Shown: positions 1 through 36,357 of the stretch, piece after piece | Layout of the letters: each line of letters opens with the position of its first letter | How positions within the stretch are numbered: position 1 is the stretch's first letter | DNA from: Promethearchaeota archaeon | GTDB taxonomy: Archaea > Asgardarchaeota > Lokiarchaeia > Sigyniarchaeales > SOKP01 | Length of the DNA stretch: 36,357 nucleotides | Direction: 5' to 3' | NCBI GenBank assembly: GCA_037386725.1 | Contig: JARRLT010000048.1 | Span: 1 to 36,357 of the forward strand | Program-made: the position numbers and the translations under genes | Notes under the pieces: generated by a model | Seen by the model: only the letters and a program-made list of their open reading frames with translations | The model's database searches: none | Told to the model about the DNA's origin: nothing

Positions 1-254
1 TTATTTAAATTTAGGACAAATAAAGCGTATAAAAGATGAAAGTAATATGAATGCTTAAAAAATAATTCTAATGAAATATTATCCCCATATATTTTTTTAA
101 AATATTTTCTCCAATTCGTATATGTGTTCTTGCATTCCATTTTATTCTCTTCATAACGATTCTTTAATTCTGAAATTATTTCTTTATAAAATAATGACTC
201 CTTCCCAAAATGTTCACTTATACTAATAGCATCAATAATATTTTTCTCTCTCAT
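1..254 (-). CDS. Hypothetical protein; ATG at 252-254, reads open to the window edge, so the C-terminus lies beyond position 1
   Basis: Reverse complement of 1-254 translates without stop from ATG (MREKNIIDAISISEHFGKESLFYKEIISELKNRYEENKMECKNTY...). It is not in the supplied track because it has no stop inside the window. It is in the same frame as the upstream ORF, separated by a single TAA. Confidence 0.3.
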   Translation of the reverse strand, partial: MREKNIIDAISISEHFGKESLFYKEIISELKNRYEENKMECKNTYTNWRKYFKKIYGDNISLELFFKHSYYFHLLYALFVLNLN

Positions 255-257
255 GGT

Positions 258-1442
258 TTAAAAGTCCGGTAAACGTTTGATTCTATTCCATTCTCTATCA
301 AATACAAAATTCATGCTTGAGTTAAAGGTTTCTAGCTTTTTACTTAAATCCAATACTATACTTGCGGTACTATATTTTACTTTGCCTTTACCTGTTTCTG
401 AGTTATAAAATTTGTAAAATCCATTTAATCTTACCATCTCAATAGTCTTTTCCGATAATTCCACAGCAAGGTTAATAAATCCATGTTTCATAAGTCCTAA
501 ACTGATAAACCAGTTTAAATCTATACATGTGGACATCATATAAGGTGAATTTTGATTTTCTTTATATAAAAATTGGTTTTTTGCAATTAAAGGTACTGGA
601 AAAGGTGACCAAAATTCATTTTCATTCAATAAATGTTCGTATACTAATTTATTTGCTATATTTGGAGGAAGGTTATTCAAAATTAAAGGGATTAAAGAAC
701 TAATCGTTTTTATATTACTCATCTGATTCTCAAAACCATATAATCCAAAAAACATACTTTCTGAAGAATTCCAACAATTTTTAATTAATTCTTGCTCTAA
801 TTGTCTGGCAAGGTTCTTATAAAACTATTTTTTCTCATCATTATTAATTTTATCATATAAAAAAGCTAAATCTCGAAGATTTTGAATAAACACACAGTTC
901 AGTAAAATATCTTTATACCTCGAATATCGCCTATTTTTTATTGTTAAAAGCTTTACTTTATCATTTAAATTTATATTAGAATCATAAAAATAGTTGTAAT
1001 ATTTTGATATCTTTTCTAAATTTTCATTGAGAATATCTTCTGTCCCCATTTTAAGATAAACTGATTTTAATGCTAATGCAAGTAGAATTGGTTGATTTAA
1101 AAGACTTAATTGTTTTTCATTAACATTTAAATTAAAATTATTTTTGATTATTTTAGAATCTTCACTCCAATTGTATGTTGAATTAATATTTCCAATATTA
1201 TTTTGTGTTTTTAATATTGTGTTGAATTCTTGTATAGCTAAAGGAAGATTTAAATGAGAATTCACAATAATATGAAGACATGAATTATAAAGATATTGAT
1301 GGGGTAAATGTTTAATATTAGGGCTAATGTATGCAAATTTTTTTATCCGTTTATTTTTTCTAAATCCACACGCGAGATTTTCTTTAAATATCTCCAAAAT
1401 TTTTTGAGTTAAGTTAGGTAAGTTTGAGGAATGGGAGTCCAT
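258..1442 (-). CDS. Six-hairpin (alpha/alpha toroid) glycosidase-like protein (GH63/GH15-like C-terminal region), interrupted by one in-frame TAG at 825-827. It is either a pseudogene or two ORFs (825-1442 and 258-755)
   Basis: Track ORFs 825..1442 and 258..755 are in the same frame (both coordinates are 0 mod 3) and are separated only by the complement of cta at 825-827. The C-terminal part (EFWSPFPVP..WFISLGLMKHGF..FYKFYNSETGKGKVKYSTASIVLDL) matches the conserved end of GH63/GH15-type (alpha/alpha)6 catalytic domains. Confidence 0.5.
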
Positions 1443-1581
1443 CTTATTTAATTTCTTTTAAGTTTAGAATTAATTAAAAAATCTTAAATTTCGTAACGTA
1501 TTAATTAATTAATCTTAATATAAAATAAAATCGTTATGCTCAATAAATTAAATAAAAATGATATAAAATAAAAATTAATAA

Positions 1582-2133
1582 TCACTTTCGCATAAAGGAG
1601 GGCAAAAGTAAACTAAATAGATTTGAAAGCATTTTTAATTTCGATGTTTCCTTAATTTTAGTTAAAATTAATAATGATTCTTCAAGTTCTTTTCTATCCA
1701 AGAATCCACCACTGTATATGCCCTCCTCATTATTAAAAATCATCAGCATTTTTACATTTGGACTATTGACAATATTAATTCCATTTGTAGACTTTAATTT
1801 ATCGTAGTATTCGAGATAGTTATCAGGGATCTTGCTTCTCTCATTTGCAATAATCATTATTTGAATACCTTTTTGGGCGATTTTCCTTAATTCATTAGAA
1901 TAAAAACGATCAATCTTCGAACTCATTATCTTTAAACTATTTTTTGAATTATTAATAAGTTCAGTTATTTCGTTATTTATTAAATTTACATTTTTTGATT
2001 TACCTGAAATTTCAATTTCTATATTGCCAACTAAGGTCAATACTTTTTTCTCTAAACTTTCAACTTGTTCTTTTAATCTTTTATTCTCAATTCTTAATTC
2101 TACTATTCTATCTGATGACAAATTTATCCTCAA
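1582..2133 (-). CDS. Coiled-coil protein with a C-terminal domain resembling the TrmB-family regulator C-terminal (PLD-like) domain; no HTH present
   Basis: 183-aa ORF. The N-terminal 60 aa show heptad-like K/E/L periodicity. The C-terminal region (IQIMIIANERSKIPDNYLEYYDKL...VKMLMIFNNEEGIYSGGF) is similar in pattern to the TrmB C-terminal domain. It is the last gene of the minus-strand run that begins with the actin-family gene. Confidence 0.4.
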   Translation of the reverse strand: MRINLSSDRIVELRIENKRLKEQVESLEKKVLTLVGNIEIEISGKSKNVNLINNEITELINNSKNSLKIMSSKIDRFYSNELRKIAQKGIQIMIIANERSKIPDNYLEYYDKLKSTNGINIVNSPNVKMLMIFNNEEGIYSGGFLDRKELEESLLILTKIKETSKLKMLSNLFSLLLPSFMRK

Positions 2134-2172
2134 ATTTATTATGTTTATTTAATATTAACCACACTACTTTAA

Positions 2173-3705
2173 TTAAAATATCTTACTTCTTATAATTTCA
2201 TTTAAAGTTTTCCAAGGTTTTCCAAAGAGTATATAACTTGAGAGGACTAAACTAGTTTTTAGATTAATATGTTGAACCTTATTCTCGGGCATAGTTTCGA
2301 TTCTTTTTTCAATATTTTTTGCTGTTTCTTCTGCTATTATATTCTGTCTCGCTTTTAGTAACGCGACTCCTTGACTTGTCCCATCTAATAGATTATCATA
2401 AAAATATGCAATAAGCTTTTTTGTTTCATCATTAAAAATAGGATATGATCTACAAATTATTCCCATAATAGAATCAAACTCAAAATACGAAATAATTTCA
2501 CCGAAGCTCTTTAGAGTATCTTTTAATTTATTCCCTTCCATATCGTAAATTTGAGTATTAAGGAAGAGGAACGGTTTTGAAATTTTTTGATTTTCTTTAA
2601 TTGCATCAAAAATCTCTTTGAATTTCACAATTTCATTATCGTTTGTTAAAAAGTATGAATCCTTGGGACTCCATTTTGAATAAAATATATTTCCAACAAT
2701 ATGAATAAGTTTTATATCTGAATTTTTAATGTATTCTAAAATATTCTCTCTTGTACTTTTTATTCCACTTAATATGGTAATTTTATCAATTTTTTGAGAA
2801 TTTGAAAAATATTCTATAATATATTCTAACTCATTAGCACCGGCTTTAAAAGGATAAATAAGTTCTTTACGTTTTTGATTTTCATCCCATTTTTTTGGAT
2901 TCAGAGCATTAATTGAGTCAATAATTAAAACATTTGGCTTTTTTAAGGAAGGGGGCATTTCTCTGGTATTTGATGATATTTTTTCCCCAAAATCCAAGCT
3001 GGGAATCGATATATCACCAATTTTATATCCGCAAGCGTACTTTAATAAAAATAAGTTGTTTTCATAAATCATTTCAAACGGAATAATCATATCTTCTAAG
3101 ATAAAATAGATGTAAGGTATATAATCTAATCTGTTAATTTTTATATTTTTAATAAAATTTCTTATTTGTTTTGGAAGAAATAGATATAAGAGTTTTCCAA
3201 AATCGATCAAATTAAAATTATATTTTCCAGTTTTTTCTGTAAGAGAAAATAATTCATTATATATTTCAAGAATTTGTGAATCATTCCAATATTCATCTTT
3301 AATAGAATTTTCAATGAATGAATCTTTTGTGGAATTAATTTGATAAAAAATCTTTCCAACTTGGTTTATTTTTAATGATATATGTTCAATATCGAATTCA
3401 GGATCGATTAAGATTGTTTCTTTATCTTCAAATGAATAAATTTCATTCTTTAATGGTTCAGATTGTTCTATTAATTGATCCAAATTAGAAAGTAAAGGTC
3501 TTATATTTTTACCTAAAAATGGAATGATTTTTTGAGCTAAAGTAATATTTTTTTCCTCAAACAGAGCGCGGTAAAACATCATTCTCCAAAAATCTTTCTT
3601 TTCAAGTGAAAAGAACATTGACTTGAATTTCCATTGGTAATTACATGTGTAGAAATAATGAAATATTTGAGATGGTTCTTGGGGCGTTTGTAAGTGATTA
3701 TTCAA
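2173..3705 (-). CDS. CHAT-domain (caspase-like, clan CD fold) protein with both catalytic positions substituted (His to Asn, Cys to Asn); likely a pseudo-protease
   Basis: The C-terminal 200 aa follow the CHAT consensus block by block: IHIVGNIFY versus lHfAtHG; KDSYFLTND versus sgLlLad; PFLFLNTQIYD versus eLVvLSACqTalG; SIMGIICRSYPIFNDETKKLIAYFYDNL versus sVvaSlWpVdDeaTaeLMvrFYenL; QGVALLKARQNI versus eALrqAq. The start overlaps the stop of the upstream ORF (ATGA at 3702-3705). Confidence 0.6.
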   Translation of the reverse strand: MNNHLQTPQEPSQIFHYFYTCNYQWKFKSMFFSLEKKDFWRMMFYRALFEEKNITLAQKIIPFLGKNIRPLLSNLDQLIEQSEPLKNEIYSFEDKETILIDPEFDIEHISLKINQVGKIFYQINSTKDSFIENSIKDEYWNDSQILEIYNELFSLTEKTGKYNFNLIDFGKLLYLFLPKQIRNFIKNIKINRLDYIPYIYFILEDMIIPFEMIYENNLFLLKYACGYKIGDISIPSLDFGEKISSNTREMPPSLKKPNVLIIDSINALNPKKWDENQKRKELIYPFKAGANELEYIIEYFSNSQKIDKITILSGIKSTRENILEYIKNSDIKLIHIVGNIFYSKWSPKDSYFLTNDNEIVKFKEIFDAIKENQKISKPFLFLNTQIYDMEGNKLKDTLKSFGEIISYFEFDSIMGIICRSYPIFNDETKKLIAYFYDNLLDGTSQGVALLKARQNIIAEETAKNIEKRIETMPENKVQHINLKTSLVLSSYILFGKPWKTLNEIIRSKIF

Positions 3706-4532
3706 TTTTTCATAAGATTATTATCATAGCTTAAATCCGTTTTGTGGAGAAATATATCTTCTAAAAAATCATAAATTCCGAAAGCTATTTCAAATCGATT
3801 GCGATCAACACAAAAATCAACATATTTCCTTAAATTTTTGATTCCTTCTTCGTGAGTTCGATATTTTTTAAGATTTGAATATAAATTGCGAATAATAATA
3901 ATAATCCATGAATATTCGTTAATATCATTTAGATAATAGACTAAATCTTCAAGATCTACTATTATATTATCAAAGGTTCGCTCGTTAATTGAAACTCTTG
4001 TTAAATTTCCAAAAGTCTCTTTTAAGTAAATAGGGATCCTATTAACAAAAATTTTATTCATTTCTTTAATGAATTCTTCAGAATCTTTCATTAAGTTATA
4101 TTTTACATTCACGCTTTCTAAAATGTTATATAGAAACAAAGAACGTTTCCCCGGTTCAAGCTTAAATATGACTCTACCTAAATATTCCATGGAAGTTTGA
4201 AAATATTCTGTAGGGATAACCGATTTACGTAAATACATTAAAAGAAGTTGTAATTCAACCAATTTTAAGTAATTCTCTTCCTGTGAAATATTATGACAAA
4301 ATGAATTAATAAATTTAGTTATACCATCTACTGATAAATCTTCACTGGTAATAAAAGATTTTAATAATTTTGTATAAAAGTTATCAAATAGGTAGAAATC
4401 CTCAAGACGTGATAAGAAAGCAAAAAATCTTTTATAGGCATCAATATATCTAATGAGATCCAGTTCATAGCCTAATGTTTTTTGATGAGATAATGAATTT
4501 AAATATAACCACCAACTATTGGAAATAATCAT
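3702..4532 (-). CDS. Hypothetical all-alpha (TPR-like?) protein, translationally coupled to the CHAT-like gene
   Basis: 276-aa ORF with no recognisable catalytic motif and a helical-repeat-like composition. A 4-nt overlap with the downstream CHAT-like ORF suggests co-translation. CHAT domains are habitually associated with TPR modules. Confidence 0.55.
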   Translation of the reverse strand: MIISNSWWLYLNSLSHQKTLGYELDLIRYIDAYKRFFAFLSRLEDFYLFDNFYTKLLKSFITSEDLSVDGITKFINSFCHNISQEENYLKLVELQLLLMYLRKSVIPTEYFQTSMEYLGRVIFKLEPGKRSLFLYNILESVNVKYNLMKDSEEFIKEMNKIFVNRIPIYLKETFGNLTRVSINERTFDNIIVDLEDLVYYLNDINEYSWIIIIIRNLYSNLKKYRTHEEGIKNLRKYVDFCVDRNRFEIAFGIYDFLEDIFLHKTDLSYDNNLMKN

Positions 4533-4633
4533 AATTAATTGATGTTTCTTCTGAACATCTAACCATTCGGAACGCTCAATATCAAAATATAAATCTAGTA
4601 AGAGTTTAGAAGCCCAACTGTGATTAGCATTCT

Positions 4634-5749
4634 TTAATAATTTTCGAGACTGAATAATCTTTTCTTGAAAATTCGATAAAAATTACGACCAGAGGGAGCA
4701 ATTACCTTAATTTTTGGTTTTAATTTGTCAGAAAAATATTTTTTAAGCTCCTTTTCTAATCTGTCCTTAAGTCCGGGAATCGAACTCGACCCACCTGCTA
4801 AGATAATGTTAGGGAGAAGTTCTTCCCAATTTTCGCGTTCCCAGAATTTTATTGTATTAGCGATAGATTCTGATAGACTAATATAATCGATATGGATAAT
4901 TCTAGGATCGAAGAGAGGTTCTGAAACCATAAATCTCTCATGATTTACTTGTAATTTTGTATTATCGGGTAAGCTAATAACCCTATTATACTTCGATAAT
5001 CCTTCCTTTACCCTTTTCTTTTCTTTTTTTGGGTGGAGGAGACATAAAGAAGTTTTCTCTTTTATTTCTTTTGTTAACCACTTATCTAAATAGAAATTTT
5101 TTCTCGATCCTTTTCCAGTTAATATTAAATTATGAAAATAATCTGTTAGATCTTTCCCCGATACAGGAAAAGTGTCTCGAGCCATAATATTAGTAAAACC
5201 ATGAAATATAGTTGAAATGTAGGTATTTAACTCACCAATATTTACAACCACTCCACTTGTTTTTCCTAATGTGGATAAAATTGCCTTTCCATCACTTAAA
5301 AACATTAAATATGGAAAATTAAACTGATCGAAAAAGATTTGCTGCAACTTAGCCTTCTCTAAATCACTCATTAAAAACGAACTTAAAATGATTAAAGGTT
5401 GCATATAATGATAATCTTCAGGAATTTGGAGCTGGTTATAGTAGTATTGGAAATACTTTCCTAAAATTACATAATTTTTTTCTTTTTTAAATTCATGAGT
5501 TTTTAATATATTTTGATATTTTAAAGCTTGATGACCATAATAATGTTTTTCTTCTCCTTTTATGAAAATTTCTTCAAAACCTTCAATAATATCAGATTCA
5601 AATAGAAAATCAGTCATATCAACGTATACACTAGGAGCAATAATTTCAGGAAAATCCTTTCCTGCCCAACCAAGCCTAAATTTATCAGCTCCAATATCCA
5701 ATATTAGTGGTTTTAAAAACTTGTCTTCTTCTGCAGACATAATATCCAA
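4634..5749 (-). CDS. Actin-family ATPase (Arp-like, divergent from canonical actin)
   Basis: All three actin-fold nucleotide-binding signatures are present. Phosphate-1 is LILDIGADKFRLGWAG (actin LVVDNGSGMCKAGFAG). Phosphate-2 is VVVNIGELNTYISTIFHG (actin IVMDSGDGVTHTVPIYEG). The adenosine motif is ILAGGSSSIPGLKDRLEKEL (actin [20 protein letters not shown]), and KVIAPSGR matches KIIAPPER. There are long insertions relative to actin, and the C-terminus ends about 30 aa early. Confidence 0.85.
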   Translation of the reverse strand: MDIMSAEEDKFLKPLILDIGADKFRLGWAGKDFPEIIAPSVYVDMTDFLFESDIIEGFEEIFIKGEEKHYYGHQALKYQNILKTHEFKKEKNYVILGKYFQYYYNQLQIPEDYHYMQPLIILSSFLMSDLEKAKLQQIFFDQFNFPYLMFLSDGKAILSTLGKTSGVVVNIGELNTYISTIFHGFTNIMARDTFPVSGKDLTDYFHNLILTGKGSRKNFYLDKWLTKEIKEKTSLCLLHPKKEKKRVKEGLSKYNRVISLPDNTKLQVNHERFMVSEPLFDPRIIHIDYISLSESIANTIKFWERENWEELLPNIILAGGSSSIPGLKDRLEKELKKYFSDKLKPKIKVIAPSGRNFYRIFKKRLFSLENY

Positions 5750-5776
5750 TACATTTAATTTTAGTATTTAAAAGAG

Positions 5777-6278
5777 TTAAATATGGAAAAGTTCATCAGT
5801 TAGCTTCTTCAGTTGATATTCTTTTACTTGTAACTCAAGAAGTCCTAATACATTTTTGAATTCTTTTGACATACGTTGAATATCAACATCTGCAATTTTC
5901 TCAATTTCGTCACGTTTTATTTTAAATTGTTCAAGACCTTTTTGAATTTTATCATATGATTTATTGATTTTACCAACTAAATCTTCAGTATTCTTTTTTG
6001 TAATCTTTCGCATTTTTCTTAAAACAGATAAAATATTTGAGATTGAATCTTCCCATTCATTATATCTATGATTATACCCTTCAAATAAATCTTGAAAAAA
6101 ATCAGTAAGTTTTAAATATATATTTTCACTTCTTACTTTTTCTCTTTTCTCTTGATCTTCACTTTTTACAAAACTAGGTTTTTCCTTAACTGAGGCAACA
6201 TCTTCGAGAGTTGGAGGGGCTTCAATATTATATTTTTCTCGTTCTGCTTTTTTTCCTCTTCCTTCTTCTTTTTAGGCA
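5777..6278 (-). CDS. Small Lys/Glu-rich coiled-coil protein; the reading frame is broken at an A7/T7 homopolymer (6248-6254), so the ATG at 6276-6278 and the 78-aa track ORF (5777-6013) are in different frames
   Basis: A frame open from 6271 to 5777 lacks a start codon until 6013. ATG 6278 opens MPKKKKEEEKKQNEK.. in a different frame that stops after 37 codons. The two frames can be joined by a 1-nt indel in gaaaaaaag. This is the first gene of the actin-family run, with only a 27-bp gap to the actin start. Confidence 0.45.
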
Positions 6279-6472
6279 TTTTTAACGACTCAATTAAAGA
6301 ATGATTTATAAAATTAATAATGGATATAATTTATAAATCTATTTTAAGCATTAAAGTAAACCAAATAATATTTTTGTAGATTGTTACAATTGTTTAGTTA
6401 ATAATTCTTAATTTTAAATATATGTTATAATTTTTAAAAAATGATTAAAATACTTTGAAATGAGAAAAACTT

Positions 6473-6877
6473 TTAAAGAGATTCTTCGATCTCCACTTTT
6501 TTAGCATTTCCTTCATTCATTAAAATTTCTCTTAACTTTGACATGGGAATATCTGGAGTTGGGCTAATAACTGTCCAAATTGCGGTTTTATTCTTTTCTA
6601 CGATGACTGATTCACCATACATCAAGCTAATTCCAAGTTTACCAAAAGTAGAAGCGATTTTGGCTAATGCTCCTGGAATATCGTCCATTGTTATTTTTAA
6701 TTTTATCGGTTTCCTGTCCTCATCTAAACCAACTGGCGTGATTTTAATTTCTTTAGTCTCAGAATCTGCTACAAGCATTAGTTGGGAATTTTCAGTTAAT
6801 CCTAATGACTTTCGTATGATTTGGGGTATTACTATTCTCCCCCGATTGTCGATACTTAATATTCTTACTTCTTTCAT
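6473..6877 (-). CDS. AbrB/MazE/SpoVT-type swapped-hairpin DNA-binding domain fused to an ACT domain (putative regulator)
   Basis: The N-terminus MKEVRILSIDNRGRIVIPQIIRKSLGL matches the SpoVT/AbrB motif (GRIVIP). The C-terminal 70 aa (KLKITMDDIPGALAKIASTFGKLGISL) are ACT-like. Confidence 0.75.
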   Translation of the reverse strand: MKEVRILSIDNRGRIVIPQIIRKSLGLTENSQLMLVADSETKEIKITPVGLDEDRKPIKLKITMDDIPGALAKIASTFGKLGISLMYGESVIVEKNKTAIWTVISPTPDIPMSKLREILMNEGNAKKVEIEESL

Positions 6878-7203
6878 ATCAATCCATTCAATAATTAATA
6901 TAAGTATAATTTAAAATCTATCCAACCTCAAATAAAGTTTTGGTCAGATTACTATATAATAATAAATAGAATTGATTAATTTATAAATTATTTTTTTCTC
7001 TTTTAGGAATAAATTTTGCTCTGATTTTGATCTGGCTATGGGAGATTAGATAAGAATTTAAAAGGAATAAAATGAGTAGTTTCTCACGATAATATAGGAC
7101 CTATTTGGCTGCAAAAAATAATTAATAAGAAAAATCGAATAAATTTGAAAAAATTCTTTTTATTAGAAGGAAAAAGAAGAAATAGCAATTTTTAAAAGAA
7201 TTT

Positions 7204-9360
7204 TTATTTATGCGCTTTTAATTTTACTGATAAATCTCGTGCTCTCTTGGAATACCAAATGAGTAGCTCTCCAGCATCCTCTGGTTTGAAATATTCACCC
7301 CCACATAACGCTGCGGCTCTTCTCATTAATTCATCATCCGGATTTCCTAATCCTACTATATATATAATTATATTATTCATTTCGCTAAAGCGTTGAATCG
7401 TATTAAAGAACTCACTTCCATCAGTAGGTTGACCATCTGTAAGAAAGACTATCATAGTAGGTTGGTTCGGATTGATCTTTTCAAATTCACTTATAACCTG
7501 ATAAGCCATATTCATAGCTTTCCCCATATTAGTTGCTTGTCCATATGCATTACCTATTCGATCCACAATCAATCGAGCCGCATCCTCTAATAATCCTTTT
7601 TCACCAGACGCTGAATCCATATAATAACTATCCCCGAATGGTAGTAATTGAGCTTCATCAGCAAACCGGATCACGCTTACTTTTTCACCAAATCCTCTTC
7701 CAACTTTCTCACTTAAAAATAGTACAGCTGCGAAAGCTGCTGAAATTCTACGCGGGATGTATATCCCTTCTTTAAATTTTTTGAGAAACTCTTGAATCTC
7801 TTTCGATTCCATTGCTGCTTTTATTCCTTCAATTGCTGGAGCTATATTAGTCACATAGACATCTCTAGCCATCATTGAGCGACTTATATCAATAATCAGA
7901 ACTGCATTAAAAGGAATCAATCCTGTTGGGCTTAGAGTTAATGTAGTATTTTCTGTTATTGTCGCTAGTATATCTCCTTTTAGATCTGGAATACAATCTA
8001 TGATTGAGCAAGCAATATTCACCGCATTCCATCTTAGCTTAATTCCCTTAAAGATAACATAATTATTTAGCCAATTCTTTAAACCATTAATATTTTCACG
8101 AGCAACACTAATAACTTCCCACATATTTTCACCAGCAACTGGAGAAATTCCTAATGTGACACTTTGAAGGGGCATTATTTGGCGTTGATTTTTTGAAACT
8201 TTTACTTCAAAGCTTCCGACTCCAGAAGCTTCTAAGATTTCACTATCTACAACAATAGAATTATCTGGAACATCTTCGGAAATATCTACTTTAACAGCTC
8301 CAACAGCCCCAGTTAATTCGTCCTCAAATTGAAGTACATCACCAGTTTGAATTGTGAGGGAATGTTGGGTTCTAGGACTAACAATACAAAAACCTTCTAG
8401 ATTTGGTTTGGAATTCACTTCTAACATTAATTCTGATGCTTTTTCTATGGGAGGTTCTGTAGAATATACAACGATTTGACTAGACTGAATATTTGTTTCT
8501 TCTTTAGTATCTTGACTCATTTTTATGATATTACCACTTATTTGAGCTTGATCAATTCTTGCCGATCCCATGCTTCTTGTAAGGGGATCTTCCCATGCAA
8601 TTAACATCCCTTGTCCTAATCCTAGATTTTGAAGAAGAGATTGACTTAACTGGACTCTACCTCCTTCTATATTCTGTGATACTTGTACATTAAGAATAAT
8701 TCCATTTTTTTGTTGTTGTAATTGACCAACATCAGTTCGATTCGGATATGGCTCTATAACTTCTTGTTCAGTTTGTGGTGGCACAGGAGCACTTACTTGC
8801 TGCTTTGACTGAGAAAGAGGAACTTTCATTTGGGGCGGGGGTGTTGGTTGGGTCGGAAGGGAGGAATGAACCGATTGATATGAAGATGCTGGTTTGGGTG
8901 GAGGAAAGTAGTCAGAAGACTTTTCTGGAGGTTTTGGTGGTTTTGTAGGACTCGTTCCTAAAAATTTAGGCTTTGGAGGCAAACTTGTAGGTATAGGTGC
9001 TTGACTTGGTTGCCTTGGTTGGCGAGGAGTTGATATTGGTTTAACTGGCTCGGTTTGACTATTAGTAGAAGGATAAGTAGACTGTTCCCTTTTAGAAACT
9101 CCACCTCCACCACCAATAGGTTTCAAGACTAACTCAACTCCATGATACTCCAATTTATCCAAGATATTTTTTGAGAATTTCCCTGCAAAATCTAAAACCC
9201 TCTCAGATACCTCTACTTTAGTTATAGTACTTTTACTATTATCAGGGTTGAAAACCTCTACAGAGTCTCCAGAATTTACACCCAAAGTGTTAGCATTATT
9301 TTGAGATATTATTACGGTATCTACAAGACCGTCTTTCAAATCTACGAATAATTTTATCAT
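7204..9360 (-). CDS. vWA (von Willebrand factor A, MIDAS) domain protein with N-terminal and internal Cdc48-N/VAT-N-like (double-psi or AbrB-like) beta-barrel repeats and a Pro-rich linker
   Basis: The C-terminal vWA domain has a DxSxS MIDAS motif (LIIDISRSMMARD) and later MIVFLTDGQPTDGS. The N-terminus (VIISQNNANTLGVNSGDSVEVF) and internal segments (GRVQLSQSLLQNLGLGQGMLIAWED; SLTIQTGDVLQFED; SIVVDSEILEASGVGSFEVKV) resemble the substrate-binding barrels of Cdc48/VAT N-domains. A 130-aa P/Q/S/T-rich low-complexity linker separates them. Confidence 0.8.
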   Translation of the reverse strand: MIKLFVDLKDGLVDTVIISQNNANTLGVNSGDSVEVFNPDNSKSTITKVEVSERVLDFAGKFSKNILDKLEYHGVELVLKPIGGGGGVSKREQSTYPSTNSQTEPVKPISTPRQPRQPSQAPIPTSLPPKPKFLGTSPTKPPKPPEKSSDYFPPPKPASSYQSVHSSLPTQPTPPPQMKVPLSQSKQQVSAPVPPQTEQEVIEPYPNRTDVGQLQQQKNGIILNVQVSQNIEGGRVQLSQSLLQNLGLGQGMLIAWEDPLTRSMGSARIDQAQISGNIIKMSQDTKEETNIQSSQIVVYSTEPPIEKASELMLEVNSKPNLEGFCIVSPRTQHSLTIQTGDVLQFEDELTGAVGAVKVDISEDVPDNSIVVDSEILEASGVGSFEVKVSKNQRQIMPLQSVTLGISPVAGENMWEVISVARENINGLKNWLNNYVIFKGIKLRWNAVNIACSIIDCIPDLKGDILATITENTTLTLSPTGLIPFNAVLIIDISRSMMARDVYVTNIAPAIEGIKAAMESKEIQEFLKKFKEGIYIPRRISAAFAAVLFLSEKVGRGFGEKVSVIRFADEAQLLPFGDSYYMDSASGEKGLLEDAARLIVDRIGNAYGQATNMGKAMNMAYQVISEFEKINPNQPTMIVFLTDGQPTDGSEFFNTIQRFSEMNNIIIYIVGLGNPDDELMRRAAALCGGEYFKPEDAGELLIWYSKRARDLSVKLKAHK

Positions 9361-9568
9361 AACTAAAAATTTTTTTAATTTGGATTGAATTTAAATTAAT
9401 TGAAATTCTAAAACAACTAATATTAAATATTGCTTTTATTATTATTATTTGTTTTCATTGATTCTTACTTTTTAGTTAAATGATTGAAAGAATCAACTTA
9501 AAATGAATTCTGTTTAAATTTTAAAATTATAAGATATACAATTTCTTTTTTGATAATTAGATTAAGAA

Positions 9569-9958
9569 TTACTTTTTAGGATATCGTTTTTTGATTTCCT
9601 TGGCGTAGTAGCGAAATACAGTTACAATTTTTCCCAAATCCTTTATATCCCTTGATGCTCCCATTATAATAAATCTTCCTGCTTGACTTATGATAATGAA
9701 TGCATTTTCACCTCTCAATACAACTTCAAGTAAATTCTTATATCCCAAGGTTGCAATGGCATCCTCTCCACTTTGCATAACCACTGCACTTAAACTAGAA
9801 AAGAGATCGGGGTCTAAATTATATGTAGGGATCGAAGAAAATGCCAATCTTAATCCCTCAGTCGTAATAAGGGCTAGAGCTTCTAACTCTGTATGTTCAG
9901 TAATATTTCCCAAAAATTTTGAAAGACTTTGGGCCTCTTTGGGGGTTAGTTCAGCCAT
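9569..9958 (-). CDS. Roadblock/LC7 (MglB-like) domain protein
   Basis: 129 aa. EALALITTEGLRLAFS...AFIIISQAGRFIIMGASRD fits the Roadblock/LC7 fold pattern. Confidence 0.8.
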   Translation of the reverse strand: MAELTPKEAQSLSKFLGNITEHTELEALALITTEGLRLAFSSIPTYNLDPDLFSSLSAVVMQSGEDAIATLGYKNLLEVVLRGENAFIIISQAGRFIIMGASRDIKDLGKIVTVFRYYAKEIKKRYPKK

Positions 9959-10125
9959 TTTTCTTGAAAATTATATTTTTTTATTATATTAAAGAAATTT
10001 TTGGTTAATAAAATATTAGATTTGTAATTTAAAAATGTATTTTGATAATTCTAACGTAAATCTATTGGTTAAAAACCATGCTAATTTGGAATTAATAGAA
10101 GGGTTAAAATAAGAATTTAGAACAA

Positions 10126-10971
10126 TTATTTTTGTTCTAATTGTCGTTTTATCTGATTTTTTAAAATATCCTTCTTACTGGTGCTTTTTGCGGGTTTTGG
10201 AACTTGATTAGTTCTTCTTAAAAATTCTATGGCAATTATGCTTCCGTCTTCTGATAAAATTCTAGGAGAGTAATCTTCAGCAAAAAACACACCCTCAGGA
10301 ATCGAACCAACCTTTTCAATTACTTTTTCTATTTGTTTTTTTCCTAAAAATGATTGGACTTTTTCTACGAGAGAATAAGCATGATTTCCAATAATAATTA
10401 ATTCCCTTTCATATCCATCGGGTATTTTAATTGCTTCTAGTTTTTCCATAATCGTTTTAAAATCGATTTTCTGACGCTCTTCAGTTAATGATGCCATTGA
10501 TTCTGTGCCCGTGTATAATGGTCCTAAATTATCTGTTTTTGACATACTTCCAGCAATGTTCATACCTTTAGCGGGCTCTGGAGCTGGAAAGTGCGATTTT
10601 TCACGCAAGGGGTGTCCAGCAGTTCTACTTTTTGGTTGTTCTTCATGTTTGATTTCTTTAGCGATCCCAGCCTCAGTCTTGCCACCCGCAACCTTGATAA
10701 AGTCCGGTTCCTCTTCTCCTTCATCTTGTGGAACCACTCCAAAATGCATTCCGACCATTCCGCGTATTTCTTGGCTCCTTTTTGCCCCAATAAACTTTGA
10801 TCTAACGGAACTCTTCTCTCCTTTCCAGAGATAAACTTTTCTTAACTCATCATCCACGATAACATAACACTCTTCTGTATCCAAAATATCTTTTATCGGT
10901 TTCTGAGTCTTGATTTCTTCTGTTGTACCATCTGGGAGTATTTTAAACACTTGTCGGCCTATTTCCAACAC
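10126..10971 (-). CDS. Gelsolin/villin-like domain protein (Asgard-type gelsolin candidate)
   Basis: The N-terminal 90 aa (FKILPDGTTEEI..EECYVIVDDELRKVYLWKGEKSSVRSKFIGAKRSQEIRGM) match the gelsolin-domain pattern (CYIL.. WiGk.Ss.dEk.aAa..a.el). It is adjacent to a Roadblock gene. Confidence 0.65.
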   Translation of the reverse strand: MLEIGRQVFKILPDGTTEEIKTQKPIKDILDTEECYVIVDDELRKVYLWKGEKSSVRSKFIGAKRSQEIRGMVGMHFGVVPQDEGEEEPDFIKVAGGKTEAGIAKEIKHEEQPKSRTAGHPLREKSHFPAPEPAKGMNIAGSMSKTDNLGPLYTGTESMASLTEERQKIDFKTIMEKLEAIKIPDGYERELIIIGNHAYSLVEKVQSFLGKKQIEKVIEKVGSIPEGVFFAEDYSPRILSEDGSIIAIEFLRRTNQVPKPAKSTSKKDILKNQIKRQLEQK

Positions 10972-11271
10972 CTTTTTATTATGTTCTCTTATATATTCTT
11001 AAATAATTTTCACTAATATAGTATTACTATATTACTAATATTAGTTTTACTATTTAATTATTCTTTTTAGAATCTTTATGAATTAATGTAATTAGCTTGA
11101 TAGATTTCTTTTAAAAATCATTTATAAGCTATAATGATCCTTTTTTTATTTTTAGAATCAATTTTAGACATATTCTATAATGAATAATAATATAGAGATT
11201 ATCTTTTTAAATTTTTTTAAAGTTACATATAAAGGTGAAATCCAATTCAAAAAGTTAAAGATTTTGAGATA
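10972..11271. promoter_or_regulatory. Divergent intergenic region between gelsolin-like (-) and aldehyde dehydrogenase (+); TATA-like ttacatataaagg at 11224-11236, about 40 nt upstream of ATG 11272
   Basis: 300-bp AT-rich spacer between divergently oriented genes. The TATA-like element is seen in the sequence; its function is not tested. Confidence 0.3.
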
Positions 11272-12753
11272 ATGAAAGAGGGAGATGAATATAAGTACTA
11301 TATAACGGGTGAATGGAGAAAATCTACTTCTAATAAAACCATCTCAATATTGAATCCATATAATAATGAGTTAGTAGGAAAAGTCCAAGCTTGCACAAAA
11401 GAAGAAATAGATGAAGTTTTTAAAAATGCTAAAGAAAGTATAGAATGTTGGGATATCACTCCACTCAGAGAAAGAGCTGAAGTCTTAAAAAAGGCAGCAG
11501 AATTGATGCGAGAATGGTCAGAGTATTTAGGGAATCTCCTAATGCAAGAAAATGGAAAACCCCTAAAGAGTGCTATTTCTGAGATTGAGAGAACAGCAAT
11601 TATTTTTGATGCAACCAGTGAAGAGAGTGATGTGTTTTTTGGTGAATCAATTCGAGGGGATATGCTAGAAGGATACGATAGAGATAAATTATCGATGACA
11701 TATCGAGTTCCTTTAGGAGTAATTTTATGTATTAGTCCATTTAATTATCCTTTCAATTTAGCGGGTTCAAAAATAGCTCCTGCATTGTTAGCGGGGAATT
11801 CTGTTGTGCTAAAGCCTCCAACTGAGGGATCAATTACGGGATTGCATTTTGGTGTTATAATGGAAAAGGCTGGATTACCATCAGGGGTATTCAATGTAGT
11901 TACCGGAAGGGGTTCTGAGATTGGAGATTACCTGGTGAGTCATCCGAATGTTGATATGATAAGCTTTACGGGTTCTTCTACAACAGGAAATCATATAGCA
12001 GATATTGCTGGAATGAAGCCTCTTTTACTAGAGTTAGGAGGAAAGGACGCTGCTATTGTTTTAGATGATGCAGATTTGGATTTAACTGTTGAAGCAATCA
12101 TTTCAGGCGCTTTTTCATATAATGGTCAGCGTTGTACCGCAGTAAAACGTGTTTTACCCATGCCCAGTATTGCAGATAAACTAATCGAAAAAGTAGTTGA
12201 AAAGGCTAAAAATTTAACAATAGGAAGTCCTGCAGAAAATAAGAAGATTGGACCAATAATTAGCAATAAACAATGTGATTACATAGAGGAATTGATCCAA
12301 GATGCTATTGATAAGGGAGCAACAGTGAGATGTGGAAATAAAAGAGAGAATAATATATTCTGGCCCACAGTTCTTGATAATGTTACTGAGGATATGCGAA
12401 TTGCCTGGGAAGAACAATTTGGACCGGTAATTCCTTTTATTCGAATAAAAAGTGCAGATGAGGCAATTCGAATCTCTAATGCATCCCAATATGGGTTACA
12501 AGGGATGATTTTTACAGAGAATATAGATTTAGCAATGAATATTGCTCAAGAACTGGAGGTTGGAACAGTGCAAATTAATGGAGCAAGTTCTCGTGGTCCA
12601 GATCATTTTCCATTTTTAGGAGCCAAATCAAGTGGTATGGGCACCCAAGGAATTAAATATACAATTGAGGCTATGAGTCGACCAAAAGTAATTGTAATGA
12701 ATCTCTCTGAAAGAGGAAAATTAGTTCATGATTGTGTTTATAAAGAAGAATAA
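11272..12753 (+). CDS. Aldehyde dehydrogenase family protein, GapN-like (NAD(P)-dependent non-phosphorylating glyceraldehyde-3-phosphate dehydrogenase candidate)
   Basis: 493 aa with ALDH hallmarks: FNYPFNLAGSKIAPALLAGNSVVLKPP, catalytic Cys in GQRCTAVKRVL, and ELGGKDAAIV (Glu-containing motif). Confidence 0.9.
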   Translation: MKEGDEYKYYITGEWRKSTSNKTISILNPYNNELVGKVQACTKEEIDEVFKNAKESIECWDITPLRERAEVLKKAAELMREWSEYLGNLLMQENGKPLKSAISEIERTAIIFDATSEESDVFFGESIRGDMLEGYDRDKLSMTYRVPLGVILCISPFNYPFNLAGSKIAPALLAGNSVVLKPPTEGSITGLHFGVIMEKAGLPSGVFNVVTGRGSEIGDYLVSHPNVDMISFTGSSTTGNHIADIAGMKPLLLELGGKDAAIVLDDADLDLTVEAIISGAFSYNGQRCTAVKRVLPMPSIADKLIEKVVEKAKNLTIGSPAENKKIGPIISNKQCDYIEELIQDAIDKGATVRCGNKRENNIFWPTVLDNVTEDMRIAWEEQFGPVIPFIRIKSADEAIRISNASQYGLQGMIFTENIDLAMNIAQELEVGTVQINGASSRGPDHFPFLGAKSSGMGTQGIKYTIEAMSRPKVIVMNLSERGKLVHDCVYKEE

Positions 12754-12866
12754 ACAACACTGCATTATATTTGAATTCTTTTTTTAATTTTAATCATATA
12801 ATCCTTATTCTTTATATTTAAGAAAAATAGTAGGGAGGATATTTTTTGTTAGAAAAGAAAAATAAT

Positions 12867-14380
12867 TTATTCAAAATACTTTATTATTTCTTTTAATTGT
12901 TCAATCATATCCATTGAAGTGAATTTAGTATTATAATTTTCCTTTGTGTATTCTCCTAATAAACCATTCAGAAAAGCGGCTGAGCAAGCAGCTTGGAATG
13001 GCGAATTTTCAGTAGCGAGAAAAGATGTACATAAACCCGCTAAAATATCTCCTGTCCCTCCAACAGCCATTTCAGGACATCCTGTCTTATTTATTTTAAT
13101 CTCTTTACCGTTACTTATATAATCATAAGGACCCTTTACTAATAATGTAATATTTAACTTTTTAGCTAATTGGTGTATCCACTCATAATCTTCAGTTCAC
13201 CTTCATGAGGTGTTAGAATACAAGATTGTCCCTTAATCAAATTAAGATGGTTCTTTATTAATTTTAAAGCATCTGCATCTAAAACAAATGATTTCTTATT
13301 TTTCTTTAGGTATTTTAGAATTTCAACTAATAACTCTTCAGTTTCTTTCTCTTTTCCTAATCCTGGACCAATAACTATTGCATTTGCCCAATCAATCAAA
13401 TAGCATATTTCTTCAAAAGCATCCATTTTTAACCAATTACCAGGTGAGGTACGAACAATCATGTTTGGAGAATATGATCTTACCACGTCCCCAATTACTT
13501 GAGGTGTATAAGTTATCACAAGATCTAACCCAAAATTTATCCCAGTTAAGGAACTATATGTTGGAGCTCCAGAATAATTTTTCGAACCTCCAATAACAAG
13601 CATTCTTCCAAATTGCCCTTTATGAAAATGAAATTGCCTGTGTTTGAGGGTAGGAATTAAATCTCCTCTTCCCACATATATTTGGGCCTCCTGAGGAATC
13701 CCTATAGGCTTTACTATGATTTCCTTAATATAATCACTATTGATGTCCATCCCTATCTTATTTCTATGGAATGTAATAACTAAATCCGCTTTTACTGCTC
13801 TATCGGGAACATTACCAGTATCCGGATCTAAACCAGAAGGAACATCAATAGATACAATTTTAATATTTTCTTGATGATCTTTTATTTCATTAATAAAATC
13901 AATAGCAGTAGCAATTGGTTCTCTTATTTTACCTTTTATTCCTGTACCCAGCATTCCATCTATTAAAACATCAAAATCCTCATTATCTAGAAGGATCCCT
14001 AAACTAACTACATCGGTAGAATCTTTTATTATTTCAAGTGTTATATTTTCCGTGAGATGTTTTGAGATAATATCCCAATTTAGTTTTGCTTCTTCTGTAT
14101 TGATTCTATTTGGTCTACCCATAAGAATCAATCTAACATTTACTCCCATTGAGGATAAATGTCGGGCAATAACAAATCCATCTCCACCATTATTTCCCAT
14201 TCCACAAAAGATTAATACTTTAGAATTGGAATCTAAACCGTATTTTTCGATAACTTCCATTGCAAAAGAATATCCCGCACATTCCATAAGATGAGCTTTG
14301 GGAATTCCTAACCATTCACTATTGTTATCTAATATTCCAACTTCTTTAGAGGAAATTTTATCCTTATATAATCTTTCCAT
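12867..14380 (-). CDS. nnr: Bifunctional NAD(P)H-hydrate repair enzyme Nnr (N-terminal YjeF-N epimerase plus C-terminal ADP-dependent dehydratase), split by a frameshift near 13166-13185
   Basis: Track ORF 13166..14380 carries the epimerase domain and the start of the dehydratase (SCILTPHEGELKIMSGYTN, then stop). A second frame continues ..LAKKLNITLLVKGPYDYISNGKEIKINKTGCPEMAVGGTGDILAGL.. (track ORF 12867..13070), which is the conserved GGxGD end of the dehydratase. A one-base indel would restore the frame. Confidence 0.85.
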
Positions 14381-14522
14381 AACAAATAATTAATGATTCT
14401 TCAAATAAAAAATACTTTTCAATTATATTTTAAAAAATTTGAGCTAGAACCCTATTCTCCAATCAATCGGTTAAGCTTAATTTAGAACCTATCCATCCAT
14501 ACTAATCAATAATAATCTTTTA

Positions 14523-15197
14523 TTGGATTGTGGAGAAGGGACCACTCAAAATTTGTTGAAAATCGATATGATACAGAATATAACTACTATCTGTATAACA
14601 CATCTTCATAATGATCACTTTATGGGCATTTTTTCATTATTATGGTATTATTGGATTAATGAAAGAAAAGAAACTTTAAAAATAATTGGACCTGCAGATA
14701 CTAAGTCTACAATTGAAAAAATCCTCGATCTTATTCATACTCCTGAAAGAATGAAAAGTTTTGAAATTGAATATCTTCCACTAAAAGATATAATAGAAAT
14801 TCAATCAATAGAAGAAGAAAATTATACTATTAAAGCCATAAAAACCAGCCATTTAGATCCCACTTTTGCATTACGGGTTGAAGAGAATGGAAAATCAGTA
14901 TGTTATTCGGGAGATACAAAACCAATTCAAGGATTGATAACATTTTTTGATAATTGTAATCTATTAATCCATGAATCTACATTTCCAGATGAGTTTCAAA
15001 ACCTTGCTCACCAGTTATATCATAGTACTCCCCACGATATAGCTGACATTGCAAATAAATCAAACTGTATTAATATAGCTTTAATCCATATTTCTCCAAC
15101 TTTCCATGAACAAATCGATAAATTCTATACACAAGTTCGCAAACATTTTACTGGGACTATATTTATCCCAGATGATCTATCGATGCTTGAAATTTAA
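14523..15197 (+). CDS. RNase Z-like metallo-beta-lactamase-fold protein lacking the usual N-terminal 40 aa (TTG start in track)
   Basis: LDCGEGTTQ, the HxHxDH motif ITHLHNDH, and SGDTKP, LIHESTF, YHST, LIHISP blocks mirror RNase Z motifs II-V. The frame is closed 9 codons upstream by TAA at 14514-14516 and no N-terminal motif I was found. Confidence 0.7.
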   Translation: MDCGEGTTQNLLKIDMIQNITTICITHLHNDHFMGIFSLLWYYWINERKETLKIIGPADTKSTIEKILDLIHTPERMKSFEIEYLPLKDIIEIQSIEEENYTIKAIKTSHLDPTFALRVEENGKSVCYSGDTKPIQGLITFFDNCNLLIHESTFPDEFQNLAHQLYHSTPHDIADIANKSNCINIALIHISPTFHEQIDKFYTQVRKHFTGTIFIPDDLSMLEI

Positions 15198-15213
15198 ATT
15201 ACTTTAATTTTTG

Positions 15214-15840
15214 TTATTTTTTAGAAAAAGAGCTTTCAATGATAAATTTTAGTTCTCTAAAACTACTAATCTCAAATTCTGAGCAAAAATTAATTTTATG
15301 TTGTTCTCGAATAAACCTAATTGTTTTAAAACCTATTTTTGCGGCGGATTGAAGATTTCTCAAAGAATCATCTACTAATAGACATTCTTGAGGAAGAACG
15401 TCAGCGTTTTTTAAAAGACATTTAAAAATACTTGAATTAGGTTTTCTAAATCCCTCCTCTCCACTAACCACAATAACATCAAAAAATTTATTCAGATCAA
15501 ACTTTTTTCTTAAAAATTTAGACCACTCTTTAATATCATTTGAAATAAAAGCTAAGTGGAACATTGTTTTTAAATAACTTGCTACATCATAAAATTCAGA
15601 ATCAACTTCAAACATACTGAGATATTCGTGTTCTATATCAGGATAGCTGTTAATCAAGCCTATCTTCTTCCAAAATAGATAGGATGATATTTTCCCTAAT
15701 GTAGCTTCTTGATATGTTTTAATGATTATTTCTTCAGTAAGATTAACCTTTTTTTCCTTGAGGAAAGGAAGAAGATAACTTTTCACAATTTCTCTGTTTA
15801 TGAAAATTACTCCCATTCCATCAATGATAATCCATTTCAT
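15214..15840 (-). CDS. HAD-superfamily hydrolase (subfamily IA-like)
   Basis: Motif I IIDGMGVIF and motif III/IV region VVSGEEGFRKPNSSIF...LLVDDSLRNLQSAAKIG. Confidence 0.8.
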   Translation of the reverse strand: MKWIIIDGMGVIFINREIVKSYLLPFLKEKKVNLTEEIIIKTYQEATLGKISSYLFWKKIGLINSYPDIEHEYLSMFEVDSEFYDVASYLKTMFHLAFISNDIKEWSKFLRKKFDLNKFFDVIVVSGEEGFRKPNSSIFKCLLKNADVLPQECLLVDDSLRNLQSAAKIGFKTIRFIREQHKINFCSEFEISSFRELKFIIESSFSKK

Positions 15841-15895
15841 TATTTCATTCTTATTTAATGTAGATTTTAGATTTGATTTATTTTATTGAAAAATT

Positions 15896-16567
15896 TTATT
15901 GAATAGGAATTAAATCACAAAAATAAAACCTATTACCATGAGAAAAGATATCCCCTTTTTTGAATGCGATTTTTTCTTGGAATATTGGTCCATCATATAC
16001 AAAAGAATGAAATTCTCCATTCTCACCGCATGGATCAACATTAGGGGGAAGGTTGGATAAAAAATCAAGATCATACTCCCTTCCAACAAATTTCTTATCA
16101 AGTACTTCAGAATCAACGCAAGTAATGATTGCCTTAAATCCTAAGTTGATAACTTTATTAGATAGCTGTTTTGTTTCTTTTTTCCATAGCGGAAAAAGTG
16201 CTTTCATTCCAATTTTTGATAAGTTGATTTCCCGATAACTTCTTAAGTCTTCTAAGAAAATGTCTCCAAAAACAACAGTAGTAACGCCATTTGTTTTATA
16301 CTTTGTTAAGATCTCTCTCATTTTTAACTCATACCCTTTATTGGATTCCTTATTTTTAAGAAAAATTAATTCGATCGGAATTCCTAAAGCACTCGCTTGT
16401 TGTTCAAGTAGAATTTGCTGAACTCCATGCATCATAGTTCTATTGTTATCTTTAACTAGATTTGTCAATAAAGCAATAACTTCATATTTTCGAGCCTTTT
16501 GAAGTTCATAATAGGCCAAAGCACCATCTTTTCCACCACTCCATGTAAAAAGTACTTTTTCCTTCAT
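15896..16567 (-). CDS. Dph6-like / MJ0570-family PP-loop ATP-binding protein (diphthine-ammonia ligase-type ATP pyrophosphatase domain)
   Basis: N-terminal PP-loop FTWSGGKDGALA, plus ..VVFGDIFLEDLRSYRE.. and C-terminal DPCGENGEFHSFV, typical of the MJ0570/Dph6 N-terminal domain family. Confidence 0.75.
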   Translation of the reverse strand: MKEKVLFTWSGGKDGALAYYELQKARKYEVIALLTNLVKDNNRTMMHGVQQILLEQQASALGIPIELIFLKNKESNKGYELKMREILTKYKTNGVTTVVFGDIFLEDLRSYREINLSKIGMKALFPLWKKETKQLSNKVINLGFKAIITCVDSEVLDKKFVGREYDLDFLSNLPPNVDPCGENGEFHSFVYDGPIFQEKIAFKKGDIFSHGNRFYFCDLIPIQ

Positions 16568-16669
16568 AATTATACGTTATTATCAAGTAAATTAAAAACT
16601 TATTAGGTTAATTAAATGGTTCTTAGTTAAAACATCTATTCTTACATAAGATTTTAAAATGAGATAAGT

Positions 16670-16849
16670 ATGAGTAAAAAAGTAATAAAGAAAGTTAAAT
16701 GCCGGCGGTGGGATTTCCAAGATGTAGCGAATCGCTACAATTTTATGAGCCCACGACCTCTAGATTCCATCCGTCTGACCCAATTTTTTCAGAGAGATTA
16801 TGAGTCTAGCGCGTATTCAACCAGAAAACAAACGATAACCTTCATATAA
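16670..16849 (+). CDS. Possible 59-aa small ORF (MSKKVIKKVKCRRWDFQDVANRYNFMSPRPLDSIRLTQFFQRDYESSAYSTRKQTITFI) in a locally GC-elevated intergenic patch
   Basis: ORF just below the 60-aa track cutoff, hand-translated from ATG 16670 to TAA 16847-16849. No recognisable family. It overlaps a hairpin (gtagcgaatcgctac) and could instead be a structured RNA or nothing. Confidence 0.2.
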   Translation: MSKKVIKKVKCRRWDFQDVANRYNFMSPRPLDSIRLTQFFQRDYESSAYSTRKQTITFI

Positions 16850-16856
16850 GAAAATT

Positions 16857-17548
16857 TTAAGTGGTAATGAATGATTTTATTTTAGAATTTACCAATTTGG
16901 GTTCATCATGCATTACCCAATGTGATCCATTCTCAACTTTAAAAATTTCTAGATCCTCTACATACTCCTCTAAACCCTCAAGAACCACTGGCATTACAAA
17001 CATATCTTTCATTCCAAATATAACTAGGGTTGGCACCTTAATGATTCCAGTAAATTCAGAAAAATCTTGATTAGCTCTATAATAATTAACTCCTCCTAAA
17101 ATTGCTCCTGATTGAGACCATGCACTGATATATTTTTTTATATTTTCGGATGAGGTGCATTGAGAATTATTAACTTATTAAGCAATTCGGGGTGTTGTTC
17201 CGCAAAAATCCATGCGATCATCCCACCCCAGTCATGCCCTATTAAAGTAACTTTTTCAAGTTGGAGTGTTTGACAAATACTTCTTACATCTTCAATTAAA
17301 TATTGGATTTTATAACTTTCTTGATTTTCTGGCTTATCGGACAGATTATAACCTCTTAAATCTGGAACTATTAACTTGAACTCCTCTTTCAAGCCTAATA
17401 TTATGTCTTTCCAACCATACCAAAAATCGGGAAATCCATGAAGTAAAATTACCGGCTTCCCAGATCCAAAGATTAGCGTATGAAGTTTCACTTCATTGGA
17501 ATCTATATACTTTTCTTCTGCTTCTTGTTTAAGATCCATATTTATCAA
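16857..17548 (-). CDS. Alpha/beta-fold hydrolase (epoxide-hydrolase / haloalkane-dehalogenase-like) with a frameshift at the T7 homopolymer 17143-17149
   Basis: Track ORF 17138..17548 gives LLHGFPDFWYGW...VPDLRGYNLSDKP...LIGHDWGG (nucleophile elbow) ..NAPHPKI, then stop. An adjacent frame continues ..SAWSQSGAILGGVNYYRANQDF..VPTLVIFGMKDMFV..ENGSHWVMHDEP.. to TAA at 16857-16859. This is the expected cap and His-containing C-terminus. The plus-strand track ORF 16861..17070 is antisense to this region. Confidence 0.8.
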
Positions 17549-17721
17549 CTTTTTAATTTTAAAAGAAGGTTTTTGTATAAATAATATTTATCTTCTTTTC
17601 TAATATGAAACTTTCATGAATTTTATTTGATATAAACTAGAAGGTAATTTAAATGAATGAGTTTTAAAAAATAGTAGAAGAGAGTTAAAAAGTCAAGAGA
17701 AAAGCATGTAAAATTATAATC

Positions 17722-17825
17722 TGGAGCCCTTGGGGGGGTATGATCCCCCGACCTTTGCCTTTTAGGGTAGTAGGGGAAACCCACTTCGTACCAAGGCAAC
17801 GCTCTACCGACTGAGCTACAAGGGC
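17722..17825 (-). tRNA. tRNA with anticodon GGU (Thr) carrying a 28-nt intron at the canonical 37/38 position
   Basis: Reverse complement: GCCCTTG TA GCTC AGTCGGTAG AGC G TTGCC TTGGTA [CGAAGTGGGTTTCCCCTACTACCCTAAA] A GGCAA AGGTC GGGGG ATCATAC CCCCC CAAGGGC T CCA. The acceptor has a perfect 7 bp stem, and the D-arm GCTC/GAGC is canonical. The anticodon stem TTGCC/GGCAA closes only after intron removal. It is the only strongly GC-rich intergenic block in this part of the window. The T-loop is atypical (ATCATAC). Confidence 0.65.
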
Positions 17826-17994
17826 TTATAAAAAAAGATTTTCCTTGTGATATTAACCAATTTTCTAAGAATAATTTCTTGTTTAATAGATTATTCTATG
17901 AAATTTATAATTTTTTTAATTAATTGATAATAATAAATTTTGCTAAAATAAAATAAAGAGTTTTCTCCTTTCCTTCTAAATTCAAGATCTGTAC

Positions 17995-18672
17995 CTAAAT
18001 ACCAAAAATTTGAGTAAAAATAATTCCTTGTGTGATGAGAAATAGAGCAATGCCGTAAGTGAGCATCACATAAAATCGATCGTGAGGGATATGTTTATCA
18101 AATTTATCAATAGCAATTATTCCATCTGAAATAATAAATAAGAGAGACCCAATCCATGGAAATAGAAATGATAAGGAGATAAAATTAAATGAATCCAATC
18201 TTAAGATTGCAAAGAGTCCCATAGTAAAAATTGCTGCTACATAAACGTATGTCGGAATCTTAAGATCCCCCATTTTCCCTTGAATTCTGAATAGTATAAA
18301 ACTCATAATAAAAATTTCAAAAAGGATTAGAAAGAATCCCCAAAAAGGAAAAGATAAAATATTTGCAATGGATAATGCGAAACTAATTATGAAGAAGATC
18401 TGACAAATTAGAAACGAACCAAGACCATATATAAACCATTTCCCTTCTTTCTCCACCATTAGAAAAAAATCTCCAAACCAGGCAAAAATAAGTCCAACAA
18501 TGAAGAACCAGTTTAAAATACCTAAGTTTAGATTAAATACATAATACAAGATCAAAAGTGGCATTAGAAACGGTTTTGTGATAAGTCGAATTTTAACATT
18601 CTTAAACCATTCTCCGCCTATATGAATAATAAGTAATAGAAAATATAGAACAAGAAATATAATTGATATCAT
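17995..18672 (-). CDS. YhhN-family (TMEM86/lysoplasmalogenase-like) polytopic membrane protein
   Basis: 225 aa, about 7 hydrophobic segments. The conserved blocks KPFLMPLLILYY, GLIFAWFGDFFLM and GLGSFLICQIFF, and the C-terminus YGIALFLITQGIIF, parallel E. coli YhhN (KPLTLLLL / GLCASLLGDALTL / GAFFLSHLLY / AGHFLIVRSL). Confidence 0.6.
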   Translation of the reverse strand: MISIIFLVLYFLLLIIHIGGEWFKNVKIRLITKPFLMPLLILYYVFNLNLGILNWFFIVGLIFAWFGDFFLMVEKEGKWFIYGLGSFLICQIFFIISFALSIANILSFPFWGFFLILFEIFIMSFILFRIQGKMGDLKIPTYVYVAAIFTMGLFAILRLDSFNFISLSFLFPWIGSLLFIISDGIIAIDKFDKHIPHDRFYVMLTYGIALFLITQGIIFTQIFGI

Positions 18673-18874
18673 TTTGAATTCTCTATAATATTTTTATTAA
18701 TTATAATTATTTCAACTTAAGACACATAAATTTTAAATTTTAAGGTTTAATTCAAAATATAATATCACTATTCCTTTAGGGAAATAAAGCTAAAATAGAA
18801 GGGGGATATTAATTTAACTTTAATCTAGTATAGATGATTTTCTATCTTGATGTTATTATCTATACTTGATATCA

Positions 18875-19425
18875 TTATAACAAGAAAATTCCCAAAATGT
18901 CTCCTTGAACTATAAGAAATTGGGCTATAATATATGTAATTAATACAAATATACCCGTATGTGGAATTTTTTGGTCAAACATATCGATTAGGATGATTCC
19001 ATAATACACTTGGAATATCAAGGACCCTACCCAAACAAGATAAAATGATAACCCAAGAGATCCTGGTAATCTAAGTATTGAAAATAAATTCATAAAAATA
19101 TCTTGTTTTAGTGATTGTATTTCAAAAAGGCTATAATATAACTAAACTGACCAACTATCAAAAATATAACTCCATTTAACCAATGTTCTTCTTCATGATA
19201 AAAAATAAAAAAGAAGTTTCCAATAAACCCACATACTAGTCCAATAACTATAAAATAGTTAATATTTCCAAATGGAACACTAAAAATATCATACAATATA
19301 AGAGTAATCAAAATAGAAGGGAGACTATAATATTGAAGCTTTTTTTCTCTTCTAAATACAAAAAATGTATGTAATACGCTAACCGAGATAAAAAGTATTA
19401 AAAATATTAGGGCTATGATGTTCAT
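18875..19425 (-). CDS. Tandem paralogue of the YhhN-family membrane protein, split into two ORFs (19108-19425 and 18875-19093) by a frameshift
   Basis: The N-terminal ORF (MNIIALIFLILFIS..IVIGLVCGFIGNFFFIF) and the C-terminal ORF (..IDMFDQKIPHTGIFVLITYIIAQFLIVQG) align to the N- and C-terminal halves of 17995..18672 respectively. The frames differ, and there is a 14-nt gap between the ORFs. Confidence 0.5.
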
Positions 19426-19601
19426 TTTAATTACCTAGTTTTTTTAGTTGTTTAAATATTACTAAAATTAAATGAATTATTGTTTGGGATTAATTCATCA
19501 TACTAAAAAAATCTAAATTCTTAATTTTAAAAATTTTAATGTTTAATATAATATATCAATAGAATAAGAGTAAATAAAATTTTAAACAAAAATTTAATAT
19601 T

Positions 19602-20522
19602 TTATACTTCTTCTTTTTCGGTTTTCTTTCCTGGTGTGTAAATTTTTATTTTAGGTACATTTATTTTAGGAATTCTAAGCTTTGGTATAGAAATATTGAG
19701 AGAAGATTTTGGAAAAGGTAAATTTAATTCTAAATCTTTTAAGGGATCTTCTCCATTTTTCTGAAGAACGCTTTTTGAATCTGCTGGTTCAGAATCTAAA
19801 TTTTTACTTGGTTTAACTGTTCTTCCACTTTCCTTTTCTATTTTTACTTCACTCTGAGCTTCAACTTTATTTTCTTCTTTTTTGAAAATTTGATTCATTT
19901 TTACTACTTTATCGTATTTCAAATCAGGCAACATTTTCCTAAACTCTGTAATACTCTCAATTTCTTTTACTTTTTCGTTTTCTAGATTAAAAATCCAGCC
20001 TGATTCATCATCGTGGAGATATCCCTTAATTTTTACTTTTAATGGTAGTATCTCCATATTTTTGAGGTAATTTACTTGGTTTTTAACATTTCGAAATTCA
20101 TCAACAAAAATATGAAAAAATTTAATTGTTTCTTGGGATACATTTACTCCACGAGCGCCAATTTCTCGAAGAACTTTACTAGGCATTGTTTTAATCATTT
20201 TTAAGGGATTTACTTCCTTTAATTCACAATTAGTATGTCCCATTATAATGATTTCTTTAATGTTGTGTTTATGCACAGCTATAAGAATTGAACGAATCAT
20301 ATCATCAGTAATTATATTACCTGCATTTCTTAATACAATAATATCATTTTGATGAAGACGAAATATACGAGAAAGATCAATATTATGATCCATACATGTT
20401 ATGACAATAATTGGATAATTTGGGTGCTCTTTTTTCTCAATCTCGATCTCTAAATCTTCTTGAATCTCTTTCTGATATAAACTATTGAAATATAACAACA
20501 CATCATCTTGATACTCTTCCAA
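19602..20522 (-). CDS. Beta-class carbonic-anhydrase-like protein with a C-terminal Lys-rich extension
   Basis: IVITCMDHNIDLSRIFRLHQNDIIVLRNAGNII parallels the beta-CA block lVitCmDSRv...VvRNaGN. IIIMGHTNCE parallels vmGHtdCG. The Zn ligands Cys/His/Cys are present but the Arg of CxDxR is not (DHN instead of DSR). The last 120 aa are K/E/P-rich with a repeated PK(I/L) motif. Confidence 0.65.
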   Translation of the reverse strand: MEEYQDDVLLYFNSLYQKEIQEDLEIEIEKKEHPNYPIIVITCMDHNIDLSRIFRLHQNDIIVLRNAGNIITDDMIRSILIAVHKHNIKEIIIMGHTNCELKEVNPLKMIKTMPSKVLREIGARGVNVSQETIKFFHIFVDEFRNVKNQVNYLKNMEILPLKVKIKGYLHDDESGWIFNLENEKVKEIESITEFRKMLPDLKYDKVVKMNQIFKKEENKVEAQSEVKIEKESGRTVKPSKNLDSEPADSKSVLQKNGEDPLKDLELNLPFPKSSLNISIPKLRIPKINVPKIKIYTPGKKTEKEEV

Positions 20523-20598
20523 ATTTTATCCTCTCCTTTCAAATAGCTATTTTAAAATTAATAAAAGTAATTTAAAAATATTAAAAAAATTGATTTAA

Positions 20599-22473
20599 TT
20601 ATTTAGCAATAATTTCTTTTAAATTATGTTTCATATCCTTTCCACCGTTACCTAAAAAGTTCTTGATCTTATCAGAATATTCGGGTAAAATCGTTAGAAA
20701 TGGGATTATAGCTTTAGCGAGAGCTGAAAAGGATTCATTCCCATCCCCCATTATGAACATTTTCTCTGGATTAATACTTTTAAAAATTTCCGGTAGAATA
20801 TTAGTCAATTGGACAGCTAAAAATCTTTGATCTGCGTTACTCATCGCATCAACCTGTTTCTGAAAACCTTCTGCTTGAGCCATCATTTGTTGTTTAATAC
20901 TTGCAGCCTCACCCTCTGCTTGCGCAATTAATCTCTTTTTAATCTGTGCTGCATCGGCTTCCGCTTCAATAACTTTCTTTTGACGATCTCCATCTGCTTC
21001 AATCTTTTTACGTTCTCTTTCTTGTTCAGCGATTGCGATTTCTTTTTCTTTTCTACGTAATTCAATATCTCGTTGAACTAATTGCTCTTGAGTACCAACT
21101 TCATTCTGTACTTCCAATTCTCTCATTCTTGATTCCCGTTCCGCATCAGCCTTAGCAATACGAGCTGTTCTATACACTGTTGCTTGTTTAGTTGCTTCCA
21201 TATTCTTCTTTAATTCGGGTTCAAGTATGTTCACTTCTCTTATTTCTATAGATTCAATTATAAGACCCCAATCTGATGTTAATTCATGTAACTCTTTACT
21301 TACATGTTCAATAATCTCACGTCGCTCTCTAATAATTTTTTCAAGAGGCATATTAGCACATGTAGTTCTAATTATAGCTTCTGCAGCATTTTTCAAGATT
21401 TTTTCTACATAATGATCATCTTGGGGATTCCATGAGATGGCACTAAAAGCGTTTTCAGGGTTAATTACTTTCCAAATTAACATTCCTACTATAGAAATAT
21501 TTTGGTATTCCATGGATACTACCTGTTCATGAGCCTCTAGAATTGTTTGTATACTTGTAGTAGGAATTACAATATATTCATCAATCAGTGGCAACAACCA
21601 GATTCTTCCTCCTAATCCAGCAGATTTTACTCTACCATTCCTTAAATGGATCACAAACTGATTCGTTTTAAACTTTCTGTATCGTGTGGCTAAAAATATG
21701 AGAAATAAAAATGCGATTATCACGACAGTAACTATAACACCTACAATCACTCCATTAATCTGTTGAAATAACATTCTTTTTCTTCCTCCTTTTTTATAAT
21801 TAATTTGACCTTTTTCAAAAACCTCCCCCTCCTTATAAGGCTTCACATGCAATTTCTCGTATTTCAATGGATTTCTTGAAGCTATCTTAATAACCCCACC
21901 ATATTCATCGACTTTTAAAACAACTTCCCCTTCTACCCCTAACAAATTTTGAGTTGCAGCTATTGTATAATGCATGGAAGTAGCAATTTTTTCCCAGAGT
22001 ACTGAAATAACCTTAGTGGCTAAAATACTTGCAATAGGAGCAATAATAAACAATAAAAATTTGAAAATACCTATGATTAGATAATATGATGCCATCCCAG
22101 TAATTCCAAAAACTAATAATGCTGAGGAAAGTAAAAGTAAGAATGGTGCGGGAGTACTACCTTCCTGTATCATTGTATCTGTTTGAAATTCATTAGTATA
22201 ATCTACATGATCCACATGATCTGGATGGTCCACATGATCAACGTGATCTATGTGATCAGGATGATCTAAATAAATAGCATGGTCAATATGGTCTATATGA
22301 TCAGGATGGTCCACATGATCAACGTGATCAGGATGATCTAAATAATCAGCATGGTCTATATGATCAGGATGGTCAGGGTGATCAATATGATCGATGTGAT
22401 CTGTGCCTTGATCATGATCAGTAGAAGTTTCAGTTAAAATAAACGAAATTATGGCTAAAATTAATCCTCCAAT
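20599..22473 (-). CDS. NfeD-like (2 TM plus OB-fold) / SPFH-flotillin fusion protein with an N-terminal tandem His/Asp (DHxDH) repeat region. The track start is GTG at 22312-22314, but the frame is open up to 22473 and encodes a hydrophobic N-terminal segment
   Basis: Order of elements N to C: (i) open frame IGGLILAIISFILTETS... with no canonical start; (ii) DHPDHIDHIDHA(I/D)YLDHPDH(I/V)DHVDHV, two copies plus a partial; (iii) 2 TM helices; (iv) beta-barrel GVEGEVVLKVDEYGGVIKIASRNPLKYEKLHVKPYKEGEVFEKGQ (NfeD-C-like); (v) TM helix; (vi) SPFH/band-7 domain (VIHLRNGRVKSAGLGGRIWLLPLIDEY...); (vii) EA/EQ-rich coiled coil typical of flotillins (AEGEAASIKQQMMAQAEGF..). Confidence 0.8.
   Translation of the reverse strand: MGGLILAIISFILTETSTDHDQGTDHIDHIDHPDHPDHIDHADYLDHPDHVDHVDHPDHIDHIDHAIYLDHPDHIDHVDHVDHPDHVDHVDYTNEFQTDTMIQEGSTPAPFLLLLSSALLVFGITGMASYYLIIGIFKFLLFIIAPIASILATKVISVLWEKIATSMHYTIAATQNLLGVEGEVVLKVDEYGGVIKIASRNPLKYEKLHVKPYKEGEVFEKGQINYKKGGRKRMLFQQINGVIVGVIVTVVIIAFLFLIFLATRYRKFKTNQFVIHLRNGRVKSAGLGGRIWLLPLIDEYIVIPTTSIQTILEAHEQVVSMEYQNISIVGMLIWKVINPENAFSAISWNPQDDHYVEKILKNAAEAIIRTTCANMPLEKIIRERREIIEHVSKELHELTSDWGLIIESIEIREVNILEPELKKNMEATKQATVYRTARIAKADAERESRMRELEVQNEVGTQEQLVQRDIELRRKEKEIAIAEQERERKKIEADGDRQKKVIEAEADAAQIKKRLIAQAEGEAASIKQQMMAQAEGFQKQVDAMSNADQRFLAVQLTNILPEIFKSINPEKMFIMGDGNESFSALAKAIIPFLTILPEYSDKIKNFLGNGGKDMKHNLKEIIAK
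22200..22420 (-). repeat. Tandem 84-87-nt direct repeat (two full units plus a partial) encoding the DHxDH His/Asp-rich motif inside the flotillin-fusion gene
   Basis: Units gaccatcctgatcatatagaccat(att/gct)gac/gat..tatttagatcatcctgatcac(ata/gtt)gatca(c/t)gttgatcatgtg recur with few substitutions. gatcat/gaccat hexamers dominate 22200-22420. Confidence 0.8.
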
Positions 22474-22479
22474 TTATAT

Positions 22480-22986
22480 TTAATCTAAATCTACAATTTT
22501 ATTACCACACATTGGGCAATAACGTACCTTATTGTCTAATTCTTCTCCACAAAAAGAACAATATTTTACTTTTGTCTCTTTCTTTATATAAAATGGTTGA
22601 ATTTCTTGAGAATTCTTATTTACTTGATTTAAGGTTGGATCGTCTTTATTATAAATTAAATTTTTCTCTTCATTTTGTATAGTTCTTTCAATTATATAAG
22701 GATTTTTAACCGTATAATCTGAATCATCTCGTGTTCTAATAGGATGATTTCGACTTCGATTATGATTACATGCGGAAGTAATAATAATACAGAATATAAT
22801 GAAGAATATGATTCCAAAAAGTGACATTGGCATAGATGATAGGGATATATTGAAAATCTTTACATCTAAGTTCATTCTACTTATCAAAAGACTAAAAATC
22901 GAAGTCAATATGACAAATCCAAATAAAATGCCAATAGAATTGTAAAATTTGTTTTTATTTTTCATTTTTAGTATAATATATTTCAA
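22480..22986 (-). CDS. Membrane protein with a C-terminal zinc-ribbon (CxxC..CxxC)
   Basis: 168 aa; two hydrophobic helices, then YCSFCGEELDNKVRYCPMCGNKI at the C-terminus. Confidence 0.55.
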   Translation of the reverse strand: MKYIILKMKNKNKFYNSIGILFGFVILTSIFSLLISRMNLDVKIFNISLSSMPMSLFGIIFFIIFCIIITSACNHNRSRNHPIRTRDDSDYTVKNPYIIERTIQNEEKNLIYNKDDPTLNQVNKNSQEIQPFYIKKETKVKYCSFCGEELDNKVRYCPMCGNKIVDLD

Positions 22987-23091
22987 TCTATTTCTATCTA
23001 TTTTTGTATATTTCCAAAAATATTATATATAATTAAATATATAAATCTTTCGATAAAAAAATAATTTATCAGATCTTACTTTTAAAGTGGT

Positions 23092-23316
23092 TCAATATAG
23101 AATATATACATATATATTGATTGTAATTATTTGATCGAAATTATTTAGATTCCTGATTAGATTATCATTTTTTGATATTAGTTTTAATTTATCGGATATA
23201 GATTCTTTACCAGTATCAGAATCCATCCCGAGAATTTCCAGCCATTCATCTTTCGATACTCTACACTTTACCAGCTCTCGAATAATCTTTACGGTAAAGG
23301 CTCTTATAAAGACCAA
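23092..23316 (-). CDS. Hypothetical 74-aa ORF (overlaps an open plus-strand frame; one of the two is probably spurious)
   Basis: Track ORF only; no motif. Confidence 0.2.
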   Translation of the reverse strand: MVFIRAFTVKIIRELVKCRVSKDEWLEILGMDSDTGKESISDKLKLISKNDNLIRNLNNFDQIITINIYVYILY

Positions 23317-23376
23317 GGTAAGATTATTTATTCAGTAATAGAAGAAGCTATTAGGATATATGAGAAATATTTTTCA

Positions 23377-23649
23377 ATGCCCGCTGATGTTGCGGCAATA
23401 CTTGAGAAATATGAGGATAACTTCGGAGGAGAATGGGAATTTATTATGGAAGCATTAAGAGAATATGACAAAAAGAAAAATCCGGACAAATCTGAAGACT
23501 TAGACTTATGGTGTCGGACCAGAGAAGAATTACAGATGATGTTGATTGGAAAAACTACTTTTAGTCAAATGTTAACTGCCGCAGAAACTCCTGAAATGAG
23601 TTTAGAAAAACCTATGATCAAAACAGACGTTACAGTAATTATTGGTTAG
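23377..23649 (+). CDS. Hypothetical small protein (90 aa from ATG; frame open upstream to 23188 without a canonical start)
   Basis: Helix-like composition (AILEKYEDNFGGEWEFIMEALREYDKK). The frame is open for 154 codons, which is unusual in this AT-rich DNA. Confidence 0.35.
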   Translation: MPADVAAILEKYEDNFGGEWEFIMEALREYDKKKNPDKSEDLDLWCRTREELQMMLIGKTTFSQMLTAAETPEMSLEKPMIKTDVTVIIG

Positions 23650-23890
23650 GTTATTTTAAAGAATTGTTTTCTTCAGATGATTTAGGCTTTAAATGTAAGG
23701 TAGACGGCCAAGCATTTGATGAAACTCTATCATTAACCATTCAGAAGATCGTGTAATATTGCCTTTGCTTCAATAAAAAGAAATTGTAATAAACATATTT
23801 TAATCATTAATAATAAAAATAATAATAATAATAGATATAACGGGAAAGTTTCTATTGGGAAAAAATAAGACAAAATATTAGGGAAAAAAT

Positions 23891-24076
23891 TTGAAATTAT
23901 TTAAAAAGAGATCAAAAAAACCTCATAAATTAGTAAGATGTGCTACTTGTGGTGGGACGGGAATGGTCGAAACATACTATGCTGATTCTTGGCTTGAGAT
24001 ATCAGGAGGAATGGGCGCAAATAGTGCTAAAGAACCTTGTCCTAACTGCGGTGGATCTGGTTGGATTGAAAAATAA
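23891..24076 (+). CDS. DnaJ-CR-type zinc-finger mini-protein (two CxxCxGxG knuckles), copy 1, TTG start
   Basis: MKLFKKRSKKPHKLVRCATCGGTGMVETYYADSWLEISGGMGANSAKEPCPNCGGSGWIEK. CATCGGTG and CPNCGGSGW match the DnaJ cysteine-rich repeat CxxCxGxG. The SD-like AGGGAAAA sits upstream. Confidence 0.7.
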   Translation: MKLFKKRSKKPHKLVRCATCGGTGMVETYYADSWLEISGGMGANSAKEPCPNCGGSGWIEK

Positions 24077-24159
24077 TTGAAATTAAGGTTTTTATATATA
24101 ATAGGAAACCTTCTTTGAGAAATACTAAGACAAAAAGCGAGGTTAAAATCTTGAAAATA

Positions 24160-24342
24160 TTCAAAAAGAAATTAAAAAAACCCCATGAAGCAATAAGATG
24201 TCCTTTGTGTGGTGGGACGGGGATGGTTAGAAAATTCTATCCTGATACTGCTCTAGGGTGGTTAGGTGGGAAAATGAATTCATCGAGTGCTGAAGAACCT
24301 TGTCCTAAATGCGATGGAGTTGGTTGGGTTGAAAAAATATAA
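24160..24342 (+). CDS. DnaJ-CR-type zinc-finger mini-protein, copy 2 (tandem paralogue). The homologous TTG start is at 24160; the track uses an in-frame ATG at 24115
   Basis: MKIFKKKLKKPHEAIRCPLCGGTGMVRKFYPDTALGWLGGKMNSSSAEEPCPKCDGVGWVEKI. The 5' region aligns with copy 1 at nucleotide level, including the upstream taagacaaaa..agg..ttgaaa motif, so the conserved start is TTG 24160 preceded by GAGGT. Confidence 0.7.
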   Translation, partial: FKKKLKKPHEAIRCPLCGGTGMVRKFYPDTALGWLGGKMNSSSAEEPCPKCDGVGWVEKI

Positions 24343-24566
24343 ATCTTTAAAATAACTTATCCTTCTTTTTTTACCAATTTGAAGTTGATAAAGTTTTTAT
24401 CATCACAAAGAATATCTAATTTTAGGCTCATTTCGAAATTTTTAAGTTTAAAGAAAAATTTTGAAAGCTATTAGATTATTATTTGAGATTAAAATAAAGT
24501 AGAGATTTTACATACTATATCCTGGTAAGGATCGTTTCGTGTAATAATCCCAACCCTGAGTTTGAT

Positions 24567-26978
24567 ATGAGCGAAGAAAAACTAAAAATACATAAAAGAA
24601 AGATAGAAGCAATCTCTGAAATGGTTAGAAATGCGTACGACAACGCGAAGCCGGGGGAATATTTCTCTCTAAAAAAGGCGAGTGTTTCCCATATGGCCCC
24701 ACAGCCGGATAACCCAAAATATAGTGATAAGCCGATAGATGTGAGGTCACTTACAGAAATTATTGAGATAAATACGGATGCAAGGACGTGTATTGCAGAA
24801 GCAGGGGTTACTTTTGATAAACTTGCAAGAGAAACCTTAAAGTATGGGCTCGTACCGCAATGCGTTTCCGAGCTCAAGGGAATCACGATAGGTGGGGTAG
24901 TAGCAGGATGTTCAGTTGAATCCATGTCTTTCAAGTATGGGGGATTTTTCGATTCTTGTGAAGAAATAGAGATTGTGACAGGAACAGGTGACATAATGTT
25001 ATGCTCGAAAAGTGATAACCATAAAATATTCGAGATGCTGCACGGGAGTTTCGGTACAATTGCAATCATCACGCTCCTAAAGTTCAAGCTTGTTCCAGCA
25101 AAGAAGTGCGTCCGTATCGATTACATCCATTACGATACTTTTAGTGAATATATGGAAGCTATCAAGCAACACTACGAAAAGCAGGATATTGAAATGATGG
25201 ACGGGCTTATCTTCTCCGAAAATAAGAACGTACTCTGCGTTGCCAGCTTTGTTGATGAGGAGGAAGCTCCTTACAAGAGTAAGTATTTCTACGACATTTA
25301 TTATAAAAGTGCAATGAAAAGAAAGCAAGACTTCCTCTCCACCATAGATTATTTTTTCAGGTATGATGCAGATTGCCATTGGTCGATACGAAATGTTGCT
25401 GGAGGAATTTTTGAGAATAAAGTAGTCCGGTGGTTAGTAGGACCCTATATACTTGGATCGACAAATATTCTTAAGACCAGCGAACGATTACCATTTTTAA
25501 CTAAGAAGGGGGGCGAACCGGACGTGATTGTTGATGTCTTCATACCAATCACTAACGCGGAAGAATTTTTCAATTGGTACCTGGAGTTATTTGATTACTT
25601 CCCAGTTTGGATCGTCCCTTACCGCATGCAAAAAAACAAACTAGATGGGTACAAATTCTACCCATGGATCAATCAAGATATGATCGCTCCCATCGAGGAT
25701 GAGCTATTCATAGATTTTGCCATCTACGGGTTCGAGCAAAAAAGAAAGGGATTTAACTTCTATAAAGCGCTAGAAGAAAAGGTTCATGAACTTAGGGGAA
25801 TGAAAACCCTAATAACTCATAATTACTACGAGGAAGACTTGTTCTGGAAGGTATTTAACAAGAAATTATATGATAAAGTTAAAGAACAAACGGATCCCAA
25901 GAACCTATTTCGAAACTTGTATGAAAAGACGAATTACAAGAAAAAGACTAAAAAGACGAAAAAACTGAAGGTAGGTATACCACGTTCCCTGTATTTCTAC
26001 AAGTATTTTCCATTATGGGAAGGATTCCTTACAAATCTCGGTTGCGAAGTTATTGTGAGCCCAAAAACAAATAAAGAAATTCTTACCAACGGATCTAATC
26101 AATCTGCAACCGATTTATGCATTCCAATCAAGATTCATTATGGTCATGTAAATTATTTATCAAGAAATCACCCCGATCTAGATTTTATATTAGTTCCAAG
26201 ACTCATTAGTAATAGTAAAGATCATTATTATTGTCCGAAATTCCTGATCCTTCCAGATGTTACTCAACACTCAGCAGTTTCTAATATTCCCGTTATTGAA
26301 TGGACTATTAATGCCAGGGAATATTCAATGATGAAATCAGCAATAGATTTTGGAAAAAAATTAGATAGATCAAAAGAAGAATCAAAACTTGCGTATGAAA
26401 ATGGATATAAAAAACTTGAAGAATTCCATGAGTTGATCAAGGATGGAATTTTTGTTCCTGATGCCCTTTACAAAATGTATCCTTTTGAAGAATATCCAAA
26501 TTATAAATTCAAGAAAAGATTTCGACCTAAACTTAACAAAGATTATAAAAATTATCCACTTTCATTAATGGTTATTGGTCATCCATACAATACTTATGAG
26601 CCAATTATTAATCATGGATTAATGGATATTCTCAAATCTAATTTTGTTGATGTTATAACTGTTGAAAATGCTCCAAAGGAAATCTTTTCAAGAAGAGTTG
26701 AAATTGATGATAATCTTTGCAATTTCTGGGATAATGAAGATGAATTGATGCAATTATCTGATTATGTTATCCATAATGAAGAGATTGATGGGGGTATTTT
26801 CTTGATTTCTTTTGCATGTGGTCCTGATTCTTTAATTCAAGAATTAATAATGCAAGATTTTGACATGAAAGATAAACCTTTTATTGATCTCACATTAGAT
26901 GAACACAGTGGAGAATCTCAAATAACCACAAGAGTAGAATCTTTTATCGAAATGATAAGGAGGAAGAAATACAAATGA
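24567..26978 (+). CDS. Fusion protein: DHCR24-like (delta24-sterol-reductase family) FAD-dependent oxidoreductase (aa 1-460) plus a DUF2229-type domain, the usual partner of BadF/BcrAD/HgdC-type activase ATPases (aa 470-803)
   Basis: Blocks shared with DHCR24 are LKGITIGGVVAGCSVESMSFKYGGFFDSCEEIEIVTGTGDIMLCSKSDNHKIFEMLHGSFGTIAIITLLKFKLVPAKKCVRI, ..YFYDIYYKS.., DYFFRYDADCHWSIRNV, VWIVPYRM and LFIDFAIYGFEQKRKGFNFYKALEEKVHELRGMKTLITHNYYEEDLFWKVFNKKLYDKVKEQTDPKNLFRNLYEK. The corresponding DHCR24 blocks are [110 protein letters not shown] and LYIDIGAYGE...[29 protein letters not shown]. A K-rich linker (KKKTKKTKK) follows, then LKVGIPRSLYFYKYFPLWEGFLTNLGCEVIVSPKTNKEIL..ATDLCIPIKIHYGHVNYL..LDFILVPRLIS, which is the DUF2229 signature. 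The stop overlaps the next start (ATGA 26975-26978). Confidence 0.85.
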   Translation: MSEEKLKIHKRKIEAISEMVRNAYDNAKPGEYFSLKKASVSHMAPQPDNPKYSDKPIDVRSLTEIIEINTDARTCIAEAGVTFDKLARETLKYGLVPQCVSELKGITIGGVVAGCSVESMSFKYGGFFDSCEEIEIVTGTGDIMLCSKSDNHKIFEMLHGSFGTIAIITLLKFKLVPAKKCVRIDYIHYDTFSEYMEAIKQHYEKQDIEMMDGLIFSENKNVLCVASFVDEEEAPYKSKYFYDIYYKSAMKRKQDFLSTIDYFFRYDADCHWSIRNVAGGIFENKVVRWLVGPYILGSTNILKTSERLPFLTKKGGEPDVIVDVFIPITNAEEFFNWYLELFDYFPVWIVPYRMQKNKLDGYKFYPWINQDMIAPIEDELFIDFAIYGFEQKRKGFNFYKALEEKVHELRGMKTLITHNYYEEDLFWKVFNKKLYDKVKEQTDPKNLFRNLYEKTNYKKKTKKTKKLKVGIPRSLYFYKYFPLWEGFLTNLGCEVIVSPKTNKEILTNGSNQSATDLCIPIKIHYGHVNYLSRNHPDLDFILVPRLISNSKDHYYCPKFLILPDVTQHSAVSNIPVIEWTINAREYSMMKSAIDFGKKLDRSKEESKLAYENGYKKLEEFHELIKDGIFVPDALYKMYPFEEYPNYKFKKRFRPKLNKDYKNYPLSLMVIGHPYNTYEPIINHGLMDILKSNFVDVITVENAPKEIFSRRVEIDDNLCNFWDNEDELMQLSDYVIHNEEIDGGIFLISFACGPDSLIQELIMQDFDMKDKPFIDLTLDEHSGESQITTRVESFIEMIRRKKYK

Positions 26979-28006
26979 TTAAACCAGAATTTATAAAAAA
27001 TATTCTTTCAGAGAATGTGAATGACAGATTATATTTAGGAATCGATGTCGGAAGTGTCTCCACGAAATGTGCAATAATTAATGAGAGAAATGAATTATTG
27101 TATGCTACCTGGACCAGAAATGGTGGTTCTCCCATTGTTTCTACACAAGAAAATCTAAAATTCATGGAAGAAGTTCTTCCCGAAAACATCGAAAAAAGCA
27201 TTTGTGGTGTTGGGACAACAGGTTCTGCTAGGTATTTAATAAAAGCTCTTATCGGAGCAGATATAGCAAAACCTGAAATAATTGCTCATGCAATTGGAGC
27301 TTCAACTTATACTCCTGACGTAAGAACAATTCTTGAAATCGGGGGTCAGGACAGCAAAGTTATATTGATGAAAAATGGCATCGTAACAGATTTTAACATG
27401 AACAGTGTTTGTGCTGCCGGAACTGGTTCTTTTCTAGATCACCAAGCAGTTCGGATCAAGGTTCCAATTGAAGAATTTGGGGATTATGCTCTTCGGGCAG
27501 AAGAAGAGGTTTCAATCGCAGGACGATGCACAGTTTTTGCCGAATCTGATATGATCAGTAAACAACAAGAAGGATATTCTAAAGAAGCAATTATCAAAGG
27601 ATTGTGTAAAGCTCTTGTTAGAAACTACTTGAATAATGTTTGTAAGGGTAAAAAACTGTATCCTCCTTTCGTATTCCAGGGAGGAGTTGCAGCAAATTCC
27701 GGAATAAAAAATGCTTTTGAAGAAGAACTGGGGCATGAAGTCATTATTCATGAAAACCATTACGTGATGGGAGCATTTGGTTCAGCTATTTTGGCAAAGG
27801 AATATGTAAATGGACAGATGTCTTCTTTTCATGGCCTAAAAGTTAGTGAATTGAACTTGGCTTCAGGTTCATTTGTTTGTCCTGATTGTGCTAATAGATG
27901 TACAGTTAAATACCTTGTCAGGGAAGAAGATAAGAATAGAACAACTGGAAGAGAAAAGGATGATGCGATATTTGCACGATGGAATAGTAGGTGCGGTAAA
28001 TGGTAA
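26975..28006 (+). CDS. BadF/BadG/BcrA/BcrD/HgdC-family ATPase (CoA-substrate-specific enzyme activase type; acetate/sugar-kinase fold with an inter-subunit [4Fe-4S] cluster)
   Basis: LGIDVGSVSTKCAIINE (phosphate-1), EIGGQDSKVILM, VCAAGTGSFLD, AGRCTVFAESDM and FQGGVAANSGI..VMGAFGSAILA are the family blocks, including the conserved cluster-ligating Cys positions. The start overlaps the upstream stop and the stop overlaps the next start. Confidence 0.9.
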   Translation: MIKPEFIKNILSENVNDRLYLGIDVGSVSTKCAIINERNELLYATWTRNGGSPIVSTQENLKFMEEVLPENIEKSICGVGTTGSARYLIKALIGADIAKPEIIAHAIGASTYTPDVRTILEIGGQDSKVILMKNGIVTDFNMNSVCAAGTGSFLDHQAVRIKVPIEEFGDYALRAEEEVSIAGRCTVFAESDMISKQQEGYSKEAIIKGLCKALVRNYLNNVCKGKKLYPPFVFQGGVAANSGIKNAFEEELGHEVIIHENHYVMGAFGSAILAKEYVNGQMSSFHGLKVSELNLASGSFVCPDCANRCTVKYLVREEDKNRTTGREKDDAIFARWNSRCGKW

Positions 28007-29334
28007 ATGTTAGAGTTTCATTTTCACGAATGGGTTGGAGTTATATTTTTTTCAAAGGTTTATTCCATGAAATTCCTGGCATTGAAATTGTTGAACCCCC
28101 TCTAGTAAATACTGAAATCGTTAGTGAAGGAGTCAAATATTCTCCTGAATTCGTTTGTTTTCCATTTAAAGTTATTCTTGGTGAAATGATAAACCTGTAT
28201 CGTAATTATGATGTTAAAGACTTTATGATGATTGCTGACCACGGCCCTTGTCGAGCAGGAATGTATGGTGTTGTCCAGAAAAGAATTATGAAAAACATGG
28301 GATTCAAGGATGTTAGAATGTTTTATCTGCGTCAAGATGATTTCCGAAATCTTGAATGGCTAAGGGTATTTCCTAATTTAGAAAAAAGAACAGGAAGAAA
28401 AATTGATGACTATAAAATTTTAAGAAACACACTCTTGTTCTTGGTCAAAGCATACTATGTTGAAAGAATAAGCCATATTGAAGGACTTGTTAGATGTCGA
28501 GAAAAAAACAAATCAATGACTACCAAAGTAGTTCATACTTTGATGAATTTACTTGATAACGAAAATAACTTGATGAAATTATCTAATTTTGATAGAATAA
28601 TAGATGAAAATTTTCGCAAGATTCCAATTGACAAGGATATGGAACCTTTGAGGGTTTGTTATACTGGGGAAATCCAAGTCATGTTGGAGAAATGGGTTAA
28701 TTATGATCTGATGGGGGAATTAGGCGTCATGGGTATCGAGGTTCACAAACAGTATGATGTCTTTGATTGGGTTATGTACAAACTTGATGCCAGCAAACGA
28801 AGAAGACGGCTTGAACGTAAAGCAAGAAACTATATTCCAATGGATATTGGTGGAGAAGCAGTATGGAATATGGGAAGTTATCTTGAGTCTCAAGAAAAAG
28901 GTTTTGATGGTTTTGTTCATATATTCCCATTTACTTGCATGCCTGAAATATCCCTTATGGGAATGCTAGAAGCTGAGAAAAACATGGACAAGTTTTACAT
29001 GCCCCACATTCATTTTAGTCTTGATGGAAGCTCTGGATTTGAAGGACTTAGAACAAGAATTGAAGCATTTTATGATTTAATGGTTGGCAACAAGGAAACT
29101 AATCCCTTATTTAGAGATGTCAAGTATACAGTCCCAGATGAAATAAAAAATATATATTTTAAACCGAAATCCGATTTTGAATATTTCATGTCTGGTATTG
29201 AAAAACCAATGTCAATGGTTTTAACAATGCTGAATCCATCAAAGAAATTAGATATAGGATTCACCATTAAGAATGGATTCAAGTTTTTTTCAAGAAATTC
29301 GTTTTTTGATATCGGATCTCTTTTTAACCTTTGA
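28000..29334 (+). CDS. DUF2229-family protein (second activase-associated component; HgdB/BcrC-like partner role inferred)
   Basis: EGVKYSPEFVCFPFKVILGEMINL..DFMMIADHGPCRAGMYGVVQKRIM matches the DUF2229 pattern (CyP.K...G........d..fmp...GpCRfG.Y). It is translationally coupled to the ATPase (ATGGTAAATG overlap at 27997-28006). Confidence 0.7.
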   Translation: MVNVRVSFSRMGWSYIFFKGLFHEIPGIEIVEPPLVNTEIVSEGVKYSPEFVCFPFKVILGEMINLYRNYDVKDFMMIADHGPCRAGMYGVVQKRIMKNMGFKDVRMFYLRQDDFRNLEWLRVFPNLEKRTGRKIDDYKILRNTLLFLVKAYYVERISHIEGLVRCREKNKSMTTKVVHTLMNLLDNENNLMKLSNFDRIIDENFRKIPIDKDMEPLRVCYTGEIQVMLEKWVNYDLMGELGVMGIEVHKQYDVFDWVMYKLDASKRRRRLERKARNYIPMDIGGEAVWNMGSYLESQEKGFDGFVHIFPFTCMPEISLMGMLEAEKNMDKFYMPHIHFSLDGSSGFEGLRTRIEAFYDLMVGNKETNPLFRDVKYTVPDEIKNIYFKPKSDFEYFMSGIEKPMSMVLTMLNPSKKLDIGFTIKNGFKFFSRNSFFDIGSLFNL

Positions 29335-29530
29335 GAAGCTATTTTGTTATGAAAGTTTCTTTTCCAAATATGGGCAATTCGTGGCCGGCGAAAATTTTTG
29401 ATTTGATTATTACTTAGATCTGTAAGATCACAACTTTAAAGCAAAGCGAATCTTTAAAATGATCTTAGATTCTTTTTACAAAATTATAAAATGGATTTAT
29501 TTTTAATTATTTAATATAATATAGTTAAAA

Positions 29531-30442
29531 TTGACTTTTAAGGAAAAAAGGAGAATAATGCCAAAAGCGAATATAAATCATATAGAAATTGAATATGAAA
29601 CAGTTGGAAATCCAGATTCAAAACCAATATTATTAATAGCGGGTTTGGGTAGCCAACTATTAGCTTGGTCGGATGATATATGTAATGAACTTGTCGATAA
29701 TGGCTTTTTTGTTATCAAGTTTGATAATCGAGATGTTGGTTTATCAACAAAATTTAACAATGCTGGGATACCAGATATGATGGAAATTAGTGCTGCTTTT
29801 ACTCGTGGAGAGATACCAGATGTTCCATATACATTAGAAGATATGGCTAATGATGTTGTTGGTTTATTAAATGCGTTAAATATTAATAGAGCGCATCTCT
29901 GTGGTGCTTCTATGGGTGGTATGATCGCTCAAATTGTAGCTTATAAATATCCTTCTAGAGTTTTATCATTGAATGTAATTATGAGTACAACAGGAAATCC
30001 TTTATTACCACAAGCAAATCCAGAGGTTATGACTCAATTTTTCGCACCGATTCCTTCTGAACGAAAAGCATATATAGAAGAAATGGTAAAACGCGATAAA
30101 TTAATATATGGTGATTTTAATTATGATGAAAACAAAGCAAGAGAATACAGGACAAACGAGTATGACAGAAGTTACTATCCTGAAGGTGTAGTTCGTCAAA
30201 TGGCAGCAATGGCAGTACCAGGTAACATTCAGCCCAAAATCTCAGTAATTAAAGCACCAACCCTTGTGATCCATGGAAGGAAAGATCCTTTTAATTCTGT
30301 TGAAGCTGGTAAAGAAATTGCATCAACGATACCTGGAGCGGAACTATTACTTTTGGATGGAATGGGACATAGTATTCCTAATGAAATCTTAAAACAAATA
30401 GTAGACGCAATAAGTAACAACAGTAAGAAAATCAAATCATAA
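29531..30442 (+). CDS. Alpha/beta-fold hydrolase
   Basis: The oxyanion region ILLIAGLGSQLLAWSD and the nucleophile elbow HLCGASMGGMIA (GxSxG) are present, with the His-containing C-terminal block LLLLDGMGHSIP. Confidence 0.85.
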   Translation: MTFKEKRRIMPKANINHIEIEYETVGNPDSKPILLIAGLGSQLLAWSDDICNELVDNGFFVIKFDNRDVGLSTKFNNAGIPDMMEISAAFTRGEIPDVPYTLEDMANDVVGLLNALNINRAHLCGASMGGMIAQIVAYKYPSRVLSLNVIMSTTGNPLLPQANPEVMTQFFAPIPSERKAYIEEMVKRDKLIYGDFNYDENKAREYRTNEYDRSYYPEGVVRQMAAMAVPGNIQPKISVIKAPTLVIHGRKDPFNSVEAGKEIASTIPGAELLLLDGMGHSIPNEILKQIVDAISNNSKKIKS

Positions 30443-30527
30443 TAACTCTCTGATAATATTTTATCATTTATTCAAAATCCAAACACTTTCCAATTACTAA
30501 ATTAAATTACAATAAATTCTGGATTCA

Positions 30528-31442
30528 TTACTTTACTTTTGCATGGACTATGCAATGTGTGCTATTTATATACCCTACTGTATTCCCATTTTTATCCTGA
30601 AAGTACATTTCTTCCAACTTTTGAGAATCCAATTGTTTAATTAATTCTAATCCTCGTTTTTGAAGAAATTGAATGATTTCACCCTTTTCTATACCAAAGG
30701 TCCAGCTTTCTCCAGATTTTTTAACAGTTCTGTATATTTCCTGTTCTCCTTTAAACAAGTTTTTTTCTTCAAGGACTGATTGATAGATATAATCAAAAAC
30801 AACTTCACTTCCCTTACCTGCACTTTTACTAATAAAATTAAAATCTTCATTGATTGCAGATTCATTCAAATACATTATAATTCCTTCGAGAATATAAAGC
30901 GTTTTTTTATTGTACTCAAAATCCGCTCCTTTCATTGTTTCTTTGATATTCTCACTATTAAAGTTTATTTTCACATACCTAACTCTTCCAGGATCTACTT
31001 TTCGTTTTTTATATTGCTTTAATTTATCAGATATGGTTGTCATAACGTCCAATTCAAAAACTTTAATATTTTCAAAACCTTCTGTTAACCGAATGCCTCG
31101 AGTATCAAAACCAGCCCCAAAGATAAGAATCTGGTTGAAATTGTTTGATAGTGCTTTTATAAAAATCTTGTCAATGAATTTCGTCCGAGCAATGACATAT
31201 TCATAAATCCCTTCTGGACCCAATTTTTTCATAAGGAAGGATCTTATTCTTTTAGATTTAACTAAAGGTTGTAATATTTTAGTTAATAATCGAGGAGCTA
31301 TATAATCATTACTTTTATAGTAAGGTGATTTCTCATAATATGATGAAGCCCTTGAAACACATGTAAACGCAGCGGTTCTAGAAGATTTTTTCTCAATTCG
31401 TCGATTTTTCTTTTTTAAATTCATAAAGATCATAAAGATCAA
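30528..31442 (-). CDS. Class I SAM-dependent methyltransferase of the leucine-carboxyl-methyltransferase / TIGR00027 (Omt) family
   Basis: TAAFTCVSRASSYYE (family N-terminal motif), ARTKFIDKIF...ILIFGAGFDTRGIRL (SAM-binding GAGxDTR) and ILEGIIMYL. Confidence 0.7.
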   Translation of the reverse strand: MIFMIFMNLKKKNRRIEKKSSRTAAFTCVSRASSYYEKSPYYKSNDYIAPRLLTKILQPLVKSKRIRSFLMKKLGPEGIYEYVIARTKFIDKIFIKALSNNFNQILIFGAGFDTRGIRLTEGFENIKVFELDVMTTISDKLKQYKKRKVDPGRVRYVKINFNSENIKETMKGADFEYNKKTLYILEGIIMYLNESAINEDFNFISKSAGKGSEVVFDYIYQSVLEEKNLFKGEQEIYRTVKKSGESWTFGIEKGEIIQFLQKRGLELIKQLDSQKLEEMYFQDKNGNTVGYINSTHCIVHAKVK

Positions 31443-31690
31443 AGCAATTTTTGATTTTAATGTTATTGATATTCTATCTCAAAAGGTATTTCCTTAGGCT
31501 TATAGATAAAATAGATTTAATGATAAAATTCTCTGTTATCCTTCTAAATTATGTTTATATTAGTGTAAAAATTAATTGATATTAATAACAAAGAGTAAAA
31601 ATGAGAATTTCCATATTGAGAGCAATAAAAGACAGATCAAGTTATTGAAAATTGAATTAATTAAACTTTACCATAGGGGTAGGAATTAAA

Positions 31691-31887
31691 AATGCCAAGG
31701 AAAAAGATTAAAAGAGAAAATTCTTTAGTTAAATGCGGTGTTTGTGATGGAACCGGAAAAGGTGAGAGAGTTTTTAAGGTGACAATTGGATGGGTTCTTG
31801 GATAGTCGGATAGCCCCCGTATGGTCACCGAGATTTGTCCTATTGTGAGGGAAGTGGTTGGGCTAAAAAATAATTAAAATTTTTTTC
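31691..31887 (+). pseudogene. Decayed copy 3 of the CxxCxGxG mini-protein family (frameshifted; second zinc knuckle lost)
   Basis: MPRKKIKRENSLVKCGVCDGTGKGERVFKVTIGWVLG, then stop. A shifted frame carries ..EICPIVREVVGLKNN, then stop, which is alignable at nucleotide level to the ..EPCPNCGGSGWIEK end of copy 1. Confidence 0.45.
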
Positions 31888-31948
31888 ATAATATCAAAAA
31901 ACTAGTGAAAAGAACAGAAAAAGAATTCAAAAAAAGGATGAGATTATA

Positions 31949-32056
31949 ATGAGAAAAAAGAAATTAGGGATTTTGGGACAATTAGTAAATTTAGTAAAAC
32001 AACTTGTCCACGTTGTAGGGGAACGGGTTGGATTGAAAGAAAAGTATCTTCTAAAT
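31949..32056 (+). pseudogene. Decayed copy 4 of the CxxCxGxG mini-protein family (frameshifted)
   Basis: The ATG frame gives MRKKKLGILGQLVNLVKQLVHVVGERVGLKEK... The +1 frame holds KTTCPRCRGTGWIERK, then stop, so only the second knuckle is retained. Confidence 0.4.
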
Positions 32057-32207
32057 AGAATAATTAAGATCTTAAGACTAAATATTTAATTTTTTATTAT
32101 TTCTTAAATACACTCTAATGCTTACATATTGTTTATTAAAATCATAAATTCAATAGAATATTTCAAAATATTAATACAATTTATACAACTGGAACATTAA
32201 ATTAATT

Positions 32208-33281
32208 ATGAATTATTATAAAAAAGAATCGTTATTTTCTATTTTAAAAGAGAGAACAAATTATACAGAATTTGCTTATTCCGATAATGAAAACGGTTCT
32301 GTTATAATATCCGAATATGGGGGAAGACCTTTAGGAATATTTCCAAAATTGAATTCTGTTAGTTTATTATGGATAAATCCTCATTTGAAGGAAATATTAA
32401 TATCAAACCAAAGAGATATTGGTGGCGATCGCTATTGGTTAAGTCCTGAAAGAAGATTCTTTTATAGGGATCCCCATAATTGGGAACAATGGTTTTGTCC
32501 GACTGGTCTTGATCCAGGATATTATGATATCCTTAAAAAAAGTAGAACTTATTGCCTTCTTAAGTCAGAGTTAAATTTGGTGGATCAGATCACTAAAGAG
32601 GAGTATTATGGAAAGATCAAAAGAGAGATCTCTCTTATAGAAGAACCGATAAAAACTAATCTAGCATATGTTGCCATAGAATACAGAGATAAATGTGTGA
32701 TACATAAACCAGATTTAAAAATAAATGGATGGAGTCTTGCCACTGTGATTAGTGGGGGACGAAAAAACCCCGGAACAGTAGTTATTCCTACAAGTGCAGA
32801 TCCTAAGCCACTATCTTACTTTAGGAAAATTGCCAAAAACAGATTAAATGTTGGAGATAATTATGTAACCTTTAAAATTGATGTAAATGATATATATAAA
32901 TTAGCAATAAGACCAGAAGATATCGATTTCAAAAGAAAATCGAAGATTGGCTATATATTGAAAATTCCAGATTATCAAGATTATGGATTTTTGGTTAAGC
33001 TTAGTGATGATATCCCAAAAACCCAAAAGGAATGCTTTGATGTTGCTAGAGATCACCCAAATGGCGAAATCGGAGTAATTCAATCCTATAATTCAAAATC
33101 TCAAAATTCAAATAATTTGAGATACGGAGAAATTGAATTGCAACTCAATCCATTTAAAACAGTTAAGGAAAATTCAATTGGTATATCTAAACATCAGTTA
33201 GTGGCCTATATTGGTTCAAGAGAAGATATCCTTTATGCTGTGGAAAAATACCTGGGAGTTGAAGATCCATTTTTATTTTAA
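32208..33281 (+). CDS. Hypothetical protein (357 aa), no confident family assignment
   Basis: Long clean ORF in AT-rich DNA with a good start context. Contains GGDRYWLSPERRFFYRDPHNWEQW. No catalytic motif recognised. Confidence 0.6.
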   Translation: MNYYKKESLFSILKERTNYTEFAYSDNENGSVIISEYGGRPLGIFPKLNSVSLLWINPHLKEILISNQRDIGGDRYWLSPERRFFYRDPHNWEQWFCPTGLDPGYYDILKKSRTYCLLKSELNLVDQITKEEYYGKIKREISLIEEPIKTNLAYVAIEYRDKCVIHKPDLKINGWSLATVISGGRKNPGTVVIPTSADPKPLSYFRKIAKNRLNVGDNYVTFKIDVNDIYKLAIRPEDIDFKRKSKIGYILKIPDYQDYGFLVKLSDDIPKTQKECFDVARDHPNGEIGVIQSYNSKSQNSNNLRYGEIELQLNPFKTVKENSIGISKHQLVAYIGSREDILYAVEKYLGVEDPFLF

Positions 33282-33282
33282 G

Positions 33283-34089
33283 TTAAAATGGGGCTTTTAC
33301 AAATCCTCCATCAACTTGAATAACAGTTCCAGTAATATAAGAAGCTTTGTCCGATCCTAAAAACACTACTAAATTCGCTAATTCTTCTGGTTTTCCCATG
33401 CGACCCATTGGAATTTGATCTGTCCATGATTTTCTTACTTGTTCTTCTGATTTATCCGTAGTTTTAACGGTACTTTTTATTAATTCCTTCATTCGATCAG
33501 TTAAATTTGGTCCTGGGCAAACAACATTAACTAAAATTCCCTCCTTGGAGTATTCATTTGAAAGAGTTTTGGCATATCCTACTACCCCCATTCTTGTTGT
33601 GTTAGAAAGAACCAGATTTTCTAACGGCTGTTTCACCGAAACGGAAGTTATTGCAATTATCTTACCGCCTCCTTTTTGTTTTTTCATAATTGGAACTATG
33701 TAATCACATAATCGAATGAAGGATCTCAGATTCAAGTCAAGAGAATTATCCCAATCCATTGAAGTTATTTTTTCTATTGGTTTTGATGGAGGTCCACCAG
33801 CGTTATGAATAATAATGTCAATTCGACCAAATTTGTTGTAAGTTTCATCTACTATTTTTTTAATTTCTTTTTCATCTTTTAGATTTCCGACGATATAATC
33901 AACATTTTGTCCAGAAAATTCAGTTTCCACTTGTTTGATAATTTTTTGAGCAGAAATCAAACGTTCTTCCGATCTACTATTAATAATTACATTTGCCCCT
34001 TCTTTATAAAATCCTTTCGCACAGGCAAGCCCTAATCCTTTACTAGATGCAAGTATTAAAGCAACTTTATTCTTTAGTCCTAAATCCAT
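33283..34089 (-). CDS. Short-chain dehydrogenase/reductase (SDR, FabG-like)
   Basis: N-terminal Rossmann ALILASSKGLGLACAKGF..NVIINSRS, NAGG, and GYAKTLSNEYSKEGILVNVVCPGP (catalytic region and PG motif). Confidence 0.85.
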   Translation of the reverse strand: MDLGLKNKVALILASSKGLGLACAKGFYKEGANVIINSRSEERLISAQKIIKQVETEFSGQNVDYIVGNLKDEKEIKKIVDETYNKFGRIDIIIHNAGGPPSKPIEKITSMDWDNSLDLNLRSFIRLCDYIVPIMKKQKGGGKIIAITSVSVKQPLENLVLSNTTRMGVVGYAKTLSNEYSKEGILVNVVCPGPNLTDRMKELIKSTVKTTDKSEEQVRKSWTDQIPMGRMGKPEELANLVVFLGSDKASYITGTVIQVDGGFVKAPF

Positions 34090-34407
34090 AAATAATCATA
34101 TCTATCTTTCTAAATTAATTTTTAATATTTTATCAAATATAATTAATAGATATGATATTCTCGCGAAAGAAGGAAGAATTATTGATGATAATGATATCTT
34201 GATTATAGGTATAATATTAGCAAATGGAATGAATCAAAGAAATCGAAATCTTAACATTTTAAAATATATATTTACAATAAAAATGATTCAAATTGGAAAA
34301 TTATTTATTTTAAAAATTAAATTTTTCTCAATCTTTAAATAACTTAAAAGAAATTATGAAACACCGCATAAGTTCTGTTTAAAAGAGAAGAGAGTAAAAA
34401 AATTGTT

Positions 34408-34785
34408 TTAATCTGGAGTTAATTCATCCAAATCGCTAAGATCTAAACCTGAATCTAAGGTGTCGGGTACTTCAGATAAGAATTCATCCAAAATCTCTCG
34501 AAGTTCATCACCAGAACGTTTTAGAATCAATCGAATTAAACCAATATTAATATCAGGATCAGAAATTAAACATAATACCCCTTTAGGTCCACAACTTGCC
34601 GCAAAAATCTTACCCCCACTAAATTCACTCGTAACGATATCTAATGCTCCAAGTTCTAGGTTTTTTCCTTGTTCTTCACTAGCGCAAAAAACCGCACTAG
34701 CAATAGCACCAATTCCATCAACATCCGCAGGAAAATAGGAAAACTTAGATACACTTGCAATAGTTAGACCAGTTCTATCAACCAA
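34408..34785 (-). CDS. Roadblock/LC7 domain protein with an acidic C-terminal tail (TTG start in track; frame open further upstream through the GC-rich fragment)
   Basis: [12 protein letters not shown]...[64 protein letters not shown] fits the Roadblock pattern. The tail [18 protein letters not shown] is acidic. Confidence 0.7.
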
Positions 34786-34803
34786 AATAACTTTTTTAAT
34801 ACG

Positions 34804-34893
34804 GAGGGACTCAACTTCCAGTTCTGCGGCGCCCTGGTGAACTACGACATGCCCTGGAACCCCATGCGGGTCGAGCAGCGGATTGGGCGAATT
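34804..34893 (+). other. 90-bp GC-rich (about 65% GC) foreign-looking fragment whose plus-strand frame encodes the Snf2/RapA-type helicase motif V-VI ([30 protein letters not shown])
   Basis: Abrupt composition shift at both ends. The translation closely parallels E. coli RapA [35 protein letters not shown]. There is no ORF context on the plus strand; it sits between two minus-strand genes. Confidence 0.5.
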
Positions 34894-35364
34894 CTGATAA
34901 TCGATTTTGCATATCTATTTTTTCTTTTTCTAATGTGCTCACTCTAGAATGAAATTCTTCTAAATTTGTTTTTATTTCTTCATAATCTTCATATTTAGTT
35001 AATTCTTCTTTAAATCCTTGATTTTGTTGTTCTACTTTATTTAAATCTTGATTTAAAGTGGCTATTTCTTTATTTTTGAGTTGAACTTCATTTTTTAAAG
35101 ATTTTATCTCTGATTTGAGTTTTTGTAGTTCTTTTTCCTGATTTTCACTGATTTCCCGGCTTTCTTGGATATAATTTTCTTTTTGTTCATCTCAATTTTA
35201 TGATCTTTCTCTTCATTAAATTGTTGTTTTGAATTAGAAGTCTTATCCTCGAAATTATTTTCTTGCCCAATCTCACCAATTTCATTTTTTTCTGAATGTT
35301 TATTTTCTAAATGATTATCTTCTTCTTTAACTTGATTATTCAAGGTATTTTCTTTTTCATTCAT
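34810..35364 (-). CDS. Low-complexity N-terminal region plus coiled-coil protein. The frame is broken around 35104-35185 (A-rich run), and the C-terminus runs into the GC-rich fragment
   Basis: The track ORF 35104..35364 frame ends NSNQR, then stop. A +1 frame continues [101 protein letters not shown].., with heptad periodicity. Its last 25 codons ([25 protein letters not shown]) are read from the foreign GC-rich insert. Confidence 0.4.
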
Positions 35365-35673
35365 TTTTTATAAGTAAGTAAATTCTGTATTATTTCTAAT
35401 ATTTAGTAAAAAGAATAGACTAATAAAATTATTTCAATATAGATTTCATTAAATCTCATAGTTCTTGGACTTTAATAGGTTTTAAAATTTTTTTATCAAA
35501 TCAAGCAGAAAGGAAATTATCTTTATCATTCCTCATTATAAAGATGGTGATAGTAATTATAAGGATATAATCGAATTTTCAATTAATCTGATTTTTCTTA
35601 CTAATTCTATTCCATTAATTTTAGGAAACATGAAATATATTATTAATAGCTTAGAAAACTGAAATTAAAAAAA

Positions 35674-36066
35674 TTAACTCAAAAAGCTTTTTATTGTGTT
35701 TGATATATTTTTTTGATCAGAAATAAGATAACTTTGATTTAACATAGATTTCAAGTTTTGATTATCTTCGATGTTAAAATATTTGTAACCTAAAACCTTT
35801 CTTTCTGAACTTTCGGGAAGAATAGAGAAAAGTGAGATCTCATTATCAACAATGTTAAGAATTAAAGAATTATATTGGTTTCCATTAGTGGGTTCTTTTA
35901 ATGTTAGATATAAACTATTGTCAATTTCTCCCCAACTTGACTTAAATTTCAAATAAAAGTCAGAAATATCGATTTGATTATTCCCCAATAGTTCAGCTAT
36001 ACTATTTAATATCATTTGATAAGAATCTCTTTCTGAAGAAATATTAGAATTAAAATTTGTCACAAT
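35674..36066 (-). CDS. C-terminal portion of a hypothetical protein (AT-rich, native composition). Its N-terminal part has been replaced by, or joined to, the GC-rich fragment upstream
   Basis: About 130 stop-free codons in AT-rich DNA (..VIVTNFNSNISSERDSYQMILNSIAELLGNNQIDISDFYLKFKSSWGEID...), which is unlikely by chance. No family recognised. Confidence 0.45.
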   Translation of the reverse strand: MVTNFNSNISSERDSYQMILNSIAELLGNNQIDISDFYLKFKSSWGEIDNSLYLTLKEPTNGNQYNSLILNIVDNEISLFSILPESSERKVLGYKYFNIEDNQNLKSMLNQSYLISDQKNISNTIKSFLS

Positions 36067-36357
36067 AACTTCCGCCAGAGAACCCATGATCAGGATGACG
36101 GTCTTGGCATTCTCGGTGCGATAGGTTTCCACGGGTTTGTAATAACGTCCCGTAAGCTCGCCCCACTCCTGCCAGATTTCGCAAATGGGGCCGTAGGAAT
36201 TATTCAGCGCCACCTGGTGCGCCATCTTCACTTCGGCAAAAAGCTCCGGCAGGGCAAAGGCCCCCATGGTCACCGGCTGGGCGGGATCCAGCTTGTGGTA
36301 GGGCACCAGCTGCGGCAGAAAATTATCCACGGTCTCCTGGTCCAGCAGCTCGTGGGC
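36067..36357 (-). other. GC-rich (about 60% GC) fragment encoding part of a 2-oxoacid:ferredoxin oxidoreductase alpha subunit (PorA/KorA-like), fused in-frame to the AT-rich ORF; open to the window edge
   Basis: Translation AHELLDQETVDNFLPQLVPYHKLDPAQPVTMGAFALPELFAEVKMAHQVALNNSYGPICEIWQEWGELTGRYYKPVETYRTENAKTVILIMGS matches the conserved PorA/KorA region (..F.PevPY..kvDPenPvTqGpfa.P..y.E.r......A.......fGR.y..ve.Yr.eDAd.vivamGS). Homology ends exactly where base composition switches (about 36066-36072). Confidence 0.6.

What the first reader, a model, noticed from the sequence alone, without database searches (positions are those of the whole stretch)
20599..22473. Single-polypeptide NfeD-flotillin fusion with a tandemly duplicated extracytoplasmic His/Asp (DHxDH) repeat and an ambiguous start
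Established: in bacteria and archaea, SPFH (stomatin/flotillin) genes are normally paired with a separate NfeD gene (membrane anchor plus OB-fold). Seen: here the NfeD-like module (2 TM plus beta-barrel GVEGEVVLKVDEYGGVIKIAS...) and the flotillin module (TM plus SPFH plus EA-rich coiled coil) are fused into one ORF. It is preceded by about 90 residues made almost entirely of DHxDH units, encoded by an 84-87-nt tandem repeat that is probably length-variable.

His/Asp-rich repeats of this kind are typical of metal-binding (Zn/Ni/Cu) domains. Upstream of the annotated GTG the frame stays open for 53 more codons, including a signal-peptide-like hydrophobic segment, but has no canonical start codon. 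The true N-terminus is therefore unresolved (non-canonical initiation or an indel).
Basis: partly seen in the sequence, partly recalled or inferred. Interest (0 to 1): 0.65.

Follow-up and report, generated by a model that had tools for sequence, protein, structure and literature searches.

The report
Two genes joined by sequence deletions
The apparent NfeD-flotillin fusion with no start codon is produced by two short deletions private to this assembly; underneath is the ordinary two-gene NfeD-plus-flotillin pair of an Asgard archaeon, whose NfeD partner carries a real, conserved Asp/His-rich repeat loop.

Summary
The 624-codon open frame (minus strand, 22473..20599) exists in the window as described, and so does the DHx repeat. 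The fusion and the missing start are not native. A 99.9%-identical independent assembly (Logan SRR13768071_30) holds two segments that the window lacks. One is 63 nt between ATTGGAGGAT direct repeats and holds the RBS, the ATG and 15 codons. The other is 114 nt and holds the last 21 codons, the TGA stop and most of the spacer. A third assembly (GCA_037386705.1) also has the stop and spacer. None of 85 related Asgard loci has a fused ORF: a 170-330 aa NfeD-like gene always lies 46-340 nt upstream of a separate 389-394 aa flotillin gene. The window lacks 12 such 46-175 nt segments over 20 kb, and these break other conserved genes, so an assembly artefact is the likeliest cause. The upstream protein has three TM helices and a C-terminal OB barrel that matches solved NfeD domains (PH1510-C, YbbJ, YuaF). 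Its 75-residue DHx loop is identical in all three assemblies, conserved in the nearest clade, replaced by His-free Asp repeats in others, and predicted to be disordered. By helix parity it is probably cytoplasmic, not extracytoplasmic. Metal binding is untested. Interest is low.

The parts
22480..22986 (-). Upstream gene: membrane protein with a C-terminal zinc ribbon, the first gene of the conserved cluster.
   Evidence: ORF. Pfam Zn_Ribbon_1 E 8.2e-06 at aa 142-163. Called as 161 aa in L001 and L005. A relative lies upstream of the NfeD-like gene in most Asgard loci.
22464..22473 (-). Junction of deletion 1. It is a single copy of ATTGGAGGAT where L001 has two copies 63 nt apart. The lost 63 nt hold the true RBS (GGAGGA), the ATG and codons 1-15 (MDIYDIFFSICLGLF). 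The GGAGGA left in the window is in fact codons Gly-Gly of TM1.
   Evidence: The N-terminus MD[IL]YD[IL]FF.ICLGLFIGG is conserved in homologues.
21808..22473 (-). Remnant of the NfeD-like (YqiJ-type) gene: codons 16-237 of the 258-codon gene seen in L001, lacking the start and the last 21 codons plus stop.
   Evidence: 146 homologues of 168-331 aa, named NfeD family or DUF1449 family by NCBI.
22432..22473 (-). Remnant of transmembrane helix 1 (IGGLILAIISFILT).
   Evidence: Hydropathy scan of the full-length protein. Helix in the AF2 model.
22198..22422 (-). Asp/His-rich repeat loop: 75 aa, 22 DHx triplets, 9-nt unit with a 72-nt higher-order period. Predicted to be disordered.
   Evidence: pLDDT about 36. 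Identical in three assemblies. Conserved as D+H-rich in the nearest clade and as His-free D-rich in others, 50-210 aa long.
21994..22152 (-). Transmembrane hairpin (TM2 22072-22152, TM3 21994-22065) with the family-invariant P-A-P...FG..G motif.
   Evidence: AF2 helices 106-129 and 134-164 of P0121. Invariant columns. Weak Pfam YqiJ_N match over this stretch.
21808..21945 (-). NfeD OB-fold domain, truncated. Only the first three of five beta strands are left. The strands EKVFVVGV and QILLV fall in the missing 114 nt.
   Evidence: AF2 strands 178-186, 189-195, 202-209, 221-228 and 231-235, pLDDT 84-94. Foldseek top hits are 3wwv, 3cp0, 2k5h, 8z5g_AA and 2k14. Deletion mapped.
21807..21808 (-). 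Junction of deletion 2. It is 114 nt in L001 (3673-3786): the last 21 codons of the NfeD-like gene, the TGA stop and most of the 81-nt spacer. Microhomology is 3 nt at most.
   Evidence: L005 agrees with L001 over the first 100 of these 114 nt, including the stop.
21775..21807 (-). Remnant of the intergenic spacer, read as QINYKKGGRKR in the fused frame. It holds the flotillin RBS AGGAGG at 21785-21790.
20599..21774 (-). Flotillin-type SPFH gene, 391 aa plus stop, intact: N-terminal TM, Band_7 domain, Glu/Ala-rich coiled coil.
   Evidence: P0001 is 100% identical and 391 aa, and all 120 listed homologues are 375-399 aa. Band_7 scores 89.8 bits. The best solved relative is human flotillin-1, E 4.4e-12.
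19602..20522 (-). Downstream gene of the conserved cluster: beta-carbonic-anhydrase-like protein (Pro_CA) with a Lys/Glu/Pro-rich C-terminal extension.
   Evidence: Pfam Pro_CA E 3.4e-14. It lies directly downstream of the flotillin gene in 57 of 66 Asgard loci with room.

Best explanation
The locus is the ordinary two-gene NfeD-flotillin module of an Asgard (Promethearchaeota/Lokiarchaeia-type) archaeon. It sits in a conserved cluster: Zn-ribbon membrane protein, NfeD-like protein, flotillin, beta-CA-like protein.

In the native sequence, the 258-aa NfeD-like protein has its own RBS and ATG. Its layout is TM1, a disordered Asp/His-rich loop, a TM2-TM3 hairpin and a C-terminal OB barrel. It ends at a TGA 81 nt before the flotillin's own RBS and ATG.

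The window's copy has lost 63 nt at the 5' end and 114 nt at the 3' end. Because 114 is a multiple of three and the two genes happen to share a frame, the remnant reads through into the flotillin gene. This looks like a start-less fusion. The deletions are two of at least 12 in this assembly and are most likely assembly or consensus errors.

How it works (inferred from characterised relatives): the cytoplasmic OB domain binds the flotillin's coiled-coil region and stabilises flotillin oligomers on the membrane. The polyanionic, His-rich loop probably lies on the same cytoplasmic side and probably binds divalent cations or protons. That last step is inference only.
For: Deletions:
- L001 (Logan SRR13768071_30) is 99.9% identical to the window but holds the 63-nt and 114-nt segments.
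- The restored residues match the family consensus at both ends: MDIYDIFFSICLGLF at the N-terminus and GEKVFVVGVKNQILLV at the C-terminus.
- L005 (GCA_037386705.1) also has the stop and spacer, and carries different private deletions of its own.
- The window lacks 12 segments of 46-175 nt over 20 kb. Only 4 of the 12 are multiples of 3, and other conserved genes are truncated.

Separate genes in relatives:
- No stop-to-stop ORF in 85 loci hits both profiles. Wherever both genes were located, the spacer is 46-340 nt, apart from three loci where the NfeD-like ORF is itself broken.
- The lengths of all listed homologues fit separate genes.

NfeD identity: the AF2 barrel has pLDDT 84-94. The top five Foldseek PDB matches are all NfeD OB domains, TMt 0.73-0.79 and rmsd 1.4-1.9 A for the best two.

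Mechanism in relatives: nfeD is the first gene and the flotillin gene the second. The OB domain is cytosolic, binds the FloA coiled coil and stabilises oligomers (PMC11222466). YuaF/YqiJ pair with flotillin-like YuaG/YqiK (PMC2636767).

DH loop: identical in three assemblies and conserved in relatives.
Against: - No raw reads were available, so a real deletion allele in the window's source population cannot be excluded.
- The first deletion lies between 10-nt direct repeats, which is also what replication slippage would produce.
- Neither junction version was found in JGI metagenome contigs, so there is no fourth witness.
- Sequence-level matches to Pfam NfeD and YqiJ_N are below the curated cut-offs. 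Family assignment rests on fold, architecture and gene order.
- The cytoplasmic location and cation binding of the loop are inferred, not tested.
Confidence: 0.88

Rival explanations
1. The deletions are real in the genome the window comes from. That strain would carry a decayed nfeD allele (no RBS or ATG, OB barrel missing two strands) that happens to be in frame with the flotillin gene. Only the flotillin would be made, from its own RBS and ATG.
For: The 63-nt deletion is bounded by ATTGGAGGAT direct repeats, as slippage would give. A second assembly (L005) shows a different 54-nt in-frame deletion in the same TM1 region. That could reflect real instability.
Against: Twelve deletions in 20 kb at 99.5-100% flanking identity truncate several conserved genes, with no excess of in-frame sizes. 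That density of independent disabling deletions is implausible in a living lineage so close to an intact one. Most junctions have 0-4 nt of microhomology. L005's private set differs, which fits pipeline errors better than biology.
Confidence: 0.08
2. This is a real evolved single-polypeptide NfeD-flotillin fusion, translated from a non-canonical start codon (ATT or ATA) after the GGAGGA at 22465-22470.
For: The frame is open for 624 codons, and a GGAGGA precedes in-frame ATT and ATA codons.
Against: That GGAGGA encodes Gly-Gly inside the conserved TM1. The OB barrel is truncated. The linker is translated intergenic spacer that still carries the flotillin RBS. No fusion appears in 85 loci or among the listed homologues of either part (120 listed in each). 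Two other assemblies of the same organism have two genes.
Confidence: 0.02
3. The window is correct, and the Logan contig (and L005) carry spurious insertions.
For: None beyond the formal symmetry of an indel.
Against: The extra segments encode residues conserved across the family. They also restore full-length YhhN, hydrolase, lactamase_B and YjeF_N/carbohydrate-kinase genes of the same length as in the 87%-identity relative L002. At each site the longer version is backed by two of the three assemblies.
Confidence: 0.01

Closest known systems
E. coli YqiJ (DUF1449) - YqiK flotillin pair
   Same: The gene order matches: a small membrane protein directly upstream of a flotillin-type SPFH gene. 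The layout also matches: TM1, a loop containing Asp/His (LDAHLDHYD in YqiJ), a Pro-initiated TM hairpin and a C-terminal beta domain. NCBI names several of the Asgard homologues DUF1449 family protein. There is a weak Pfam YqiJ_N match and a weak hhalign match to YqiJ's C-terminus.
   Different: The sequence matches are sub-threshold: 18.9 bits against a cut-off of 23, and hhalign probability 51%. The loop is expanded from about 10 to 50-210 residues of DHx or Dx repeats. The flotillin partner is 391 aa against 553 aa for YqiK.
Short NfeD proteins with solved OB domains: B. subtilis YuaF (2K14), P. horikoshii PH1510-C (3WWV), E. coli YbbJ in the QmcA-YbbJ cage (8Z5G), S. aureus NfeD-FloA
   Same: The C-terminal five-stranded barrel superposes (TMt 0.73-0.79, rmsd 1.4-1.9 A). 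Like these, it has an N-terminal membrane anchor and an operon with an SPFH gene. In S. aureus the OB domain is cytosolic, binds the flotillin coiled coil and stabilises oligomers (PMC11222466).
   Different: None of these is reported to have a long Asp/His repeat loop. Pfam NfeD does not reach its cut-off on the Asgard proteins. Binding to the Asgard flotillin is untested.
Eukaryotic and bacterial flotillins (human flotillin-1, 9BQ2; FloT/FloA)
   Same: It has a Band_7 domain followed by a Glu/Ala-rich coiled coil. Human flotillin-1 is the best solved relative by sequence (E 4.4e-12).
   Different: It has an N-terminal TM helix rather than a hairpin or acylation (own knowledge for the eukaryotic proteins). 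The NCBIfam FloT equivalog scores far below its cut-off (38.7 against 700 bits).
His-rich metal-binding loops and tails (ZIP/CDF transporter loops, HypB, UreE, Hpn)
   Same: Composition only: dense His with Asp, low complexity and predicted disorder. This comparison rests on my own knowledge, not on a tool result.
   Different: No homology was found. Sister clades of the same family have no His at all in this loop. The shared property is therefore polyanionic charge rather than His ligands.

Membership tests
NfeD family (OB-fold partner of SPFH proteins) | C-terminal five-stranded OB-fold beta barrel | tested here: met
   AF2 model of P0121 (identical to the native protein apart from an 18-aa gap in TM1): five strands, pLDDT 84-94. 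The top five Foldseek PDB hits are all NfeD OB domains. In the window's own copy the last two strands are deleted.
NfeD family (OB-fold partner of SPFH proteins) | N-terminal transmembrane anchor | tested here: met
   Three hydrophobic helices by hydropathy and in the AF2 model.
NfeD family (OB-fold partner of SPFH proteins) | Gene directly upstream of, and co-oriented with, an SPFH gene | tested here: met
   L001, L002, L005 and the surveyed Asgard loci.
NfeD family (OB-fold partner of SPFH proteins) | Sequence match to Pfam PF01957 above the gathering score | tested here: not met
   No NfeD hit for the window ORF or the L001 protein. Only 9 of 63 relatives give weak hits, best E 1.7e-4.
NfeD family (OB-fold partner of SPFH proteins) | Physical binding of the OB domain to the SPFH partner | not testable with these tools
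   Known for S. aureus NfeD-FloA (PMC11222466) and QmcA-YbbJ (PDB 8Z5G). Not examined for the Asgard pair.
YqiJ / DUF1449 subfamily | Match to Pfam YqiJ_N or to E. coli YqiJ | tested here: inconclusive
   YqiJ_N E 0.0017, 18.9 bits against a cut-off of 23. Five of 63 relatives give weak hits. hhalign of A1 against YqiJ gives probability 51%, E 1.5e-4, over 43 C-terminal columns.
Flotillin-type SPFH protein | Band_7/SPFH domain above the Pfam cut-off | tested here: met
   89.8 bits against 23.6.
Flotillin-type SPFH protein | Closer to flotillins than to stomatin or HflK/C; Glu/Ala-rich coiled coil after the SPFH domain | tested here: met
   The best PDB sequence hits are human flotillin-1, then stomatin and QmcA. 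The EA-rich segment is visible in the translation. The NCBIfam FloT equivalog is not reached (38.7 against 700 bits), so it is not an orthologue of FloT.
   L001 and L005 both have a stop codon and a spacer.
   No ORF in 85 loci hits both profiles. No listed homologue has a fused length.
   The OB barrel lacks two strands. The RBS, ATG and 15 codons are missing.
His-rich metal-binding domain | Measured binding of Zn/Ni/Cu or another cation | not testable with these tools
   Only composition is known: 24 Asp and 21 His in 75 aa. Sister clades have no His.

The most novel reading that the evidence does not exclude
The expandable polyanionic loop of Asgard YqiJ-type NfeD proteins (DHx repeats in this clade, Dx repeats in others, 50-210 aa) may be a functional cation- or proton-binding module held at the flotillin microdomain. 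It would act within a conserved four-gene Asgard unit: Zn-ribbon membrane protein, NfeD, flotillin and a beta-carbonic-anhydrase-like protein. That would give a first concrete biochemical handle on what an archaeal flotillin microdomain does. The fusion itself plays no part in this reading.
Probability: 0.2. Interest if true: 0.45.

Novelty: new member of a known kind. Interest (0 to 1): 0.12.

Why it matters
The main value is as a caution. An apparently novel domain fusion with a 'non-canonical start' disappears once the window is compared with a second assembly of the same organism. The same window carries at least ten more such deletions, so any odd ORF in it needs the same check.

What remains is a normal NfeD-flotillin operon. 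Its unusual feature is a conserved, length-variable Asp/His (or Asp-only) disordered loop in the NfeD partner. It also sits in a conserved neighbourhood with a Zn-ribbon protein and a beta-CA-like protein in Asgard archaea. That is a modest lead for people who study SPFH microdomains or Asgard cell biology.

Tried and rejected
- PDB sequence search with the NfeD-like protein gave only low-complexity noise (Med31, V8 protease). The fold search was needed.
- NCBIfam gave nothing useful for the NfeD-like protein.
- Exact-pattern scans of JGI metagenome contigs for the fused junction and for the intact junction both found nothing. A scan of viral contigs also found nothing. So there was no fourth witness, and the window's source was not located.
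- The genome-contig scan did not contain the window's own genome; the best match was 87-88% identical.
- An exact-protein look-up of the window's 404-aa ORF (13166-14380) found nothing, most likely because the window's copy is truncated. The Logan contig has 523 aa there.
- A literature search for the run and assembly accessions found nothing.
- I tested whether His-rich loops go with the downstream beta-CA-like (zinc enzyme) gene. They do not: the gene is present with both His-rich (25 of 27) and His-free (32 of 39) loops.
- I considered introns or programmed excision as the cause of the missing segments and rejected it. The segments hold conserved coding sequence, a stop codon and intergenic DNA, and a third assembly lacks a different set.
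Full report
**What the window shows**

On the minus strand the frame is open from 22473 to the TAA at 20601-20599, 624 codons. The first canonical start in it is GTG at 22314, inside the repeat. Pfam finds only Band_7, at aa 269-445 (89.8 bits, cut-off 23.6).

Residues 18-92 (window 22422-22198) hold 24 Asp and 21 His in 75 residues, as 22 D-H/Y-x triplets. At the DNA level this is a 9-nt unit repeated about 21 times, with a 72-nt higher-order period (2.3 copies, 80% matches). It is not 84-87 nt.

Inside the ORF, and in frame, lie an AGGAGG (21790-21785) and an ATG (21774).

**Organism and homologues**

All 120 best homologues of the whole ORF are 375-399 aa SPFH/flotillin proteins of Asgard archaea (Promethearchaeota and relatives). 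They cover only the C-terminal 56-63% of the query, which corresponds to the 391 aa that begin at the internal ATG. One of them (P0001, 391 aa) is 100% identical and lies on a Logan contig, SRR13768071_30.

**The fusion and the missing start are two deletions**

That contig (L001/L087) is 99.9% identical to the window. It contains two segments that the window lacks.

- At the 5' end, L001 has ATTGGAGGAT twice, 63 nt apart. The first copy is the RBS. It is followed by ATG and the codons for MDIYDIFFSICLGLF. The second copy encodes I-G-G-L of the first TM helix. The window keeps a single copy (22473-22464), so the 'RBS without a start codon' is really coding sequence.
- At the 3' end, the window lacks 114 nt (L001 3673-3786). 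These hold the last 21 codons (EKVFVVGVKNQILLVNNTTNI), the TGA stop and most of the 81-nt spacer.
- The two genes share a frame and 114 is divisible by three, so the remnant reads through the rest of the spacer (QINYKKGGRKR) into the flotillin gene.

The native upstream protein is 258 aa. The restored residues match the family consensus at both ends.

A third assembly (NCBI GCA_037386705.1, L005) also has the stop and spacer. It carries its own, different deletions of 54, 97 and 130 nt. At every variable site the long version is supported by two of the three assemblies.

**The deletions run across the whole window**

Over 20 kb shared with the Logan contig, the window lacks 12 segments of 46-175 nt. 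Identity between them is 99.5-100%.

- Only 4 of the 12 sizes are multiples of three.
- Most junctions have 0-4 nt of overlap.
- Several ends abut A/T homopolymers.
- They truncate AF_0136_C-like, YhhN, alpha/beta-hydrolase, lactamase_B and YjeF_N/carbohydrate-kinase genes. These genes are full-length in the Logan contig and in an 87%-identity relative.

I take this as an assembly or consensus artefact. Without reads, a real deletion allele cannot be excluded (about 8%). Either way it is not an evolved fusion, because the OB domain is cut and the start is gone.

**Comparative test**

A scan of species-representative genomes with a flotillin alignment returned 80 Asgard loci. With the five fetched earlier, none of the 85 loci has a stop-to-stop ORF that hits both the NfeD-like and the flotillin profiles.

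The NfeD-like gene lies upstream on the same strand, with a spacer of 46-340 nt in nearly all loci where both genes were located. Homologues of the upstream protein are 168-331 aa. NCBI names them 'NfeD family protein' or 'DUF1449 family protein'.

**What the upstream protein is**

An AF2 model built with 63 homologues gives the following:

- TM1.
- A disordered loop (pLDDT about 36).
- A TM hairpin.
- A five-stranded barrel (pLDDT 84-94).

The top five Foldseek matches in the PDB are all NfeD OB domains: 3WWV (PH1510-C), 3CP0, 2K5H, 8Z5G chain AA (YbbJ in the QmcA-YbbJ complex) and 2K14 (YuaF). For the best two, TMt is 0.73-0.79 and rmsd 1.4-1.9 A.

Sequence-level matches are sub-threshold. 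YqiJ_N scores E 0.0017. Pfam NfeD matches 9 of 63 relatives. hhalign against E. coli YqiJ gives 51% probability.

E. coli YqiJ has the same layout, with a short LDAHLDHYD motif in the equivalent loop, and it precedes the flotillin YqiK.

**Likely mechanism (by analogy)**

In bacteria nfeD is the first gene and the flotillin gene the second. The OB domain is cytosolic, binds the flotillin coiled coil and stabilises oligomers (PMC11222466; PMC2636767).

In the Asgard proteins all Lys/Arg of the NfeD-like protein lie from the TM hairpin onward. The flotillin TM helix is followed by RYRKFK. These place both soluble domains in the cytoplasm. With two helices between the loop and the OB domain, the DH loop should then also be cytoplasmic. 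This is inference, but it contradicts the 'extracytoplasmic' label.

**The DH loop**

- It is identical in three assemblies, so it is not an assembly artefact.
- It is conserved as D+H-rich in the clade nearest the window.
- It is replaced by His-free D-x repeats (DIDVDVD...) in other clades.
- It varies from about 50 to 210 residues.

The shared property is therefore a polyanionic disordered loop, and His is a clade-specific addition. Cation or proton binding is plausible but untested. A 2006 paper speculated on a metal-trafficking role for the Shewanella DUF1449/YqiK pair (PMC1468410).

**Verdict**

The headline claims (single-polypeptide fusion, non-canonical start) are not real biology. 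What is there is a new member of the known NfeD-flotillin gene pair, with an unusual low-complexity loop. Interest is low.

Noticed in passing
window 6252-24955 (junctions near 24372, 23617, 23183-23302, 22473, 21807, 19098-19123, 17978, 17140, 16834, 14483, 13178, 7030): Compared with Logan contig SRR13768071_30, the window lacks 12 segments of 46-175 nt at otherwise 99.5-100% identity. These truncate several conserved genes: AF_0136_C-like, YhhN, alpha/beta hydrolase, lactamase_B and YjeF_N/carbohydrate kinase. NCBI MAG contig JARRLU010000435.1 shows a different private set. Any unusual ORF in this window should be checked against L087 first.
   Followed up: partly
window 19602-22986; loci L001-L078: A conserved Asgard four-gene cluster: Zn-ribbon membrane protein, NfeD-like protein, flotillin and beta-carbonic-anhydrase-like protein. 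The CA-like gene directly follows the flotillin gene in 57 of 66 loci with enough flank. The more distant Heimdallarchaeota-labelled flotillins (48-52% identity, L079-L085) show no detected NfeD-like or CA-like neighbours.
   Followed up: partly
P0160, P0168, P0169, P0172 (homologues); window 22480-22986: In some Asgard lineages the NfeD-like protein carries a CxxC...CxxC zinc ribbon fused to it. In the window the zinc ribbon sits on a separate membrane protein encoded just upstream. This real fusion in relatives links those two genes functionally.
   Followed up: no
window 19602-20522 (-): The beta-CA-like protein reads CMDHN where canonical beta-CAs have CxDxR (own knowledge of the motif). 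It keeps HTNC and has a roughly 140-aa Lys/Glu/Pro-rich C-terminal extension. It may not be a standard carbonic anhydrase.
   Followed up: no
window 20599-21774 (-); The flotillin is 74-88% identical across MAGs labelled Loki-, Thor-, Odin-, Hod- and Hermodarchaeota. That is very high for such deep lineages. Its best solved relative by sequence is human flotillin-1. Taxon labels of MAGs may be unreliable, and two hits sit in bins labelled Bathyarchaeota and Nanopelagicaceae.
   Followed up: no
L087 16205-16594 and 16803-18959 (window about 9569-9958 and 7204-9360): A Roadblock/LC7-like gene lies next to a 718-aa VWA-domain protein, and a MazE-like antitoxin gene lies further on. This content is typical of Asgard genomes and was not examined.
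   Followed up: no

Follow-up and report, generated by a model that had tools for sequence, protein, structure and literature searches.

A three-gene cassette from an Asgard archaeon very probably encodes an iron-sulfur enzyme of the benzoyl-CoA reductase/2-hydroxyacyl-CoA dehydratase (BCR/HAD) type together with its activator and an accessory flavin domain. Our best explanation goes further and is held tentatively, at a little below even: the locus may belong to the PlsA/PlsR/Ger branch as a system divided among three polypeptides, in which a DHCR24-like flavin domain is fused to the alpha-like subunit and which would convert lipid esters to ethers, the flavin domain reducing the C=C bond of an alk-1-enyl ether. 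This branch is placed within the BCR/HAD ('archerase') superfamily. The operon would thereby be a candidate, open to experiment, for the oxygen-independent saturation of vinyl-ether lipids. Literature and database searches returned no described system with a DHCR24-like::DUF2229 fusion, in agreement with an initial annotation made from the DNA letters (hereafter the sequence-only reading), which did not know this domain combination from characterised systems.

Three overlapping genes and a conserved fusion

The window, that is the whole 36,357-nucleotide stretch analysed, carries three overlapping genes on its plus strand, A, B and C (Table 1). The ORF list places them exactly where three translationally coupled genes had been proposed, and both stop/start overlaps were read directly, as ATGA between A and B (26975-26978) and as the 7-nt ATGGTAA between B and C (28000-28006). 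The suggested Asgard-like origin likewise held, with actin and Roadblock proteins encoded in the window and Promethearchaeota MAGs as the closest relatives. No transmembrane segment was found in A, B or C. Upstream, nucleotide similarity to five further loci (L160, L031, L001, L033 and L027) begins at 24385, and the final ~40 nt of the leader (ATCGTTTCGTG.AATAATCCCAACCCTG.GTTTGA.ATG) are common to all copies in the upstream-end alignment.

Table 1. Features of the cassette and its flanks, in window coordinates
Feature	Position	Strand	Description
AT-rich leader	24385-24566	+	Putative promoter region of the cassette ('class I' upstream end); conserved
Gene A	24567-26978	+	803 aa; DHCR24-like FAD domain, Lys-rich linker, DUF2229/HGD-D domain
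DHCR24-like FAD (VAO/PCMH-type) oxidoreductase domain of A	24567-25928	+	aa 1-454, N-terminal
Lys-rich interdomain linker of A	25929-25967	+	aa 455-467, NYKKKTKKTKKLK
DUF2229/HGD-D-like domain of A ('Red1', alpha-like)	25968-26978	+	aa 468-803; Cys518, Cys556, Cys751
Gene B	26975-28006	+	343 aa; HgdC/BcrAD-type ATP-dependent activator
Gene C	28000-29334	+	444 aa; DUF2229-like paralogue
Gene C product ('Red2', PlsR-like, beta-like)	28000-29334	+	Cys53, Cys84, Cys313
Fossil 5' start of DUFb'-type gene	29349-29386	+	MKVSFPNMGNSW...; exact match; downstream end of mobile cassette

The fusion in A is real and not an assembly artefact, since 16 full-length orthologues, taken from independent assemblies, encode it as a single in-frame ORF, and it was found in at least 20 GTDB species-representative Lokiarchaeial MAGs, in loci L001 and L002 and on four metagenome contigs. 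Linker length differs among the 16 orthologues by in-frame EKT(NYK) repeats, with up to 11 residues inserted and all indels being multiples of three. Each complete copy retains the three ORFs undisrupted, at nucleotide divergences reaching 16%, and the FAD half of the fused orthologues keeps a column identity of 0.93-0.96 in each 40-residue bin. An artefact near 25.95 kb, whether by frameshift or by misassembly, or a decay of the genes into pseudogenes, with which the rather high nonsynonymous/synonymous ratio in the cassette would be compatible, is effectively refuted by the shared junction, the linker indels and the intact ORFs. Pfam matches on both sides of the in-frame junction bear out the proposed joining of a DHCR24-family domain to DUF2229 through a Lys-rich linker, and recurrence in other Lokiarchaeia, proposed as a check, was found as well.

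Unexpectedly, copies of the 4.8-kb cassette from genomes whose neighbouring genes have reached synonymous saturation are still ~93% identical in nucleotide sequence, which indicates recent horizontal spread. A DUFb' remnant 3' of gene C is also present in L020, L174, L175, L021, L160, L034 and L001, extending in L021 into a longer DUFb' gene fragment. Within the cassette, codon positions 1 and 2 differ by 3-4% and the third position by ~10%; first- and second-position differences that are fairly high relative to the third suggest rather relaxed constraint.

The flavin domain and its relatives

Profile searches placed FAD_binding_4 at aa 57-146 of A (Pfam, E 2e-14), the match covering profile positions 48-138 only and leaving the canonical N-terminal part of the profile unmatched. 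Residues 7-454 align end to end with residues 65-509 of human DHCR24 at 22% identity (132 bits, E 9e-38). The assignment of residues 1-460 to the DHCR24 family was thus supported, and the 'multiple long identity blocks' on which it had been based were overstated, identity being so low. Both the FAD-binding and the cap domain of DHCR24/DWF1 (VAO/PCMH family) are covered; unlike these enzymes, the domain of A has no sterol context, and a search for an N-terminal membrane anchor or hydrophobic segment found none.

Sequence comparison assigns the domain to a large prokaryotic family, rather than making it the eukaryote-type enzyme it had been taken for. It drew 5336 representative matches, mostly standalone bacterial or archaeal proteins of ~445 aa, is 42-62% identical to hundreds of these homologues and departs from none of the 72 columns that are invariant in the family alignment (A5). 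The best relatives of solved structure are cytokinin dehydrogenases (E 5e-18), and there is weak similarity to GlcD and D-2-hydroxyacid dehydrogenases. VAO/PCMH enzymes are mostly dehydrogenases or oxidases, which makes the direction of the flavin reaction uncertain. Across five contexts and ~76 metagenome loci, the surroundings of standalone homologues lacked conservation and showed no general association with PlsA/Ger genes; one adjacency was seen. On a bacterial-type contig (L131), a standalone DHCR24-like gene abuts a 1479-aa gene of PlsA/Ger architecture, a circumstantial observation.

Catalytic-type subunits, activator and genomic context

In the C-terminal half of A, Pfam places DUF2229 at aa 468-700 (E 5e-45), followed at aa 718-797 by a match to the C-terminus of HGD-D that falls short of the gathering score (E 3.5e-6). 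Gene C, described earlier as a standalone DUF2229 protein, is indeed a DUF2229-like paralogue, its Pfam matches all staying sub-threshold (DUF2229, E 1e-5; HGD-D, E 2e-4); by sequence, it had no PDB match. AF2 models of the A C-terminal domain (pLDDT 91) and of C (pLDDT 86) both matched BzdNO, MbdON, DCCP and HadBC only (Foldseek, probability 1.0). The A C-terminal family and C are paralogous (hhalign probability 99.2%, E 4e-19), and each carries three (near-)invariant cysteines, those of the A domain being Cys59, Cys97 and Cys292 (invariant in alignments A1 and A4). Judged by sequence and predicted fold, the two DUF2229 proteins are a paralogous, catalytic alpha/beta-like pair with the BCR/HAD/DCCP fold and not, as first thought, accessories of the activase.

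The identification of B as a BadF/BcrAD/HgdC-type ATPase was confirmed by BcrAD_BadFG (Pfam, E 5e-46) and TIGR00241 (190 bits versus a cut-off of 125), with PDB matches to 9gai_D, 1hux and 4eht (E 1e-36 to 1e-39) and 137 bits to MbdQ and HgdC. Both cluster cysteines (in CAAGTG and CTVFAES) align with those of 1HUX, and an extra CxxCxxxC...C motif (Cys302, 305, 309 and 340) lies at the C-terminus. With HgdAB/HadBC and HgdC/HadI, the class I benzoyl-CoA reductases BzdNOPQ/MbdONPQ and DCCP/DCCP-R, the cassette shares the activator with conserved cluster cysteines, the catalytic-subunit fold in the A C-terminal domain and C, and presumably the logic of ATP-driven electron injection. Unlike in these systems, to whose catalytic subunits those of the cassette are 10-15% identical, the Loki context consists of phospholipid acyltransferases, and CoA-ester binding is without support.

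On domain families and published descriptions, the cassette resembles PlsA/PlsR of Clostridium perfringens (Jackson et al. 2021) and the single-chain PlsA of Enterococcus and Lactococcus, with PF01869, PF09989 (DUF2229) and PF06050 HGD-D-like blocks forming an activation part and two 'Red' modules, conserved [4Fe-4S] Cys ligands and descent from the BCR/HAD family. PlsA/PlsR and Ger are built from the same Pfam families in the order Act1-Act2-Red1-Red2 and convert esters to vinyl ethers and to alkyl ethers, respectively (PMC13159169, PMC9702350, PMC12838417), so that the chemistry of DUF2229 is not as unknown as had been assumed. In contrast, the Loki system, known here from genes and models in an archaeon, is split into three polypeptides ordered Red1-Act-Red2, has a single activase gene in place of two fused domains, and carries at the N-terminus of Red1 a DHCR24-like flavin domain that no described PlsA/PlsR possesses. 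Ger, a 'modified PlsA' from Thermotoga maritima and Desulfatibacillum alkenivorans (Sahonero-Canavesi et al. 2022), has the same domain families and turns the sn-1 ester into a saturated alkyl ether, the end product proposed for the Loki cassette, but is one ~1400-aa chain (BBDHDDH) without a flavin domain. PlsA and Ger are indistinguishable by sequence (PMC13274423), and Ger homologues in Lokiarchaeota have already been noted (PMC13159169).

PlsC/AGPAT acyltransferase (AT) genes lie directly upstream of the paralogous and the closest unfused cassettes, a context that points to acyl-glycerolipids and leaves the sterol or isoprenoid substrate suggested before unsupported. In L014, the closest unfused relative with identifiable neighbours (54/65/58% identity for DUFa/activase/DUFb), a PF01553 acyltransferase gene overlaps the start of DUFa. 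A tally of 80 genome loci gave as typical patterns AT-DUFa (24), AT-DUFa-DUFb-ACT (7) and AT-AT-DUFa-DUFb-ACT (5), and the upstream AT was missing from only ~4 unfused DUFa' loci. The AT genes are tandem or paired PlsC/AGPAT genes (TIGR00530, 153 bits, above the cut-off). Roughly every second fused cassette sits within an operon AT-DUFa'-[FAD::DUFa-ACT-DUFb]-DUFb'-ACT'; near the window copy, no acyltransferase was found within 36 kb. Loki clusters also hold a ~980-aa B-B-DUF2229 protein of PlsA architecture. Paralogous cassettes exist without any flavin domain, also in the same genomes, which argues that the flavin domain is an add-on and not a client of the activase. A YhhN-family (lysoplasmalogenase family) gene lies 5.9 kb upstream of the cassette, again a circumstantial finding.

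Candidate chemistry and competing readings

In the proposed ester-to-ether route, B, probably as a homodimer with a bridging [4Fe-4S] cluster, would accept an electron from a low-potential donor and, upon ATP hydrolysis, inject it into the Fe-S centre(s) of a heterodimer of the A C-terminal half and C. From the acyl-ester carbonyl of a glycerolipid, the heterodimer would form a 1-alk-1'-enyl (vinyl) ether by reduction and dehydration, the reaction proposed for PlsA/PlsR, and the tethered flavin domain would then reduce the vinyl-ether C=C bond to a saturated alkyl ether. By analogy to DHCR24 acting on a trisubstituted olefin, this last step could begin with protonation to an oxocarbenium ion, to which reduced FAD would then deliver a hydride. 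A plasmalogen intermediate has been proposed for Ger (PMC8788747). We slightly favour an acyl-glycerolipid undergoing ester-to-ether conversion as the substrate; a specific role of the flavin domain as vinyl-ether reductase, as the analogy would have it, is possible but doubtful. Ger of Thermotoga yields saturated ethers although it lacks a flavin domain; such chemistry therefore does not call for a separate reductase. Also counting against the reading are the isoprenoid ether lipids reported from cultured Asgard archaea, the absence of an acyltransferase around the window copy, the lack of a general PlsA/Ger association among standalone FAD homologues, and the signs of relaxed constraint within the cassette.

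Among the alternatives, the one that survives best, though still improbable, is an enzyme that resembles 2-hydroxyacyl-CoA dehydratases or DCCP and takes a soluble small molecule as its substrate; the flavin domain would reduce or oxidise the product, for example by enoyl reduction or 2-hydroxyacid oxidation. This would fit structural neighbours that are CoA-ester dehydratases/reductases and DCCP, the weak resemblance of the FAD domain to GlcD and D-2-hydroxyacid dehydrogenases, the soluble character of the proteins and the window copy's lack of a nearby acyltransferase. However, the DUF2229 match of A is strong, PlsA and Ger are the only characterised DUF2229 proteins found in literature searches, and AGPAT genes recur in tight linkage with the paralogues and closest relatives. 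PlsA and Ger, moreover, are likewise soluble-type proteins yet act on membrane lipids (PMC13159169).

It is similarly unlikely that the flavin domain itself acts on no lipid and serves as an electron-entry module, oxidising NAD(P)H or another donor and feeding the activator or the Fe-S pair in place of ferredoxin or flavodoxin. Archerase systems do require a dedicated reductant, and the extra cysteine motif of B could relay electrons; however, the whole C-terminal cap/substrate domain of the DHCR24-like family is kept and conserved, paralogous cassettes in the same genomes work without such a module, and free-flavin and NADPH potentials are ill-suited to reducing an HgdC-type cluster. Hydride transfer from NADPH onto FAD, as this module would use, is carried out by DHCR24-family enzymes (PMC9602106).

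Little probability falls to the model of the sequence-only reading, in which the flavoenzyme is the catalytic client and the activase and DUF2229 proteins supply its FAD with an ATP-boosted, low-potential electron for an unactivated isoprenoid- or sterol-type C=C bond. The covalent fusion to a DUF2229 subunit and the translational coupling to the activase would be in line with it, and DHCR24 reduces the double bond of a terminal isoprene unit, archaeal lipids being isoprenoid. Against this stand the full catalytic-subunit fold and Cys triads of the DUF2229 proteins, a cassette type that is widespread in flavin-free form, the acyltransferase rather than isoprenoid or sterol gene context and the distant relationship to the sterol enzyme; DHCR24-type chemistry, in turn, is driven by NADPH and needs no ATP-driven electron.

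Least probable of the chemical alternatives is the opposite direction, with the Fe-S pair making a saturated ether as Ger does and the flavin domain dehydrogenating 1-O-alkyl to 1-O-alk-1'-enyl lipids, as an oxygen-independent counterpart of PEDS1. The cytokinin dehydrogenase relatives would agree with an oxidative role, and the YhhN-family gene suggests vinyl-ether lipids; however, the only characterised full-length relative, DHCR24, is a reductase, the cassette encodes no oxidant partner, and PlsA/PlsR already make the vinyl ether directly (PMC9702350).

Cassette genes and their host

Three plus-strand ORFs, A, B and C, are present where an earlier, sequence-only reading had called them. A and B overlap by ATGA at 26975-26978, and B and C by the seven nucleotides ATGGTAA at 28000-28006. 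Profile searches bore out the domain assignments of that reading, with FAD_binding_4 at residues 57-146 (E 2e-14) and DUF2229 (PF09989) at residues 468-700 (E 5e-45) of A and BcrAD_BadFG on B; residues 718-797 of A additionally matched the C-terminal part of HGD-D below threshold (E 3.5e-6). The window is Asgard-like, encoding actin, two Roadblock/LC7 proteins and a tRNA (Rfam 55 bits, uncalled by ARAGORN) that is presumably an intron-containing archaeal one, and the closest relatives of the cassette were found in Promethearchaeota/Promethearchaeia MAGs. A promoter and terminator scan returned sites no commoner than chance, using a sigma-70 model unsuited to an archaeal host. The alpha/beta hydrolase gene downstream of C was left out of the system because it is conserved at no other cassette locus. 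Separately, an SPFH/Band-7 protein carries an odd N-terminal His/Asp repeat (DHPDHIDHIDH...VDHVDHPDHVDH), possibly a metal-binding tail.

Coordinates of the cassette genes and of further features in the window
Feature	Position	Strand	Description
Gene A	24567-26978	+	803 aa, ORF
Gene B	26975-28006	+	343 aa, ORF
CxxCxxxC...C extension of B	27878-28003		B residues 302-343
Gene C	28000-29334	+	444 aa, ORF
DUFb'-type gene-start fossil	29349-29386	+	38 nt (MKVSFPNMGNSW...), directly after gene C; frame ends after 19 codons
Alpha/beta hydrolase	29531-30442		downstream of C
SPFH/Band-7 protein	20599-22314	-	N-terminal His/Asp repeat
Truncated YhhN-like ORF	19108-19425	-	second YhhN-like ORF
YhhN-family membrane protein	17995-18672	-	PF07947, E 8e-37; 5.9 kb from cassette
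tRNA	17725-17825	-	101 nt
Truncated alpha/beta hydrolase	17138-17548	-	near YhhN gene
Aldehyde dehydrogenase	11272-12753	+	E 5e-154; near YhhN gene

Predicted catalytic pair, activator and likeness to PlsA/PlsR/Ger

AlphaFold2 models were built separately for the DUF2229 half of A (pLDDT 91) and for C (pLDDT 86); a whole-protein model of A was dropped, as the mixed alignment of fused, FAD-only and DUF-only proteins (A3) was visibly misaligned. Foldseek searches of the PDB with the two models returned, among the top 14 and top 19 hits, exclusively DCCP (double-cubane cluster protein), HadBC (2-hydroxyisocaproyl-CoA dehydratase) and BzdNO/MbdON (class I benzoyl-CoA reductases, catalytic subunits), with probability 1.0, E values of 3e-8 to 5e-4 and TM scores of 0.42-0.57. 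The two proteins are paralogues (hhalign probability 99.2%, E 4e-19, 336 columns), and each family holds three invariant or near-invariant cysteines, Cys518/556/751 in A and Cys53/84/313 in C, which were read from the alignments and may be Fe-S ligands at the subunit interface. Based on this paralogy, on folds confined to BCR, HAD and DCCP proteins and on the conserved cysteines, the C-terminal half of A and C are predicted to pair as the alpha/beta-like catalytic subunits in a system of the 'archerase' kind. The sequence-only reading had described DUF2229 proteins as habitual neighbours or fusion partners of such activases, with unknown chemistry; their catalytic-subunit folds and cysteines speak for a catalytic role and against one as activase accessories. 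For C, which it had described as a standalone DUF2229 protein, the DUF2229 and HGD-D profile matches were both sub-threshold, and the assignment holds through the fold and the paralogy to the A half.

B exceeded the cut-offs for both PF01869 (E 5e-46, 158 bits versus GA 31.5) and TIGR00241 (190 bits versus 125), and matched MbdQ and HgdC at 137 bits. In HgdC-type activators, two cysteines per monomer ligate a [4Fe-4S] cluster bridging the dimer; Cys146 (MNSVCAAGTG) and Cys185 (GRCTVFAES) of B align with the corresponding cysteines of 1HUX and 9GAI_D. B is thus an HgdC-type activator in which the putative cluster cysteines are kept. Its C-terminal CxxCxxxC...C extension, which may form an extra Fe-S or Zn site, recurs in the activases of a paralogous cassette (ACT') and in the B-B-DUF2229 proteins of loci L023 and L025, and is absent from HgdC and HadI.

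PF01869, PF09989 and PF06050 are the domain set of the BCR/HAD-derived lipid ester reductases PlsA/PlsR and Ger, arranged as Act1-Act2-Red1-Red2; the product made from the ester is a vinyl ether for PlsA/PlsR, an anaerobic plasmalogen synthase, and a saturated alkyl ether for Ger, a glycerol ester reductase (PMC13159169, PMC9702350, PMC12838417). Characterised representatives are PlsA (Q8XL48, Q835P9), PlsR (Q8XL47) and Ger (Tmari_0479, SHJ90043). Ger homologues have been noted before in Lokiarchaeota (PMC13159169), and a plasmalogen intermediate has been suggested for Ger (PMC8788747). PlsA and Ger are indistinguishable by sequence, and a 'yet-unknown enzyme' turning vinyl ethers into alkyl ethers has been postulated (PMC13274423). 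Like these enzymes, the cassette combines PF01869 in B with PF09989 and an HGD-D C-terminus in the A half, while C, with its weak PF09989/HGD-D matches and its fold, resembles a second Red-type module. Unlike their two activation modules, a single activase gene is present here, so two activation domains would need a B homodimer. Compared with an uncharacterised 1479-aa protein of PlsA/Ger architecture (locus L131), identity was 33% for the activase and 21-29% for the DUF2229 parts.

By domain set and analogy, the activase cassette thus appears to be a catalytic system of the PlsA/PlsR/Ger type, to which the flavin domain is an accessory. The sequence-only reading had the architecture right, and the alternative that it raised, an activase feeding its electron to the flavoenzyme, draws on that same architecture; it is unlikely in view of the catalytic-subunit folds of the DUF2229 proteins and of cassettes of this type that have no flavin domain.

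Distribution, recent spread and operon context

Scanning one genome per GTDB species with the DUF2229 half of A as query, we found 21 loci at 86-93% identity. The FAD domain lay in the same ORF at all 20 loci with upstream sequence present; L034, whose contig begins within the DUF2229 half, was left out of this count. The scan overturned the picture of only three fused clusters obtained in the first protein search (two of them on independent contigs with differing flanks), and metagenome contigs added four fused copies. In 16 full-length orthologues, the FAD/DUF2229 junction is in frame, the linker varies by in-frame EKT(NYK) repeat insertions and column identity is 0.90-0.98 over the entire protein. 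The fusion is therefore real and conserved in other Lokiarchaeia.

In an exhaustive representative search with 5336 hits, none of the 150 best was a further protein matching both halves, and within that scope the fusion is specific to a Lokiarchaeial group. In what follows, DUFa, ACT and DUFb denote genes of the A C-terminal, activase and C types, and primes mark those of the paralogous cassette. Among the same 150 hits, those of ~900 aa are tandem double FAD domains and those of 710-770 aa are DUFa-DUFb fusions; the tandem DHCR24-like pairs include P0370, P0379, P0383, P0386 and P0398. A flavin fusion to such a system is described in no source searched, in agreement with the earlier remark that this domain combination was not known from characterised systems. 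Five loci with Lokiarchaeial cassettes (L022, L023, L027, L035 and L045) sit on contigs binned as Nitrosopumilaceae, Nanopelagicaceae, Ignavibacteriales, Woesearchaeota and Bathyarchaeota, with cassettes ~90% identical to the window copy under the first three labels; these foreign labels likely reflect bin contamination.

At the nucleotide level, the window resembles about 30 loci only within roughly 24385/24531-29340/29410. Comparison of diverged Lokiarchaeial MAGs and metagenome contigs (L001, L017-L038, L160, L173-L175) gave a pairwise identity of 84-100% (median 93%) among 19 copies of this 4.8-kb cassette, versus 71-78% for the syntenic sequence directly flanking it when the same genomes are paired. 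Four-fold third-position identity was 86-96% in A, B and C versus a saturated 30-50% in the adjacent acyltransferase (AT), DUFa', DUFb' and ACT' genes. Divergence of the cassette is thus much younger than that of the genomes carrying it, which indicates a probable horizontal transfer or recombination sweep, with the cassette inserted into varying contexts. No complete copy has a broken ORF, even though differences at first and second codon positions are relatively high (3-4% versus ~10% at third positions). The DUFb' fossil after gene C is common to the window and seven other loci, and upstream, in another class of copies, a remnant of the DUFa' 3' end survives. These remnants at the two cassette ends indicate that it probably arose nested between DUFa' and DUFb' and moved with pieces of both. 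Regardless of function, the cassette clearly exemplifies recent spread of a metabolic operon among diverged Lokiarchaeial genomes.

Standalone homologues of the DUF2229 half (~350 aa) are widespread in Asgard archaea, and the closest unfused cassettes, L014 and L012, share the gene order DUFa-activase-DUFb with the window. The DUFa start at L014 (54/65/58% identity) lies within the end of an overlapping acyltransferase gene (PF01553). At L012, the closest unfused relative (72/82/77% identity), the corresponding place of the acyltransferase or FAD domain upstream of the cassette is taken by a 523-aa protein (657-2228, plus strand) with two predicted TM helices, which matches no Pfam family and does not resemble the FAD domain. 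The distant paralogous cassette (about 42/40/52% identity) is present across Lokiarchaeia and also in MAGs that bear the labels Thor-, Hermod-, Hod- and Odinarchaeota and Harpocratesius, and in nearly every case an acyltransferase directly precedes it, either as a ~560-aa tandem PlsC/AGPAT protein (TIGR00530 153 bits, above cut-off) or as two separate genes. An acyl-CoA-synthetase-like gene lies farther upstream at L015 and L053, and the PlsA architecture is seen in a third paralogue, a B-B-DUF2229 protein of ~980 aa. Roughly one in two fused cassettes sits inside an acyltransferase operon, as at L023 with the order AT-DUFa'-[FAD::DUFa-ACT-DUFb]-DUFb'-ACT'; the copy in the window stands alone, outside any such operon.

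The substrate is therefore likely an acyl-glycerolipid rather than the sterol or isoprenoid proposed from the sequence, given the AGPAT acyltransferases of the paralogous and closest unfused cassettes. A non-lipid substrate, to which the solitary setting of the window copy could be accommodated, is an alternative that this acyltransferase context speaks against. Asgard genomes also hold expanded PlsA/R/Ger-like sets in one cluster (L018, L023, L025, L037, L038, L041, L053, L057, L059, L083 and many others), typically laid out as a double-AGPAT protein or two AGPAT genes, DUFa'-DUFb'-activase' and often the ~980-aa B-B-DUF2229 protein.

The flavin domain and a candidate ether-lipid route

Residues 7-454 of A align with residues 65-509 of human DHCR24 at 22% identity and 132 bits, spanning both the VAO/PCMH FAD-binding domain and the DHCR24-type C-terminal domain. 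The strength of this alignment makes the full-length likeness to DHCR24 a lead, and a close relationship to the sterol enzymes finds no support. Among solved structures, cytokinin dehydrogenases matched best (69 bits, FAD-binding domain only). AGPS, a superfamily member that acts as a flavoenzyme on ether lipids, was rejected as closest relative, scoring far below DHCR24 and the cytokinin dehydrogenases (E 5e-6 and 3e-3). The nearest relatives form a large family of ~445-aa standalone proteins from Asgard archaea and many bacteria (42-62% identity), all 72 invariant positions of which are kept in the fused domain. Given the low identity to human DHCR24, these prokaryotic relatives, no hydrophobic segment that could anchor the FAD domain in a membrane and no sterol genes within the window, the domain is probably not orthologous to sterol DHCR24/DWF1. 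Nor is it a eukaryotic signature, unlike in the sequence-only reading, which had seen a eukaryote-type enzyme. P0018, a 563-aa '24-dehydrocholesterol reductase' of the anaerobic protist Anaeramoeba flamelloides, is 56% identical to the FAD domain of A and 22% to human DHCR24; it belongs to the prokaryotic clade, which suggests a prokaryote-to-eukaryote transfer and a misleading annotation.

Standalone FAD homologues have no recurrent neighbour family beyond near-identical contigs (five contexts, about 76 metagenome loci). Of about 76 non-Loki loci, L131 alone has a PlsA/Ger-type gene next to such a homologue: there, a standalone DHCR24-like gene (8001-9299, plus strand) converges with the 1479-aa PlsA/Ger-architecture gene (9284-13723, minus strand) in a 16-nt overlap.

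In the mechanism that we propose, B would take up an electron and, upon ATP hydrolysis, inject it into the Fe-S site of the pair formed by the C-terminal half of A and C. The pair would reduce and dehydrate an acyl-glycerolipid at its ester carbonyl, yielding an alk-1-enyl ether, and the tethered DHCR24-like flavin domain would saturate the enol-ether double bond. Vinyl ethers are readily protonated to an oxocarbenium ion, which would suit the protonation/hydride-transfer chemistry ascribed to DHCR24-type reductases. Two other roles of the flavin domain are less likely: it could run in the reverse direction as a dehydrogenase, for which its best solved-structure matches, cytokinin dehydrogenases, speak and against which its full-length alignment to a reductase speaks, or it could be an electron-entry module, which the paralogous cassettes do without.

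Returning to saturation of the enol ether, we consider it rather unlikely that the full scheme holds, in which the flavin domain is an oxygen-independent vinyl-ether reductase and, with AGPATs and PlsA/R-like cassettes, completes a spreading route from acyl-glycerolipid to saturated alkyl ether. If true, a bacterial-type ether-lipid pathway would be spreading horizontally as a 4.8-kb module in archaeal relatives of eukaryotes. A flavin domain of C=C-reductase type fused to Red1 is a concrete and testable candidate, in Asgard archaea, for the step from vinyl to alkyl ether in anaerobic ether-lipid synthesis. The cassette also bears on the 'lipid divide' and on the capacity of Asgard archaea, in whose genomes AGPAT-linked families of such enzymes are expanded, to build ether lipids of the bacterial type from fatty acids.

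The window further encodes a YhhN-family membrane protein, along with a truncated ORF that is likewise YhhN-like. In this family, the members characterised so far (TMEM86A/B and M. tuberculosis MtbYhhN) are lysoplasmalogenases that hydrolyse vinyl ethers (PMC3137066, PMC9052158). Together with the L131 adjacency, the YhhN gene is circumstantially consistent with a vinyl-ether theme; neither linkage recurs in other loci. Near the YhhN gene lie an aldehyde dehydrogenase and a truncated alpha/beta hydrolase, which may be there by coincidence or could, with YhhN, constitute a lysolipid/fatty-aldehyde salvage set.
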